Source: Catajapyx aquilonaris (lineage: Eukaryota). Taken from it: 50,358 nt of DNA. The DNA lies in assembly GCA_000934665.2 (NCBI GenBank), contig JYFJ02002815.1:1-50358 (forward strand), given 5' to 3'. The notes beneath the pieces were generated by a model. The model ran no database searches and had not been told where the DNA came from. It saw nothing but the letters and a program-made list of their open reading frames with translations. The position numbers and the translations under genes are program-made. This document shows positions 1 to 50,358 of the stretch, piece by piece (within the stretch, counting starts at the first letter, position 1; each line of letters opens with the position of its first letter).

Positions 1-3000
1 TAAAATCCCCTCTCCGGAATGGAACTTACTGGGAGGGAAAGTTATATATACACACACACAGGGTGAATCAGTCAACTTGCAAGCTGTTGCAATATATACA
101 CCCTCGGTGTCGTGTAAACAGTATCAGCAAAATAATTGTAGGCCATGAAAGTTGTGTTATGTCGTACATGTCATCACGATTCCGATCTGAACTGGCGCAA
201 CAAAATTTTATGGAACATCCTGTGGTATAGGAGTGACATACTACAGAGATCGACAAGTGTTTTTTTAATGAAATTGGAGTGCACATTTTTAGTGATCGAT
301 ATCTGAGTGCAGGGATTTTATTATGAAAATCGCCATACAATATCTCTAATAAAATTTTATCGAGTTTTATAACAGTGTAATTGACATGTTCCTGCTTAAA
401 TAATGATGGGTCTGGTACAGAGAGATTATTTAGTACATGGCACCCATCAGGAATGAAACGACAGGAAGGCGTGTCAACTGGGAAGCATTTTCATTCCAGT
501 CAGAAATCAAGAAAAATCTAGGACAGCTTCTGATTAGGTTGAGAAAACTTTCCCATTTTCATTTCTTTCTCTGCCGTGTCCCACATCTGATGCTGAAACG
601 AAAGTAATTTATTTCTTTATGGAACCGCTGAAATTGCAAATGTACGGATTTGTAGCGGGAGATTTTTTTTTGGCTATATTTTGTGCCAGTTTGATTTTGT
701 CATAAATGAAGCCATTAAAATTTTGCATTTTATATGTGACGACAGGTCGCGTGAAAATGCATTGTTTCTGGTAATTGTAATAATATATTACTGGGTATTA
801 TCACTCCTGTTATAAATATGTTTAAACGTCTATATGTATAGCCACAATTTAATGTGACGATTAATTATTTTCTGATATCCTGTAGCCTTGGCCCTCGCGT
901 CATTCGAATGCGAGCCTCCTGAAAATAATCATGAAAAGGAAAGGTACAAAACGCTAAGGTAAGCACATTTTTGAATGACGTAATGATATTTTAAAAATAG
1001 ATTTAACGACTTTTATGAGTGATTTTTTTTTCTTCCAATTCCAGATCTGAGATCCATTGAAGCGAGTGTCTTTGGCGGTTTGCGGCACTTGAAGTACTTG
1101 CTTGTAATTATTTTTTATTGTGGTCGAAAAGAGAGTGAAAAACTGTTGCAGTTAACCAGCTGTAGATACGCACAACCTTCCAACTGGTTCAGTGGACAAG
1201 ATATTTTCCTCCTCAACTCGACGACCATACTCGATCAACAAGGGTCCATTTTTTTAAAAACGTTGCAGATTTAAGAGAAAAAAAAAAACATGTTCTTACA
1301 ACAATGTAGCCATAAAAATTTATTATTTTTTTCCGTGTCCGTGTGATGGAACAAGATGTAAAAACACTTTTTATGATTTCGTACGTGCAAAAAAAAAAGA
1401 GTGTAAGTGTTCGTGGCGTGTTTGGTGACTCTGGTGCCTTGTGACAGTGGTTACTGTGCGTCCTAACGGCCAAAGTGTGTCATCGGGTCACGAATTTTTT
1501 CCAAACAAAAAAAAATTATTTAAAGAAATCTATCCTCCCGCATGCGAAAAAGATTGATTAGCGTTTTCCGTTTCGCCAAACTTGCTTTTTTTCGCAGGGT
1601 TTCAGTGTAAGGAGCGGAGAGATCTTGGTAGGGAAGGGTAAGGGGGGGAGGAAAAACATGCCAAATCTTCTCATGCAAATGGACTCTGCCCTCCTTTTTT
1701 CCGCGAAAAAAAAATCTGCACGTTGAATCCATTTGGCTCGACAAGCTCCATCCCCACCATTCAAGGCCCCAACTTTTCGTAAGCATGAAAAGTCTAGAGG
1801 GAAAAAAGCCTTAGCCCTCATGTTATTCTGGGCAACCCTGCTTACTAACGTGCGAAAAACACCATTGTGGAGATAAAAAAGTAGCAGATTTCTTTGCACG
1901 AAAAATGGCACCGATATTCCTCCTATTGTTTCTATTTTTTTATTGAGATATTCACAACATTCCCTCTCAATGCTGCTCTTGAAATATTTGAGTTTATTTT
2001 GTGTCAAAACATTTCAGCTACTTTACCCAGAGGTGTTACCTGGAGCTGGATGTTTCTCAGTTCGTTGTTTTTGTCCGACACTTTTGGGCCTTTTGACCAA
2101 AAGTCAGCAGTCTAGTCAATTTTTGCGTATTAATCGGGTCATCAAGGATTCTCTCCAGGTCAAGCAGGAGGCATATAGCCATAAATTACTAATTGCAGGA
2201 CAACCCCTCGCTATGAACAAATGAAAAAGTACTTAAAGTAGAAAGTAAGATAAGTCGATGGGTAATTACATTTAATTATGAGAGGGACTGGTGACCTATG
2301 ATGACCCGACTAACCTAGTAACTGATAACCATGGCAGGCAGAGTACCTCCCTTTTTTTTAAAGGTAGCTTTTTTGACATTAATTTTACTCAACTGTAGCG
2401 TAATTCAATTTACAACTGACTTTAAAATACGATCAAGTATGCTGCGAGCGAACACAGCTTTTTTTTTATTACGACGGGAATGAATGATCGTACGAAGACA
2501 ATCCTTTGTATAATGAGTGTAAGTTGGGCAACTTTTCAATTTCCCCGAGTCAGAATGGTTGTTTTTTTCTTTCATGAAAAAAGCCAAGACGGGTATAATT
2601 CCTGCACAAATTTATTCCCCTCTCTCATCATTTTTACCCCCCCTCGAAATCCATCAATAACACTCATAAATATTCGAGAGCCCAAGTTAGTCATTGACTA
2701 TTCATTGGTAACGTGTAAGTCCCGAGTGTGCGTATGATATGTATGATGTGTTTGTGCGGTTTTTTTTGTTTTTTTGTAATTCCTTTTGTGGTACAAAATG
2801 AAATCTCTCCCCCCAAACCCTTTCCTCAAAAAAAAAAAAAAAAAAAAAATCCACCCAAAACCCTATATTCCCTCCATTTTTTTCAGCCTCGATTATCCCC
2901 AGTGTAAATACAGTATTTCTCATATTTTCTTGCAAGTGTATATATTTGTGTGGAGATTATCTGTAGAGAACTGGAAGAAAAAGTAATTAAAACGGACTAC

Positions 3001-6000
3001 GAGTCGATAATTCTGAGTCATTTTTTTCCCATGTTTGTACCAAGTCGTAATGAGCAAGAAGTGTTATCCAGGCAGATTTTCCTGCTGAGTGTTGGAATGT
3101 GCCCAAATTATATCGGAAACTGGCCAACATGCCCTACAGGATGTTTTACAAACACGATGCCAAAATCACAACTCCAGCTGTGCACCATTACCTTTTACTA
3201 GGTCGAGGTCATAACAAATGCTGGATCAGTTTTAGGGGAGAAAATGCGCCCCCATTCATGACTCATACCAATCGCAGAAGTGGCATTGAAATAATTATGA
3301 TTCATTTGGCATGCAACTCTGGTGTCCTCCAAACACCTGTCTGTAGGTCACCATCTGCAACTTGCCAAAATTTGGGTCATCGTAACACCTTACTGCAAAC
3401 CGCACCTCAATCTTTTCAAACCCTATTTTTTATCCTTACATCTCGAATGAGGGTGGTGTATATCTGAACATGCACAAGTGTTCGTAAGAGCAGTGGGTTG
3501 GTAGATGTGGCGGGTTTTTTTTTTGTGGTGGCTGCTTTTTGTGTGCAGTTGCAGGTGTTGAGGCAGAGTGTGTGTTGGCAAAAATCCGATGCTGCCCAGT
3601 TATTATTTTATCTACGTGCTGTCGAGGTATGTACAGGCCAGTTCACTGCCCATGTGACATGTTCACATTGTGTCTTACTTTTAACCCCAGTTTAACCTTA
3701 TGAATTTGGTCTAAGAATGGCTCATGTCCAGTTTGAAACAGAGTCCTTTTGGGCCATTCAATTGTTACATTTACAAATATTTATTACATAGATAATAATT
3801 TTAAAAAATATCACACCCCCAGCAGGTTCGTATTACGAGGTTAAACTGGTTGCTGGAATAAACAATTTGTCGCCTCACCCTGTTGACTGGAACAGCACAC
3901 ACATTTTAGTAGCCCATTTGACAGGCAGCTTTGCCTCTCCAAAAAATTAATTACAGCGAGTTACGTCCATTTGGGGGGGNGGAGGTTCAGCTTTGGGGTA
4001 CTTGGGAGGCGTGAAAATCGGCAAATTATTATTTTTTTGTTATTGTGGTCCATGCGCCTCCCTGTTAATGGAGCTTACAAATGTTTGTGGTGAATCAATC
4101 CAATTGCGTGCAAATATTAGTTTCATTTTGAAACGCAACATTGGCCAATATGAGCTGGCCGTTTGTTTGCTCTGGGGACCGGCACAGTTGCGCTAATCAA
4201 GAGAGGAGGGGGATTGGTGGTGGGGGTGGGAAGGGTGTTATTTGCGCTAAAAAGCGGCCGTTTTGCAGACTACCCCTCCCACAGCACCCGGTTGTTGTTA
4301 CTGCCACGGCACAAAACCCACAATGCAGTGATACATCTGGCATCCAGAGCGTTTCAAAAGAATCGCTTTACATGAATGGGGCTAAAGGGCTGCATTATGC
4401 TGTGTACTGTCGTGGACAAAAGGTTTGAAGTTGAGGCTTTATGTCAGGCTTTCATTATGCTATGAATCATACACACCAGAGGATGTCACTTGGTTATAGG
4501 AATTAAACGTTGAAGTTTGTGTGAATGATTAAGTAACACCCTGTAAAAGGCTTTGGTTCCATGCATGCCAATTGAAGCTCTCAAGATGGATAGCGATCCA
4601 CAGGTGGGTCGCAAAGGTTGGGGTGCCTACCCACACAGCCCAAGCTCACATACCTCTGGCCTAAATGCAAATCATTAGCAATTATGAAAAGGCTAAAAGA
4701 GACTCATCCAGACTCTTGGCCATCCTATTGGTCAATATTACTAGCCAGGATTTACTACTTACTTAATTTCGGACTGAATAGTAATGATGTGTGCAATATG
4801 TACGTAGAATCAGAAAAGTTGAGTCACCCTCTAAAAAAAATCTCCCTATGTTCCCCAAATTCTTGCTTAATTGCTGACAGCAATGTTTCGAATTAAAGCT
4901 GCCGGACGAAGTTTTTTGTGACTAAGGCTAACCCCTCAGACAAAGCAGAAAGTGCTTCGAGATGACTATTGCGTATGAGAGAGGAATTTTTATCCTTTAC
5001 GGTCAATTTTCCACACCTGCGGTTACTCATAAGAGTGTACACCTGTTGCTTGGGACTATCATCAGCACACTACTGCTACAAAAATATATTAATTCAATAT
5101 ATGGTTGCTTAATTGTAATTAATTAAGCCAAAAAATGAATGAATTGCACATTTTTCCAAGTTGCTTTCAAACAAACACAATTTCCGAGCACTTCGATCGC
5201 ACCATGGTGTTATTAAAAAATGCACACCAAAAAACACTTGTGCATCTCTGTATACCTGCACGTACCTGAATGCTGATCTGAAAATGAACAAGATTAAACA
5301 CATGAAATGCAATTTACACTCTTGATATCGACCTACAAAATATACGTATCCGGGCCATACTGGTATATGCGCATAATTATCTCCCTGGACAGTATTTATT
5401 ACTCAAATTGAAAGCAATTACAGTGCTTTCTTCTATACGCAAAGTTACTGCAAAAACAGTAAGCATGACTTCGTCAGCTTTCAAGCAATGTAATGTTCTA
5501 TACAAAAAAAATCAACTATGTGCTGTTCATGCCTATACGTACACTCGTATACAACTGTCTAAAGCGTGTAAATAACTGGTGCTGTAATATTTCATGTCAT
5601 GCATCATTTTGGAAGTGACAGATGCCCGGGGTCATCTCACAACACTCTCTGAATCCACCCTCGCACATTGCATTATATTCGGATGACTTTTACGAACCCT
5701 TCTTCTCACCTTAACTGACCTTCGAAGCATCGATAACCATGAGGCACGATGAGTACTCCGGACATACCCGAGACACGTCGGGTGTATACGCACACGGAGA
5801 CATTATATGCCAAGTGAAGGCTATAATGAGACACGCGGGATATGATACCCAGGCGAGACATTGTATTCCATCGCAACTCATCGCGTGACCGCATGATGAG
5901 AGTTCAATGAAGTCTTCTGTCCATCGGTGGTCGTGCGGTACAGGGTGCGCCTACTCGGGACCCGGTCGAAGGTCATCCCAATGAGAAACCAATAGCACTA

Positions 6001-6277
6001 GTTTTGTCATCTCATAAAAGACAGACTCGCAATTCTGTGTTGCTTTAAGTATTAATTCATAAAATGACAATTATCACAATATTTCAAAATTGATTGCACT
6101 TCAAAGGGAGGTGCGGCAGCCAAAAACAGTTAACCTTGTGATATACCAAGAAAGCATGTATCATTCACTCTACATATTACGCTGGTTTACCATTATCTTG
6201 TGCGTAAGACATGATAAGATATGTTCAATCTCTTTGTGATGGATAATGTGCGTTGGCACCTTCCAAGTTGCTGAGTC

Positions 6278-9200
6278 ATGTCTTGGAGCAATGGCGACGA
6301 GGTGTTTGTCGGTGAGGGTCAGCTGGTGGTCACTCCGACCAAGAGCATCAAGAAGGGGGCCACCCATCAGCATCTCAACGCCCTCCGAGGTCAGATGGAC
6401 CAGAGTGACTGTATAGAAGGGTAGGCTTTGAGTATATTTAAAAGTCACTGAAATACTGACCTGGTCCAGCAGTGGTCAACTCTGTTAGAATCAAACGCAA
6501 TTACATGACAAAAAATTAATGAGAATGTTATGTAGTGGGCCAGAATCAGACCAAGTCCAGTTTCTTCAGTGTCGTGTAAATGTCCCAATTTTAACCTTGC
6601 TTTTCGCGTTTTGATCAGGGATGGTGATGCTTTGTTGAAGAAGGCCTGGCTCAAGATGCGTCGAGACAGTGAGTCGACGTCTTTGGCCACGTTTGAAGGT
6701 TTCCTGGGAGGGGTCCTGGAGGAGCTGAGGGAGGTTCGTTGGGAACAGGACAGCTTGCAAAAGGCAGTCCTGGCCAAGACCGAGGCTCAAGAAGAGCAGT
6801 TGTCCAGGCTTTTCCAAGAGGTAGAAACCACGTTCCAGGAAGAAAGGGAGAGGATACTTAGAGAGGTCGGTACATCTTAATGTTTCCCCAATCATTAAGT
6901 ACCTTGCAATTAATTAAGTGGAAACGGGTGTTGTAGGGTCCTACACGACCTATAGACGCAGATCAGCATAGTTGTTTTGAAACTACAGGTGCAACATGTG
7001 TTTTCAAATAAAAATTTTATACACTCAACAAGTAGCAGAACTGACAAACATATTTTTTTGAATTGCACGTGACATGCAAAATGTTGAAATAGTAAATGTT
7101 TTTATCTACAAAATAATTTAAGCAAAACGTGTGTGCGCAATCATAATCAGAATATCAAATGGCATGTACTGCCTTTCCCCTACAACAAAAAAAATGATAA
7201 TGTGCCTGGGCGGAAGAGTGTGGCGATAAGATAAGCTCAGGAATTCTGTTTAAGTGTTACTCGTGACTGGATGGTGTTGCAGGAACGCAGGCATGAGCGT
7301 GTCCTGCGACTGGAGGTGGAGAAGGAGTTGTCGCACAAGGATTCCCAGCTGCAGGACATACTTCAGATGCAGCAGGAACTGGCCGAGAACCTGAAGCAGC
7401 TGAACGCCACCGAGGCCAAGATTAAGGAGGAGAACCTGAAGCTGAGGAAAGAGAAGGAAGACCTGGAGCAAAAAGTGGAGATCCAGCAGTCTGAAGTGAG
7501 CAGCTTGCAAGCAGCCCTGCAGAGAATACACCATGACGCCAAAGGAGATAGAAGACAAAGGGCTCTAGAGGTCCTCAGAGCATCTGAAGGGGTTGCTCTA
7601 GAGAGGGAGAGTATGTGTTGACCTGATCGAAACAATAGCACTTGGACTTAACTCTTGTTTTTTGGGCAGGTCTGGTGAAGCAGCTAGGACTGCTAAGGGC
7701 CATCAATGCGCAGCTAATGGACGAGAAGGATGTGCAGAAGGAGATGATGGCACACAACTACCAGAGGAACTCGGGCAGCTTTTCTTCTATGAAGGATATG
7801 GAGGAAAGGAGGATCAGCCAAATGTCTTCGGCTTCAGATTATTGCAGCATGTCCAGGTAAATATAGCAGCTTTCTTTCAACCAATTCAGTTAGAGATGAG
7901 TAATGATCTTCCCACTTTTTATGGCCAGAATCAGGATTATTAACTCTACAATAATTAAAGGTTACTAGGCTTGATGATCATGCACAACCTTACTGCTGGT
8001 ATACAGTACTATATGCTATAACTTACAATATATTGCCCTAAATTACTTTTTATGCATTGAGTGCATATCCAGCATTGCAACGATGTAGTGTAATGTGTAT
8101 GGTACATTTTTACAGCTGTATCTAGTATTACTCGTATTTGAAGGTTTAAAGAAAACTATTTTTAAACTCATTACTACAGAATGAGAATTTGATAATTTTT
8201 TGAAAACTTGAAATGTTGAAATTATGGATATGGTGTGGATCTATAAGTGGCAATAATTTAATTGCAGCCAAGCTCAAGGACTAGCAAGCCCAGCCAACGA
8301 GGTTCAACACCATTACAGCACTGATGACGAAGAAGTGATTACCAGCTGCACCTCTCATGACACCGCAGTCAAAACGGCTGTAATTGCTACTAACAATCAT
8401 TCAAGCAGCTTACTTGAAGAGCTCAAGACCAGTGCCAGTGAATGCGATAATGCCAAGGGTTGCACGGATGAGGTCTCTCTCTCTGGCTGCTCTGCACCAC
8501 TGCTGGTACAGAAGGGGGTGTTTCCTATCACGAGTCAGTCAGAAGAAGGGTCAGCCAGCTCCTCTGATGCAGACATCAGTGACGTTAACACACCTGATGT
8601 GTATGACACTGCTGGACTTAGGTACACTAAACTAACCTAGTGTTGTTACAGATTTTAATCAAAATATTGCAATATTATAAGCTACTCATTTTGCAGAAAT
8701 CTGCAGGCAATATCAGTAATACCGGTACTCTTCCAGAAAAGTGCAAATGGAATTATGCATGAAGTAGTAATCCAAAGGTGGTGTCTTAAACAGTTACTTT
8801 TGCACAGTTACTGCTAATTGTTATCAAATATATTAGCTGCTAATATAATGGCAAACTTAATCATCCATTCCAGATCTGACTTGTGAACTCCCAAATAGTT
8901 CTAATAACCTAATATTACAGATAACCAATGAGAGTAGCTGTTTTAAAATAAGCATAATCAGACGAGTATTTTGTATCACCCTGTCTATTCATAGACACTT
9001 ATTGCTCTGTATTTTTCTGTAATTTCAATTTCACTAATTTTTGGGAAGGATTTTTATTGAATTTTCCTTCTCATTATGAAGTGGTTTTATGAGCTTGCGT
9101 TTATTTAGCAAGCAGGCCATTATACCCATTATGGGCATTAGAGAAGAATGGCACATTATTAGCACTGCGGTCTATTGTATTATTTTTAGTGTGCTGTGAA

Positions 9201-10563
9201 ATGTGTCAACACTTTGTCCAAAGGTGACCATGCAAATTGCATAACCCAATTTTTCAGGGTAAGAAGACGGACCTCCATCCGAAGGGCATCCATGGTATCA
9301 CCAACTATGTCAATGACAAGAGCCCATGGTCGCAACAGTCTGTCCCGAGATTCGATTCCGTGTCCCCAACGAGTATTCAAGATTGTGGTGATTGGTGACT
9401 CTAGTGTTGGGAAAAGCTCGTTTATCCACAGGTTTTGCCAGGGACACTTCCAACCCTCCTTCACGGCTACGTTAGGTGTTGACTTCCACATGAAGACTGT
9501 TATGGTTGGAGACAGGACAGTGTGTCTACAGATATGGGACACTGCCGGACAGGAAAGGTACCACAGCATCACAGCACAGTACTACAGGAAAGCAGATGGT
9601 GTCCTTGTTGTTTATGATGTCACATCAGAAGAGTCATTTAAGCACATCAGGCACTGGATATCTTGTGTTAAGGTTAGGATAATATGTTGTACAGTACTTA
9701 TATGCGATCATATTCTAGTTAAAATTGATCAGTGTAGAACTGTAGAGGAGGTAAGTATTCCACAAAAATATAGTTTTACATAAATGACATGTATATGCAA
9801 GACTGTATTCACACTGTATTGTTATTTCTTGTTATTTGAAAAATTGAAAAGAAAATGTTGGTTAACTTTAGCAAAACTTAACCTTATTGAAAGATGATCC
9901 ATAATTCATTATTATGAAACTTCCATAGTTCAATGAGTGTTGTACTCAACGGTGTCTTTCCATAATTTATTGATGATAGTGACTTTATTTGACAGGACGG
10001 TGCAGGAGACAGCGTGTTGGTACTGGTTGTTGGTAATAAGGCCGATCAATCTGGAGCTCGGGTAGTGTCTGAACTAGAGGCTAGCAAGGTAGCTGAGGTA
10101 TGTGGTAGCCAAATATTAACATGGCCTTTTTACAAATTTGCACATGTGGCAAAAATTTTAGGCGCAATCAAATATTTAATCTGGGTGTTCAAAATGGCAA
10201 TGGCATAAAGTCGCAACATTAATTAGCCTACTGCCAGTTGCATCATTGCAGAATAAAAGCAAATATAGAACATACCAGTGCATGAAGTCAACATGAATAT
10301 CTGCAGTCACAACAGCTTTTATGAATATATTGCCCTTTTATTATGCCTGTTGCCTGTCATATACTTGCATGATTATTATTATGCCATTTTTCTTGTAGCA
10401 CGAAGGAGTACTTTTTATGGAAGCAAGTGCAAAAACTGGCAAATGTGTGAACGAGGCCTTCCAAATAGTGGCGTCACTTCTGAGGGAAAGGCAAGACGTG
10501 GACATGGCCAAGGCATCAGTCCTTTCTGGAGTCCATCCAAGGCCCAAAAAGAGTTGCTGCTGA
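6278..10563 (+). CDS. Large Rab GTPase of the RASEF(Rab45)/CRACR2A(Rab46)/Rab44 class: coiled-coil + C-terminal Rab domain, about 646 aa, 8 coding exons, no EF-hand found
   Basis: Phase-consistent GT-AG exons 6278-6420, 6619-6865, 7283-7610, 7670-7856, 8268-8621, 9258-9672, 9996-10097, 10399-10563 (1941 nt). Rab motifs: G1 GDSSVGKS, G2 TLGVDF, G3 WDTAGQE, G4 GNKAD, G5 EASAK, and a KKSCC* prenylation tail. Coiled-coil segments 'WLKMRRDSE..FEGFLGGVLEEL..LFQEVE' and 'ERESLVKQLGLLRAINAQLMDEKD' resemble the RASEF/CRACR2A family. Confidence 0.88.
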
Positions 10564-10822
10564 TCTGGACAACTGCATGTGTCAAATGTACAAAGGGTAA
10601 CCCAAAGTTTAGACAATCTAGTTTTTATTGAAAAGTCTGTATAACATAAGAGAACACATTTTTTCACATTTGACCCAAATGCAACAATAATAATGCAATT
10701 TTTTGTCAATAGTAAACATAGTGTTCTAGTACAATATTTTAACAAATGCAACAAAAGACAAACACATATGTTAGCATTTTCCATATAACCTGCTAAAAAA
10801 TTTAATATTTTTCAAACTTAAA

Positions 10823-10828
10823 AATAAA
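10823..10828 (+). other. Candidate polyadenylation signal (AATAAA) of the Rab-like gene
   Basis: AATAAA about 260 nt after the TGA at 10561-10563. The region is AT-rich, so this is not unique. Confidence 0.4.
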
Positions 10829-13800
10829 ACAATCGCACAAATATTTATGGATTTGTATTGCATGAAACCCTTACTTTAAGATCCATTCACAGAACCACTA
10901 CTTTTTGCACACTCTAGAAGTCTAGAATCATAATTTAATTGTTACAATTGCTTTGATTATAATGTAATTAATACAAATAGGTTCTAAAGCTCTCTTTAAA
11001 AAAAGCTGTCGCATTAAATGAGAGTTTAATTGTGCAAAAAGTAAATAATAATTATACTACATGAAAGCTGTGACATACCATTCAACATTTGAATAAGCTT
11101 AACCATTGTAATCAGTGCAATATGAATTCAAACTGTTCAACTAAACCAGTAAAATATTACCTACATGTCATTCACACTGTGCAGTTAAGGTTTAACCACA
11201 CTTTCAACATACACACACACACAAAGAGCTAACCTCGCTATTTACAATTCACCGGGGTTACATCTCTGCCAGCAGGTTAACTGCTGGATTACTTAAACAT
11301 AACATGATATATGAAACAGGATAACAAGCTCTACTACACTACAGTCTACATGGATGAGATTACTTGATTGAGGTATGGTCATATGTTGAAACCTATTCAG
11401 ATAGAAAGGTTGTAAATCATCGGTAATTACACAGGTGGAAATATGCATAATGCGTGGCAGTAGGCCTACATACTTTTCTGATTTGTGGCTGCTCTCATGT
11501 GAATCTCATCTTGCATCGGGCCATCTTATTTGTGATCTTGTTAAACTGGAGTGACTGCAAAAGCAATATAAATAAGTTCACTGATCTGTACTTTAAAATA
11601 TTGCAGGTCATGCTATTCAAATAGACAAATCCTGGTGACTGGCTGATTTATAATGTGAACAGAAAGGTTGCCAATATTTCAGAATATTGCGATGTTCACC
11701 ACTACTGCCAACAGTAAATACAACATGCCTTTAGCCAACATACCTTTAGAGTCTGTGGTTGCAATCTAGCCTGGTCCATTTTCTCTGGTCTGCCCCGGAT
11801 TCTTCTGGAGCGGTTTTCGGAAGAGGACCTTCCGGATTCGAGTCCCAAGTGCAAAGTGTCTGGAAACCGCGACCACTTCCGCGCCCCTCCCCGAAAAATC
11901 TCTCAAACCCAACCCCTCCACCAGCATGAAATTCTCCCAAAGTATTTTCTCTCTGAAAAGGAAGGCCCAACCTTGACCTGCCAAGGCTTTCACAGCACAG
12001 GGGGACTCCGACGGGGCATTGCGTTACACCAGAAGAGAAAACAGAAGTCCTCCGAGAGCATTCAACTCACTGAAGGCCAAGATTTTGACCAATCCCGTTG
12101 CAAGGGCATACCAGATATACGGTTTTATCGGGACTCCTTTGAATCACTGCTGCACTAACCTTGGGTGTCACACACACACACACACTCGTCATATTACATA
12201 TCTTTTAATAAAATATCTGCAGAGTGTGAAGTGACAGTATGAATTATTTCGTAATGAATAGTTCGTGCAATTGATTTTCATAACCGTTATCACTACTGCT
12301 AACTTGTGATGTCATTTGGACCATTACAAAAATTGGAGCAACGGCGTAATGTTTGTTGGTGTCGGTTCATAAGGCGTCCTGGGAAAATAGTTTAACGGGA
12401 TCTCTGTTTTGTGACCAAGGTCAGACAGGCCTCGAGGGTATGTTGACCCCATCCACCGACAAGTTTTGTCTCTGGGTATAGGAAGTCCTTCACAAATCGG
12501 GGGCTGGGTTTTGGGGGGTTAGAAACTTGCTGGGAAGGACAAAAACAGCTGGGTTCCGACCCGAGATTAGTACACTCAAATAACGTAATCTTATCGGGGC
12601 CCAGCGTCATAACAAATTATCTGGAGCACTTGAAGCTCACTTCTTGGAAAAACAGTTGTTGACACAATCATTTCCTGTGCACCAGACATAATTATCCGGC
12701 TCGTGAGTAATAAAACCTCTGCTAAAATTATCCGAACATATTCTTGTTCTTATGCATGCAACAGTGTGTCATTTTGCTGTAAAATATTGTCGTTTCCAGA
12801 TGCATATTTCTAGGGTTTCGTTGCATTTTGTGGTCAGCAGGTCACCATATGGCATTTTCCGCATGTTGTACTGCCCAGAAATTTGGGAAGAAAAACCCGA
12901 ATCTTGAAAGCTGTCTTTTGTGTGACGCAACCGAAACCGTCTGGGGGACCGACCCTTTTGCACAAAGGTCTTTTCAAAGTTTCCAAAGCGCTCGGGGAAG
13001 GGGAAGGAAACTTGAAAAATATCTCCAGGGCAAAATCTTCGTGACCATTTGGTAGTCCACCGACTTGAATTGGTCACAAAGAAGACATCGCCACCCTTGT
13101 CAAAAAAAAGGGTGGTAGCCAAGCCCCCCATAAAACCGGTGAGGTCAACCTTGACTGGACGCTGGGCCCCCCTAGAGTATATACAGGTGGAACAGGTAAA
13201 CACGCGTTGCAGGTCAAATGGAGCAAATGACAACAACAAGTGTCGAGAAAAGTAACTCTTTACGCCCCCCCGAGGGGTAGTTGTAAAAGGTGACAACAAT
13301 ACAAGGAGGGTTTGATTTTTGAAAGGGTTGATTCTGGGGCTACAAGCCGGGCTTTTCTCTGGTGGTAATTTGGACGGTAAATATTTACCATGCAACATGT
13401 CAAGATGGTTTTTCGGTTATTACTATACCTCAGCTGATGGAATATTGTGGCTGACAGGTAGGAAACATTCCGAACCGGAATATTTTATCGTATATGCATG
13501 GCAATGTCATTGATAGGTTGTGTGGGCCAGGTATTGCTGCAAAAGAGCTGATGGGTTCACTTAATAATCGCATTTAGTTGTAGGAGAAAGTTGGGATAAT
13601 AAAGCATGAACACAAACGATATTAATATTTAATAAAATTTAAAAGAAAATAGTAAAAATAGCTATACAACCAACGCAACTATAAAATATGCTATAGTTTA
13701 AGGCACAATATATTATTTCAGGTTTATACTTATCAGGACGCCACTTACCATATCAGTTATGCGGGCAAGATTAGAACCCAATTAATACCGATTAATGCTA

Positions 13801-14061
13801 TAAATTTTTACCGTGGGGACGGACTTAGGACCTTCATTTTACCACTGATTGTCTTACCTGGCTTGTCGCTTGATGGCCAATCTGCCAATGCTTGCAAATA
13901 ATATTATATACTGTTTGTGAAAACTTTCCTGCGAAGCTACCTCGCTTTGTCATACGTTTGATCGACATTGTTAGCCACATGTTGTATACATACCCTACAT
14001 GATACATTATTTGTTATGCTACTGCCTCATATGTGGCTGCCAGGAGATGGACATAGTCATG

Positions 14062-17000
14062 TCATATCAGGTCGCTAAAATCTGGAACTAAACATTTGAG
14101 CAATTAGTGTGCTACTTACACAGATGGAATTACCAGTGCAAAGAGCATAATATTATTCTCTCTATGCATATGAGCATTTCAGTTAGTCTCACTCACTTTC
14201 TTCGATGGGCAGCACAGTGTCGTCGATAGGTAAGTGTTGCAGCTCTTCAGATTGCTGTTCCTGATGGAGCTGGTCCGACATGGGTAAATTTTTGCATATG
14301 GTCAATAAATTCTCCGTGTTTATGGGAGTTTGGGTCTCCTCCATAAACTGGTCGTACAAGGGAATATTGAGATAGTTGTGTTCCATTGCTTCCTGACATT
14401 GCTGGAGGGTCACGCCTTGATTTGAGGTGGCAGCACCGAGATTTTCAAGGTTCAAGTTCACGGTATTTGCACCTGTAATCATGCAGAGGAAAGTATGACA
14501 AAACTTGTACAGTATATATGTACCGTACTTATTTTACGCTTACCAACTGGTGCCGTAATGTGTTCGCTGCTTTCGGATGTTGCCGTGTAAGGAAGCCCAG
14601 GCCCAAGGAAAATAGTGGGTGCCACACGCGAAGGTCCAGGGGCAGAATCAAATGAGCCAGTGATCTGAGGTTGTGACAAGACATTCTGGAGGTTTTGCCA
14701 GTGATATAAGCCTCTGGTCGCAGTACGCATTGGACGCTTGCGAGACACTGGATCAATAGTCATATTATGCAAGGATAATTATAATCAAGTACATCCAACT
14801 TATTTATGACACCATAATTATGTTGTGAAGTACTTACGTTCATCAGGTAAGTATCTGAAAGGCCTTCCTTCACTCCTTTCTCCGTCGCTCGGCCGATACA
14901 ATTCCATTAACACCATTTTCTCCTCAGTCAGGTTTTGGTCATGATAGGGTGGTGTTCTGGAAATTAGGGAGGTTTTAAAGTAGTGAAAAGGGTGTTGCAG
15001 TTGATATCTCAATAGAGAATAGCCTTGGTGGCCTAGAAATTGCTTAATTTGTCCACGCAAATACGACTTCACATGACATGACGGAAAAAACATTAAAAAA
15101 CTAAATAATTTGGCTAATGAAGCACCTGGTCTTGTAGATCATTGATTTACTGTAGAGATGATTACATATTTTCAGTGGGCCTCGCCCCGTAGGCCTCTAC
15201 GGATATTCGAGAAAATATTAATGTAAGTGTCAACAACTTTTCACAAAGGATCTCTGCCAGGATTGATTTTGCAATGACCCACGAAAATAGTCTACAATGT
15301 TTCAGCTATATTATAGGGCTAATTCTAATACAGTAATTATAATTGGTTTTACCTATATACCTGCTGATAATAGGGAAACTATTCAATGAGATTTCAGCTG
15401 CAATTGACTTCCCTCAGCAGCAAATATTCTACAAAAAATTACCATTTGCATGACATTTATCTTATATTTTTAAAATCCCAAAACTTTCGAATTTTAAATT
15501 TAGACCAGGTCTTTCACTGTGCCAGGTATATACCTGAAGACAATGGCTGCCTGCCTGTGCACTCCCAACGTCATGATTCCTTCTGCTCTCCATACTTCGG
15601 TTCCATCAATTACTTCATAAAATCTCACCTGAATGTCCTCTGGAAAAGAATTTAGCCAAGTCAAACAACTGCACTATGGAATTAACATTAACTTGAGAAG
15701 TCACAATAATTGAACTAACTCTGGATGACTTTTTCTACTAGAATGCACATCTCCTCATCACCAATGCACTTTCCGCATGTTTTGCTTAGGTAGGTAATGT
15801 TGAGCTCCTCTGTAAAATCATTAGCTCTAGGTAAAATTGTTAAAAGTTTCGGGGTTTAGAGAAACATTTCATATGCAGTATATAATATGTTTAACTAAAT
15901 TGTGCTATAGAGAGAAACACTCACTCGAATTGAATACAGCACTGGATATGACTGGCTCGCACAGCTCAACCCCTTCCTCTGAAAATGCCTGGAACTTGAG
16001 GTGGACACAATGTTTCACATCAGGCTTCGTCTTGCCTTCGTCAGCTGCTGGCTTCTTTGCTTTACTGGCTTTCTTTCCAGAACACTGTTGCTTCTTCCCT
16101 GGAAGCTGTTTCTTAGCGTCATCCTTTGGTTGAACTTCTATTATGACACATATCCACTGGAAGACGGCCGTGTAATTGTTGGATTCTTTCACCAGCTTCT
16201 CTAAGGGGTGCCCGTCTTCTTTAGGTGTTGTGTCAAGTTGGTGATGGTGAGGTTGGCCATCGACAGTGCACAGACTGACGCGAAGGATGGCAGTGTCTCT
16301 GTAGTGGTTGAGCTGTAATATCTAAACGCATTAGGGGAGAGTACATCTCGTGGCATATGTGAAGTGTATGGGCGAAAGGGCACATGACTGTGATCTCAAC
16401 TTATTTCATATTCATAAAAGTGTAGGTTTATTCTACATATTGGCCATTGAACTAAGAAGTTCACTGTGGCGGCCAGCAAGTAGGCCTACTATAGTAAAGC
16501 AAAAGATTATTGCCCTGATATCACTTGAAATAATCACATCTCCGCGGGGCGCCAGGAAGTGTGATTTTGCAAGCGAAGTGGCGGACAGAGACACCGTATC
16601 TTGATGTTTATAAGTCCATATATGACATTATAATTGTAATCATTACACTGGTCAGGAAAACTAATTTCCAAATCCAACGATAACCCGCCCGTAAAGTAGA
16701 CTATAGTGAGGATAGAGTGAACACGGAAAATCGGAAGTAGCGGGTCACCGGAAGTTGATCATGACACCTATTTATAGGTCACGCTTAATCCGAATATGAA
16801 ACCCGTTTGTCGCTATCACTTCCGGTTTAGGCCCTGATACCTGTCCACAGACGGACGGACAGACAGAGAATTCTATGACACTTTTTTTCGATGGTGAGAA
16901 AAAGTCTAAAATCGTAAAAATGAACCTGGGACAGTCATCAAAACAATAATGTATACAGGCCAGGTGCGATTTGTAAAAAGTTTCAAATGACGTCACGTTT

Positions 17001-17562
17001 GTTGTTATTGTGACTTCCTTTGTGATGGAAACAATGGTGACGTCATTTAGATTATATATTTTTTCAACATCGTATAAGCGGCCCGCCCTCACTTCGATCT
17101 TACGTCATCGTATTGTTTACAAATATATTCCTAATCAACAAAAATCTGCAAAGCGCACCCCTGGAACCTCACACACTTTTCAAAGTTTCCATAGAGATGC
17201 CCTCACACAACAATAGGAGTAAACAGTGTCAACAAAAAAATAACAATGCTTTACTCTTATTGTTGTGTGAGGGCAAATCCGTGGGAACATGAAAAGTGTG
17301 AGGTTCCAAGGGGTACGTTCGGAAGATTTCTAGGAGTTAATGAACAAAACGATGGCCTAAGGTCTAAGTAAGGGCGGGCTGACTTTTTAAAATACTGTAC
17401 TGTACCTACCCTAACAGTCGGGTGCTTGACCTTACGACCCTTCTTCGGCCCATCTGCCAGAAGGTATCCGTGTGTACCTTTGACCAGTTCAGACTCATAC
17501 CTGAACCTATGATATTTCCTAGGCTGCTCCAGGATCTCGAGGTGAACTTCTGAAGTGTCCAT
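14062..17562 (-). CDS. Relish: Relish-type NF-kB transcription factor (Rel homology domain + IPT dimerisation domain + NLS + acidic C-terminus), about 451 aa, no ankyrin repeats
   Basis: Phase-consistent exons (minus) 17562-17410, 16312-15925, 15809-15720, 15639-15534, 14956-14838, 14747-14544, 14472-14197, 14081-14062 (1356 nt). Motifs: LEILEQP-RFRYESE-GTHG (Relish has RFRYKSEMHGTHG), PHHHQL, LKFQAF..CEPVISSAVFN, ELNITYLSKTCG..DEEMCILVEKV, DIQVRFYE..VW..VHRQAAIVFRTPPY, ELYRPSDGERS..PFRYLP, then the NLS RKRP. The last short exon is the least certain. Orthologue versus paralogue of Relish is unresolved. Confidence 0.88.
16680..16900. mobile_element. Possible DINE-1/HINE-like (Helentron-related) non-autonomous element fragment in the Relish intron
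   Basis: Contains the (GACG/GACA)n run cagacggacggacagacag next to aatccgaatatgaaaaccc..acttccgg blocks. Resemblance only. Confidence 0.35.
17076..17386. repeat. Long imperfect inverted repeat (fold-back MITE-like), arms about 150 bp, in the first coding intron of the Relish-like gene
   Basis: ccgccctcactt..ctggaacctcacacacttttca..gccctcacacaacaataggagtaaa pairs with tttactcttattgttgtgtgagggc..tgaaaagtgtgaggttccaa..aagtaagggcggg. Confidence 0.75.
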
Positions 17563-18553
17563 TTGCGACACTGGAATCAAAACGGAACAATAATATTATA
17601 TCATTATATCGGACGTCACGCGCCAGGTTGACGCCTCTCACTTCACTCTAGTGCAAAGCAATAAGTCTTCTGCACATCCTGATCGTGTAATCACAGTCAT
17701 CCTGTATCAATATGATATACTGCAAATCCTAAGATTGCAGTGCTCATTATCAGCATCTCTTTCATTGCTGCAATAACATAAAACAGCAGGAAGCGAATAA
17801 CGATGATAACAACTTGTGGAAATGTAAATACAAGATAAGGTATATTTTACAAGTTTTGACATTGTTAGACGCGTCTATGATGATTGTGTAAGTAACACTA
17901 CGGGTGTACTTTAATAGGAACGCCCAGCCCATGTGAGGACCCTGCACCATCATCATCCAGCCCCCATACAATAATTATTACAATCCAATATAGCAAATAC
18001 AATATCAATGGCAAAATCCAACCCCTCCTCAGGCGTTTAATTGTCATAAAGGATTATTTTGTAAGCAGTTCTTTGCCTCAATATGTTAACTGCTTAAAAA
18101 TAAACAGCTTTGTGCAAATTGCTAACCACTAGGTTCAATTAAATTATTGGAACATTTTATACTGTTCGGTTCCATTCAGTGGCGTCACACTTCGAGTGCC
18201 AATAACATAATTAACCGGTTTAGCAACGCAATTTATAAAAGCAGTTTCAACATGCGCAAATTGAACTTACCGGCACAGAGCATTTAATACGTTCTTGAAA
18301 AATCTGCAAGCGGCAATCCTGTGACGTCACCAGCAATCGTGCATCTGAAGGACAAGGCCGGGCGAGGCTGTAAGATCCCTTCTAATTAAGTAGGCCTACC
18401 TGCACTCTGATGATGATGATGATGACGACGACGATTAAAAACATTAAAGTAACTAATGATATCATTTCTGCATTACTAAGCTTGAAAGTGACGTCATTGC
18501 CAACATTTTAAATCATTATTCTTAGTGTAAATTTTAATGGGAATAATACTCAC

Positions 18554-18620
18554 CAATTTATCCTCGCTCCACAAAGACACCGGATCAAGTGTAGGTGTAG
18601 TTCCGGATAGGTCGAGTTAT
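18554..18620 (-). other. Probable non-coding first exon of the Relish-like gene (5' end approximate)
   Basis: Strong donor AATTG|gtgagt on the minus strand at 18554/18553. Splicing to the acceptor at 17570 places an in-frame TAA upstream of ATG 17562. Confidence 0.5.
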
Positions 18621-18800
18621 ATACCAGGGGAAGAACCGTGTGTCCAGCCCTTTGATTGGCCTACTAGGTGTGTCGGGGAATTCCCGTGAACAAAAATAGA
18701 CGTCAGCAGACATGTCACGTGACCTGTGATATCAAGCTGGTTCATATCCTTCCCGCCACTGATTTCAGCGCCACTTGAAATGAAACTGGTGCTGCCATCT
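18620..18800. promoter_or_regulatory. Probable bidirectional promoter between the Relish-like gene and the zinc-finger gene
   Basis: CpG-containing segment with ATTGG/CCAAT (about 18655), the kB site GGGGAATTCCC (18675-18685), CRE-like GACGTCA (about 18700) and the palindromic E-box GTCACGTGAC (18714-18723). It is flanked by outward-facing splice donors at 18554 (-) and 18899/19023 (+). Confidence 0.6.
18675..18685. promoter_or_regulatory. NF-kB (kB) binding site GGGGAATTCCC
   Basis: Exact match to the GGGRNWYYCC consensus, with the palindromic core GGGAATTCCC typical of p50/Relish-class homodimer sites. Confidence 0.65.
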
Positions 18801-19987
18801 ACCGGCCAACTAGTTGACTACTGGATAGGAACGCTGAAACCGGAACGATGAACCGGAATACGAACCGGAGATTCTAATTGAGGGAACGACCGAACCGGGT
18901 AAAAGTGTCTTCATATTCATTCCATTTCGCATTTTTTGACTGAAATTTTTGCAGGAATTCGCACACAGCCTGGTACTGCACACCGACAACACACTCTACG
19001 TACTGTGGCTGTCAACCAGATGGTAAGACCCAGTGTAATGTACATGCAATACCCAAACAGTGCAAACATGTCCCACGGAGCACTTAGAAATAATTTATTA
19101 TTTGCAATTTTCAAAGTGGTGTCTAGCCCGTAATGACAGCGAAGCATTCGTATTCAGTTGATGTCAGGCAAGAAACCGCAAATGATCAGCCAGTCGTACT
19201 CCTGGGCCGTTGGAAAATATTTCTCGCAGGAATTGCGCACGTATCGTACATGCTCGTATCACGCAACATGCCTTCTGGTGCAGCCGACTGATGTAATTGC
19301 AACTCTTTCATAAGTGAAAAACACTCAACGCTGCCACCTGCAATGAATTCGGTACAGAACGGCAGTTTTCCATGCATCGAAAACTGTAACGTTGCAGACA
19401 GAGATTCATTTCGTATATCTTGGCAAAAATTAATTTGAAAGTTTGCAGAACCACTCTCTTCATCTGTCAGTATGTTCGCCTAATGAACATACGAAAACGC
19501 CCGGTGTCATCACACGAAATTTTCAACAGCCTGGATTTCAGAGGCCAGGAGTTAAATAATTAATTATTTAGTACAGCCTTGTCCATCCAGAACATTTAAA
19601 GTGATGAAGGCATTATTTAGCGGCTAGGGATTGTGTGTGGGGACACAATGCCGCACTTCTTGGATTTATCTTTTATTCAGGTGATAGTTCTGGTAGTCTG
19701 GTTAGTCATTACCTTTATGCCATCTGCACCTTCAACAGCGCAGTTGTTTGATGGAATATTCCATTTGTGGTGAAAAATTCGTCCAACAAATTAAATATTT
19801 TTGCTCCGGTTATGTTGAATGGCAGGTGGACAAGTGGACTTTTCTTTTTAAAATTTACAATAGGGGCCTGTTATTCTGGAGCACAGTTTGAGAACCTTGG
19901 ACTGTGACTTACACTGATTGTGAGTGTCAAGGGTATGTCCATAACTGACGAATTACACATAAATAAAAGGATATTATCTTCTTTCAG

Positions 19988-20234
19988 ATTAGGGTCACTC
20001 TACGTGCAGTGAGACTCTTGACATCTGAGGCCCAAGGAGTCAGTCACCTTCAGTGAGTGGTCCATCGTGTTCAATTTCTGGCAAACTGATAGGACTGCGG
20101 ACTTGGCAGACACCTCCTCAGGCAAGCCACATTGGCCACCTGTAGTGTCACCTACAAGGTCTGCCTACGAAGGCAACTGGACTTGGACCAATTTCTAGAA
20201 TACGCTTGTACTTTGTACCTGCTTGGTGAGAAGG
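19988..20234 (+). other. Probable 5' UTR exon of the zinc-finger gene
   Basis: Pyrimidine tract + acceptor tctctttcag| at 19987 and donor AAGG|gtaagc at 20234. Exon-like composition, no convincing ORF. Confidence 0.45.
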
Positions 20235-20272
20235 GTAAGCTAGTAGCAGGAAACAATGGCGTGATCAAATTA

Positions 20273-20463
20273 AGGCCGGTATCCACGTACGAGAATCTCG
20301 CATACGAGGGCTTACGAGGAGCCAACTGCGCATGCCCAGATACGAGGAAAGAGAGAAAAAGTAGAAAATTTTATACTTTTTCCCATTTTCTCGTATCTGG
20401 GCATGCGCAGTTGGCTCCTCGCAAGCCCTCGTATGCGAGATTCTCGTACGTGGATACCGGCCT
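20273..20463. mobile_element. Palindromic PIF/Harbinger (Tourist)-like MITE
   Basis: Arms of about 85 bp starting AGGCCGGTATCCACGTACGAGAATCTCGCATACGAG, with a TTA TSD on both sides. A second copy is at 28325-28504. Confidence 0.8.
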
Positions 20464-20868
20464 TTACTCAAGGTCCTGTCACACCATATAGCCTCAGTTA
20501 ATCCTTTTTGTTCTCCCTGCGTGAGGCTTGTCACATTGCACACTACTTATTTAATTCAAAATTATTCAAACTGTTGAGTTAGCACTGTACTCCCAGTTAT
20601 GTGGGTGTGGATTATTATTATCCATGCATCACAAAAAAAGAAAAAAAAAATTACAAGAGAATGTTATTAATACACTGTACTGCCGATTATCCAGGTTTGG
20701 ATTATCCATGTTTCGGATGATCCGTGCATGGCTAAAACAAAGAAAAATCCTTTAAAATGTCAATTTTTCTCCCAAATGAAGAAATACTGTATAACACTTT
20801 TTCTAGAAGACAAACTAAAAATCTCTAGTAAGTTTTACTAGTTTGATTTAAAAGCCTTATTTAAAGTA

Positions 20869-21472
20869 CAGTCAAACTTCTATAAGTCAAATCTCAATGG
20901 GACCGGGGAAAAACTTCGAGTTATAGAAGATTTGAGTTAGAGAAGTTTGGAATTTTTTAAGCACTTAACTCTTTAAGGAAGAAGCCTACCTTTATATTCA
21001 GCGACGAAAGTTATTCAAAACTTAAAAATAATTGTCACTATCACTATTACAATGTTCCTCGTAGTTTTGGTGTAAAAAAAATCACTGATATGGACATTTT
21101 GCCTACTCTCAGATTCAATGATTCAATTGTCACAATCGAGTCAAACACTTCTTTCGGTGCGTCTGGTAGACGGAGATCAGGAAATTGAGCCTTTCTGTAC
21201 ATGTGGCCTACCCTCGACCCTTCGGCTGGGAAATTATAAAATTTTCCGTACTTGCCAACATGAACTTAAACTTAGGGAGACTGAAAATCCATTGATATCC
21301 CATCGTAAGGCCCTGCCAGCACTTCGAGTTATGGAGAACTGCGCGTTATAGAAATTCGAGTTAGGGAAGTTTATTTCCTATTATTTTGCATTGTGACCAA
21401 CCAAGCTCATAATTTTATTCGACTTATAGAGAACTTCGACTTAGGGAAGTTTGACTTAAAGAAGTTTTACTG
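20869..21472. mobile_element. pogo/Tc1-type MITE
   Basis: TA|CAGTCAAACTTC...GAAGTTTTACTG|TA, with repeated subterminal ttcga(g/c)ttatagaa / ttcga(g/c)ttaggga motifs at both ends. Confidence 0.75.
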
Positions 21473-21744
21473 TAGTAGTATACAGTACATGTTCATTATT
21501 AACCTGTGAATATCTCATTTTTACAGTATCGAGGACCATTTTCGGATTATCCGTGTTTTCCGATTATCCGGCAACATCAGTGCATTTATTAGCATGGATA
21601 ACACTAATACGCAAGGTTTTGTTGTTCTGAAATGGAAATGCCTATCTGAACGGATTTTCTCTGCAGATTACGAAAATGACATTGAAAATCTCCTACTATG
21701 TCAAGTTTTCCAGTTATACAGGATGTGTCATAAATTCTCGTTGG

Positions 21745-22029
21745 GATGTCCACATGTCCAGCGCATGACGTGGATGGAGTTGACCTTCAGCAACGTCCTT
21801 ACACCACATTGTTGTGGCACTCATCCTTGTTATGACCACCAAGTTTCATTCTGATTGCATCATTCCACTGGGAGTTATGCACCTCAGAAGGTGTAAAAGT
21901 GTGGGTCGGAGGTGCATTTATCGGTGAACTTGGTGGTCGTAACAAGGATGAGTCTCACAACAATGTGGTGTAAAGACATTGCTGTAGGTCAACTCCATCC
22001 ACATCACACGTTGTACATGTGGACATACC
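21745..22029. repeat. Inverted repeat / MITE-like hairpin, arms about 100 bp
   Basis: gtccacatgt..ggatggagttgacct..tacaccacattgttgtg..actcatccttgttatgaccaccaagtt is the reverse complement of 21925-22028. Confidence 0.7.
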
Positions 22030-22057
22030 CGCGGGTCATTCCATGTGAAATCAGCCA

Positions 22058-22790
22058 CAGGGTGTCCCTAAATGATTGTCAACATTTGAAAGTTGTTTAA
22101 TTTCTATTAGTTGCGGTGTGCAATGACAAGACAGACATAGAACGAAAGAGCACATTTGGGAGATTTTATTGCACACACCACAAGTGCTTAATATGAGCAC
22201 CTTTCGTCACACGACATGATAATCCAATTCTCTACACAGGCCAGCATGTCTGGTGTGATTGATTCCACAGCAGCAACAATCCTGCGTTTCAACTCACACA
22301 GGCTGGTAGGTAGCCGTGGTACGAAGACCTGGTCCTTTACATATACCCCCAGAGGAAAAAGTCACATGGGGTGAGGTCGGGAGACCTTGGCGGCCACTGG
22401 AGAAAAACCAGATCTTGCTGACCGGCATGTCCGATCCGCCGATCCTTGCCCTTGCAAAGGCATTCCATCGTCTGAAACTTCTGGAACCACCATTGAATTA
22501 TTGTAGGGAGGGGTGTAATGTCGTCCGTACTGTCGCCGGAAGGTCTGCTGAACAGTAACTACCGAACCAAGCTATGGAAACTGCAGGACACGGAACGTTT
22601 TCTGTTCGGGAGACACCATTTTGTGGAGTGGCCCTGTGTGCCTCGCGGCAAAGTGCGGAACCAACTTTTCTGTGTGCAATAAAAACTCCCAAATGTGGTC
22701 TTTCGTTCTATGTATGTCTTGTCATTGCACACCGCATCTAATAGAAGTTAAGCAACTTTCAAAAGTTGACAATCATTTAGGGACACCCTG
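22058..22790 (-). mobile_element. Internally deleted Tc1/mariner (DD37D-like) transposon
   Basis: TIRs of about 55 bp, CAGGGTGTCCCTAAATGATTGTCAAC. Minus-strand transposase remnants: N-terminal MVSPEQKTFRVLQF..SVVTVQQTFRRQYG..QWWFQKFQ..CLCKGK, then WPPRSPDLTPCDFFLWG, and C-terminal ..VTKGAHI. Confidence 0.85.
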
Positions 22791-23468
22791 TATATTTGAT
22801 GGTTGCTCGACCATCTAGTAAATTTTTAATATTTATATTATTTTAAATACGGATGTTGCGCCTCGGGTGTTTCACCGCGGGACGTCATAAAAGTGTAAAG
22901 CCCAAAGTTTTTTTTTTTCACAATTTTTAACTAAGCACTAGTAGGAGTATCCATGGCCAAAATTTCAAATTTTTGCGTGGCCCCCACCTTTGAGATATTT
23001 GACTTTGAAATCAGCAAATTTCGAACTTTTTCTAATTTTGGACCGAAAAATCGGCCAGAAGGGCTTGCAAACCCGGATTTATTTCACCAAGGCTGGATAC
23101 CCTTCCTGTCAGAGTCCTTGGAAAAAAATATTCCACCCTGGGATTTCAAGCCCTTTCGGTTTTACAGGCCTTTGAAATCTGTTTGGATAGACCTGATTCT
23201 TTCAAAACAACAGAAAAAAAAGTCAAAAAAAAATGCAGATCAGAGTAATCAGGAGTACAGTGTATTTCCACATGGGAATATCCTCCGTATCACAGTCAGT
23301 TTCATACGTAACTTTATGCACAATTTATGCTCGCTTGTAAGGTGCATGGAATGGGGCCTGGTCTCCATTCTGATTGGGGGTTGGAATGATGGAATCACAC
23401 TGGACTGGTTTCGCTTTTTCAGGGTGGTGCACAGTTGCAGAACCGAAAGCAGGTCCCCCTTCCCAACA

Positions 23469-26400
23469 ATGGACATGCTGTCTTGGGGGGTGTTCCCCTG
23501 CCCCTGCTGCCCAGGGAAAACTTTCAAGAGGAGGCTTGATCTGTTAGCGCACAACACCACCCATTCAAAGTGGGACAGTGTCAAGGTGGAGGTCAAGGAG
23601 AAGCCAGAAGAAGAGCCAGAGGTCACAGTCAGGTTCCACAAGGTTGGTTTTCCGGAATAAATTCAGCTCGTTTTTTTTATTGACTGCACCTGATAATAAT
23701 GGTGGTAGCCAAGTCATCACTTTTTCAATTTATACGCAAAGGTTTCTGCCATGCATATGCCTTTAATGCACACTACAGTATACTGATTAATGAAACTATT
23801 CAAAAAATGCGAAAATAGCTCGCCTGCAAATGAGTCTGGACCTAAAAATCTGTAATTCTCTTCTGTCGTCTCCATCTTGCCAAATACACCAGAAAAGTAA
23901 TGATTTTGTCCTTTTCGGCAAGTACAAAGGAGCATTACTGCATGACATCTTGGCCGTTTCTGTCTCACTGCCAACTGCTTGACGCAGGTGTAGGCTAGGG
24001 TGTAGTGTGCTGATGCATGCCTGGGAACCTGGGAAGGTAATGAATATGACTGGACGTTTTTAAAATCCGCATTTTTTGGTCAGCTATGATGCAATGAGTT
24101 GAAAATGGGCACTTGACGGGGTGAGATTGTGGCATTGTTTTTCCCCATTATTTCACTGATTTTTATGCATGACGGTGATGGGAAACGTTTCCTTGAAGAA
24201 GATCGGTCAGAAGCTTCGGCAGAAACCATGGTCAACATTTCTGTTACGATTAAAAAGTGGAAAATTGGATGGTGCCAAAGTGACCAGAAGAGGAACACTG
24301 CATCTAGCACCACTAGCCGAGGCGACTAGAGAGCGTATCGAATCTGACCGAACCGAAGAATAAGATCAACTTGGTTGGAGGAAGGGAAAAATTCATGTAA
24401 TTGCATTTTTTCATAATTTTGAGCCAATGACTCGGACTGATCATGTGTGTGACTTACAATGTGTTTTATCAAGATGAAGGAGTTCAGGGGTGTCCTTGAA
24501 GTGCCTGTAAACATCATTGTCATACCTTTCTTTTTAACAATATTAAAAAACAATTTTTTCTTTGTATTAAAAAATATATATATATATATATTTAAAATAT
24601 GTCGAGGATGTTCCTTTTTACAGGCAGACTGGAGAGAATGGAAAACTGCAAATCTCAAAAAATGTGGCACAATCTCACCCCATTTGATGGTAGTTCTGGT
24701 GAGCCTATGAAGGTGATTAGTGATGGACTGCTTCAAATGTGTCTTGGAGAACAAAGGTGGTTTCTTCCCCATCATGAGGTGATTAGTCAATAAAAATGCT
24801 AAGTTATGAATCAAGAGATGTTTACAGGCACTTCAAGGACACCTGTGTACTCCTTCATCTTGATAAAACACCATTGTTTATAGCCACACGCATAATCTGT
24901 CTGAGTCAATGGCTCATAATATTATGAAAAAATGCAATTACATTAATTTTTCCCTTTCTCCAACCAGTTTGATTTTCATGCACGTAAGCCATGTGATCTT
25001 TATTTTTTAGTTCACGTACTTCAGGTCAATGAAGTTCGACGCTCGTTTTCGTTTCCAAGGCGCTAGCTGTAGTAGGCTACTCCTTGCCCGTTCGCCTTGC
25101 TCACATCCAAGTTTCTACTACTTTTTTCATTGCAGAAATGTTAGCCCTGATTTCTGCCAAAGCTTCGGCCCGATTTTCACGTAACCTTTCCTTATCACTG
25201 TGACTCTTGAAAATCAGTGAAATAATATGGGGAAACTGGGAAAAACAGTGGCACAATCTCACCTCATCAACTGTACTTTTCTTTACTAATTACGCCATGT
25301 TTCAAAAGAATTGTTTCTTGTTTTTTTTTCGCATATTGAAGATGCTCATTTTTACAGGCAGACTGGTGGGAATGTGCCCATGATACGTTTCCCATTCATT
25401 TCAAGCATTTAAATAGGCTGGCATAATCTCACCCCACGTGATGGGATGAGATTTGGAGATTGTGAAACGGAAAAGAATTGATATCTCCCCTTGACAGCAT
25501 TTGCACTTGTAATCTGGTGCTCATAAGGTGTATCAATATAATTTTTTAAAATACCATAAGGATATGCTGAGGAAGGGAGGTTCGAGAATTGCATGGTGCT
25601 TACCAGCTGATGGTGGCATATGTAATCAGATACACCCTAACAGGGTTACTGGTTCTTTTCATCACATTTTAAATGACCGTGGTCCTATGCCAACAAGATG
25701 GCCTTTACCAATTTAGGATAGTAGGAAATTTCGCAGTTTTGCAACGGAAAATTAACATAATTATTCCGTTGTCTTCACTTATTACGCTGAAGAACTGAAC
25801 CTGTGAGCAAGACAATTAATTTTATCAGAGCTCAAGGACTTCAATTAATCTGAATATCTGGAAAAGTTGAGTATCACTGCTTTAAAGTATGATCGTGTGA
25901 GGTGCTTCCAAACCAAACTTCATTTATGGGAAGCACAAATGCAAAAAACAACAACAACAACAACAACAACAATTGTACTGACTGTAATTGCACATGTGAG
26001 ATGTCACTGTGCACAAAGACTTGAACCAAATTTAGGTGCTTTCTGCATAAAAATTATTGCAATGTTGATAACTGAATTTGAAAAGAGATTCCGTGATTTC
26101 AAATCGTATGAGAAAGATATTCAGCTGTTTCCTTAGCTCCATTCTTATGTAATGTCAGTCTGACAAGTAATAAAGTTCAGATGGAGTTGATTGTAATGCA
26201 AGTGTAACACTGCTCTCAGGAACAAGTACTTGGTAACAAGTACAAAGCTGTTGGATTTTCAGAATTTTACACATGTTTGCCTGACAAAGTCCCTAATATG
26301 AAGCAATTTGCTGTAAGGGGCCTTGCTATGTGTGGTAGCATGCGCTTGTGTGAGCAATAAATTATTTCCGATGATGAATGTGAACAGGACCACTAGAAAA

Positions 26401-29400
26401 TTCATGTTATCTAATGAACGTTTGTAATTTGTGATGAAAATGGATTCTATTCATCTGTTCAAGTCTGACAAGAAGGTTCTTTTCACTTGCAAGAAAAATC
26501 GAATTACCGGACCAAAAAAACAAACAAAAAAAACAAAGCGTAAAGAGACACTAGAGCCGTGGTTTCCAACCTGGGGGTCGCTAGCTTTGGTTCAACATAT
26601 TTTTTTTGCGATAAATGTGCAATAATGAATAATTAGATAATCAAAAATGGGTGAATACTGTGTGCGAGTTTCAGTTTTGAGCTATAATTAAACTACAGAA
26701 ATTTGGAAACTTTCGCCCTCATGCCTTCTCTATCATTCTGCAGAGACACCACTACCGAGCTCTCTATGAAACCAATCAAGGTGCACTTATATTTGAAGGA
26801 AAGCAGCTATGCAGGGGAAGCAGATGCAATGATTGAAAATGACTGTTAGCTGGCATATTTCGCAGATATGTTTGAGGAGCTGAATGTGTTCCAACACGTC
26901 TCTGCAAGGGGTCAAATCAAGCAACATTTTTTAATCACATAAAAAATAAGTGCATTTTAATTAAAACTCGAACTCTGGCTGGCAGAAAAAAGTGGAGCAA
27001 CGCTGAGTAACCCGAGTAACCAGTATTGTTGGAGGGGAAAATCGATTGTTACTTTCACCTCCAACAATATTGGTTACCTCACTCGGCGATGACTTTGCTC
27101 GTCAAATCGCTCACATGTAAACGGGGCTTTACCTTTGATCACAGAACTTGACCTAAGTGGTGGACCATCTTTTGCATTGTACAATGTTGTTCCACAATTT
27201 CCTCACATCCACTGGCTCCAATTAGGACTTATAATAATTCATATGAGAGGCTTACTGCCAATTTATTGTTGTTCACATTAAGCTTGACTTAGGTGTCACA
27301 AAATAAGAAGATATATAATCATGCAATACAAATAATAGGAATTCGTTTTCATTTGTATGGAATGATAATTATGTTGGTACTTCAAGGAATGATTCAGTGA
27401 AAGACTGGGCTGTTGACCTGTGTTACAGTGGTTGGCTCTAAATTGCCTGTTGGTTGACCTTCATGTATAATAGGTTAGGTTAAGTTAGACACACATCACG
27501 TGGTAGTATTTTGCACTGGTTGCTCATTAATTGCTCATTATATTCTGTCAATTTCTCCTCTTCTCATTGCAGATATTGGACCCCTTCATCCGCCTGTACC
27601 AGCTTCTCTACTGTGACCATTGCAATGGTGCATTTGCCACAAAGAGGAACCTGGTGAGGCACATGCTGAAGAAACACATCAATCCTGAGCCTCAGGTAAT
27701 ACAATAAATCTATGTACAGAATTGATATTGTAGGTAGGGACTAGGGTTTCCTACATAGAGAGGTTTGCATTAATAAGATAGTAATATACAGTATATTTTT
27801 CACAAGAAATCATTGATATATTATTTTGCCATATCAAAATGTTGATGGTATCACTAATTTTTGGGGATCCACATTCTTGGACATGTGACCAGTAGAATGC
27901 CACGTACATTATTTTGGTTAGGGTTACACATGTGACGAAAACTCATTACGGTGCAAATTTGCATTTTCGTCACCTTCCTCTTTCTATTGATATACAGGGT
28001 GGTCGGAAAGTAACTCTATTAGAAACATGTAAGAACTTTGTCAAATATTGCTCAATTGTCATGAAGCAAGTTTTATTTTGTAACATGAAATGGGAGAATT
28101 TGTCTGCAAACTTAAAATTTCACATAGGAACGAGTGTTTTCCGTCAATTTCTGTAGGCGATTCGGTATGCATGCTACAGACTTATATGCACGTAATCCTG
28201 CAGTACTTTTCCCAGCACATCTCGAATGCTCTCTCAAGTTGATCTAAATTTTGCAGTTTGGTGCGGCACACGCGCTCCTTTGACCAGGCCAGGAAGTGGC
28301 GAGAGCAACTCTCATGCACGCTAAAGGCCGGTATCCACTGACGAGATTCTCGCATGCGAGGAGCCGCGAGGAGCCAACTGCGCATGCCCAGATACGAGGA
28401 AGTTGAAAATGTTCAACTTTTTCCCATTTCCTCGTATCTGGGCATGCGCAGTTGGCTCCTCGTGGCTCCTCGTATGCGAGAATCTCGTACGTGGATACCG
28501 GCCTTACGGCGTTGCACCATTTTGACTGCTTGCATGACTGATCCTTCCATCTAGTGGGCAGCCGTTTTAATTCTCCCATTTCAAGTTACTAAATAAAACT
28601 TGTTTCATGAAAATGGAGCAATATTTGACGAAGTTATTACATGTTTCTAATAGGGAGTTACTTTCCGACCACCCTGTACATGGTTATTGGGTTTTGACCA
28701 CTTCCAATAACTGAGAAAAAAATTCTTAAAAAAATGACTCATTTTCAGCCCTTTCCCAAATTTCGCGATTTTCCTCCTCCCCACAGTATTACGCAATATG
28801 GCTGAAACTTGATATTTTGGGTTATACTTTTTTCCTCGATGGTTGATCGAGCAACACTATGTCCAATTACTCCTAGATATTTTGAAGAATTTGGTATTTT
28901 GACTGCCCCAAGGTCAAAAACGAAGTTCAGACAGAATGAAGGAATGACCTAAGGAACATAGAAATAGCAAGGAATTCCCATGGTCAAAAAAGGTGTTACA
29001 GAGTAGTTTTGCCCATGTAAGCATACATCGAATATTCTAATAAGTAGATGGCAAAACTTGACGATAAAGAGACACATGTTCATCAATACTGCATGTACTG
29101 TACCAAATTTCATGAGAATTGAAGAAGGGAAAAGGTGGGCCACTGAATATGGATTACCTGAATAAATAACATTGTGTAGCAAGCATATAGAGTTCAACAC
29201 TCCTTTCCAATGCATTTATGAGATGTCATATATTTCAGGGAAAAGGTGCTGAAGAGAAAATGAAGAATGGAGTACAGCAAGACACGAAGAAAAGACGACT
29301 CTTCAGGGGGATTTGCAAGAAGACATGTAGTTCCGAGAGTAATTTGAAGAGTCACATAGGAATCCATTCTGGCGAGAACCGGTTGACCTGCCAAGTGTGC

Positions 29401-30309
29401 AGCAAAAAGTTTTGTCATGCTTCTGCTGTGGGACGCCACATGCTAATCCACAGAGGGGAGAAGCCATTTAGCTGTGATGTTTGCAAAAGAAAGTTTACTG
29501 AGAAACGCACTCTAAAAGATCACAAGATGATTCATGAAGGAGTGAAGCCATACACTTGCCTAATTTGCAACAAAAAGTTTAGTCAAGCTTCTGCTGTGGG
29601 ACGCCACATGCTAATCCACAGAGGGGAGAAGCCATTTAGCTGTGATGTTTGCAAAAGAAAGTTTACTCAGAAAGGCACTCTAAAACATCACCAGATGATT
29701 CATGAAGGAGTGAAGCCATACAGTTGCCTAATCTGCAAAAAAAAGTTTCGAGGGTCTGGAGGTTTTAATAGCCATATGAGGGTTCACACAGGGGAGAAGC
29801 CATACAGTTGCCTAATTTGTGAGAGAAAATTTACTGAGTCAGGACAATTGAACAAACATATGAAGGTTCACACTGGAGAAAAGCCCTTCTGTTGCCAATT
29901 TTGCAAGAAAAAATTTGCTGAGGCAGGAGGTTTGAATAGGCATATGCGGATTCACACAGGAGAAAAACCATTCAGTTGCCAAATTTGCAGCAAAAAGTTT
30001 GGTCAGTCAACATTATTGAATATTCATATGAGGGTTCACACAGGGGAAAAGCCATTCAGGTGCATAATTTGCAAGAGGATGTTTAGGACCACACAATGTC
30101 TGTTGGTACACATGAGAAGTCACACAGGCGAGACGCTACATGGTTGCCAAGTTTGTAAGAAAAGATTTATTCGTTTGGGACACTTACGAAGGCATATGAG
30201 AATTCACACTGGCGAGAAACCCTACTTTTGCGAGATTTGCATGGAAAGGTTCAGACACTCAGGGAGTTTGAAAAGGCATCATATTAGAAAACACAAAGGA
30301 GAAAAGTGA
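23469..30309 (+). CDS. C2H2 zinc-finger protein, about 455 aa: two isolated N-terminal fingers plus a tandem array of 11 intact and 1 degenerate fingers
   Basis: Phase-0 exons 23469-23642 (FPCPCCPGKTFKRRLDLLAHNTTH, VKVEVKEKP), 27573-27695 (YCDHCNGAFATKRNLVRHMLKKH) and 29239-30309 (CxxC..F..L..HxxxH fingers with TGEKP-type linkers). The final exon is certain; the start codon and upstream exon linkage are inferred. Confidence 0.85.
24112..25272. mobile_element. About 1.15 kb fold-back element (long inverted arms) in the zinc-finger gene intron
   Basis: 24366-24530 is the reverse complement of 24817-24975, and 24112-24270 of 25104-25270. The motif ggcacaatctcacccc recurs. Confidence 0.7.
25790..26470 (+). 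pseudogene. Decayed hAT transposase fragment (SPIN/GTF2IRD2-like)
   Basis: Frame-shifted remnants: KTINFIRAQGL, YDRVRCFQTKLHLWEAQM, LITEFEKRFRDF..DIQLF, QMELI, LAMCGSMRLCEQ..MMNVNRT..LSNERL (hAT C-terminal dimerisation-like). A further hAT-like fragment LAYFADMFEELN lies at about 26850. Confidence 0.7.
27995..28676 (-). mobile_element. Tc1/mariner deletion derivative with a nested Harbinger-like MITE
   Basis: TA|CAGGGTGGTCGGAAAGTAACT.. TIRs of about 105 bp ..AGTTACTTTCCGACCACCCTG|TA. Transposase C-terminal remnant FLAWSKERVCRTKLQNLDQLERAFEMCW. Confidence 0.8.
28325..28504. mobile_element. Second copy of the palindromic Harbinger-like MITE
   Basis: Same AGGCCGGTATCCAC termini and GAGGAGCCAACTGCGCATGCCCAGATACGAG arms as 20273-20463. 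Confidence 0.8.
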
Positions 30310-31203
30310 TTTTTGATTGTTTAAACCCCCCCCACCCATTCAAACAGCCACTGCATTTGTCAAGTTACCTACACACATCATGTTAGCGACTCTCAATTTC
30401 TGTGAAGCACTTCCTGAGACATCACTGAGGGAGGATTAAAAGTCAGACAGTAAAAAGATAAGTAGAGATGCAAAGGACCCGAAACAGAAGGGTTAAAGAT
30501 GGGAACTAAATATGCTGGCAGTCCGATTTGTTGTATGTGAACTGTGATCCAGTGTATACGGTGGCCACGAATAAAGGAGCACATGTTTGATGAGCAGTAA
30601 AATGATGAAGAAAATTTATACGAGCAAGTGAAACTACAAGTGAGTCAGGAAAACAATGCTCATCGATTTTCCATTTTGGGTCAACTTGGACTGCATTCAA
30701 GTCAATGCATTAGCAAGCTTTAAGTCTTTTTTGCCCTTCTCGCATGCGTTTCTGCTGATCATAACAGGAATGATGAGTTGTTATGTTGTGATGGGTGTAC
30801 TTTTGTGGGCTAAACTAGGATATAAAGTGGCTAGTGGGTGGATACTGGGTTTAACATGTGTCACTTATTGTTGCGAAAATTTTGCATACAATGAATAGCT
30901 TTTTTTTTTTTTTTAACTTTGGGATTACCTGTGTTTCAAACCTGGTGCAATCGACCCTTCATATACCCAGGCGATGAACATACCAGTAATGGTAAAAATG
31001 TTTTTATTAATTTACCCATTCCCATTCTCTTGCTTAATTTTATTACCTCATGCCTACCTTTCTCTCAGGGAAATTGTGACTGCAGCTTGGGCCGTAGCTA
31101 GTGGCTTGGGAGGCCCTGTTTACCTCCCCCCTCCACTTATAGTTCTGCACCACTTTCATTTAGTAAGCCTTTTAAAAATAGCTATTTGGTGTTTTTTTTC
31201 TTG

Positions 31204-31767
31204 TTAACCCCTTGAGCCCCGGTTACACCCGCCATCGCCTAGTTTTCCGCTTACGAGTACTCTGAAGATACAGCTATACTTACCCGATCAGGAAAAACCC
31301 TATGAATGTGTCTGGAACAATTTTCCTCCTCTGCAAGTCCCTGAAATTAATTTCCAAAAATATCGCTGGAAAACTCGAAAGTCCAGTGCTTCCAGCCAAC
31401 TACTTGGCTGATTTAATTATGAAACACGTTAAAATACATGGAATAACAATATTGAGAATAGTGCTAGATGAATTTGCTGAAATCGTTGTACTTTGTGAGA
31501 AGTAAATTATTTCTTATATGCGGCTTTCCTGTTACTCCGGAAATCTCCCAGTCGTGTATTTCTCGCGAAGTACGACGATTTCAGCAACTTCGTCTGGCAA
31601 GGTTCTCAAGGTTAATATTCTATATATTTTAATGTATTTCATAATTAAATCAGCCTAACAGTGGGATGACAATTCTTGAATTTTGAGTGTTTCTACAGCA
31701 ATCTTTTTGGAATTTTTCTATTTTAGGGACTTGTAGAGGAGCAAAAATTGTTCCAAACACATTCATA
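31204..31767. mobile_element. piggyBac-like MITE fragment with a long internal inverted repeat
   Basis: Left end TTAA|CCC. 31301-31505 is the reverse complement of 31556-31767. It is absent from duplicate units 2 and 3, and no right terminus was found. Confidence 0.5.
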
Positions 31768-32389
31768 GCATAGTCAATCAACATGGTTTATTATGTACTG
31801 TTAAGTTACTTGTTAATCAGCAGAGCTGGTTAATTAATCTGTTAGGTTATGTGTGCATGTGTTTGGTAGCCTGAATATTTTTGAAACATTTGTAATGAAT
31901 TGAACATATTATAAAACATGACATTTTGTTTATTCATGTTTCCCTTTATACTTGTGCCTATAATGTATACGGAGACAATAAAATACATTTAATTGGGTTC
32001 TTCTCTTTCCAACAATGATTTTCAGGAAGCAGAGTGGCACTGATGAGAACATTATTTTACTATGGCCCGGTCTCACCATATAAATCCTCGATCTTAACAA
32101 TAAGATTGGTGCCACAGCCACCATTGTTGACAACAATCAAAGGGTAAGCAGGATTGTTCGATAAGGAACTCGGATTTATAATGTGTAACCTGCTGGTATG
32201 ATGAAACCCGGCCTAAGACAAGGATGGCAGTAATGGATCGTTTAGGTCAGAGTGCGCAGTGCATCGCATGGAAAATAAACGACATTTAAATTTGCAGAGG
32301 GTTTTTCTCCCCGAGTTACTGAACGTTCCATTTCTGTTGGCGCCACCTTCATTGCCCTGAATGCGGTTGGCCACCCTGTGGCCTGTAGT

Positions 32390-32515
32390 CCAACCAAGAT
32401 GGCGGATGAGTTGCCGTGAGAAGAAGAGCCGCGGGAGAGTCTCTCGGTGGTTGTTGTTCCGCTAAAACCAGTCTCAGCACCGACTCGTGGGGAAGGAGAC
32501 TAGGAGTGGAGCTTG
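32390..32515 (+). promoter_or_regulatory. Probable TSS region and non-coding exon 1 of F-box copy 1 (homologues at about 40966-41091 and 48228-48350)
   Basis: YY1-like CAAGATGGCGG, a CpG-richer segment, and the donor CTTG|gtgagg conserved in all three copies. Confidence 0.5.
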
Positions 32516-32872
32516 GTGAGGATTGGAAGGTGTGTTAAGGACCGTGGGAGGAAAGGTGAGGATGAGGCGCACTTGCTCTTGAAACAGGGATTCATTGCGA
32601 GGCCTAGGCTCACCTGGTTCATTCCATACCCTTGGAAAAAGAACATGTCATTTAGGGGAGTTTAGGGTAGTATTGAGGGAGTGGAGGCACAGGGCTAGGC
32701 ATTGGGGTGCCCCGCAGCTGGCCCCCGGGCCACAGCACACATTCACAGACACCAGGAGAACTCACAAGTCGCAGAAGATCTGACAAACCCTGCCCAATAA
32801 GCAACAACACAAGTCAGGCTCGAAGATGTACCCAACTACTAAGACCGTCGTCATTGTTTTGATGACGTAGAG

Positions 32873-33397
32873 CAGGTGTTCTTAACCTCTTCGTGCCTCC
32901 GCACCCCTTTGAAGACAGTTGGTCGCACCCCCTATACCAGGGGTGATTGATTAAGTACATTGTTAGACTAATGTAAGTCGGGAAGGCGCTGTGGCCCAGA
33001 TGGTAACGTCTCGGCTTGCTGAGCGGAAGGTCCCGGGTTCGATCCCCGCCCGGGATTTCCCTTCCGCCTGCGTCAGTGGGTCTCTGGACCGCGCCTAGGA
33101 AGGCGTCTTGGCAACCTAGCCTTCTGGGGGACTGCACATGACCCATATTCCGACATTGCACTTGCACCTGTGTCCCCTCTCCAAAAATCCCTATCCTTAC
33201 CCCACTTGCTTCCCTGCACGGAGAACGAAGAAAAAGTATGAAATACTAGAAAACAAACAGATTGTGGTAGGCCACCCCCCCTATAACAACTTACAGTTGT
33301 ATCACAGGGTAAAATAAATAAAATAAATAAATAAATAAATCGACTAATGTAAGTCCAGAGGTGCACCTGGCTCGCACACCCAGGTTTAGAACTGCTG
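32873..33397. mobile_element. hAT-type MITE hosting the SINE; homologues at about 41956-42110 and 49642-49796
   Basis: Termini CAGG(T/G)GTTCTTAACC...GGTT(T/A)AGAAC(T/C)GCTG and a near-perfect 8-bp TSD acgtagag/atgtagag. Confidence 0.65.
32980..33341 (+). mobile_element. tRNA-derived SINE (tRNA-Ala-like head) with (TAAA)n tail and 14-bp TSD
   Basis: A box TGGCCCAGATGG, B box GGTTCGATCCC, tail aaataaataaataaat. TSD GACTAATGTAAGTC at 32966-32979 and 33342-33355. The site is empty in copies 2 (about 42056) and 3 (about 49741). Confidence 0.88.
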
Positions 33398-33695
33398 ATG
33401 TAGAGCTAAAAGGTCCATTATTACTGAGGGTTCCTGTATTTGTCCTGTTGATGTGTGACCTCTATTGTGACCCGCCCTGTAGTGCTGGAGTGATTGCGAG
33501 GACTGGCAGTGGATGTTTCCAGTGGTTTCAACCAGTTGACAGCAGCACTTTCCTATTGGCCATTATTTTTCTGCAGCATAATTTTTTACTGGCCCTCTTC
33601 TTTCATATCCTCACCTTTTGTCATCAGTCTTTGCTCAGATCCGGATATGCATTGTGTTCCAGAGGCTCCTTCTACAAGCCAGCAATAGTAAGAGC

Positions 33696-36600
33696 ATGGT
33701 GGGCATACGGAGGTCAGCGCGGTTGAGGTCCAGGGAGGACAACAAGGAAGCGAAGAGGCAGAGGCTGGAAGATGGTGGGGATGATCAAGGTGGGCATGGA
33801 GGGGCACAGGCTGCACCAGAACAGCAGGAGGTAAACAATAATTATGAAAATGGAAGGCTGCAGGAATTTTGAAACACTCCCTTCATAATAATCAGTGCCA
33901 GAAGACATAGTGAGACGCTGCTTTTTTTTTTCTTTCTTCCTTTCTTTCTTTTTTTTTTTGCAGGGCTACAAGAAGCTTCCTACAGAAATATGGCTTCACA
34001 TATTTTCCTTCTTGCCTGCACAATTTCTGCTACTGGGAGCTGCCCTCGTCTGCAAAGAATGGCACGAAATGGCCGTGGTGCAGAAGAAGCACTTGCAGGA
34101 AGTCAAGTTTGTTCTCGGGAGTGCTTCTTCTACTGAGACTGCAGCCAGAGCATGCAGGTTGATCCGCAGCATGCCTAACCTTAAGATAGTCAGACTTCAT
34201 TGCCGGTATGGCTCGGTGGATGTGATTTTGAGGACAGTTGCCAAGAAGCTTCCAGGCCTTGAAGTGCTTGATTTGCATTATGTCACGATCCGTAACATAC
34301 GGTCCCTGGAGTTGGTGGCTCAGAGGTGAGTTTGTAATGTCATGAATTTTCCAATTTGGTGACTGGTATTATTCACTTTGATTAAAAGTTTATGCATGAC
34401 TTTCATTACCTTTGCAAGGGAATCACACTATGACAATGCCTTTTAAGAACTAATATGTGTTTTTAGCCAATGGTTGGAGCAATAATAAAGGGAACAATAA
34501 TTTTTGGGATCACAGGTGTACTTTACTGTGTACATATACCTGATTTTTTTTTAGAACTTTAAGGCAGAGTCATTCCATGTGAAATGGGCCAGGGGGGTTG
34601 CTCGACCATCTAGTTAATTTTTTTTTGCTTTAGGCATGGGGGAGGCTGTGCCCTGGAGAAAATGAGACCATTGGGCCAGGTGGTATAATTATTATGTCAG
34701 TTAGTAAGCCATATGGCCTGGGTCTGAATTAATACTTCCTATTGTCTTAGGGCTGCAAAATGAACGCCCGCCTGGAAAGTTGCAGCCGCCAAAGTGTTTA
34801 CGTTACCTTGGTTACCTGCGGTTTGCGGGAGGGAGCGAAAACGAACACCCTTGCAGGTTGCAAGTCGGCCTGCAGATTGCAGACTTGCAGCCACAAGTTG
34901 CAGGCAGGTTGAGGGGTCCCGCAAGTGACTTGCAGTCGGTTTTGTAGTGGGGAAATCTTCACTTGGACACTATACTGATCACTTTTGGTCCGAGTACATT
35001 TTCGGCCCCACGCAGTTTCTTCGTCGTGGGGTACCTTTATTACAACGGTATACCAAATTTGGTGATAAGAAAAGTGACCCACGAACTTGCAACACCCTGT
35101 ATATAGCTAATGTAATGTAATAGTATGGTTGATATAACGAATATAGCTAGTATGATTGCTATATTGGTTATAGCCAGTATGATGGATACACACGGTGTTC
35201 GAAATTCGTGGCTCGTTTTTATATTAGTTATTATTTGTAGCTTGTTGTGCCCCTAACCAGATGGCCCATTCTATAGCAACTCGACTCCCTGGGAGTAAAA
35301 TGGAGCACAACAAGCCACAAAAATAACTACTATTGGGTGATATCAGTTATAAAAACCTACCCACGAATTTCGAACACCCTGTATAACCAATAAACCTGTA
35401 TGACAATATAACTGAGTTATATTCGTTATTATGGTAGTTGTATGTTACGCACATTGGTTATAACTGGTATGATGTAACCAATGTAACCAGTATGTCTGAT
35501 ATAACCATTATAACAACAGTAGTTTGACAGTTTTATTAGTTATAACTAAATGACTAACATAGCCAATGTAACTATGGTAGTATGATAGTAATACATTGGT
35601 TATAACTATAGTATGTGTGATGTAACCAATATGACTACTATGGAATAACTGATATCACAATGCAGTTTCTCACCAAATATCAGGCAAAAAAATCTGGAGC
35701 TTGTTCCTATCAGTTATTATAGCTACCGCTAAATATACTGTCTGCCAAAATAGCCGCGTTAAAACTCTCAACCCGGGTCTGAATAATCCTATATTGTTAT
35801 AACTTGGTGGGACCAAATTGTATCAAAATATTGTGCTTTATCTTTGACTGGACTACTGACAATGGATTACGATGAAAAATTGTGACCATGTACATTATTG
35901 GGCTGTCATTGGATGGCGGGCGGCTCTGGACCATAATATATTCTGTGATATATGAAAGATACAGTATATGGGATGATGATGATGATGATGATGGTAGTGG
36001 TGGTGGTGGTGTTACACTGAACACCTATCCCCATAATGCTTACATTAAGTCAAGGTGGGGTGGAGGGCCCATATTCAAAGCTGAAAGATCCGCATATATG
36101 AAGAATGCTACAGAGATAATTTTGTGCTGCAGGTTCAGATAGCCACATTTAGAGCTTCTCTCTCACACTCCAGCATGTCCCCCGAGACGATGGACCTGCA
36201 CCGAACAGTTAGTTATGGTTTAAAGTCTACTGCAAAAAATAATGATAATTATCCGAGCACAATAAACCGCAATTGTAGGCATAAAACTACCCGCGTCCAT
36301 GCAGCCCGCCGTAAGCGGAAGGCAGGGGAGGTGAACATCTGTCGACAGCAGTGGCGGCATTCGATTTTGTTGGGGGGCTGAGCTTTTCCATTGGAAGGAT
36401 ACCCGATCGGCATACTTGGTTAGTCCAGGTACTATAACAATGGGTATAACAATGGGTATAACAAACGTGGCTTCATGATATGGCTTCCTTCCTGGCGGTT
36501 TCCGTATTTCCAAACCTGCCTACTTGCAGTCCGACCGCAACATTTGCAACCGCACGAAAACGGTGTTCTTTTTAGCTCGCCACCGTAACTATGGAGACCG

Positions 36601-38176
36601 AATGCAGGTAACTTGTTTACTGCAAGTACTTGCAGGCGGGCGTTCATTTTGCAGCCCTAAAGTGTATAGCCTACTTAACAATCGGTAACAATGCGAGCCC
36701 TTGGCGACCACGTAAACAAACTCGCGTATGCATGGACAACACATGGGGATTCGACATGTCTACGCTTCTGCGGCCGTGCGGCCGCAAACATGTAGCAATG
36801 GACACAAAAATTGCACCAAAAAATAGGACATGATCTGGCGCAGGGCACCTTCGTCATGGTTTTCCCCGATTAACGGTGTGTTTCGCTACAATAAATAAAA
36901 TTCCCTCAAAAATGCGCCTGACGTATTTTTGCTAATGCGCCCCCTTAAGACAAAAAAAAGTTTATTCCACGTGTGACTTGAAAATTCAGGAAATTCAGGA
37001 AATTTCATCACCGAGGCAGGGTGGTGTTGATTGACACAAACTACAGTAGTTTGTGAAAGTATGGAAATTGTGTGACCTGCCTGAGTTGGCCTTACATTTG
37101 CAACAGAAATGTAGGCAAAGTTTTTAGAACCAATCACACAAAATGGGTTCCTATCTTCTCCTTTTGCAAACCTCCTTCTTGGACAACTGCTAAAACCTAG
37201 AATTACATCCTGTACTCATATTCCAAACTTGCTCTTGTTTTATTATTTAAGATGAGTTTTATTACCATTTGTGGTTATTATTAATTTGTAATGGTTATTA
37301 TTGAGGTGTTAATTACTTAGGAAATGCAGCAAGGACAGGATTTCCCATCCACTTATTAAGACAATTAATTTTGTTCTTTGTTTTTACACCTACAGTTGCC
37401 AGTCCCTTAGAGAAGTTCGACTTGATGGGAATTCTAGCTACAATTGCAAGTATCCTCGCCACATCCTGGATACATTTTCCACCTGCCCCAAACTGAAGAA
37501 GTTTATAGTGGACACACACTACTTGTCCGGTGTGCTGCCCATAGACGAACTCATTGTGAGGAAATGGCCAAAGCTCACTGATGTTGAATTTGACTTTTTT
37601 CCGTCAACTCAAAATGCAATGACCTTGAAGATTGTGATTGACACAGTAGGAGGCCAGCTGCGTCGACTAAAAGTAGGTCGCATGGGTCATACAGACAATG
37701 CCGGGCATGACCCATACCTTCCCATTGGACAGTGCCACCAGTTGGAAGAGCTCATTATTTGTAAGGGATATGAGGTGAAGAAGACTACCCTTGTAGAGGT
37801 GATTCGCAACCTGCCACACCTGCGCAGACTGGAACTGGGCCGGGTGTATCCTGATGGCACTGGGAAGTTCCTGGGCCTTTTTTCCCTGGCACAAGCAGCC
37901 AGTCGCCTAGAGAGCCTTAAGTTGCACATGTGCAATGTTCTGACAGACCGCTGCATGTCGGCCATAGCCTCCAGGTGCTTGGAGCTGACTCATGTGACTT
38001 TCTCCAAGTGTTCAGGTTTTACCTACACTGGCTTTTACAAGGTGATCGCTCAATGCAAAAAATTGAAGACTGTTAGCGTCCAAGGGTGCAGTAATATCTT
38101 GATTGATCGAAATTGTCGTAAGAAGGTGAAAGAGCTCAATCCAAATGTTGTGTTAACATCTACAGAACAGTGTTAA
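33696..38176 (+). CDS. F-box/leucine-rich repeat protein (FBXL-like), copy 1, about 425 aa
   Basis: Exons 33696-33830, 33964-34325, 37396-38176 (1278 nt, phases consistent). F-box LPTEIWLHIFSFLP..AALVCKEWHEMA, followed by AMN1/FBXL-type LRRs (MPNLKIVRL, LPGLEVLDL, CPKLKKFIV, CHQLEELII, LPHLRRLEL, CLELTHVTFSKC, CKKLKTVSVQGC). Confidence 0.88.
34747..36660. mobile_element. About 1.9 kb non-autonomous TIR transposon (Harbinger- or hAT-like) in an intron of F-box copy 1
   Basis: Perfect 28-bp TIR TTAGGGCTGCAAAATGAACGCCCGCCTG, subterminal ttgcag repeats, and an ATAACC-rich interior. Absent at the equivalent site of copy 2 (about 44400). The TSD is not clean. Confidence 0.75.
35191..35381. mobile_element. 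Small Tc1/mariner MITE nested in the 1.9 kb element
   Basis: TIR CA(C/G)GGTGTTCGAAATTCGTGG, internally palindromic, with TA on the right flank. Confidence 0.65.
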
Positions 38177-38725
38177 GAGGCACCAGATATTTGAGAACAA
38201 TGCTGACCGGAATGAGGGCATCAGTGTAGAAAAATGATATGAGTATGTCTCATAATGCACTTCAGGCTGGGTGCACCATTGTGGGTTTGACAACCAAGAT
38301 GGTGCACCCAGCCCGAAGTGCATTATAAGAGATACTCTTATCATTTTTTCAACATATATTGGAGGATGGTGCAACACTTTCATATTATGAAAGTGCCAAC
38401 CTCCAATATATTTTCACACCCAAGGTGGCCATGCACAGGCAACAGAATGCAGTCAGGTACTTCCTTACCTGCCCAACAATGGTTTGTCATACTGTCGCTT
38501 GTACCAGCCTCTTTAAACTTCGCCTGTAATGCTTTTCTGAATGCGTACATTGGCTGATGTGTTGTTCATCTTGTGTTTGGGATGGCAACCCTGGGAAATC
38601 AAGACGTTCGCAGAATTTGAGATTGGAACACTGAGCTTGTGCAACATTAATGTGGTTTTGGGTTCCAAATCTCTCGAGTTTTTATTGAAACCAGGATGGT
38701 GCAATCTTATCTTAAAACTTTACCA

Positions 38726-39168
38726 CACTGTACACCCTATTATTCAGGCTAATGGCTGCACGGGTGTTGCTGGATAATCTGAAAACATGAATAATCGGGA
38801 AATTGCCCGAGACATAGCAAAAAAATAAGCTATTCACAGCTTTTTAATGTACTATACTCACTACTGTATAGAGATTGTGCACCTCAATTTAATCAAAATA
38901 ATAAAACTGAGATTTTTACTTTGTCTCATAGAAAAAAGTATGTTATATTTCATCATTGACAAGACATTGACAGTAGGTGGAATTTTCATCCCACTGCTAG
39001 TTACTGCTAACTTACCAAAGTACAAGTGTTGGCACTGGTTCTGACACAAAGTTAGCAGAATCTAGCAGTTGGACAAAAATTCCACACATTTTTGTCTGAC
39101 TTTAATTTTAAATTTTATTTTATGCCGATGCATGGATAATCCGCACCTGGATAATTGGGGGTACAGTG
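38726..39168. mobile_element. pogo-like MITE in the F-box 3' region (homologue at 46133-46540; related ends at about 20583 and 20673)
   Basis: Termini CACTGTAC(A)CCC..ATTAT(T/C)CAGG and CCTGGATAATTGGGGGTACAGTG|TA, with repeated GGATAAT motifs. Confidence 0.6.
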
Positions 39169-42100
39169 TATTCCAAACAATACAAGTTGTATGTAGAGCT
39201 ATATGGCTTCAATTAGGTAGAATAGTCTTTCGTCATTTTCTTTTTTCCCCTCCCATGTTAAAAAATATAAATGGGGAATGTCTCAGAATTGAGCTCACAT
39301 CGAGCTCGTAGTGTCTCTGATTCTTCTTCATTGAGTTGGAATCTTTATGCCTCCGTAATGGTAGTTATAATTATAAGGTGCCTGATGATAATATGGCCAA
39401 GCTAAGCTTTGGCGAATATTCCTGAAGCTGTATTGGTCAATGTTAAAAAACAAAGTATGGTATTGGGTACATTGGAACCTTGCCATACTCCCATTTACAT
39501 AAGTGAACCTTTTTGGATAGAAGTACTCCCAAAGGGGTGAGCCGCTGCAAAATTGGTTCCCAGCATCTATGACTTTCTTGAAGGAACAGTGCTGGTATAT
39601 GTAATTCGAATGCCTAATTATCATGGGCAGCCCATGCGGCAGCTGCAGCACTACACAAACTGCACATTTTGTTATGAGGAGCGGTAGGCCCCGGCATGGG
39701 GGGGAACTACTTTCAGGGGTATGGGTATCCGAAAAGCCTCGGACTTATGTGAATCGGAGAGTAGTGGAGGAAACCATAATCTGACGTAAAGCTGAAAGGG
39801 AACGATGGGAAAAATATTTTCGCCCAAAAGTCTACCATTTGGCCATATTAAAAACACGTGATGTTTATATGGCCAACAAACTTTCGCTCACCGAAAAAAA
39901 ATGTTTATAAATATTCAGCAAAGTAACTGGTTTTTTTGTTGTAACTCCCTAGGTGAATATTAAGTTATGTAATAGAAACTAAGGAAAAAATATAATTGCA
40001 TAGGTACTTTTCAAATAAATGCCACTGCAATAAGAATCAAAGGAAGTTCAGGAAAAGCTGAGAATGGAAGACTCAAAAATCACTGCAACTTTTTTGTTCC
40101 ATTTGTGTCCTTACATTCTTCTTCTGCATAAGCTTCTCCTTTGTTGGGTACAAAATGTATGTAACCTGGTGCAATTCATAATATTTATACCCATGAACAT
40201 GCCAGTACTATATTTTCCAAATTGAATATTGCGTTCTTTAATATTTACCCATTCCCTTACCCTTGCTTTGTGCCTTTGTCATTTCATTCCCTCAAGCCTA
40301 TACCCTTCTCTCAGGGAAGTTGTGACTACAGATAAGAATAAGAGAGAAATGAAGATGTGAGCCTGTTGTATAGTTCATTATGAACTGTTGATCAGCAGAA
40401 CTGGTTAATTAATATCTCAGGTTGTGTGTGCATGTGTTAGAGAGCCTGCATACTTTTGAAACATTTGTAATGAATTAACCATAAAACAAAACATGACATT
40501 TTGTTCATTCACTTTTCACCTAATTCTGTGCCTATAATGTATAAGGAGATAATAAAATACATTTAATCCGGTTTGTTGCTTTATTTACACGAATGGTTTT
40601 CAGGAGGCGGAGTGGCACTGCCAACACCATTTACTAACAGCAAGACCAGGTTTCACTGAGCAGGTTATATCATAAATCCTCGATTTTAACAAGATTGGTG
40701 CCACAGCAACCATTGTTGACACTTGACAACAATCAAAGGGTAAGGAGTGTTCATTCATAATGTGTAACCTGCTGGTATGAAACCCGGCCTAAGCCAAGGA
40801 TGGCAGTAATGGATCGTATAGGTCAAAGTGCGCCGTGCATCGCATGGAAAATAAACGACATTTAAATTTGCAGAATGTTTTACTGGGCGAGTTACTGAAC
40901 GTTCCATTTCTGTTGGCGCCACCTTGATTGCCCTGAATGCGGTTGGCCACCCTGTGGCCTGTAGTCCAACCAAGATGGCGGATGAGTTGCCGTGAGAAGA
41001 AGAGCCGCGGGAGAGTCTCTCGGTGGTTGTTGTTCCGCTAAAACCAGTCTCAGCACCGACTCGTGGGGAAGGAGACTAGGAGTGGAGCTTGGTGAGGATT
41101 GGAAGGTGTGTTAAGGACCGTGGGAGGAAAGGTGGGGATGAGGCGCACTTGCTCTTGAAACAGGGATTCATTGCGAGGCCTAGTCTCACCTGGTTCATTC
41201 CATACCCTTGGAAAAATAACATGTCATTTAGGGTAGTTAGTGCGCATCACAGTGGTGCAATAGTTTAAGCCTGACTAACCTACCGCAGTCTATGAGAGGC
41301 ACTGAGTTACCAGGCAGGAGATTACAACATGCATTGGGCCATGCAAGCATTAAGTTTTGTTACGCTACCGATTCGACGCCATGAGGCACACCGGATAAAA
41401 AAAGAGCACGGGCAGATACGTTGATCCTATACCAAACTCTGTGACAGGTCAGTGACATTGCACTGGTTCCCGCTAGCTCATGTGGCGTGGGTTTTACACA
41501 AACACAGGTACTGTAATACCCAAAGTGCTGACTGGTTTATTGCCAAGCATATAATTATTATGTTGAATTTTTATTCTTGTGAGAGGTTGTGTAGGTAGGG
41601 GACCTCAGTGCTTGGTTTAGCCTGGGGTCCTGTAATAGTGTTAAGACGGCCCTGAGTACCAAGTACTGGAGGAGGGTGACATCATGGAAAGGAATTTTCG
41701 TGTCATTTCATATATTTATAGTATATCCCCTATTTGCCTCTCCTGCAAGATTTTTCACATATTGAGAGGGACTGGTGGCACAGGGTAAGGCATTGGGGCT
41801 CCCCGCAGCTGGCCCCCGGACCACAGCTCGCATTCACGGACACCAGGCGAACTCACAAATCGCGGAAGATCTGACGAAACCTGCCCAACAACACAATCAG
41901 GCTCGAAGATGTACCCAACTGCCCAGATGGTGGCCATTGTTTTGATGACAAAGAGCAGGGTTTATTAACCTTTTCGGGCCTCCGCACCCCTGGGAAGACA
42001 GTTGGTCCATGTCGCACCTCCTATACCAGGGGTGATTGATTAAGTACATTGTTAGAGTAATATAAGTCAGGAGGTGCATCTCGCTGGCACACCCAGGTTA

Positions 42101-42418
42101 AGAACCGCTGATATATAGCTAAAGGATATATTATTACTCCAGGGGGTTCCTGTATTTGTAGTCCTGTGGATGTGTGACCTCTATTCTGACTCACCTTATA
42201 GTGCTGTAGTGATTGCGAGGACTGGCAGTGGATGTTGCCAGTGGTTTCAACCAGTTGATAGCAGCACTTTCCTACTGACAATAATTTTTCTGCAGCATAA
42301 TTTTTTACTTGCCCTCTTCTTTCATATCCTCACCTTTTGTCATCTGTCTTTGCTCAGATCCGGATTTGCATTGTGTTCTATCTAGAGGCTCCTTCAACAA
42401 GCCAGCAATTGTAGGAGC

Positions 42419-45400
42419 ATGGTGTCCACACGGAGGTCATCAAGGTTGAGGTCCAGGGAGGACAACAAGGAAGCGAAGAGGCAGAGGCTGGACGATGGTG
42501 GAGATGACCAAGGTCACCATGGAGGGGCACAGGCCGCACCAGAACAGCAGCAGGTAAACAATAATGATGAAAATGGAAGGCTGAAGGGAGTTGAAACACT
42601 CCCATTCGTAATCAGTGCCAGATGACATAGTGAGACACTCCTCCTTCCCTCTCGCTCACTCCCTCTCTCTCTCTCTCCCCCCCCTTTTTTTGTTTTTACA
42701 GGGCAACAAGAAACTTCCTACAGAAATATGGCTTCATGTGTTTTCCTTCTTGCCTGCTAAATCTCTGGTAACGGGAGCTGCCCTCGTCTGCAAAGAATGG
42801 CATGATATGGCCATGAAGCAAAAGAAGCACTTGCAGGAAGTCAAGTTTGTTCTCGGGAGTGCTTCTTCTACTGAGTCTGCAGCCAGAGCATGCAGGTTGA
42901 TCCGCAGCATGCCTAAACTTAAGATAGTCAGACTTCATCGCTGGTATTACTCGGTGGATGTGATTTTGAGGACAGTTGCCAAGAAGCTTCCAGACCTTGC
43001 AGTGCTTGATTTGCAGTTTGTCATGATCCGTAACATCCAGTCCCTGGAGTTGGTGGCTCAGAGGTGAGTTTGTAATGTCATGAATTTTCCTCTTTGGTGG
43101 CTGGGTATTATTCACTTTGATTAGAAGTTTCTGCATGGCTTTCATTACCTTTGCAAGGGAATCAAACTATGACAATGGCTTTTAAGAACTAAAATTTGTT
43201 TTTAGCCAATGGTTGGAGCAATAATAAAGGGAACAATAATTTTTGGGATCGCAAGTGTACTTCACCATGTACATATACCTGATTTTTTTAAGAATTATAA
43301 GGCAGAGTTATTCCATGTGAAATGCGCCAGGGTGGTTGCTGGATCATCTAGTTAATTTTTTATCTTTTCACCGCAGGTAGCCTTGATATTGACTTGCTCA
43401 AAACTACTTTTGTTAATTTTTTATCTGCCACCATGTTGGATATATACTGATTTTTCTTCACCGTGGCGAGCAAAAACGAGCATTTGCAAGGGTTCTGAAA
43501 AAAGGCTACTGGCTGGTGTCTATTCCAGATAGGATGTTCTGGTTTTCAGTCTTGGCCTTTCGTACGAATCCTAAAAATTGGCACGAAGGGCGTGCAAACT
43601 GGAATTTGTTTTACCACGGCTAGATCCCCTCCCAGTCAGAGTTCTTGGGGAAAAAAATCCATCCTATGGTTTCAAGACCTTTTGATTTTACAGGCATTTG
43701 AAAAGGGCAAAATTTATCATTTTGGCAGCTATATATGTAAGACCATTAAAGTCGCAGTTACCAGAGTTTTATCCTCTATGTATGCACATATTCCGAAAGG
43801 CCAAGACCTCTTCTTTCAGGAAGTGAAAACCAGAACATCCTATCTGGAATAGACACCAAATACAAGGACGGCTTAATAAGTAACGCAAATCATTTAATTT
43901 AGGCAAAAGTTTAATAGATAGACAAAGCTTAAGATATACATTCCACCCTTTGGCTATTTTTCAATATATGAACCGTTTTTGTTGATGCGTTTCTCCCACT
44001 GTGGTCCATCGTTAAAGGTAATTATGCTCGGTTATTGCCAGAAGGTTCAGTTGGGTGTGGGTTGCTTTAGGCATGGGGGAGGCTGTGCTCTGGAGAAAAC
44101 GAGACCATTGGGCCAGGTGGTATAATTATTAAGGGGAAGTGGGGTAAGTGCACACACGGGGTAAGTGCATACACGGGGCTGCCATATTGGAATGAAAATG
44201 GCTGACGATACCAAAACGCGGGGGATGTTATGTGCAGCTACACAAAAGAGTGCCTGAAGCGTTTTGGTGTTGTCAGCCATTTTCATTCCAATGTGGCGGC
44301 ACCGTGTATGCACTTACCCCGTGTGTGCACTTAACCCACTTCACCTTATGTCAGTGAGTAAGCCATATGGCCTGGGTCTGAAATATTACTTCCTATTGCC
44401 TTACTTGGTTAAGTGTATAGTGTTAAGACAAAAGAAAGTTTATTCCATGTGCGACTTGAAAATTCTGGAAGTTCAGGAAATTTCATCACCGAGGCAGGAT
44501 GGTGGTGATTGACACAAACTACAGTAGTTTGTGAAAGTATGGAAATTGTGTGACCTGCCTGAGTTGGCCTTACATTTGCAACAGAAATGTAGGTAAAGTT
44601 TTTAGATCCAATCACACAAAATGGGTTCCAATCTTCTCCTTTTGCAAACCTTCTTTTTGGACAATTACTAAAACCTATAGAATTACATCCTGTACTCATA
44701 TTCCAAACTTGCTCTTGTTTTATTATTTAAGATGAGTTTATTACCATTTGTGGTTACTATTATTAATTTGTAATGATTATTATTCAGGTGTTTATTACTT
44801 AGGAAATGCAGCAAGGACAGGATTTCTCATCCACTTATAAGACAATTTGTTCTTTGTTTTTACACCTGCAGTTGCCGGTCCCTTAGAGAAGTTCGACTTG
44901 ATGGGAATTCTTGCGTCAGATCCAAGTATCCTCGTCACATCCTGGATACATTTTCCACCTGCCCCAAACTGAAGAAGTTTATAGTGAACGCATTCTACTC
45001 GTGGAGTGTGCTGCCCATAGACAAACTCATTGTGAGGAAATGGCCAAAGCTCACTGATGTTGAATTTGACATTTTTTCGTCAATTCAAAATGCAATATCC
45101 ATGAAGATTGTGATTGACACAATAGGAGGCCAGCTGCGTCGACTAAAAGTAGGTCACATGGACATGGGTCATATAGACAATGCCGGGCATGACCCATACC
45201 TTGCCATTGGACAGTGCCACCAGTTGGAAGAGCTCATTATGTGTAGGGCATATGAGGTGAAGAAGACTACCCTTGTAGAGGTGATTGGCAACCTGCCACA
45301 CCTGCGCAGACTGGAACTGGGCTGGGTGTATCATGATGACACTGGGAAGTTGCTGTCCTTTTTTTCCCTGGCACAAGCAGCCAGTCGCCTAGAGAGCCTT

Positions 45401-45658
45401 AAGTTGCACAGCCACAGTCGTCTGACAGAGCACTGCATGTCGGCCATAGCCTCCAGGTGCTTGGAGCTGACACATGTGACTTTCTCCATTTGTTCAGGTT
45501 TTACCTACACTGGCTTTTACAAAGTGATCACTCAATGCAAAAAATTGAAGACTGTCAGAGTCCAAGAGTGCTGTAACATCTTGATTGATCCACATTGCCA
45601 TAAGAAGGTGAAAGAGCTCAATCCAAATGTTGTGTTAACAACTACAGAACAGTGTTAA
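42419..45658 (+). CDS. F-box/leucine-rich repeat protein (FBXL-like), copy 2, about 427 aa
   Basis: Exons 42419-42553, 42702-43063, 44872-45658 (1284 nt). Same exon structure as copy 1 and an intact frame. Confidence 0.88.
43305..43870 (+). repeat. Dispersed repeat family, also at 22033-23200 (interrupted by the mariner) and truncated at 34567-34620
   Basis: Shared start g(g/a)gt(c/t)attccatgtgaaat..ggttgct(c/g)ga(c/t)catctagt, and shared internal block gtcagagt(c/t)cttgg..aaaaaa..ttcaag..ttttacaggc(c/a)tttgaaa. Confidence 0.55.
44132..44346. mobile_element. Palindromic MITE with TA TSD, specific to the F-box copy 2 intron
   Basis: Arms of about 88 bp, AGG(G/T)GAAGTGGG(G/T)TAAGTGCACACACGGGGTAAGTGCATACACGG. 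The empty site ttatta-tgtcag is present in copy 1 (about 34690). Confidence 0.8.
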
Positions 45659-47294
45659 GAGGGACCAGATATTTGAGAACAATGCTGAATGAGAGCATCA
45701 GTGTAGAAAAATTATAAGAGTATCTCTCATAATGCACCTTGGGCTGGGTGCACCATTGTGGTTTCAGACTCGTGATGTCAAACCCTGAGTTTGAGTGCAA
45801 ACGAAGGTATTATATGAACGTGGTGCACCAGCCTCCAATATATTTTGACACCCAAGGAGGCCATGCACAGCCAACACAATGCATTCAGGCACTTCATTAC
45901 CTGCCCAACAATGGTTTGTCATATTGTTGCTTGTACCAGCCTCTTTCAAGTTGGCTGATGTATATGTATTGTTTATCTTGTGTTTGGGACGGCAACCCTG
46001 GGAAATCAAGACTTTTGCAGAATTTGAAATTGGAACAACAAGCTTGTGCAACATTAATGTGGTTTTGGGTTCCAAATCTGTTGAGTTCTTATTGAAACCA
46101 GGATGGTGCAATTGTATCTTAAAACTTTACCACACTGTACGCCCTATTATTCAGGCTAATGGCTGGACGGGTGTTGCTGGATAATCGGAAAACATGAATA
46201 AGTAAAAAATAAGCTATTCACAGCTTTTTACTGTATAGAGAGTATGCTCCTTGATTTAATCAAAATAATAAAACTTGTCTGAGCTTTTTACTTTGTCTCA
46301 TAGAAAAAAGTATGTTATATTTCATCGTTGACAAGACATTTACAGTGGGTGGAATTTTCGTCCCACTGCTAGTTACTGCTAACTTACCAAAGTACAAGTG
46401 TTGGAATTGGTACTGACACAAAGTTAGCAGAATCTAGCAGTTGGACAAAAATTCCACACATTTTTGTCTGACTTTAATTTGAAATATTATTTTTTGCTGA
46501 TGCATGGATAATCCGCACCTGGATAATCGGGGGTACAGTGTATTCCAAACAATACAAGTGGCATGTAGAGCTATATGGGTTCAATTAGGTAGAATAGTCT
46601 TTAGTCATTTTCTTTTTTCTGCTCCCATGTTAAAAAATATAAATGGGGAAGGTCTCATAATTGAGCTCACAGAGAACGTGTAGTGTCTCTGACTCTTCTT
46701 CATTGAGTTGGAATCCTTATGCCTGCCTGATGGTAGTTATAAGGTTCCTGATGATAATATGGCCAAGCTATAAGCTTTGGCGAATTTTCCTGAAGCTGTA
46801 TTGGTCAATTTTAAAACAAAGTATGGTATCATGTACATTGGAACCTTGCTATACTCCCATTCACATAAGTGTGAACCTTTTTGGATATACGTACATACTC
46901 CCAAAGGGGTGAGCCCCTGCTAAATTAGTCCCCAGTATCTGTGACTTTCTCGAAGAAACAGTGCTGGTACATGTAATTCGAATGCCTAATTATCATGGGC
47001 AGCCCATGCAGCACTATACAAACTGGACATTTTGTTGTGAGGAGCGATAGGCCCCGGTATGGGGGGCACTACTTTCAGGCGTATGGATGTCCAAAAAGGC
47101 ACCAAATCCTGGATTCCTCTGTAACTAACTGAGGTACAGTCCATTGGCCATATTATCATCAGGGACCTTATTATAATAGGGGAATCAATGTAAGTTGCAT
47201 TTGGTCATGTGCACAACTATCTGTGTTTTCCCCAACAGCCCAGCAACATGGCTTGTAAACACATGAGGACATGACATTTCTGTTGATATAGGTG

Positions 47295-47396
47295 ATATCC
47301 TAGTTTAGCCCCCAAAAGTACATCCATCACAATATGACAACAACAATGAGTTGTCATATTGTGATGGATGTACTTTCAAGGGGTAAACTAGGATAT
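47295..47396. repeat. About 100 bp hairpin element; only its right arm is present at 30772-30822
   Basis: atatcctagttta(g)cccc..aaagtacatccatcacaatatgacaac / gttgtcatattgtgatggatgtacttt..ggggtaaactaggatat. Confidence 0.65.
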
Positions 47397-50096
47397 AAAC
47401 TAGGTTTAACTTAACATGGGCTACTTATTGTCGGGAAAATTTTGCAAACAGTTAATAGTTTTTTTCTACTTTCCGATTAAAAATGTATGAAACCTGGTGC
47501 AATTCATAAAATTTATACCCATGAACATGCCAGTACTGTATTTTCCAAATTGAAAATTGCGTTCATTAATTTACAAGTTCCCATACCCTTGCTTCATCAT
47601 TTCATTCCCTCAAGCCTATACCCTTCTCTCAGGGAAGTTGTGACTACAGATAAGAATAAGAGAGAAATGAAGATGTGAGCCTCTTGTGTAGTTCATTATG
47701 AACTGTTAATCAGCAGAACTGGTTAATTAATCTCTAAGGTTGTGTGTGCATGTGATTGAGAGCCTGCATAATTTTGAAACATTTGTAATGAATTGAACAT
47801 AAAAGAAAAGATGACATTTGGTTCATTCACGTTTCACCTAATTATGTGCCTATAATGTATACGGAGATAATAAAATACATTTAATCCAGTTCGTCTCTTT
47901 ACAAGAATCTGAATGGTTTTCAGGAGGCGGAATGGAACTGACAACAGCAAGAACAGGTTTCACCGAGCAGGTTACATCAATGATCATAAATCCTCGAAAC
48001 TCTGATTCATAATGTGTAACCTGCTCAGAGTCTGAAACCCGGCCTAAGCCAAGGATGGCAGTAATGGATCGTTGAGGTCAAAGTGCGCAGTGCATCGCAT
48101 GGAAAATAAACGACGTTTAAATTCGCAGAGGGTTTTACACTTTTACTGACGATGAGTTACTGAGAATTCCATTTCTGTTGGCACCAACTAGGTGGCCCTG
48201 AATGCGGTTGGCTACCCTGTGGCCTGTCCAACCAAGATGGAGGATGAGTTGCCGTGACGAGAAGAGCGGGAGAGTCTCTCGGTGGTTGTTGTTCAGCTAA
48301 AACCAGTCTCAGCACCGACTCGTGGGGAAGGAGACTAGGAGTGGAGCTTGGTGAGGATTGGAAGGTGTGTTAAGGACCGTGAGAGGAAAGGTGGGGATGA
48401 GGCGCACCTGCTCTTGAAACCGGGATTGATTGCGAGGCCTAGTCTCACGTGGTTCATTCCACACCCTTGGAAATAGAATATGTCATTAATTTTAGGGTAG
48501 GTAGTGCATGACAGTGGTGCAGTAGTTTGCCCAATAGTTTAAGCCTGCCTAGTTTACCAGGCAGGAAATTAGGATTACAATAACATGCGTTGAGCGATGA
48601 ATGTTCACAAAGCACTTGTGGATGGACCTTTTAGCCATGTCAAGTGTTTACCTTTTGCGTGGCTGCCATGTTTGTGCTTGGGCGTAGTTAGCAATGGTGG
48701 TATGCTGTGCCAGGGTTAATATCTGTTCCAAATCGATGTGGAGCAGAGGGGAAAATTGTTGGCGGCTGTCAAGAGAGTGGCGGAGGGTTGGAAGAAGTTG
48801 GGAGCCCACCAAACGTCAACACAGAGTTGTGGAGCTCGCACTTTGCCTAATGTATACCAATTACCTGTGTTTATTTTCCTGGTGGGAGTAGCAGCGTGAC
48901 TAATTATATATTTAATATTCTGTGTACATTTGGGTGAAGCACATTATAGGAGCTGCAGACTTTTCAAGGTCAATTTCAGAGTTCACATGTGCGCAATATA
49001 ATAACAGCATGTAACTTGCAGCAACGTACCCAAACTCTCAACATGTAATGTAAGGTGAATAAGTAATAAGTTACTTCAAGAGTTACTTTCAACATATGTA
49101 CCATAGAAAAACAACATACGAGGGGCAGTCGGAAAGTTAGTTATGCCATGCTACCACCCGCTAGCTCATGGGGCGTGGGTTTTACACAAACACAGGTACT
49201 GTAATACCCAAAGTGCTGACTGGTTTATTGCCAAGCATATATTATGCTGGATTTTTATTCTTGTGAGAGGTTGTGTAGGTAGGGGACCTCAGTGCTCTGC
49301 TTAGCCTGGAGTCCTCTAATAGTGTTAAGATGGCCCTGAGTACAAAGTACTGGAGGAGGCCGACATCATGGAAAGGAATTTTCGTATCGTTTCATATAAT
49401 TATAATATATCTCCTATTTGCCTCTCCTGCAAGACTTTTCACGTACTGAGGGACCGGTGGCACAGGGAAAGGCATTGGGGCGCCCCGCAGCATCCTGGCC
49501 CCCGGACCACAGCTCACATTCACAGACACCAGGAGAACTCACAAGTCGCGGAAGATCTGACGAACCCTGCCTAACAACACAGTCAGGCTCGAAGATGTAC
49601 CCAACTGCCCAGATGGTGGCCATTGTTTTGATGACATAGACCAGGGTTTCTTAACCTTTTCGGGCCTCCACACCCCTGTGAAGACAGTTGGTCCATGTTG
49701 CACCCCCTATACCAGGGGTGATTGATTAAGTACATTGTTAGACTAATATAAGTCAGGAGGTGCACCTCGCTCGCACACCCAGCCTAAGAACCGCTGATAT
49801 ATAGCTAAACGCTATATTATTACTCCAGGGGGTTCCTGTATTTGTAGTCCTGTGGATGTGTGACCTCTATTCTGACTCACCCTGTAGTGCTGTAGTGATT
49901 ACGAGGACTGGCAGTGGATGTTTCCAGTGGTTTCAACCAGTTGATAGCAGCACTTTCCTATTTACAATAATTTTTCTGCAACATAATTTTTTACTGGCCC
50001 TCTTCATATCCTCCCCTTTTGTCACCAGTCCTTGCTCAGATCCTCATTTTCATTGTGTTCCGGAGGCTCCTTCAACAAGCCAGCAATTGTAGGAGC

Positions 50097-50231
50097 ATGG
50101 TGGGCACACGGAGGTCGTCAAGGTTGAGGTCCATGGAGGACAACAAGGAAGCGAAGAGTCAGAGGCTGGAAGATGGTGGGGATGACCAAGGTGACCCTGG
50201 AGGGGCACAGGCCGCACCAGAACAGCAGCAG
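50097..50231 (+). CDS. F-box/LRR protein copy 3, first coding exon (gene runs off the window)
   Basis: MVGTRRSSRLRSMEDNKEAKSQRLEDGG...PEQQQ|gtaaac. It is 135 nt like the first coding exon of copies 1 and 2, and the upstream promoter and intron sequence are homologous. Confidence 0.75.
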
Positions 50232-50358
50232 GTAAACAATAATAATGAAAATGGAAGGCTGAAGGGAGTTGAAACACTCCCATTCGTAATCAGTGACAGA
50301 TGACATAGTGAGACACTCCTCCTCCTCCTCCCCCCTCCCGCCCTCCCTCCCCCCCCCC

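Follow-up and report, generated by a model that had tools for sequence, protein, structure and literature searches.

Relish genes that stand alone and carry no ankyrin-encoding half have been described in the Acari Ixodes ricinus, I. scapularis, Tetranychus urticae, Galendromus occidentalis and Varroa destructor (PMC11649134, PMC12027997), and ankyrin-less Relish in this group is also reported in PMC4833078. According to the available text of these sources, the Rel homology domain (RHD) places the proteins with Relish (PMC11649134, PMC12027997), and the location, function and activation of such a Relish are called not understood (PMC11649134). For the immunity of ticks and mites it is thus an open question how a Relish lacking the inhibitory half operates. 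Here, we analysed a locus of this layout within a window of 50,358 nucleotides, by which we mean the whole stretch of DNA that was studied. The locus is a real, intact gene encoding a Rel/NF-kB family transcription factor of 451 amino acids from a protostome animal. We hold with moderate confidence that it is an ankyrin-less Rel/NF-kB gene with a probably Relish-type Rel homology region (RHR) and an acidic tail of its own, and that it is a counterpart of the ankyrin-less Relish of ticks and mites. An earlier note on this DNA had implied that an ankyrin-less Relish gene would be novel, a suggestion overtaken by the precedents in several Acari (PMC11649134, PMC12027997, PMC4833078).

In our splice model, the NF-kB gene occupies positions 17562..14062 of the minus strand and comprises eight exons, all with GT-AG junctions and separated by introns of 62-1097 nt. 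The spliced model of 1356 nt holds 451 codons and a stop, running from an ATG at 17562-17560 to a TGA at 14064-14062 (both minus strand) with no internal stops. Exon 1 (17410..17562), which closes with a GT donor, supplies the ATG and the first 51 amino acids, including recognition loop L1, and exon 2 (15925..16312) encodes residues 52-180, the remainder of the N-terminal RHD domain, together with a Lys-rich insert (29% K over about residues 110-150). The linker and the start of the IPT dimerisation domain, including LVEKV, fall within exon 3 (15720..15809), the middle part of that domain within exon 4 (15534..15639) and its end, with the words TPPY, ELYRPSDGERS and FRYLPDE, within exon 5 (14838..14956). 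Exon 6 (14544..14747) encodes the basic cluster RKRPMR (residues 288-293), at the usual position of a nuclear localization signal (NLS), and an S/P/T-rich linker. It is followed by exon 7 (14197..14472), encoding an acidic L/N/E/Q-rich tail that forms a candidate activation domain, with YDQFM at residue 393. The splice points 14197 and 14544 named in the earlier note are where exons 7 and 6, respectively, end. Exon 8 (14062..14081) is a predicted terminal micro-exon of 20 nt that contributes NFSDLI and the stop. Its predicted splice joins a strong donor (AAA/gtgagt) at 14197 to an acceptor (ttccag) at 14082 across an intron of 115 nt; without this splice the frame stops two codons on, at ...PIEESE.

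From a reading of the flanking sequence, a putative core promoter lies at 17572..17618 on the minus strand, comprising TGACGTC (17618-17612), two TATAAT boxes (17608-17603 and 17600-17595) and a CAGT whose A falls at 17572, 10 nt 5' of the ATG. Beyond the other end of the gene, the first hexamer resembling a poly(A) signal is ATTAAA (13628..13633, minus strand), situated 428 nt past the stop and likewise putative. A perfect palindromic kappaB site is present at 18675-18685, 1.1 kb upstream of the NF-kB gene, and an Rfam scan of the window returned no matches.

Pfam and PDB comparisons were made exon by exon, rather than with the whole spliced protein. All five RHD exons matched Pfam, in sequence order and over almost the whole length of the profiles, and the frame is open across the eight exons, bearing out the earlier description of a complete RHD and IPT. 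The RHD begins at residue 8 and the RHD_DNA_bind profile is covered from position 1 to 168 of 169 by exon 1 (profile 1-42, 27.1 bits against a cut-off of 27) and exon 2 (profile 43-168, 32.3 bits), with a summed score of only 59 bits for the N-terminal domain. RHD_dimer is covered from position 2 to 102 of 103 by exon 3 (2-26, 16 bits), exon 4 (29-63, 20.5 bits) and exon 5 (65-102, 37.5 bits), and this domain is well kept (74 bits summed); the RKRPMR cluster starts three residues past the end of its match. Every motif quoted beforehand was recovered in the model, namely RFRYxSE (as RFRYESE, 19-25), GTHG (29-32), HQL (75-77), LVEKV (204-208) and ELxRPSDxERS (as ELYRPSDGERS, 264-274), with FSDLI at 447-451. 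Rel-superfamily features present in the protein are the RHD DNA-binding domain, the IPT domain, the base-contact residues of loop L1 and the basic cluster after the RHR.

Homologue searches with exon 2 were blank throughout. None of 98 candidates from a comparison with longer proteins reached E ≤ 0.001, HMMER against 1.84 billion representatives returned nothing at the same threshold, the PDB yielded no Rel chain at E ≤ 10, and the best score in the ESM Atlas (0.75) fell to unrelated families. Exon 5, with one codon added, found no candidate in the protein collection, and none of 225 pattern matches in metagenome contigs was confirmed. The collection includes animal proteins, and the blanks therefore indicate that no close relative is present in it. 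AlphaFold2 modelled exon 2 alone with a mean pLDDT of 47. Judging from the low N-terminal Pfam score and the lack of a solved Rel chain matching exon 2, DNA binding could be weakened. Relish is highly divergent across arthropods, the best amino-acid identity of Dermacentor to three other aligned arthropod Relish being 23.3% in the available text of PMC11682715, and the lack of exon 2 matches fits this divergence.

The tail past RKRPMR comprises 158 residues and is S/P/T-rich first (exon-6 part: S 12%, P 12%, T 10%), then acidic and L/N/E/Q-rich (exon-7/8 part: L 14%, N 11%, E 11%, Q 11%; net charge -15), a composition that agrees with its earlier description as S/T/P-rich followed by Q/E-rich. 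It contains no Gly-rich stretch (maximum 13% G per 30-aa window), and neither of tail exons 6 and 7 matched any Pfam family above cut-off, the two matches of exon 7 both being sub-threshold. Rel-class activation domains are described as acidic and rich in P, S, Q and hydrophobic residues in the available text of PMC8763368, a description matched by the tail from exon 7 onward with its net negative charge; by its composition, the acidic Q/N/L-rich tail could activate transcription. The claim of a RelA/p53-like C-terminal motif found no support in the form given: FSDLI depends on the predicted 20-nt exon, two further Phi-x-x-Phi-Phi words occur in the tail, and among shuffled tails 8.7% had such a word within the last eight residues and 98.5% had one somewhere. 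With a chance rate this high, we rejected a p53/RelA-type motif as a sign of function.

Both the ORF and the whole 50-kb window are without ankyrin repeats. Pfam searches detected ankyrin and death families in none of 109 minus-strand frames (≥38 aa, positions 1..14533), 131 plus-strand frames and 95 further minus-strand frames, no death-domain family was found in the gene exons or window frames, and the ankyrin core pattern had no match in six frames of the whole window. The claim that ankyrin repeats are missing from the ORF and from the DNA downstream therefore stands. A Daphnia Relish model without its ankyrin part proved to be a gene-model mistake (PMC4833078), and we count that case as a warning against an ankyrin-less reading here.

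A convergent RASEF/EFCAB4B-like gene is located 3' of the NF-kB gene, at about 6.6-10.25 kb. The last of its coding frames closes at 10205 and an AATAAA lies at 10252, which leaves a gap of ~3.8 kb between the NF-kB stop and the end of this neighbour. The NF-kB gene ends before this next gene, and the missing ankyrin half is therefore not the result of a bad gene model within the window, which makes the locus a clean genomic case. In tblastn totals, the RASEF-like gene favoured gastropods, a nemertean and mussels (41-45% identity). Trees of the arthropod set placed the sequence from the window with a barnacle (SH-aLRT 95 and 97) or, when the barnacle was left out, with chelicerates (SH-aLRT 97), and a spiralian placement survived an AU test (p 0.222). 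These trees took 38 and 24 of 120 hits, with isoforms, multi-Rab fusions and short nematode forms excluded, and in both the branch of the RASEF-like gene was very long (1.96 vs a median of 0.27, and 2.87 vs a median of 0.47). The neighbour tentatively suggests a fast-evolving arthropod, and because its branch is equally long, the divergence of the NF-kB gene may belong to the whole lineage, rather than being the mark of a spare copy. The earlier note had called the gene a Relish paralogue, a label that finds no support in that form.

The class of the RHR was assessed from loop L1, the PDB matches of single exons and the protein layout. Base contacts in p50 are made by His64, Arg56, Arg54 and Glu60, of which His64 reads the outer G (PMC10527052, available text). 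Aligned to p52/p100 (exon 1, 14 bits), loop L1 of the present protein keeps R19, R21, Y22, E25 and H31, carries S24 at the Cys position and has a 2-residue insertion. Both features tested as a Relish-class hallmark, the His and the Ser at the Cys position, are therefore present, and Tenebrio Relish, its motif printed as RFRFRYKS, has Ser at the same place (PMC7060202, available text). In the PDB, exons 1, 3, 4 and 5 matched solved NF-kB chains best, with scores that are mixed between classes and references that are all vertebrate: p52 for exon 1, RelB for exon 3 (14.4 bits; p65 12.4 bits), p50/p105 for exon 4, and p65 (28.4 bits) and RelB (26.8 bits) for exon 5, ahead of p50 (25.6 bits), c-Rel (22.5 bits), p52 (17.4 bits) and NFAT5 (14.7 bits). 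Among the chains listed for exon 4, 25 of 27 were p50/p105 (≤20.1 bits) or p100/p52 (≤15 bits), with no Rel-class chain at E ≤ 10. An NFAT identity was rejected, as the RHD is at the N-terminus (residue 8), the basic cluster follows the RHR and NFAT chains, with 12.9 bits for exon 1 and 14.7 bits for exon 5, scored below those of NF-kB. The hallmarks of class I that are absent are the ankyrin repeats, a Gly-rich region or cleavage linker, and a death domain. The bit differences among these vertebrate references are small and do not tell the classes apart. We regard the RHR as probably class I (Relish/NF-kB). It is unlikely that the gene is instead a divergent Rel/Dorsal (class II) member, with Relish-like residues that arose by convergence or are an ancestral state, with no part lost and with a Cactus-type IkB providing restraint. 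That reading draws on the defining Rel layout, in which an RHD and an NLS are followed by an acidic tail that is P/S/Q-rich and there is no Gly-rich region (PMC8763368, available text), and on the p65 and RelB chains that top exon 5 and the RelB chain that tops exon 3. However, it has to contend with a loop L1 that combines a p50/p52-type His, an insertion and a Ser for Cys common to Tenebrio Relish, and with an exon 4 for which p50/p105 and p100/p52 were the sole NF-kB chains at E ≤ 10.

Loss of the ankyrin half could also be apparent only, the 451-aa product being a short isoform or a truncated model whose ankyrin exons lie beyond the window or on an unassembled piece. Alternative splicing does yield short and long Relish in Aedes, Anopheles and shrimps (PMC7060202, available text), and the ankyrin part was lost by annotation error in Daphnia (PMC4833078, available text). 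Nevertheless, we consider this very unlikely for the present locus, where no ankyrin or death coding was detected in the 14 kb downstream on the gene strand or elsewhere in the window, the convergent gene intervenes, and a jump of >14 kb across that neighbour would not fit introns of 62-1097 nt. A decaying or silent duplicate is highly improbable: such a young pseudogene, its DNA-binding domain drifting and its frame open only through youth, would suit the very low Pfam scores of the N-terminal domain (27.1 + 32.3 bits) and the failure of exon 2 to match Rel chains in the PDB (E ≤ 10) or any of 1.84 billion representatives (E ≤ 0.001), but each of the 8 exons has an open frame and intact GT-AG sites, the loop retains its base-contacting residues and the dimerisation domain is well kept. 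In addition, the equally long branch of the RASEF-like neighbour makes the divergence look lineage-wide, and Relish is known as very divergent among arthropods (PMC11682715, available text). Quite unlikely, in our view, is a lineage-specific extra NF-kB gene, residing beside a canonical ankyrin-bearing Relish and evolving fast under pathogen pressure, in which a class-I DNA-reading head and a class-II-style acidic tail would form a self-sufficient activator needing neither cleavage nor a Rel partner. The head of such a protein is Cys-less and would therefore be redox-insensitive, and if this reading were true, the kappaB palindrome at 18675-18685 would give positive feedback.

Returning to the preferred reading of an ankyrin-less Relish counterpart, the protein consists of a DNA-binding domain, an IPT domain, a putative NLS cluster, a presumably disordered S/P/T-rich linker and the acidic Q/N/L-rich tail. 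It would dimerise via the IPT domain, read kappaB-like sites by the loop with Arg19, Arg21, Tyr22, Glu25 and His31, and activate transcription through its own tail. There being no built-in inhibitor to cleave, control would then fall to transcription of the gene, to a separate NLS-masking protein of the IkB/Cactus type, or to phosphorylation. The clearly acidic tail gives a simple testable idea, that the protein may activate alone.

Set against known systems, the present protein resembles canonical Relish, p105 and p100 in its outer-G His, in a Ser as in Tenebrio Relish and in an exon 4 that matches only p50/p105 and p100/p52 among the NF-kB chains listed, whereas it differs from them in having no Gly-rich region, ankyrin repeats or death domain; activation by Dredd cleavage or proteasomal processing is therefore impossible. 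With Rel, Dorsal, Dif and RelA it shares an RHD, an NLS-like cluster, an acidic tail in which S, P, Q and hydrophobic residues abound, and the lack of ankyrin repeats (PMC8763368, available text), as well as the best scores of exons 3 and 5 with RelB and p65. Unlike those proteins, its loop has Ser for Cys, the His and the 2-residue insertion, and no Rel-class chain matches its exon 4 at E ≤ 10. In mosquitoes and shrimps, short Relish isoforms likewise combine an RHD and IPT without the IkB-like half (PMC7060202, available text), but these are splice variants of ankyrin-encoding genes, whereas here the 14 kb downstream contain no ankyrin exon and a second gene intervenes. The ankyrin-less Relish of Acari, described as a stand-alone RHD, IPT and NLS with a short non-ankyrin tail (PMC11649134, PMC12027997), has the same layout; compared by description only, the acidic Q/N/L-rich tail and Lys-rich insert of the present protein are not described in the available text of those sources. 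Ultimately, the locus is one more data point on how NF-kB family members have repeatedly lost their IkB half, rather than a new kind of system, and it is a useful, not surprising, find whose gene layout is already known for tick and mite Relish.

The Rel gene, encoding a Rel/NF-kB family product, was assembled manually from the sequence and then checked by script, which gave eight exons on the minus strand from 17562 to 14062 (17562-17410, 16312-15925, 15809-15720, 15639-15534, 14956-14838, 14747-14544, 14472-14197 and a predicted terminal exon of 20 nt, 14081-14062). All introns are GT...AG, with lengths of 62 to 1097 nt, and the joined frame of 1356 nt comprises 451 codons and a TGA without internal stops. 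Directly before the ATG, a putative core promoter (17572-17618, minus strand) holds a CRE-like TGACGTC, two TATAAT boxes and a CAGT, the A of which lies 28 nt past the second TATAAT box and 10 nt ahead of the ATG. The arrangement resembles a core promoter of the TATA plus initiator type whose leader would be very short, suggesting a transcription start there without a coding exon further upstream. A perfect palindromic kappaB site (GGGGAATTCCC, 18675-18685) lies 1.1 kb upstream of the ATG and could reflect autoregulation or chance; the window contains 15 matches to GGGRNNYYCC versus 7.0 +/- 3.4 expected, a count reached in 2 of 100 shuffles. On the 3' side, ATTAAA occurs 428 nt past the stop, and the free space behind the stop is limited to 3.8 kb because a convergent RASEF-like gene, with an AATAAA at its end (10252), sits downstream.

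Database tests were run exon by exon on the unaltered window sequence. All five Rel homology exons matched Pfam in the correct order, exon 1 covering RHD_DNA_bind profile positions 1-42 (27.1 bits), exon 2 positions 43-168 of 169 (32.3 bits), and exons 3, 4 and 5 RHD_dimer positions 2-26, 29-63 and 65-102 of 103 (16, 20.5 and 37.5 bits), whilst the two tail exons matched no Pfam family above a cut-off. Among solved structures, exon 1 aligned best to p52/p100 (14.0 bits, E 0.6; NFATc1, 12.9 bits), exon 2 recovered no Rel-family chain at E<=10, and exon 3 matched RelB (14.4 bits) and p65 (12.4 bits). Exon 4 matched 27 chains: 25 belong to p50/p105 (best 20.1 bits) or p100/p52 (best 15 bits), the other two are designed proteins that are unrelated, and no chain of the Rel class is among them. 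Exon 5 scored highest with p65 (28.4 bits), RelB (26.8 bits) and p50 (25.6 bits), followed by c-Rel (22.5 bits), p52 (17.4 bits) and NFAT5 (14.7 bits). These per-exon scores against vertebrate chains are small and mixed between Relish-type and Dorsal-type; together with the Pfam matches they identify the predicted product as a Rel/NF-kB family member and rule out NFAT. In the predicted protein, the dimerisation domain is well kept and the N-terminal domain very divergent. The latter holds a Lys-rich insert (aa ~110-150; 15990-16110, minus strand; 29% K, net charge +6), across most of which AlphaFold2 gave pLDDT <50 when exon 2 was modelled alone. No relatives of exon 2 or exon 5 were found in any sequence collection searched and, since animal proteins were present in the protein collection, the Rel gene has no close relative there.

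The putative Relish words GTHG, HQL, LVEKV and EL.RPSD.ERS, which had been read from the sequence previously, are all found in the 451-aa model. In the alignment to p52, R19, R21, Y22, E25 and H31 occupy the places of its Arg, Arg, Tyr, Glu and His, with S24 at the Cys position and two extra residues between Glu and His. Base-specific contacts of p50 are reported for loop L1 His64, Arg56, Arg54 and Glu60, plus Lys241 (PMC10527052), and because the loop residues align with these base-contacting p52/p50 residues, the DNA-reading residues are kept. The Tenebrio Relish DNA-binding motif is printed as RFRFRYKS, that is, Lys then Ser (PMC7060202).

Ankyrin repeats, a glycine-rich region and a death domain are defining features of class I (NF-kB/Relish), and the Rel gene has none of these three; its product is therefore filed, from its sequence, as a family member of undecided class. 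On the minus strand between 1 and 14533, 109 stop-to-stop frames reaching 38 aa or more were searched; at E<=0.1 none matched an ankyrin or death family, and nine had one weak unrelated Pfam match each, all below curated cut-offs. Frames of 60 aa or longer gave no ankyrin or death match either, whether on the plus strand (131 frames) or on the minus strand above 17765 (95 frames). An ankyrin core pattern had no match in any of the six reading frames across the entire window, the introns of the Rel gene included. Within the tail (exons 6-8), Gly reaches at most 13% in any 30-aa window. RKRPMR (288-293) follows the dimerisation match at the usual NLS place; the remainder of exon 6 is rich in S (12%), P (12%) and T (10%) with a net charge of +3, and exons 7-8 in L (14%), N (11%), E (11%) and Q (11%) with a net charge of -15. 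This predicted make-up fits the description of Rel-class activation domains as acidic, P/S/Q- or hydrophobic-rich (PMC8763368).

An earlier note had read this locus as an ankyrin-less Relish-type paralogue with a RelA/p53-like C-terminal motif, FSDLI. Its coordinates and splice points match the checked model exactly, and its complete RHD+IPT and absence of ankyrin in and downstream of the frame are borne out by the splice model and Pfam searches. The note's observation is thus confirmed, and its interpretation is partly supported; FSDLI is weak evidence. A Phi-x-x-Phi-Phi word fell within the last eight residues in 8.7% of shuffled tails and anywhere in 98.5%, and the real tail contains two more (LQNVL at 305, YDQFM at 393). 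FSDLI also depends on removal of a predicted 115-nt intron to reach the 20-nt last exon. That intron has a strong donor (AAA|gtgagt) and an acceptor (ttccag) resembling the others of this gene; without the splice, the frame ends two codons further on.

The convergent RASEF/EFCAB4B-like gene (6590-10252, plus strand) combines coiled-coil frames with a C-terminal Rab domain (~6590-6865, 7262-7618, 7669-7731, 9361-9780 and 9993-10205; Pfam, PDB and tblastn), with a Ras-family match of 135.5 bits, 120 tblastn hits and, as best solved match, the PDB chain 'RAS and EF-hand domain containing' (127.8 bits). Its end branch is very long, 1.96 versus a median of 0.27 (39 rows) and 2.87 versus 0.47 (25 rows). 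It groups with a barnacle inside the arthropod set (SH-aLRT 95 and 97) or, with the barnacle left out, with six chelicerates (SH-aLRT 97); the top summed tblastn scores belong to gastropods, a nemertean and mussels, and a spiralian placement was not rejected by the AU test (p 0.222). The host is accordingly taken as a protostome, perhaps an arthropod. Elsewhere on the plus strand, a 372-aa C2H2 frame (29191-30306; zf-H2C2_2 249 bits, 11 stretches) is probably a single-exon zinc-finger gene. Two frames carry F-box-like domains (33892-34326, 41.9 bits; 42612-43064, 45.2 bits), and behind the latter lies a 293-aa frame (44777-45655) with a weak, below cut-off leucine-rich-repeat match (20.7 bits); these look like tandem F-box/LRR genes. 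Long open frames without a Pfam family occur at 37313-38173 (+), 22935-23657 (+) and 12772-13416 (-) (287, 241 and 215 aa), the last lying between the convergent Rel and RASEF-like genes and possibly being a repeat element.

Taken as a whole, a mechanism that we favour with moderate confidence is one in which the Rel gene product would dimerise via its IPT domain, recognise kappaB-like sites through its conserved Arg/Arg/Tyr/Glu/His loop and activate through its own acidic tail. Since the product has no built-in inhibitor to cleave off, control would lie in transcription of the gene, a separate IkB or phosphorylation. That the product is instead a plain Dorsal/Rel-class member is unlikely: the top scores of exon 5 (p65) and exon 3 (RelB) point that way, but the exon 4 chains do not. 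We consider it more doubtful still that the model is the short splice form of a gene that extends further: mosquitoes and shrimps do make short Relish isoforms (PMC7060202), but the window lacks any ankyrin core match. The least probable reading is a silent or decaying copy. As to the proposed paralogue, the branch of the neighbouring RASEF-like gene is equally extreme, which speaks against the divergence of the Rel gene marking it as a spare copy.

Stand-alone Relish without the ankyrin half is described in Ixodes ricinus, I. scapularis and Tetranychus urticae (PMC11649134) and in Varroa destructor and Galendromus occidentalis (PMC12027997). A 2015 paper had already singled out three ankyrin-less chelicerate models, cautioning that in Daphnia the absence traced back to a faulty gene model (PMC4833078). 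The ankyrin half is not missing from all ticks, as Dermacentor variabilis Relish has five ankyrin repeats; Relish is also reported to be very divergent between arthropods, the Dermacentor protein sharing at most 23.3% amino acid identity with the three other arthropod Relish sequences to which it was aligned (PMC11682715). Like the genes of these Acari, the Rel gene here stands alone without an ankyrin half, and its product probably works like their ankyrin-less Relish; the gene fits a kind already in print.

Follow-up and report, generated by a model that had tools for sequence, protein, structure and literature searches.

A kB site in the likely inherited promoter of an ankyrin-less Relish duplicate, on a CpG island with a candidate divergent transcript, in Catajapyx aquilonaris

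The window analysed in this study is a whole contig (G000:C1392; 50,358 nucleotides) of the 286-Mb genome of Catajapyx aquilonaris. Its minus strand carries a Relish-like gene of nine coding exons (14062–18283; 460 amino acids, stop in exon 9), and its plus strand carries a C2H2 zinc-finger gene of three coding exons (23469–30309; 448–455 amino acids, 13 fingers) with an open frame. A CpG-retaining island (18000–19400) has an observed/expected CpG ratio of 0.97 and CpG-depleted DNA on either side; the ratio is 0.53 in the Rel gene body and 0.31–0.35 in the zinc-finger exons, and this pattern is as would be expected for an unmethylated promoter island. An old dispersed repeat (19103–19880) separates the island from the zinc-finger exons. 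Tail-to-tail with the Relish-like gene is a gene for a Rab-family GTPase (6500–10630, plus strand; Pfam Ras), which has a coiled-coil region upstream. Two related palindromic MITE-like inserts are present in the zinc-finger region (20265–20460 and 28325–28500), and tandem F-box/LRR-like genes occupy 33900–45660 and 49800–50358 (plus strand), with a third copy beginning at the contig end. An Rfam search of 17500–23500 gave no match.

The preliminary description of this DNA regarded the minus-strand gene as a Relish without its inhibitory half, and the gene structure agrees with this. The genome contains three Rel loci. The gene on contig C2004 is Dorsal-like, with Gambif1 as its best PDB match; the gene on contig C351 is p50/p52-like with ankyrin repeats, and its best matches are p50/p52; the third is the window gene, whose Rel exon had p52/p100 as non-significant top matches. 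The stop codon of the window gene (14062–14064) lies in an exon that matches the pre-ankyrin exon of C351, before the point at which C351 runs on into its ankyrin repeats. C-terminal ankyrin repeats, by which a class I Rel protein is recognised, are absent from the window protein, and a genome search with the C351 ankyrin exon gave no match in the window among the best 150 of 641 candidates. The search for Cactus/IkB with this exon gave four non-self matches at three loci, none recognisable as IkB, among the best 150 of 641 candidates, and the protein search with it returned generic ankyrin proteins. No Rel match was obtained from PDB with the large Rel exon of the window, and word-indexed protein searches with the window and C351 Rel exons gave nothing at E <= 0.001.

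A tree was built with 33 of 41 Relish-like matches, eight having been dropped (five for short coverage and three that had no BLAST hit at 1e-10). The window and C351 proteins were sisters at 100/100 and grouped with Relish/p50/p52. Their end branches were 1.24 and 0.29, respectively, an approximately four-fold difference in a tree whose program flags long rows as unsure. Over 281 codons, the two Rel domains share 57% identity, with dN of 0.33 and dS of about 2.2, and this comparison points to purifying selection on the Rel domain of the copy. Intron positions and phases correspond between the two genes. We take the window gene to be a lineage-specific partial duplicate of the full, ankyrin-bearing Relish on C351.

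For the first coding exon of the C351 gene there are two candidates: one lies upstream (ATG 58531), and the other is internal, its ATG (61202) standing 13 nt before a donor. The first coding exon of the copy (18271–18344, minus strand; ATG 18283, 13 nt before donor 18270) is homologous to the internal exon. The ATG-to-donor distance and the phase are the same, a 13-mer containing TGACGTCA is common to both, and their local alignment has a score of 35, which was reached by 1 of 5000 random stretches. From this alignment and the matching distance and phase, we conclude that the duplicate copies the internal, short-isoform start. The region around this start (G000:C351:60900–61220) holds two kB sites together with Inr-like and CRE-like elements, in addition to the internal first coding exon; it has no TATA at the corresponding place, and it is a candidate start of an inducible short isoform that would keep the ankyrin repeats. 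The open reading frames upstream of the C351 Relish are on the same strand, with no zinc-finger frame among them, so the parent gene does not have the head-to-head layout of the window. On C2004, the promoter of the Dorsal-like gene was sought and not located.

All motifs named in the preliminary description were found at their places: the kB 11-mer GGGGAATTCCC (18675–18685), which is the sole copy within the window; a CCAAT box on the minus strand (18659–18655), forward with respect to the Relish-like gene; a CRE-like GACGTCA on the plus strand (18699–18705); and the palindromic E-box GTCACGTGAC (18714–18723). The opposed splice donors, described as about 350 bp apart, correspond to GT donor-like sites at 18553 (minus strand) and 18899 (plus strand), 346 bp from each other. 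The sequence GGGAATTCCC is termed a consensus NF-kB site in the part of 10.1101/2025.01.21.634164 that was available, and the window site fits the GGGRNWYYCC consensus above chance. In the genome, the exact 11-mer occurs 274 times versus 90 for the reversed control (approximately 3-fold), which corresponds to some 3e-4 occurrences in every 345 bp; many of these matches are full 12-bp palindromes, and some may derive from repeats. Chance levels for at least one match per 345 bp, taken from 233 kb of zinc-finger-flanking DNA, were 0.03 for the degenerate kB pattern, 0.003 for GTCACGTGAC, 0.09 for GACGTCA and 0.57 for CCAAT. By these levels, the kB site and the E-box are above chance, and CCAAT and GACGTCA by themselves are not. 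Degenerate GGGRNWYYCC gave 8 matches in the window versus 4.1 expected, and the enrichment is not significant (9 of 100 shuffles reached this count). Because kB sites are expected at the promoters of NF-kB genes, the site itself is ordinary.

What gives the site a direction is its surroundings. On the minus strand, the kB site (18685–18675) is followed by CCAAT (18659–18655), TATATAA (18623–18617), an Inr-like element (18594–18588) and the donor at 18553; the TATA-like element had been overlooked in the preliminary description. With the Inr consensus and the TATA-to-start spacing that we assume here, transcription would begin close to 18592, at a distance of 31 nt from the TATA. Counted from this putative start, the kB site lies at about −93 to −83, CCAAT at −67, TATA at −31 and the Inr-like element at +1. 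This canonical spacing points one way, and the kB site looks like the proximal element of a TATA promoter that faces the minus strand and drives the ankyrin-less Relish-like gene. On the plus side, TATA or Inr was looked for before the first donor, and neither was found. The preliminary description had placed the kB site in a promoter common to both genes; the part that concerns the Relish-like gene agrees with this spacing, whereas co-induction of the zinc-finger gene is not supported.

The first exons on this strand are less firm. Splice sites were scored with matrices from 19 sites each (2 of the 19 donors used for training proved to be mis-set), and donors 18553 and 18899 had moderate scores of 6.8 and 6.3, most training sites having 5.4–9.9. 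A candidate first exon of the Relish-like gene, non-coding, would cover 18554–18592, and the acceptor for its intron (first exon base 18344) scores below 3, compared with 8.6–15.5 for the training acceptors. With a moderate donor and a weak acceptor, the 18553 intron is uncertain, and the real start could sit nearer 18370, which would place the kB site approximately 300 bp upstream. Two minus-strand donors score higher, 18399 (9.4) and 18270 (9.5), and homology supports just the second of them. Donors 18553 and 18899 are candidates for the first introns of two transcripts. A GAT microsatellite (18408–18435) lies inside the candidate first intron and adjoins a second TGACGTCA at 18489.

A composite kB–CCAAT–TATA pattern, designed from the 18675 site, had 3 matches in the genome and 1 in the control. 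One of the other two matches had no evident gene downstream, and the other was within an oppositely oriented gene, presumably peptidase-like from its motif; both are uninformative, and a genome-wide kB–CCAAT–TATA grammar was unsupported. Linked GATA sites matter at Drosophila immune promoters, according to the accessible part of PMC12922788; no GATA site was found beside the window kB site.

Was the site inherited with the internal first exon? In 40 kb of C351, 4 of 6 kB matches are found upstream of its two first exons at distances of up to about 1 kb, and two sites precede the internal exon at approximately −70 and −160 from the Inr. In the internal promoter of C351, the kB site that is proximal agrees with the window site in 11 of 12 bases in the same orientation. 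Around these two sites, 13 of 25 flanking bases are identical (p 0.003), with p 0.14 for 15 nt and p 0.07 for 45 nt; anchored global alignments gave p 0.18 and 0.31, local alignments p 0.27 and 0.11, and the whole promoter p 0.07. The homology of the flanks is marginal, so the kB site may have re-arisen instead of being inherited. As synonymous sites are near saturation (dS about 2.2), the shared elements would imply either constraint or re-evolution. Considering the directional context together with a copied internal exon that had a kB-bearing promoter, we believe that the site is most likely part of an inherited Relish promoter.

The same marginal flanks can be read in another way, in which the kB site is due to chance or vestigial and the island serves as a housekeeping promoter under the control of E-box, CRE, CCAAT, ETS-like and CTCF elements. 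Such a reading could also draw on the degenerate kB pattern being found in 3% of 345-bp stretches and on the site having been picked by a reader who knew the gene. However, the exact 11-mer occurs at a far lower rate and is over-represented in the genome, as given above, and kB sites stand before both first exons of the parent gene. We consider a chance or vestigial site very improbable.

Which protein would act on the site was judged from the recognition loop of the copy (17500–17520, minus strand). Of the loop, RFRY-x-x-E and HG are preserved, and the copy also retains the RKR nuclear signal. After RFRY the loop has a Glu, which changes the charge, and before GTHG it has one extra residue; these features occur in none of the 33 Relish-like loops compared. 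With its DNA-recognition loop altered in this way, the copy seems a less likely driver of the promoter than the parent Relish. The preliminary description had proposed a kB feedback loop through which the copy would activate itself, and we do not follow it in this point, as the genome holds a full ankyrin-bearing Relish that would be a more natural activator. Under true autoregulation, the copy itself would bind the site, whether to form a positive loop or to act, like p50, as a repressor closing its own promoter after induction. The retained loop residues and nuclear signal and the purifying selection on the Rel domain are in line with this, and ankyrin-less jellyfish NF-kB has been described in 10.1101/2025.01.21.634164, as far as its accessible text goes, to bind consensus kB with no reporter activation. 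Against it stand the altered loop and the approximately four-fold longer branch of the copy, and a loop that has no signal-dependent step needs another trigger. We regard autoregulation as unlikely, and regulation by the parent Relish or another Rel dimer is the reading carried forward here.

The zinc-finger gene belongs to a large family (at least 150 matches, being the best 150 of 203 candidates). Translation in the family starts in the exon that matches 23423 onward, and the window ATG (23469) is 4.5 kb from the kB region. The ATG at 19020 was rejected as the zinc-finger start, as it is out of frame if donor 19023 is joined to the 23423 exon. Upstream DNA was compared for 40 paralogs, chosen for high score and upstream room, and a conserved module of approximately 145 bp, which usually lies 250–400 bp ahead of the ATG, was present in 18 of the 40 stretches (E < 0.001). 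No match to the module was found anywhere in the window or in the other 22 stretches (E < 0.001). The module may be either a promoter or part of a mobile unit; insertions have displaced it in several copies, and many copies are in clusters or on short contigs. About where paralogs carry the module, the window has a young repeat arm (22850–23178), up to 91% identical to other copies. As this zinc-finger copy has no family module, it is possible that it borrows the CpG island of the Relish copy.

On the plus strand, a candidate non-coding exon (18955–19022; acceptor 11.3, donor 19023 8.1) follows a 56-nt candidate intron from donor 18899. Among random 400-bp windows, 11% hold an exon-like pair of equal quality, and 1.6% do so when the upstream short intron is included. 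An acceptor-like site near 19230 was rejected, as it lies within the repeat, and the CpG depletion of the repeat at 19510–19850 was uninformative, six other copies having ratios of 0.33–0.66. The single-copy DNA at 19900–20250 is CpG-depleted (0.32). From the 1.6% level of the splice set and this depleted single-copy DNA, a plus-strand transcript that runs from the island and reaches the zinc-finger exons seems plausible. Two divergent start sites less than 1 kb apart would be candidates from the motifs and splice signals, and they would have the CpG island in common.

Co-induction of the zinc-finger gene by the kB site had been proposed on the basis of this layout. In its full form, the proposal is that the island is an immune promoter that works in both directions and whose kB site induces both genes, the zinc-finger copy having lost its own promoter and been captured through divergent transcription from the island of the Relish copy. 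The family module missing from the window and present in 18 of 40 paralog stretches would fit such a capture, as would the intact, CpG-depleted zinc-finger frame (0.31–0.35), the depleted single-copy stretch at 0.32 and the splice set at the 1.6% chance level; the kB site is palindromic and lies approximately 150–220 bp from the likely plus-strand start. However, 22 of the 40 paralog stretches are likewise without the module, so its absence is not special, and the 5' candidate exons of the window are shared by none of the paralogs compared. A kB site is near 2 of the 18 paralog modules, which is about the chance level (TCACGTGA is near 3 of 18). The distance to the start codon, the frame of the 19020 ATG and the lack of TATA or Inr before the first plus-strand donor also leave the proposed co-induction unsupported. 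A CTCF-type motif, moreover, intervenes between the kB site and the plus-strand exons. Taking both sides together, we think a co-inducing bidirectional promoter improbable, and we retain the one-way Relish promoter as the preferred reading.

This CTCF-type motif (18791–18805, minus strand) had been overlooked in the preliminary description. The pattern used for it was a CTCF pattern that was relaxed at position 3 after the site was seen. It matches only once in the window, at 18791–18805. In the genome it matches 376 times versus 33 for the reversed control, an 11-fold enrichment that is stronger than that of the kB 11-mer; a core-motif match and genome enrichment were therefore both found, with one position relaxed. 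When one mismatch was allowed, 30 of 100 window shuffles yielded a match. Compared with the human consensus as quoted in the accessible part of PMC6746451, the site agrees in 13 of 14 positions, with one mismatch. Local clusters of CTCF-type matches were observed elsewhere in the genome (C130:65302–65500 and C242:124691–124787).

According to the part of PMC3483549 available to us, 28% of the genes of Drosophila are arranged head-to-head at distances of up to 1 kb, such pairs fall into correlated and uncorrelated groups, close pairs that bear an insulator are mostly uncorrelated, and a similar CTCF result is cited for human pairs; this second, uncorrelated peak also speaks against co-induction. 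The window resembles such insulator-separated pairs of Drosophila BEAF-32 and human CTCF in having an architectural-protein motif between close divergent units. Unlike in those pairs, the window has the motif alone, and both the plus-strand start and the link to the zinc-finger gene are putative. We speculated that the zinc-finger unit may be screened from the kB site by the CTCF-type element.

The components of this locus have been reported in other systems. For example, ChIP peaks of NF-kB have been found at the internal promoter that serves the short variants of human NFKB2 (PMC4430024, accessible part), and kB sites at the internal first exon of a p100/Relish-class gene are likewise present in C351, which has this layout and of which the window copy would be a remnant. 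The human promoter has NF-kB occupancy, whereas the internal-promoter unit of the window is a separate ankyrin-less paralog with a putative Rel-binding site. A Rel homology domain with a nuclear signal and no inhibitory tail is also found in Anopheles Rel2-S (PMC12459809), in chelicerate models (PMC4833078) and in jellyfish NF-kB (10.1101/2025.01.21.634164), each as described in the available text. Rel2-S differs in being a splice form of one gene, its protein being reported there as undetected in fat body (PMC12459809); the chelicerate ankyrin-less Relish models may be annotation errors, as their own authors state (PMC4833078); and the jellyfish NF-kB binds separate IkB-like proteins, by which inhibition in trans has been documented (10.1101/2025.01.21.634164). 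The preliminary description supposed that a Relish lacking its inhibitory half could be controlled mainly at transcription; inhibition in trans, as in the jellyfish, may also act on the window copy. Unlike all three, the window gene is a diverged duplicate that stands alongside an intact full Relish. Relish copies and ankyrin-less models are known from other arthropods (PMC4833078, in part). In the accessible parts of the literature, including PMC9496462, PMC6563256, PMC12557518 and PMC2491644, we found no paper that directly describes a kB site in the promoter of an insect Relish gene; this coverage is partial and includes few subscription papers.

In this study, we believed, with somewhat more confidence than doubt, that the full Relish or another Rel dimer induces a copy with an inherited promoter in a feed-forward manner, and that the zinc-finger unit shares the island and is screened. 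A partial duplication of the full Relish would have carried along the first exon of the internal, short-isoform start, very probably together with the kB-bearing promoter of that exon. When immune signalling sets in, binding of the kB site by the full Relish or by another Rel dimer would raise the transcription of the copy, so that regulation would be mainly feed-forward and not self-feedback. The plus-strand unit, which is probably the zinc-finger gene, would start on the same CpG island, and with the CTCF-type screening no strong co-induction is predicted. Both start sites, the Rel binding, the induction and the insulation are what we infer here.

A bolder reading can be drawn from the same elements. 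The copy might be an escaped inducible short Relish isoform, a tail-less second-wave NF-kB under transcription-only control whose remodelled loop is aimed at different sites, and a promoterless zinc-finger gene might have been captured by the island into the immune response, with CTCF tuning and not blocking it. We hold this to be very unlikely, and keep to the feed-forward induction of the copy by the full Relish or another Rel dimer.

The regulation proposed for this locus is ordinary and its origin is interesting, the ingredients being already known from NFKB2, Rel2-S and arthropod Relish copies. The useful part is the reconstructed history and not the kB site itself. A duplication that kept the internal Relish first exon and ended before the ankyrin repeats would be a natural test of whether a cleavage-independent, transcription-gated Relish can work in arthropods, and the locus would also be a compact test of whether two genes on one CpG island are decoupled by a CTCF site.

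Follow-up and report, generated by a model that had tools for sequence, protein, structure and literature searches.

The question raised by this locus is what kind of protein is encoded by tandem gene copies that share an intact leucine scaffold and differ along one stripe of it, and which process accounts for the differences. The locus lies in a window (the whole stretch of DNA that was analysed) of 50,358 nucleotides from Catajapyx aquilonaris. We favor, at a probability of roughly 0.6, the reading that the genes form a lineage-specific FBXL-type SCF receptor family whose tandem copies are diversifying at position 8 of the leucine-rich repeat (LRR) and in loops.

Organization of the tandem array

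The window contains a head-to-tail array with a repeat unit of about 8 kb, in which the gene consists of three exons. Copies 1 and 2 are complete (425 and 427 amino acids), and a third copy is represented by its exon 1 where the window ends. The studied feature (33964..45658) starts with exon 2 of copy 1 and finishes at the copy 2 stop codon. The approximate limits of tandem unit 1 (30773..39736, + strand) come from a self-BLAST of the window, in which the paired segments are 70-88% identical (31811-32662 with 40386-41238, 33342-34623 with 42055-43361, 36945-39736 with 44423-47098, and 30773-31085 with 47346-47649). Within the unit lie the three exons and their introns, together with a promoter region and some 1.5 kb of sequence downstream, shared with units 2 and 3. 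By the same self-comparison unit 3 is 91.7% identical to unit 2 (49157-50356 versus 41469-42684).

Exon 1 of copy 1 (33696..33830, + strand) carries the ATG and 45 codons and encodes a basic N-terminus that presumably fits a bipartite nuclear-localization pattern. Exon 2 (33964..34325, + strand) encodes the F-box (approximately 33973-34074) followed by LRRs 1 and 2, and has variable patches at 34201-34212 and 34276-34287. Exon 3 (37396..38176, + strand, stop codon included) encodes LRRs 3 to 11 and the C-terminus, and its hypervariable patches recur along its length (37436-37447, 37511-37531, 37595-37627, 37679-37693, 37757-37768, 37841-37879, 37928-37951, 38006-38008, and 38075-38119). Copy 2 has the same layout, with exon 1 (42419..42553, + strand) recognized by its sequence and splice site, exon 2 (42702..43063, + strand) encoding the F-box (approximately 42711-42815) and then LRRs 1 and 2, and exon 3 (44872..45658, + strand) encoding LRRs 3 to 11 with two additional codons (an in-frame insertion of 6 nt) in the loop that follows the LRR 6 strand. 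Exon 1 of copy 3 (50097..50231, + strand), found by tblastn and translation, is intact and has the same GTAAAC donor; the remainder of this copy falls past the window's end. Part of intron 2 is found only in copy 1 (34624..36944, no strand assigned). It does not align to copy 2 and contains high-copy repeats, the summed contig depth in the DNA runs reaching about 15,000 at 35013-35483 and 36583-37053.

Both copies are intact, as the first-pass annotation had stated for their frames: both reading frames are open and all four introns are of the GT-AG type. The one coding indel is in frame, whereas at the rate seen in non-coding DNA (2,521 bases with 26 gap openings) 13.2 coding indels would be expected (P = 2.7e-5), and 106 coding substitutions have produced no stop codon (P = 0.016). 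These observations bear on the idea that the array consists of pseudogenes without expression, or that haplotypes were misassembled into a tandem. The best-matching DNA run may be the sample behind the window's assembly, which leaves some room for an artefact, but no frame or splice site is disrupted in either full copy or in exon 1 of copy 3, indels and stop codons are in strong deficit, insertions on the kilobase scale and a divergence of 8-13% separate the units, and there are three units in series. Pseudogenes or a misassembly are thus very improbable.

Five sequencing runs with matches to the array were found, none of them listed as RNA, and four were compared with it. In the DNA runs several further contigs match the exons at 80-90% identity, with two to six contigs for each listed exon-3 site in run X1, and the summed contig depth over the exons is several-fold above that of single contigs, a value that is not a copy number. 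Run X5, of unspecified kind, has contigs that are 83-92% identical to exon 1 (one of them ending at the donor, 33830) and to exon 3 (one of them starting at 37398). Three joints of this run were dropped where a low-complexity stretch had been skipped. The run has no contigs on the unique intron parts, and since uncovered parts are no evidence under the rule of the tool, this run is not counted as expression.

Rfam gave no match anywhere in the window, and when 15 further open frames from the units and their surroundings were searched against Pfam, no domains turned up in the array besides those of the F-box genes. An exon of a Rab gene, whose best protein match is at 69% identity, neighbors the array. 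Its matches are scattered across mites, cephalopods, cnidarians, annelids, and sharks, which fits a metazoan lacking any close relative in the searched set.

F-box and LRR identity of the encoded proteins

The first-pass annotation had described the copies as F-box and LRR paralogues in a tandem array, and this description is supported by the Pfam F-box and by an LRR part that is FBXL-like in fold and sequence. Pfam PF12937 (F-box-like) matches copy 1 (E = 4.9e-11, 42.7 bits) and copy 2 (E = 4.4e-12, 46.0 bits) well above its cut-off of 24.3, and PF00646 is also above its cut-off of 20.5 bits (29.2 for copy 1 and 31.8 for copy 2). Both copies are therefore F-box proteins by curated profile and would be expected to assemble with Skp1 and Cul1. 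Beyond the F-box lies an LRR solenoid of 11 repeats. The searches and the fold model used single exons as queries, and the AlphaFold2 model of the exon-3 part (pLDDT 85, pTM 0.87) has ten strand/helix units. A Foldseek search with this model returned 238 matches at E <= 0.001, led by TIR1, D3, COI1, FBXL2, FBXL17 (TMq 0.75), and Skp2. All 12 phmmer matches in the PDB at E <= 0.01 are F-box or KDM2 LRR proteins, of which FBXL2 is the best (1.1e-13), and exon 2 had no phmmer match in the PDB. The atlas feature matches are F-box/LRR clusters, and the Pfam LRR models remained under their cut-offs. On the model and these matches, the C-terminal part is an LRR solenoid of the FBXL type (cysteine containing). 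The proteins thus resemble FBXL2, FBXL17, Skp2, TIR1, COI1, and D3/MAX2 in having an N-terminal F-box followed by a cysteine-containing LRR solenoid, here with the motif LxxLxLxxCxxxTD in the last repeats.

In animals, the named FBXL genes are mostly single-copy and conserved, and they are treated as a small set of regulators. The copies in the array do not appear, by sequence comparison, to belong to any named animal FBXL orthologue group (FBXL2, FBXL17, and others). A HMMER scan of 1.84 billion representatives gave 3,276 matches at E <= 0.001, the best 150 of which are all at or below 34% identity and cover local repeats only, and the sequence matches fall mainly on the last three or four repeats. 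A word-index protein search found no relative in the matching length class and one weak plant match in the longer length class. The array proteins thus show no orthology to the solved FBXL receptors (34% identity over a local stretch in the best listed match), and their gene differs in being multi-copy, tandem, and fast-diverging. No comparable tandem, fast-diverging FBXL case in animals was found in a literature search of open-access text, which does not establish absence.

Position and rate of divergence between copies

The proteins of copies 1 and 2 are identical in 352 of 427 aligned columns, and all 11 motif pairs listed in the first-pass annotation are present in the alignment. Conservation is seen in the leucine scaffold, in the helix-to-strand loops, and in the N-terminal part with the F-box. 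The differences follow the register of the repeat. Ten of the 11 repeats are changed at position 8, and positions 7-13 differ at 32/77 sites versus 3/66 for positions 1-6. When the 55 variable residues were permuted over 298 sites, none of 20,000 permutations attained the position-8 count, the best-phase count, or the count for positions 7-13. When the exon-3 differences are placed on the AlphaFold model, they fall on 23 of the 72 residues of strand-to-helix loops and on 24 of the 187 other residues (odds ratio 3.2, p = 0.001), and on none of the 44 residues of helix-to-strand loops. The changes are thus clustered rather than spread evenly over the structure, as had been claimed.

The same annotation had placed the changes on the concave ligand-binding face of the solenoid, and this holds in part. 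Position 8 and the strand-to-helix loops are variable, whereas positions 2, 3, 5, and 7 are changed in only 1, 0, 1, and 2 of 11 repeats. Since position 8 alone among the five canonical exposed positions of LxxLxLxx is hypervariable, and most of the other changes are in loops, the variable surface on the model is a rim or stripe made of the last concave position and the strand-to-helix loops, and does not involve the whole concave sheet. The exposure of position 8 is taken from secondary structure and LRR register.

All selection statistics come from one pairwise comparison of two full sequences. Likelihood-ratio tests against omega = 1 (GY94) give an omega of 3.63 for the LRR part (p = 2.9e-4) and 3.45 for exon 3 (p = 0.0013), whereas residues 1-95 (N-terminus and F-box) have an omega of 0.58, which is not significant. 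The LRR omega is 2.5-3.5 across four methods, and that of exon 1 between copies 1 and 2 is 0.41-0.45. The excess is concentrated in the strand-to-helix loops (dN 0.207, dS 0.033, omega 6.4); for the sites outside them omega is a non-significant 1.5. A dN/dS above 1 at the variable LRR surface, which the first-pass annotation had required of its proposal, is therefore found, and an omega above 1 in the substrate domain with a value at or below 1 in the F-box is the signature of diversifying F-box families, seen here in a pairwise comparison only.

The annotation had also proposed comparing exon dN with intron divergence, and the outcome differs between the loops and the LRR part as a whole. Non-synonymous differences in the loops (30/169 sites) exceed those in non-coding DNA (217/2,521; odds ratio 2.3, p = 2.7e-4), but the LRR-wide value (68/761) equals non-coding divergence (odds ratio 1.04, p = 0.77). 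The LRR omega above 1 is thus owed in part to a dS that is unusually low. Divergence in non-coding DNA is itself uneven, ranging from 0.04 to 0.19 per 150-base segment.

Relaxed constraint would account for the LRR-wide equality, in that redundant young duplicates would drift, with purifying selection acting on the hydrophobic scaffold alone and the loops free to change. Several features fit this explanation. The LRR differences are spread almost uniformly over codon positions (27/30/18; skew not significant, p = 0.21), 14 of the 75 are CpG transitions, every one in a replaced codon, and the tests cease to be significant when clustered and multi-hit codons are dropped (omega 2.1, p = 0.07 without multi-hit codons; omega 2.3, p = 0.23 with isolated single changes alone). 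However, loop dN is above the local dS, the adjacent intron (0.044), and pooled non-coding DNA. At position 8, moreover, the neutral expectation is 1.0-2.4 changes for divergences of 0.041-0.10, and 200,000 simulations reached at most 9 and never the observed 10. Free drift cannot exceed the neutral rate, and relaxed constraint is therefore disfavored and considered unlikely. Amino-acid replacement at position 8 and in the loops outpaces synonymous, intronic, and flanking divergence.

The low dS may reflect exchange between copies. Synonymous differences in the LRR part (8/229) and differences in the 3' part of intron 2 (19/444) are both fewer than in other non-coding DNA, and gene conversion among the copies, which is likely, would explain why they diverge less than the flanks. 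Conversion might also produce the variable patches. Short tracts from older paralogues could bring in diverged patches while longer tracts homogenize the rest, so that a few events would inflate dN/dS without selection on these copies. Such a mosaic is in keeping with the low dS and intron divergence, with the further contigs at 80-90% identity, and with the clustering of nucleotide changes, since 27 gaps of 3 nt or less separate the 62 exon-3 differences (simulated mean 13.5, maximum 23 in 5,000 runs) and 16 codons carry two or three changes. Conversion is blind to LRR register, though, and the periodicity would need donors already diversified at the same positions, which shifts the need for diversifying selection to the level of the family and does not remove it. 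The isolated single changes, moreover, still have an omega above 1, although not significantly. We doubt that mosaic conversion by itself produced the pattern, which is that expected when duplicates are selected for recognizing different targets.

A predicted recognition surface and its counterparts

In the FBXL-type receptor family that we favor, the F-box would dock on Skp1-Cul1 and the substrate would be contacted by the variable stripe, which runs along the solenoid's top rim. Diversifying selection would act on duplicates for different substrates, while gene conversion would hold the scaffold and the adjacent intron similar. The substrates may be foreign proteins or nuclear proteins of the cell itself. 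A concrete substrate-contact surface is thereby predicted, made of position 8 and the loops that follow the strands.

Nematodes and plants are known to have fast-evolving F-box families, which have been proposed to act against foreign proteins; the substrate domains of the nematode families are FTH or FBA. In nematode paralogues the substrate domains are under positive selection and the F-box is under purifying selection, according to a statement citing Thomas 2006 (in PMC8120010), and a passage on mammals describes the same division (PMC3984280). The array differs from the nematode families in that its substrate domain is an FBXL-type LRR, neither FTH nor FBA, and from both nematode and plant families in that three copies are present within the window and selection is measured from one pairwise comparison. 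An FBXL family with tandem duplication and divergence at one structural stripe would carry the idea of adaptive ubiquitin-ligase adaptors over to a further domain type and a further animal lineage.

In COI1 the counterparts of the variable loops are its strand-to-helix loops, described in a passage on that receptor as making up the "top surface" where hormone and degron bind (PMC6058352). The auxin pocket of TIR1 is likewise placed on the top surface of its LRR in a passage on TIR1 (PMC5853230). In a broader and rather speculative version, the array would be part of a larger invertebrate repertoire of SCF "degradation receptors", probably nuclear, in which an arms race with proteins of viruses or transposons, or else selfish or incompatibility dynamics, would keep a TIR1-like rim hypervariable and gene conversion would maintain the scaffold. 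The anti-pathogen or anti-transposon role raised in the first-pass annotation is likewise speculative. Such a repertoire, if it exists, would amount to a system of intracellular recognition based on FBXL genes, with a logic comparable to that of plant NLR LRRs. In the text consulted on NLRs, variation is periodic on the exposed positions of LxxLxLxx and is used for predicting binding sites (PMC8226289). Variation in the array is similarly periodic in the LRR register. The variable residues of plant NLRs fill the concave beta-sheet, whereas in the array positions 2, 3, and 5 are nearly fixed and position 8 and the following loop vary. The output module also differs, being an F-box in the array and NB-ARC in NLRs.

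A divergent tandem array of F-box/LRR genes

Self-comparison of the window reveals a forward-strand, head-to-tail repeat with a period of ~7-9 kb: unit 1 spans ~30.8-39.7 kb, unit 2 ends at ~47.3 kb and unit 3 is truncated by the window's 3' end. Since this comparison finds no repeat sequence upstream of ~30.8 kb, copy 1 (the gene in unit 1) is the array's first member on that side. The DNA reads as the same kind of three-exon gene per unit. Copy 1 (exons 33696-33830, 33964-34325 and 37396-38176, +) encodes a predicted 425 aa and copy 2 (42419-42553, 42702-43063 and 44872-45658, +) 427 aa; of copy 3 the window includes exon 1 (50097-50231, +), which is intact and shares its donor with the other two. 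The introns have GT-AG borders, the first lies in phase 0 and the exon 2/exon 3 junction splits one codon (AG/T, Ser). A tblastn search with both proteins found no additional copies in the window. The N-terminus encoded by the three first exons (33696-33830, 42419-42553, 50097-50231) is basic, with two arginines, a spacer and a K/R-rich stretch, an arrangement that would fit the bipartite nuclear-localisation signal pattern; in copy 3, two of these basic positions have been lost.

Across 2,521 aligned non-coding bases of the units there are 26 gap openings, a rate that predicts 13.2 coding indels, whereas one is observed, a 6-base in-frame insertion (P 2.7e-5). A frame would remain stop-free after 106 random substitutions with P 0.016. 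The indel deficit and the stop-free frames indicate that the reading frames have been under selection.

The F-box lies in exon 2 and exceeds the Pfam cut-offs in both copies; Pfam LRR profiles score under theirs. In the PDB, 12 distinct sequences match the exon-3 part at E 0.01 or better, including FBXL2 (1.1e-13), TIR1, FBXL17, COI1, KDM2B and Skp2 forms, and every one of the 12 is an F-box or KDM2 LRR protein. An AlphaFold2 model of this part, built from a 25-row alignment (copies 1 and 2 together with 23 of 150 listed HMMER hits, chosen short), has ten strand/helix units (pLDDT 85, pTM 0.87), and its 238 Foldseek matches at E 0.001 or better are headed by TIR1, D3, COI1, FBXL2, FBXL17 (TMq 0.75) and Skp2. 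Language-model features likewise indicate F-box/LRR clusters. A word-index search of the protein library found no close relatives in the matching length class, and an exhaustive scan of 1.84 billion representatives gave 3,276 hits at E 0.001 or better; among the 150 listed, the best identity is 34%, over local repeat stretches only. Close relatives of the array family are thus absent from the libraries searched.

Periodic divergence of the predicted LRR surface

The copy 1 and copy 2 proteins are identical in 352 of 427 alignment columns. The first-pass annotation had described their differences as clustered in the LRRs, and the alignment bears this out: all 11 motif pairs that it quoted are present, and the differences track the LRR period. 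Counted from the first L of LxxLxL (position 1), positions 1 to 16 differ in 0, 1, 0, 0, 1, 1, 2, 10, 4, 4, 5, 4, 3, 2, 2 and 2 of the 11 repeats, respectively. Position 8 is therefore changed in 10/11 repeats, and positions 7-13 hold 32 changed sites of 77 vs 3 of 66 at positions 1-6; in 20,000 permutations the counts for position 8, for the best phase and for positions 7-13 were never reached. Under neutrality 1.0-2.4 of the 11 position-8 codons would change residue at a divergence of 0.041-0.10 per site, a range over which 0/200,000 simulations reached 10; at a neutral divergence of 0.19 the probability is 4e-4.

By secondary structure in the model, changed residues make up 23/72 of the strand-to-helix loops (odds ratio 3.2 vs the rest, p 0.001), 7/55 of strands, 16/83 of helices and 0/44 of helix-to-strand loops. 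The model's lower-confidence blocks fall on the variable loops. The divergence had been assigned to the concave face. Position 8 of the exposed LxxLxLxx residues is indeed hypervariable, but the remaining exposed positions are not, and variation beyond position 8 falls in strand-to-helix loops and helix starts. Judged from LRR register and modelled secondary structure, the variable surface is better described as the top rim. In plant NLRs the exposed LxxLxLxx positions form the concave sheet and predict binding sites, according to PMC8226289, whereas in the array copies hypervariability among these positions is confined to position 8, at the end of the motif. COI1, itself with TIR1 among the best fold matches, binds hormone and degron on its top surface through three loops of the same strand-to-helix kind, as PMC6058352 describes.

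Probable selection and likely gene conversion

All rate estimates come from one pairwise comparison, copy 1 with copy 2 (two sequences). Nei-Gojobori omega is 1.42 overall (exon 1 0.41, exon 2 1.08, exon 3 2.62), and estimates from residue 96 onwards range over 2.5-3.5 across four methods. In pairwise GY94 likelihood-ratio tests against omega = 1, omega is 3.63 for the LRR part (p 2.9e-4), 3.45 for exon 3 (p 0.0013), 1.8 for the whole gene (p 0.026) and 0.58, not significant, for residues 1-95. Exon-3 strand-to-helix loops reach 6.4 (dN 0.207, dS 0.033, Fisher p 0.02); the rest of exon 3 has 1.5, not significant.

Several results weaken the case for selection. LRR-wide replacement divergence (68/761) equals non-coding divergence (p 0.77) and synonymous divergence (8/229) lies below it (p 0.005), so that omega > 1 partly reflects low synonymous divergence. 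The loops do exceed non-coding sequence, with replacement differences at 30/169 sites vs 217/2,521 (odds ratio 2.3, p 2.7e-4; p 0.003 against the downstream flank only). The nucleotide differences are strongly clustered (short gaps between them number 27, where 13.5 would be expected), and two or three changes fall within each of 16 codons. Once multi-hit codons are removed, omega becomes 2.1 (p 0.07); isolated single changes alone give 2.3 (p 0.23). Hits by codon position (27/30/18) show no departure from even, and CpG transitions account for 14/75 LRR differences, every one in a replaced codon.

Divergence is 0.044 in the 3' part of intron 2 and ~0.10 in the flanks, and individual 150-base non-coding segments span 0.04 to 0.19. 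When 36945-38176 is compared with 44423-45658, divergence is 0.03-0.05 both for the 3' portion of intron 2 and at exon-3 synonymous sites, about half that of the flanks (~0.10). This stretch is likely a gene-conversion tract between copies 1 and 2. Conversion would keep the LRR scaffold alike, which fits the low dS and the quiet intron adjoining exon 3, and the patches escaping it would share one structural register. A mutational process is blind to LRR register, so the periodicity needs selection, which may act on copies 1 and 2 themselves or on paralogues donating the patches.

The reading offered by the first-pass annotation is thus supported as to an F-box/LRR array with LRR omega > 1, but not as to the concave face. 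Tandemly expanded nematode F-box families combine a purifying-selected F-box with a positively selected substrate domain (Thomas 2006 as cited in PMC8120010). Such a split is also described in mammals (PMC3984280) and plants. The array pattern is of this kind as those sources present it, here on an FBXL-type LRR in a metazoan. No comparable FBXL case was found in the open-access literature searched, where one match mentioning Fbxl concerned single-copy Fbxl7. A role in defence or against transposons is a proposal carried over by analogy from the known F-box families.

Further paralogues and neighbouring sequence

DNA sequencing runs contain further contigs that are 80-90% identical to the exons, so the family has more members than the window contains. 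In runs X1-X3, one paralogue contig (joint 34275/37384) skips from exon 2 to a point shortly ahead of exon 3, with differing sequence between them, pointing to an intron 2 that differs or is shorter. Another (joint 38108/38187) parts from the window sequence in the final 70 coding bases, suggesting a different C-terminus.

Intron 2 of copy 1 includes ~2.3 kb (34624-36944) without counterpart in copy 2, a stretch containing very high-copy repeats (35013-35483, 36583-37053) whose summed contig depth in the DNA runs reaches ~15,000. Intron 2 of both copies also keeps an antisense open frame of ~105-109 aa (36886-37215 and 44409-44726, both -), which matches no Pfam family and shares part of its length with a high-copy repeat.

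Upstream lie EFCAB4/CRACR2/RASEF-type Rab GTPase exons (6500-9660, +; Pfam Ras E 2.9e-39 for 9370-9660), the Rab exon having a best library identity of 69% and matches scattered over several animal phyla. At 15905-17595 (-), two open frames hit PF00554, the Rel homology DNA-binding domain (E 4e-6 and 2.5e-8), and look like an NF-kB/Rel-type gene ~16 kb upstream of the array. A 372-aa C2H2 zinc-finger open frame (29191-30309, +; zf-H2C2_2, E 1.4e-76), with internal direct repeats at 29386-30241, stops ~0.5 kb short of the first array unit. These Rab, Rel and zinc-finger neighbours indicate a metazoan source lacking near kin in the library. An inverted pair of repeats, each ~195 bp long (20271-20466 vs 28322-28506), 84% identical and 8 kb apart, probably represents copies of a short interspersed element.
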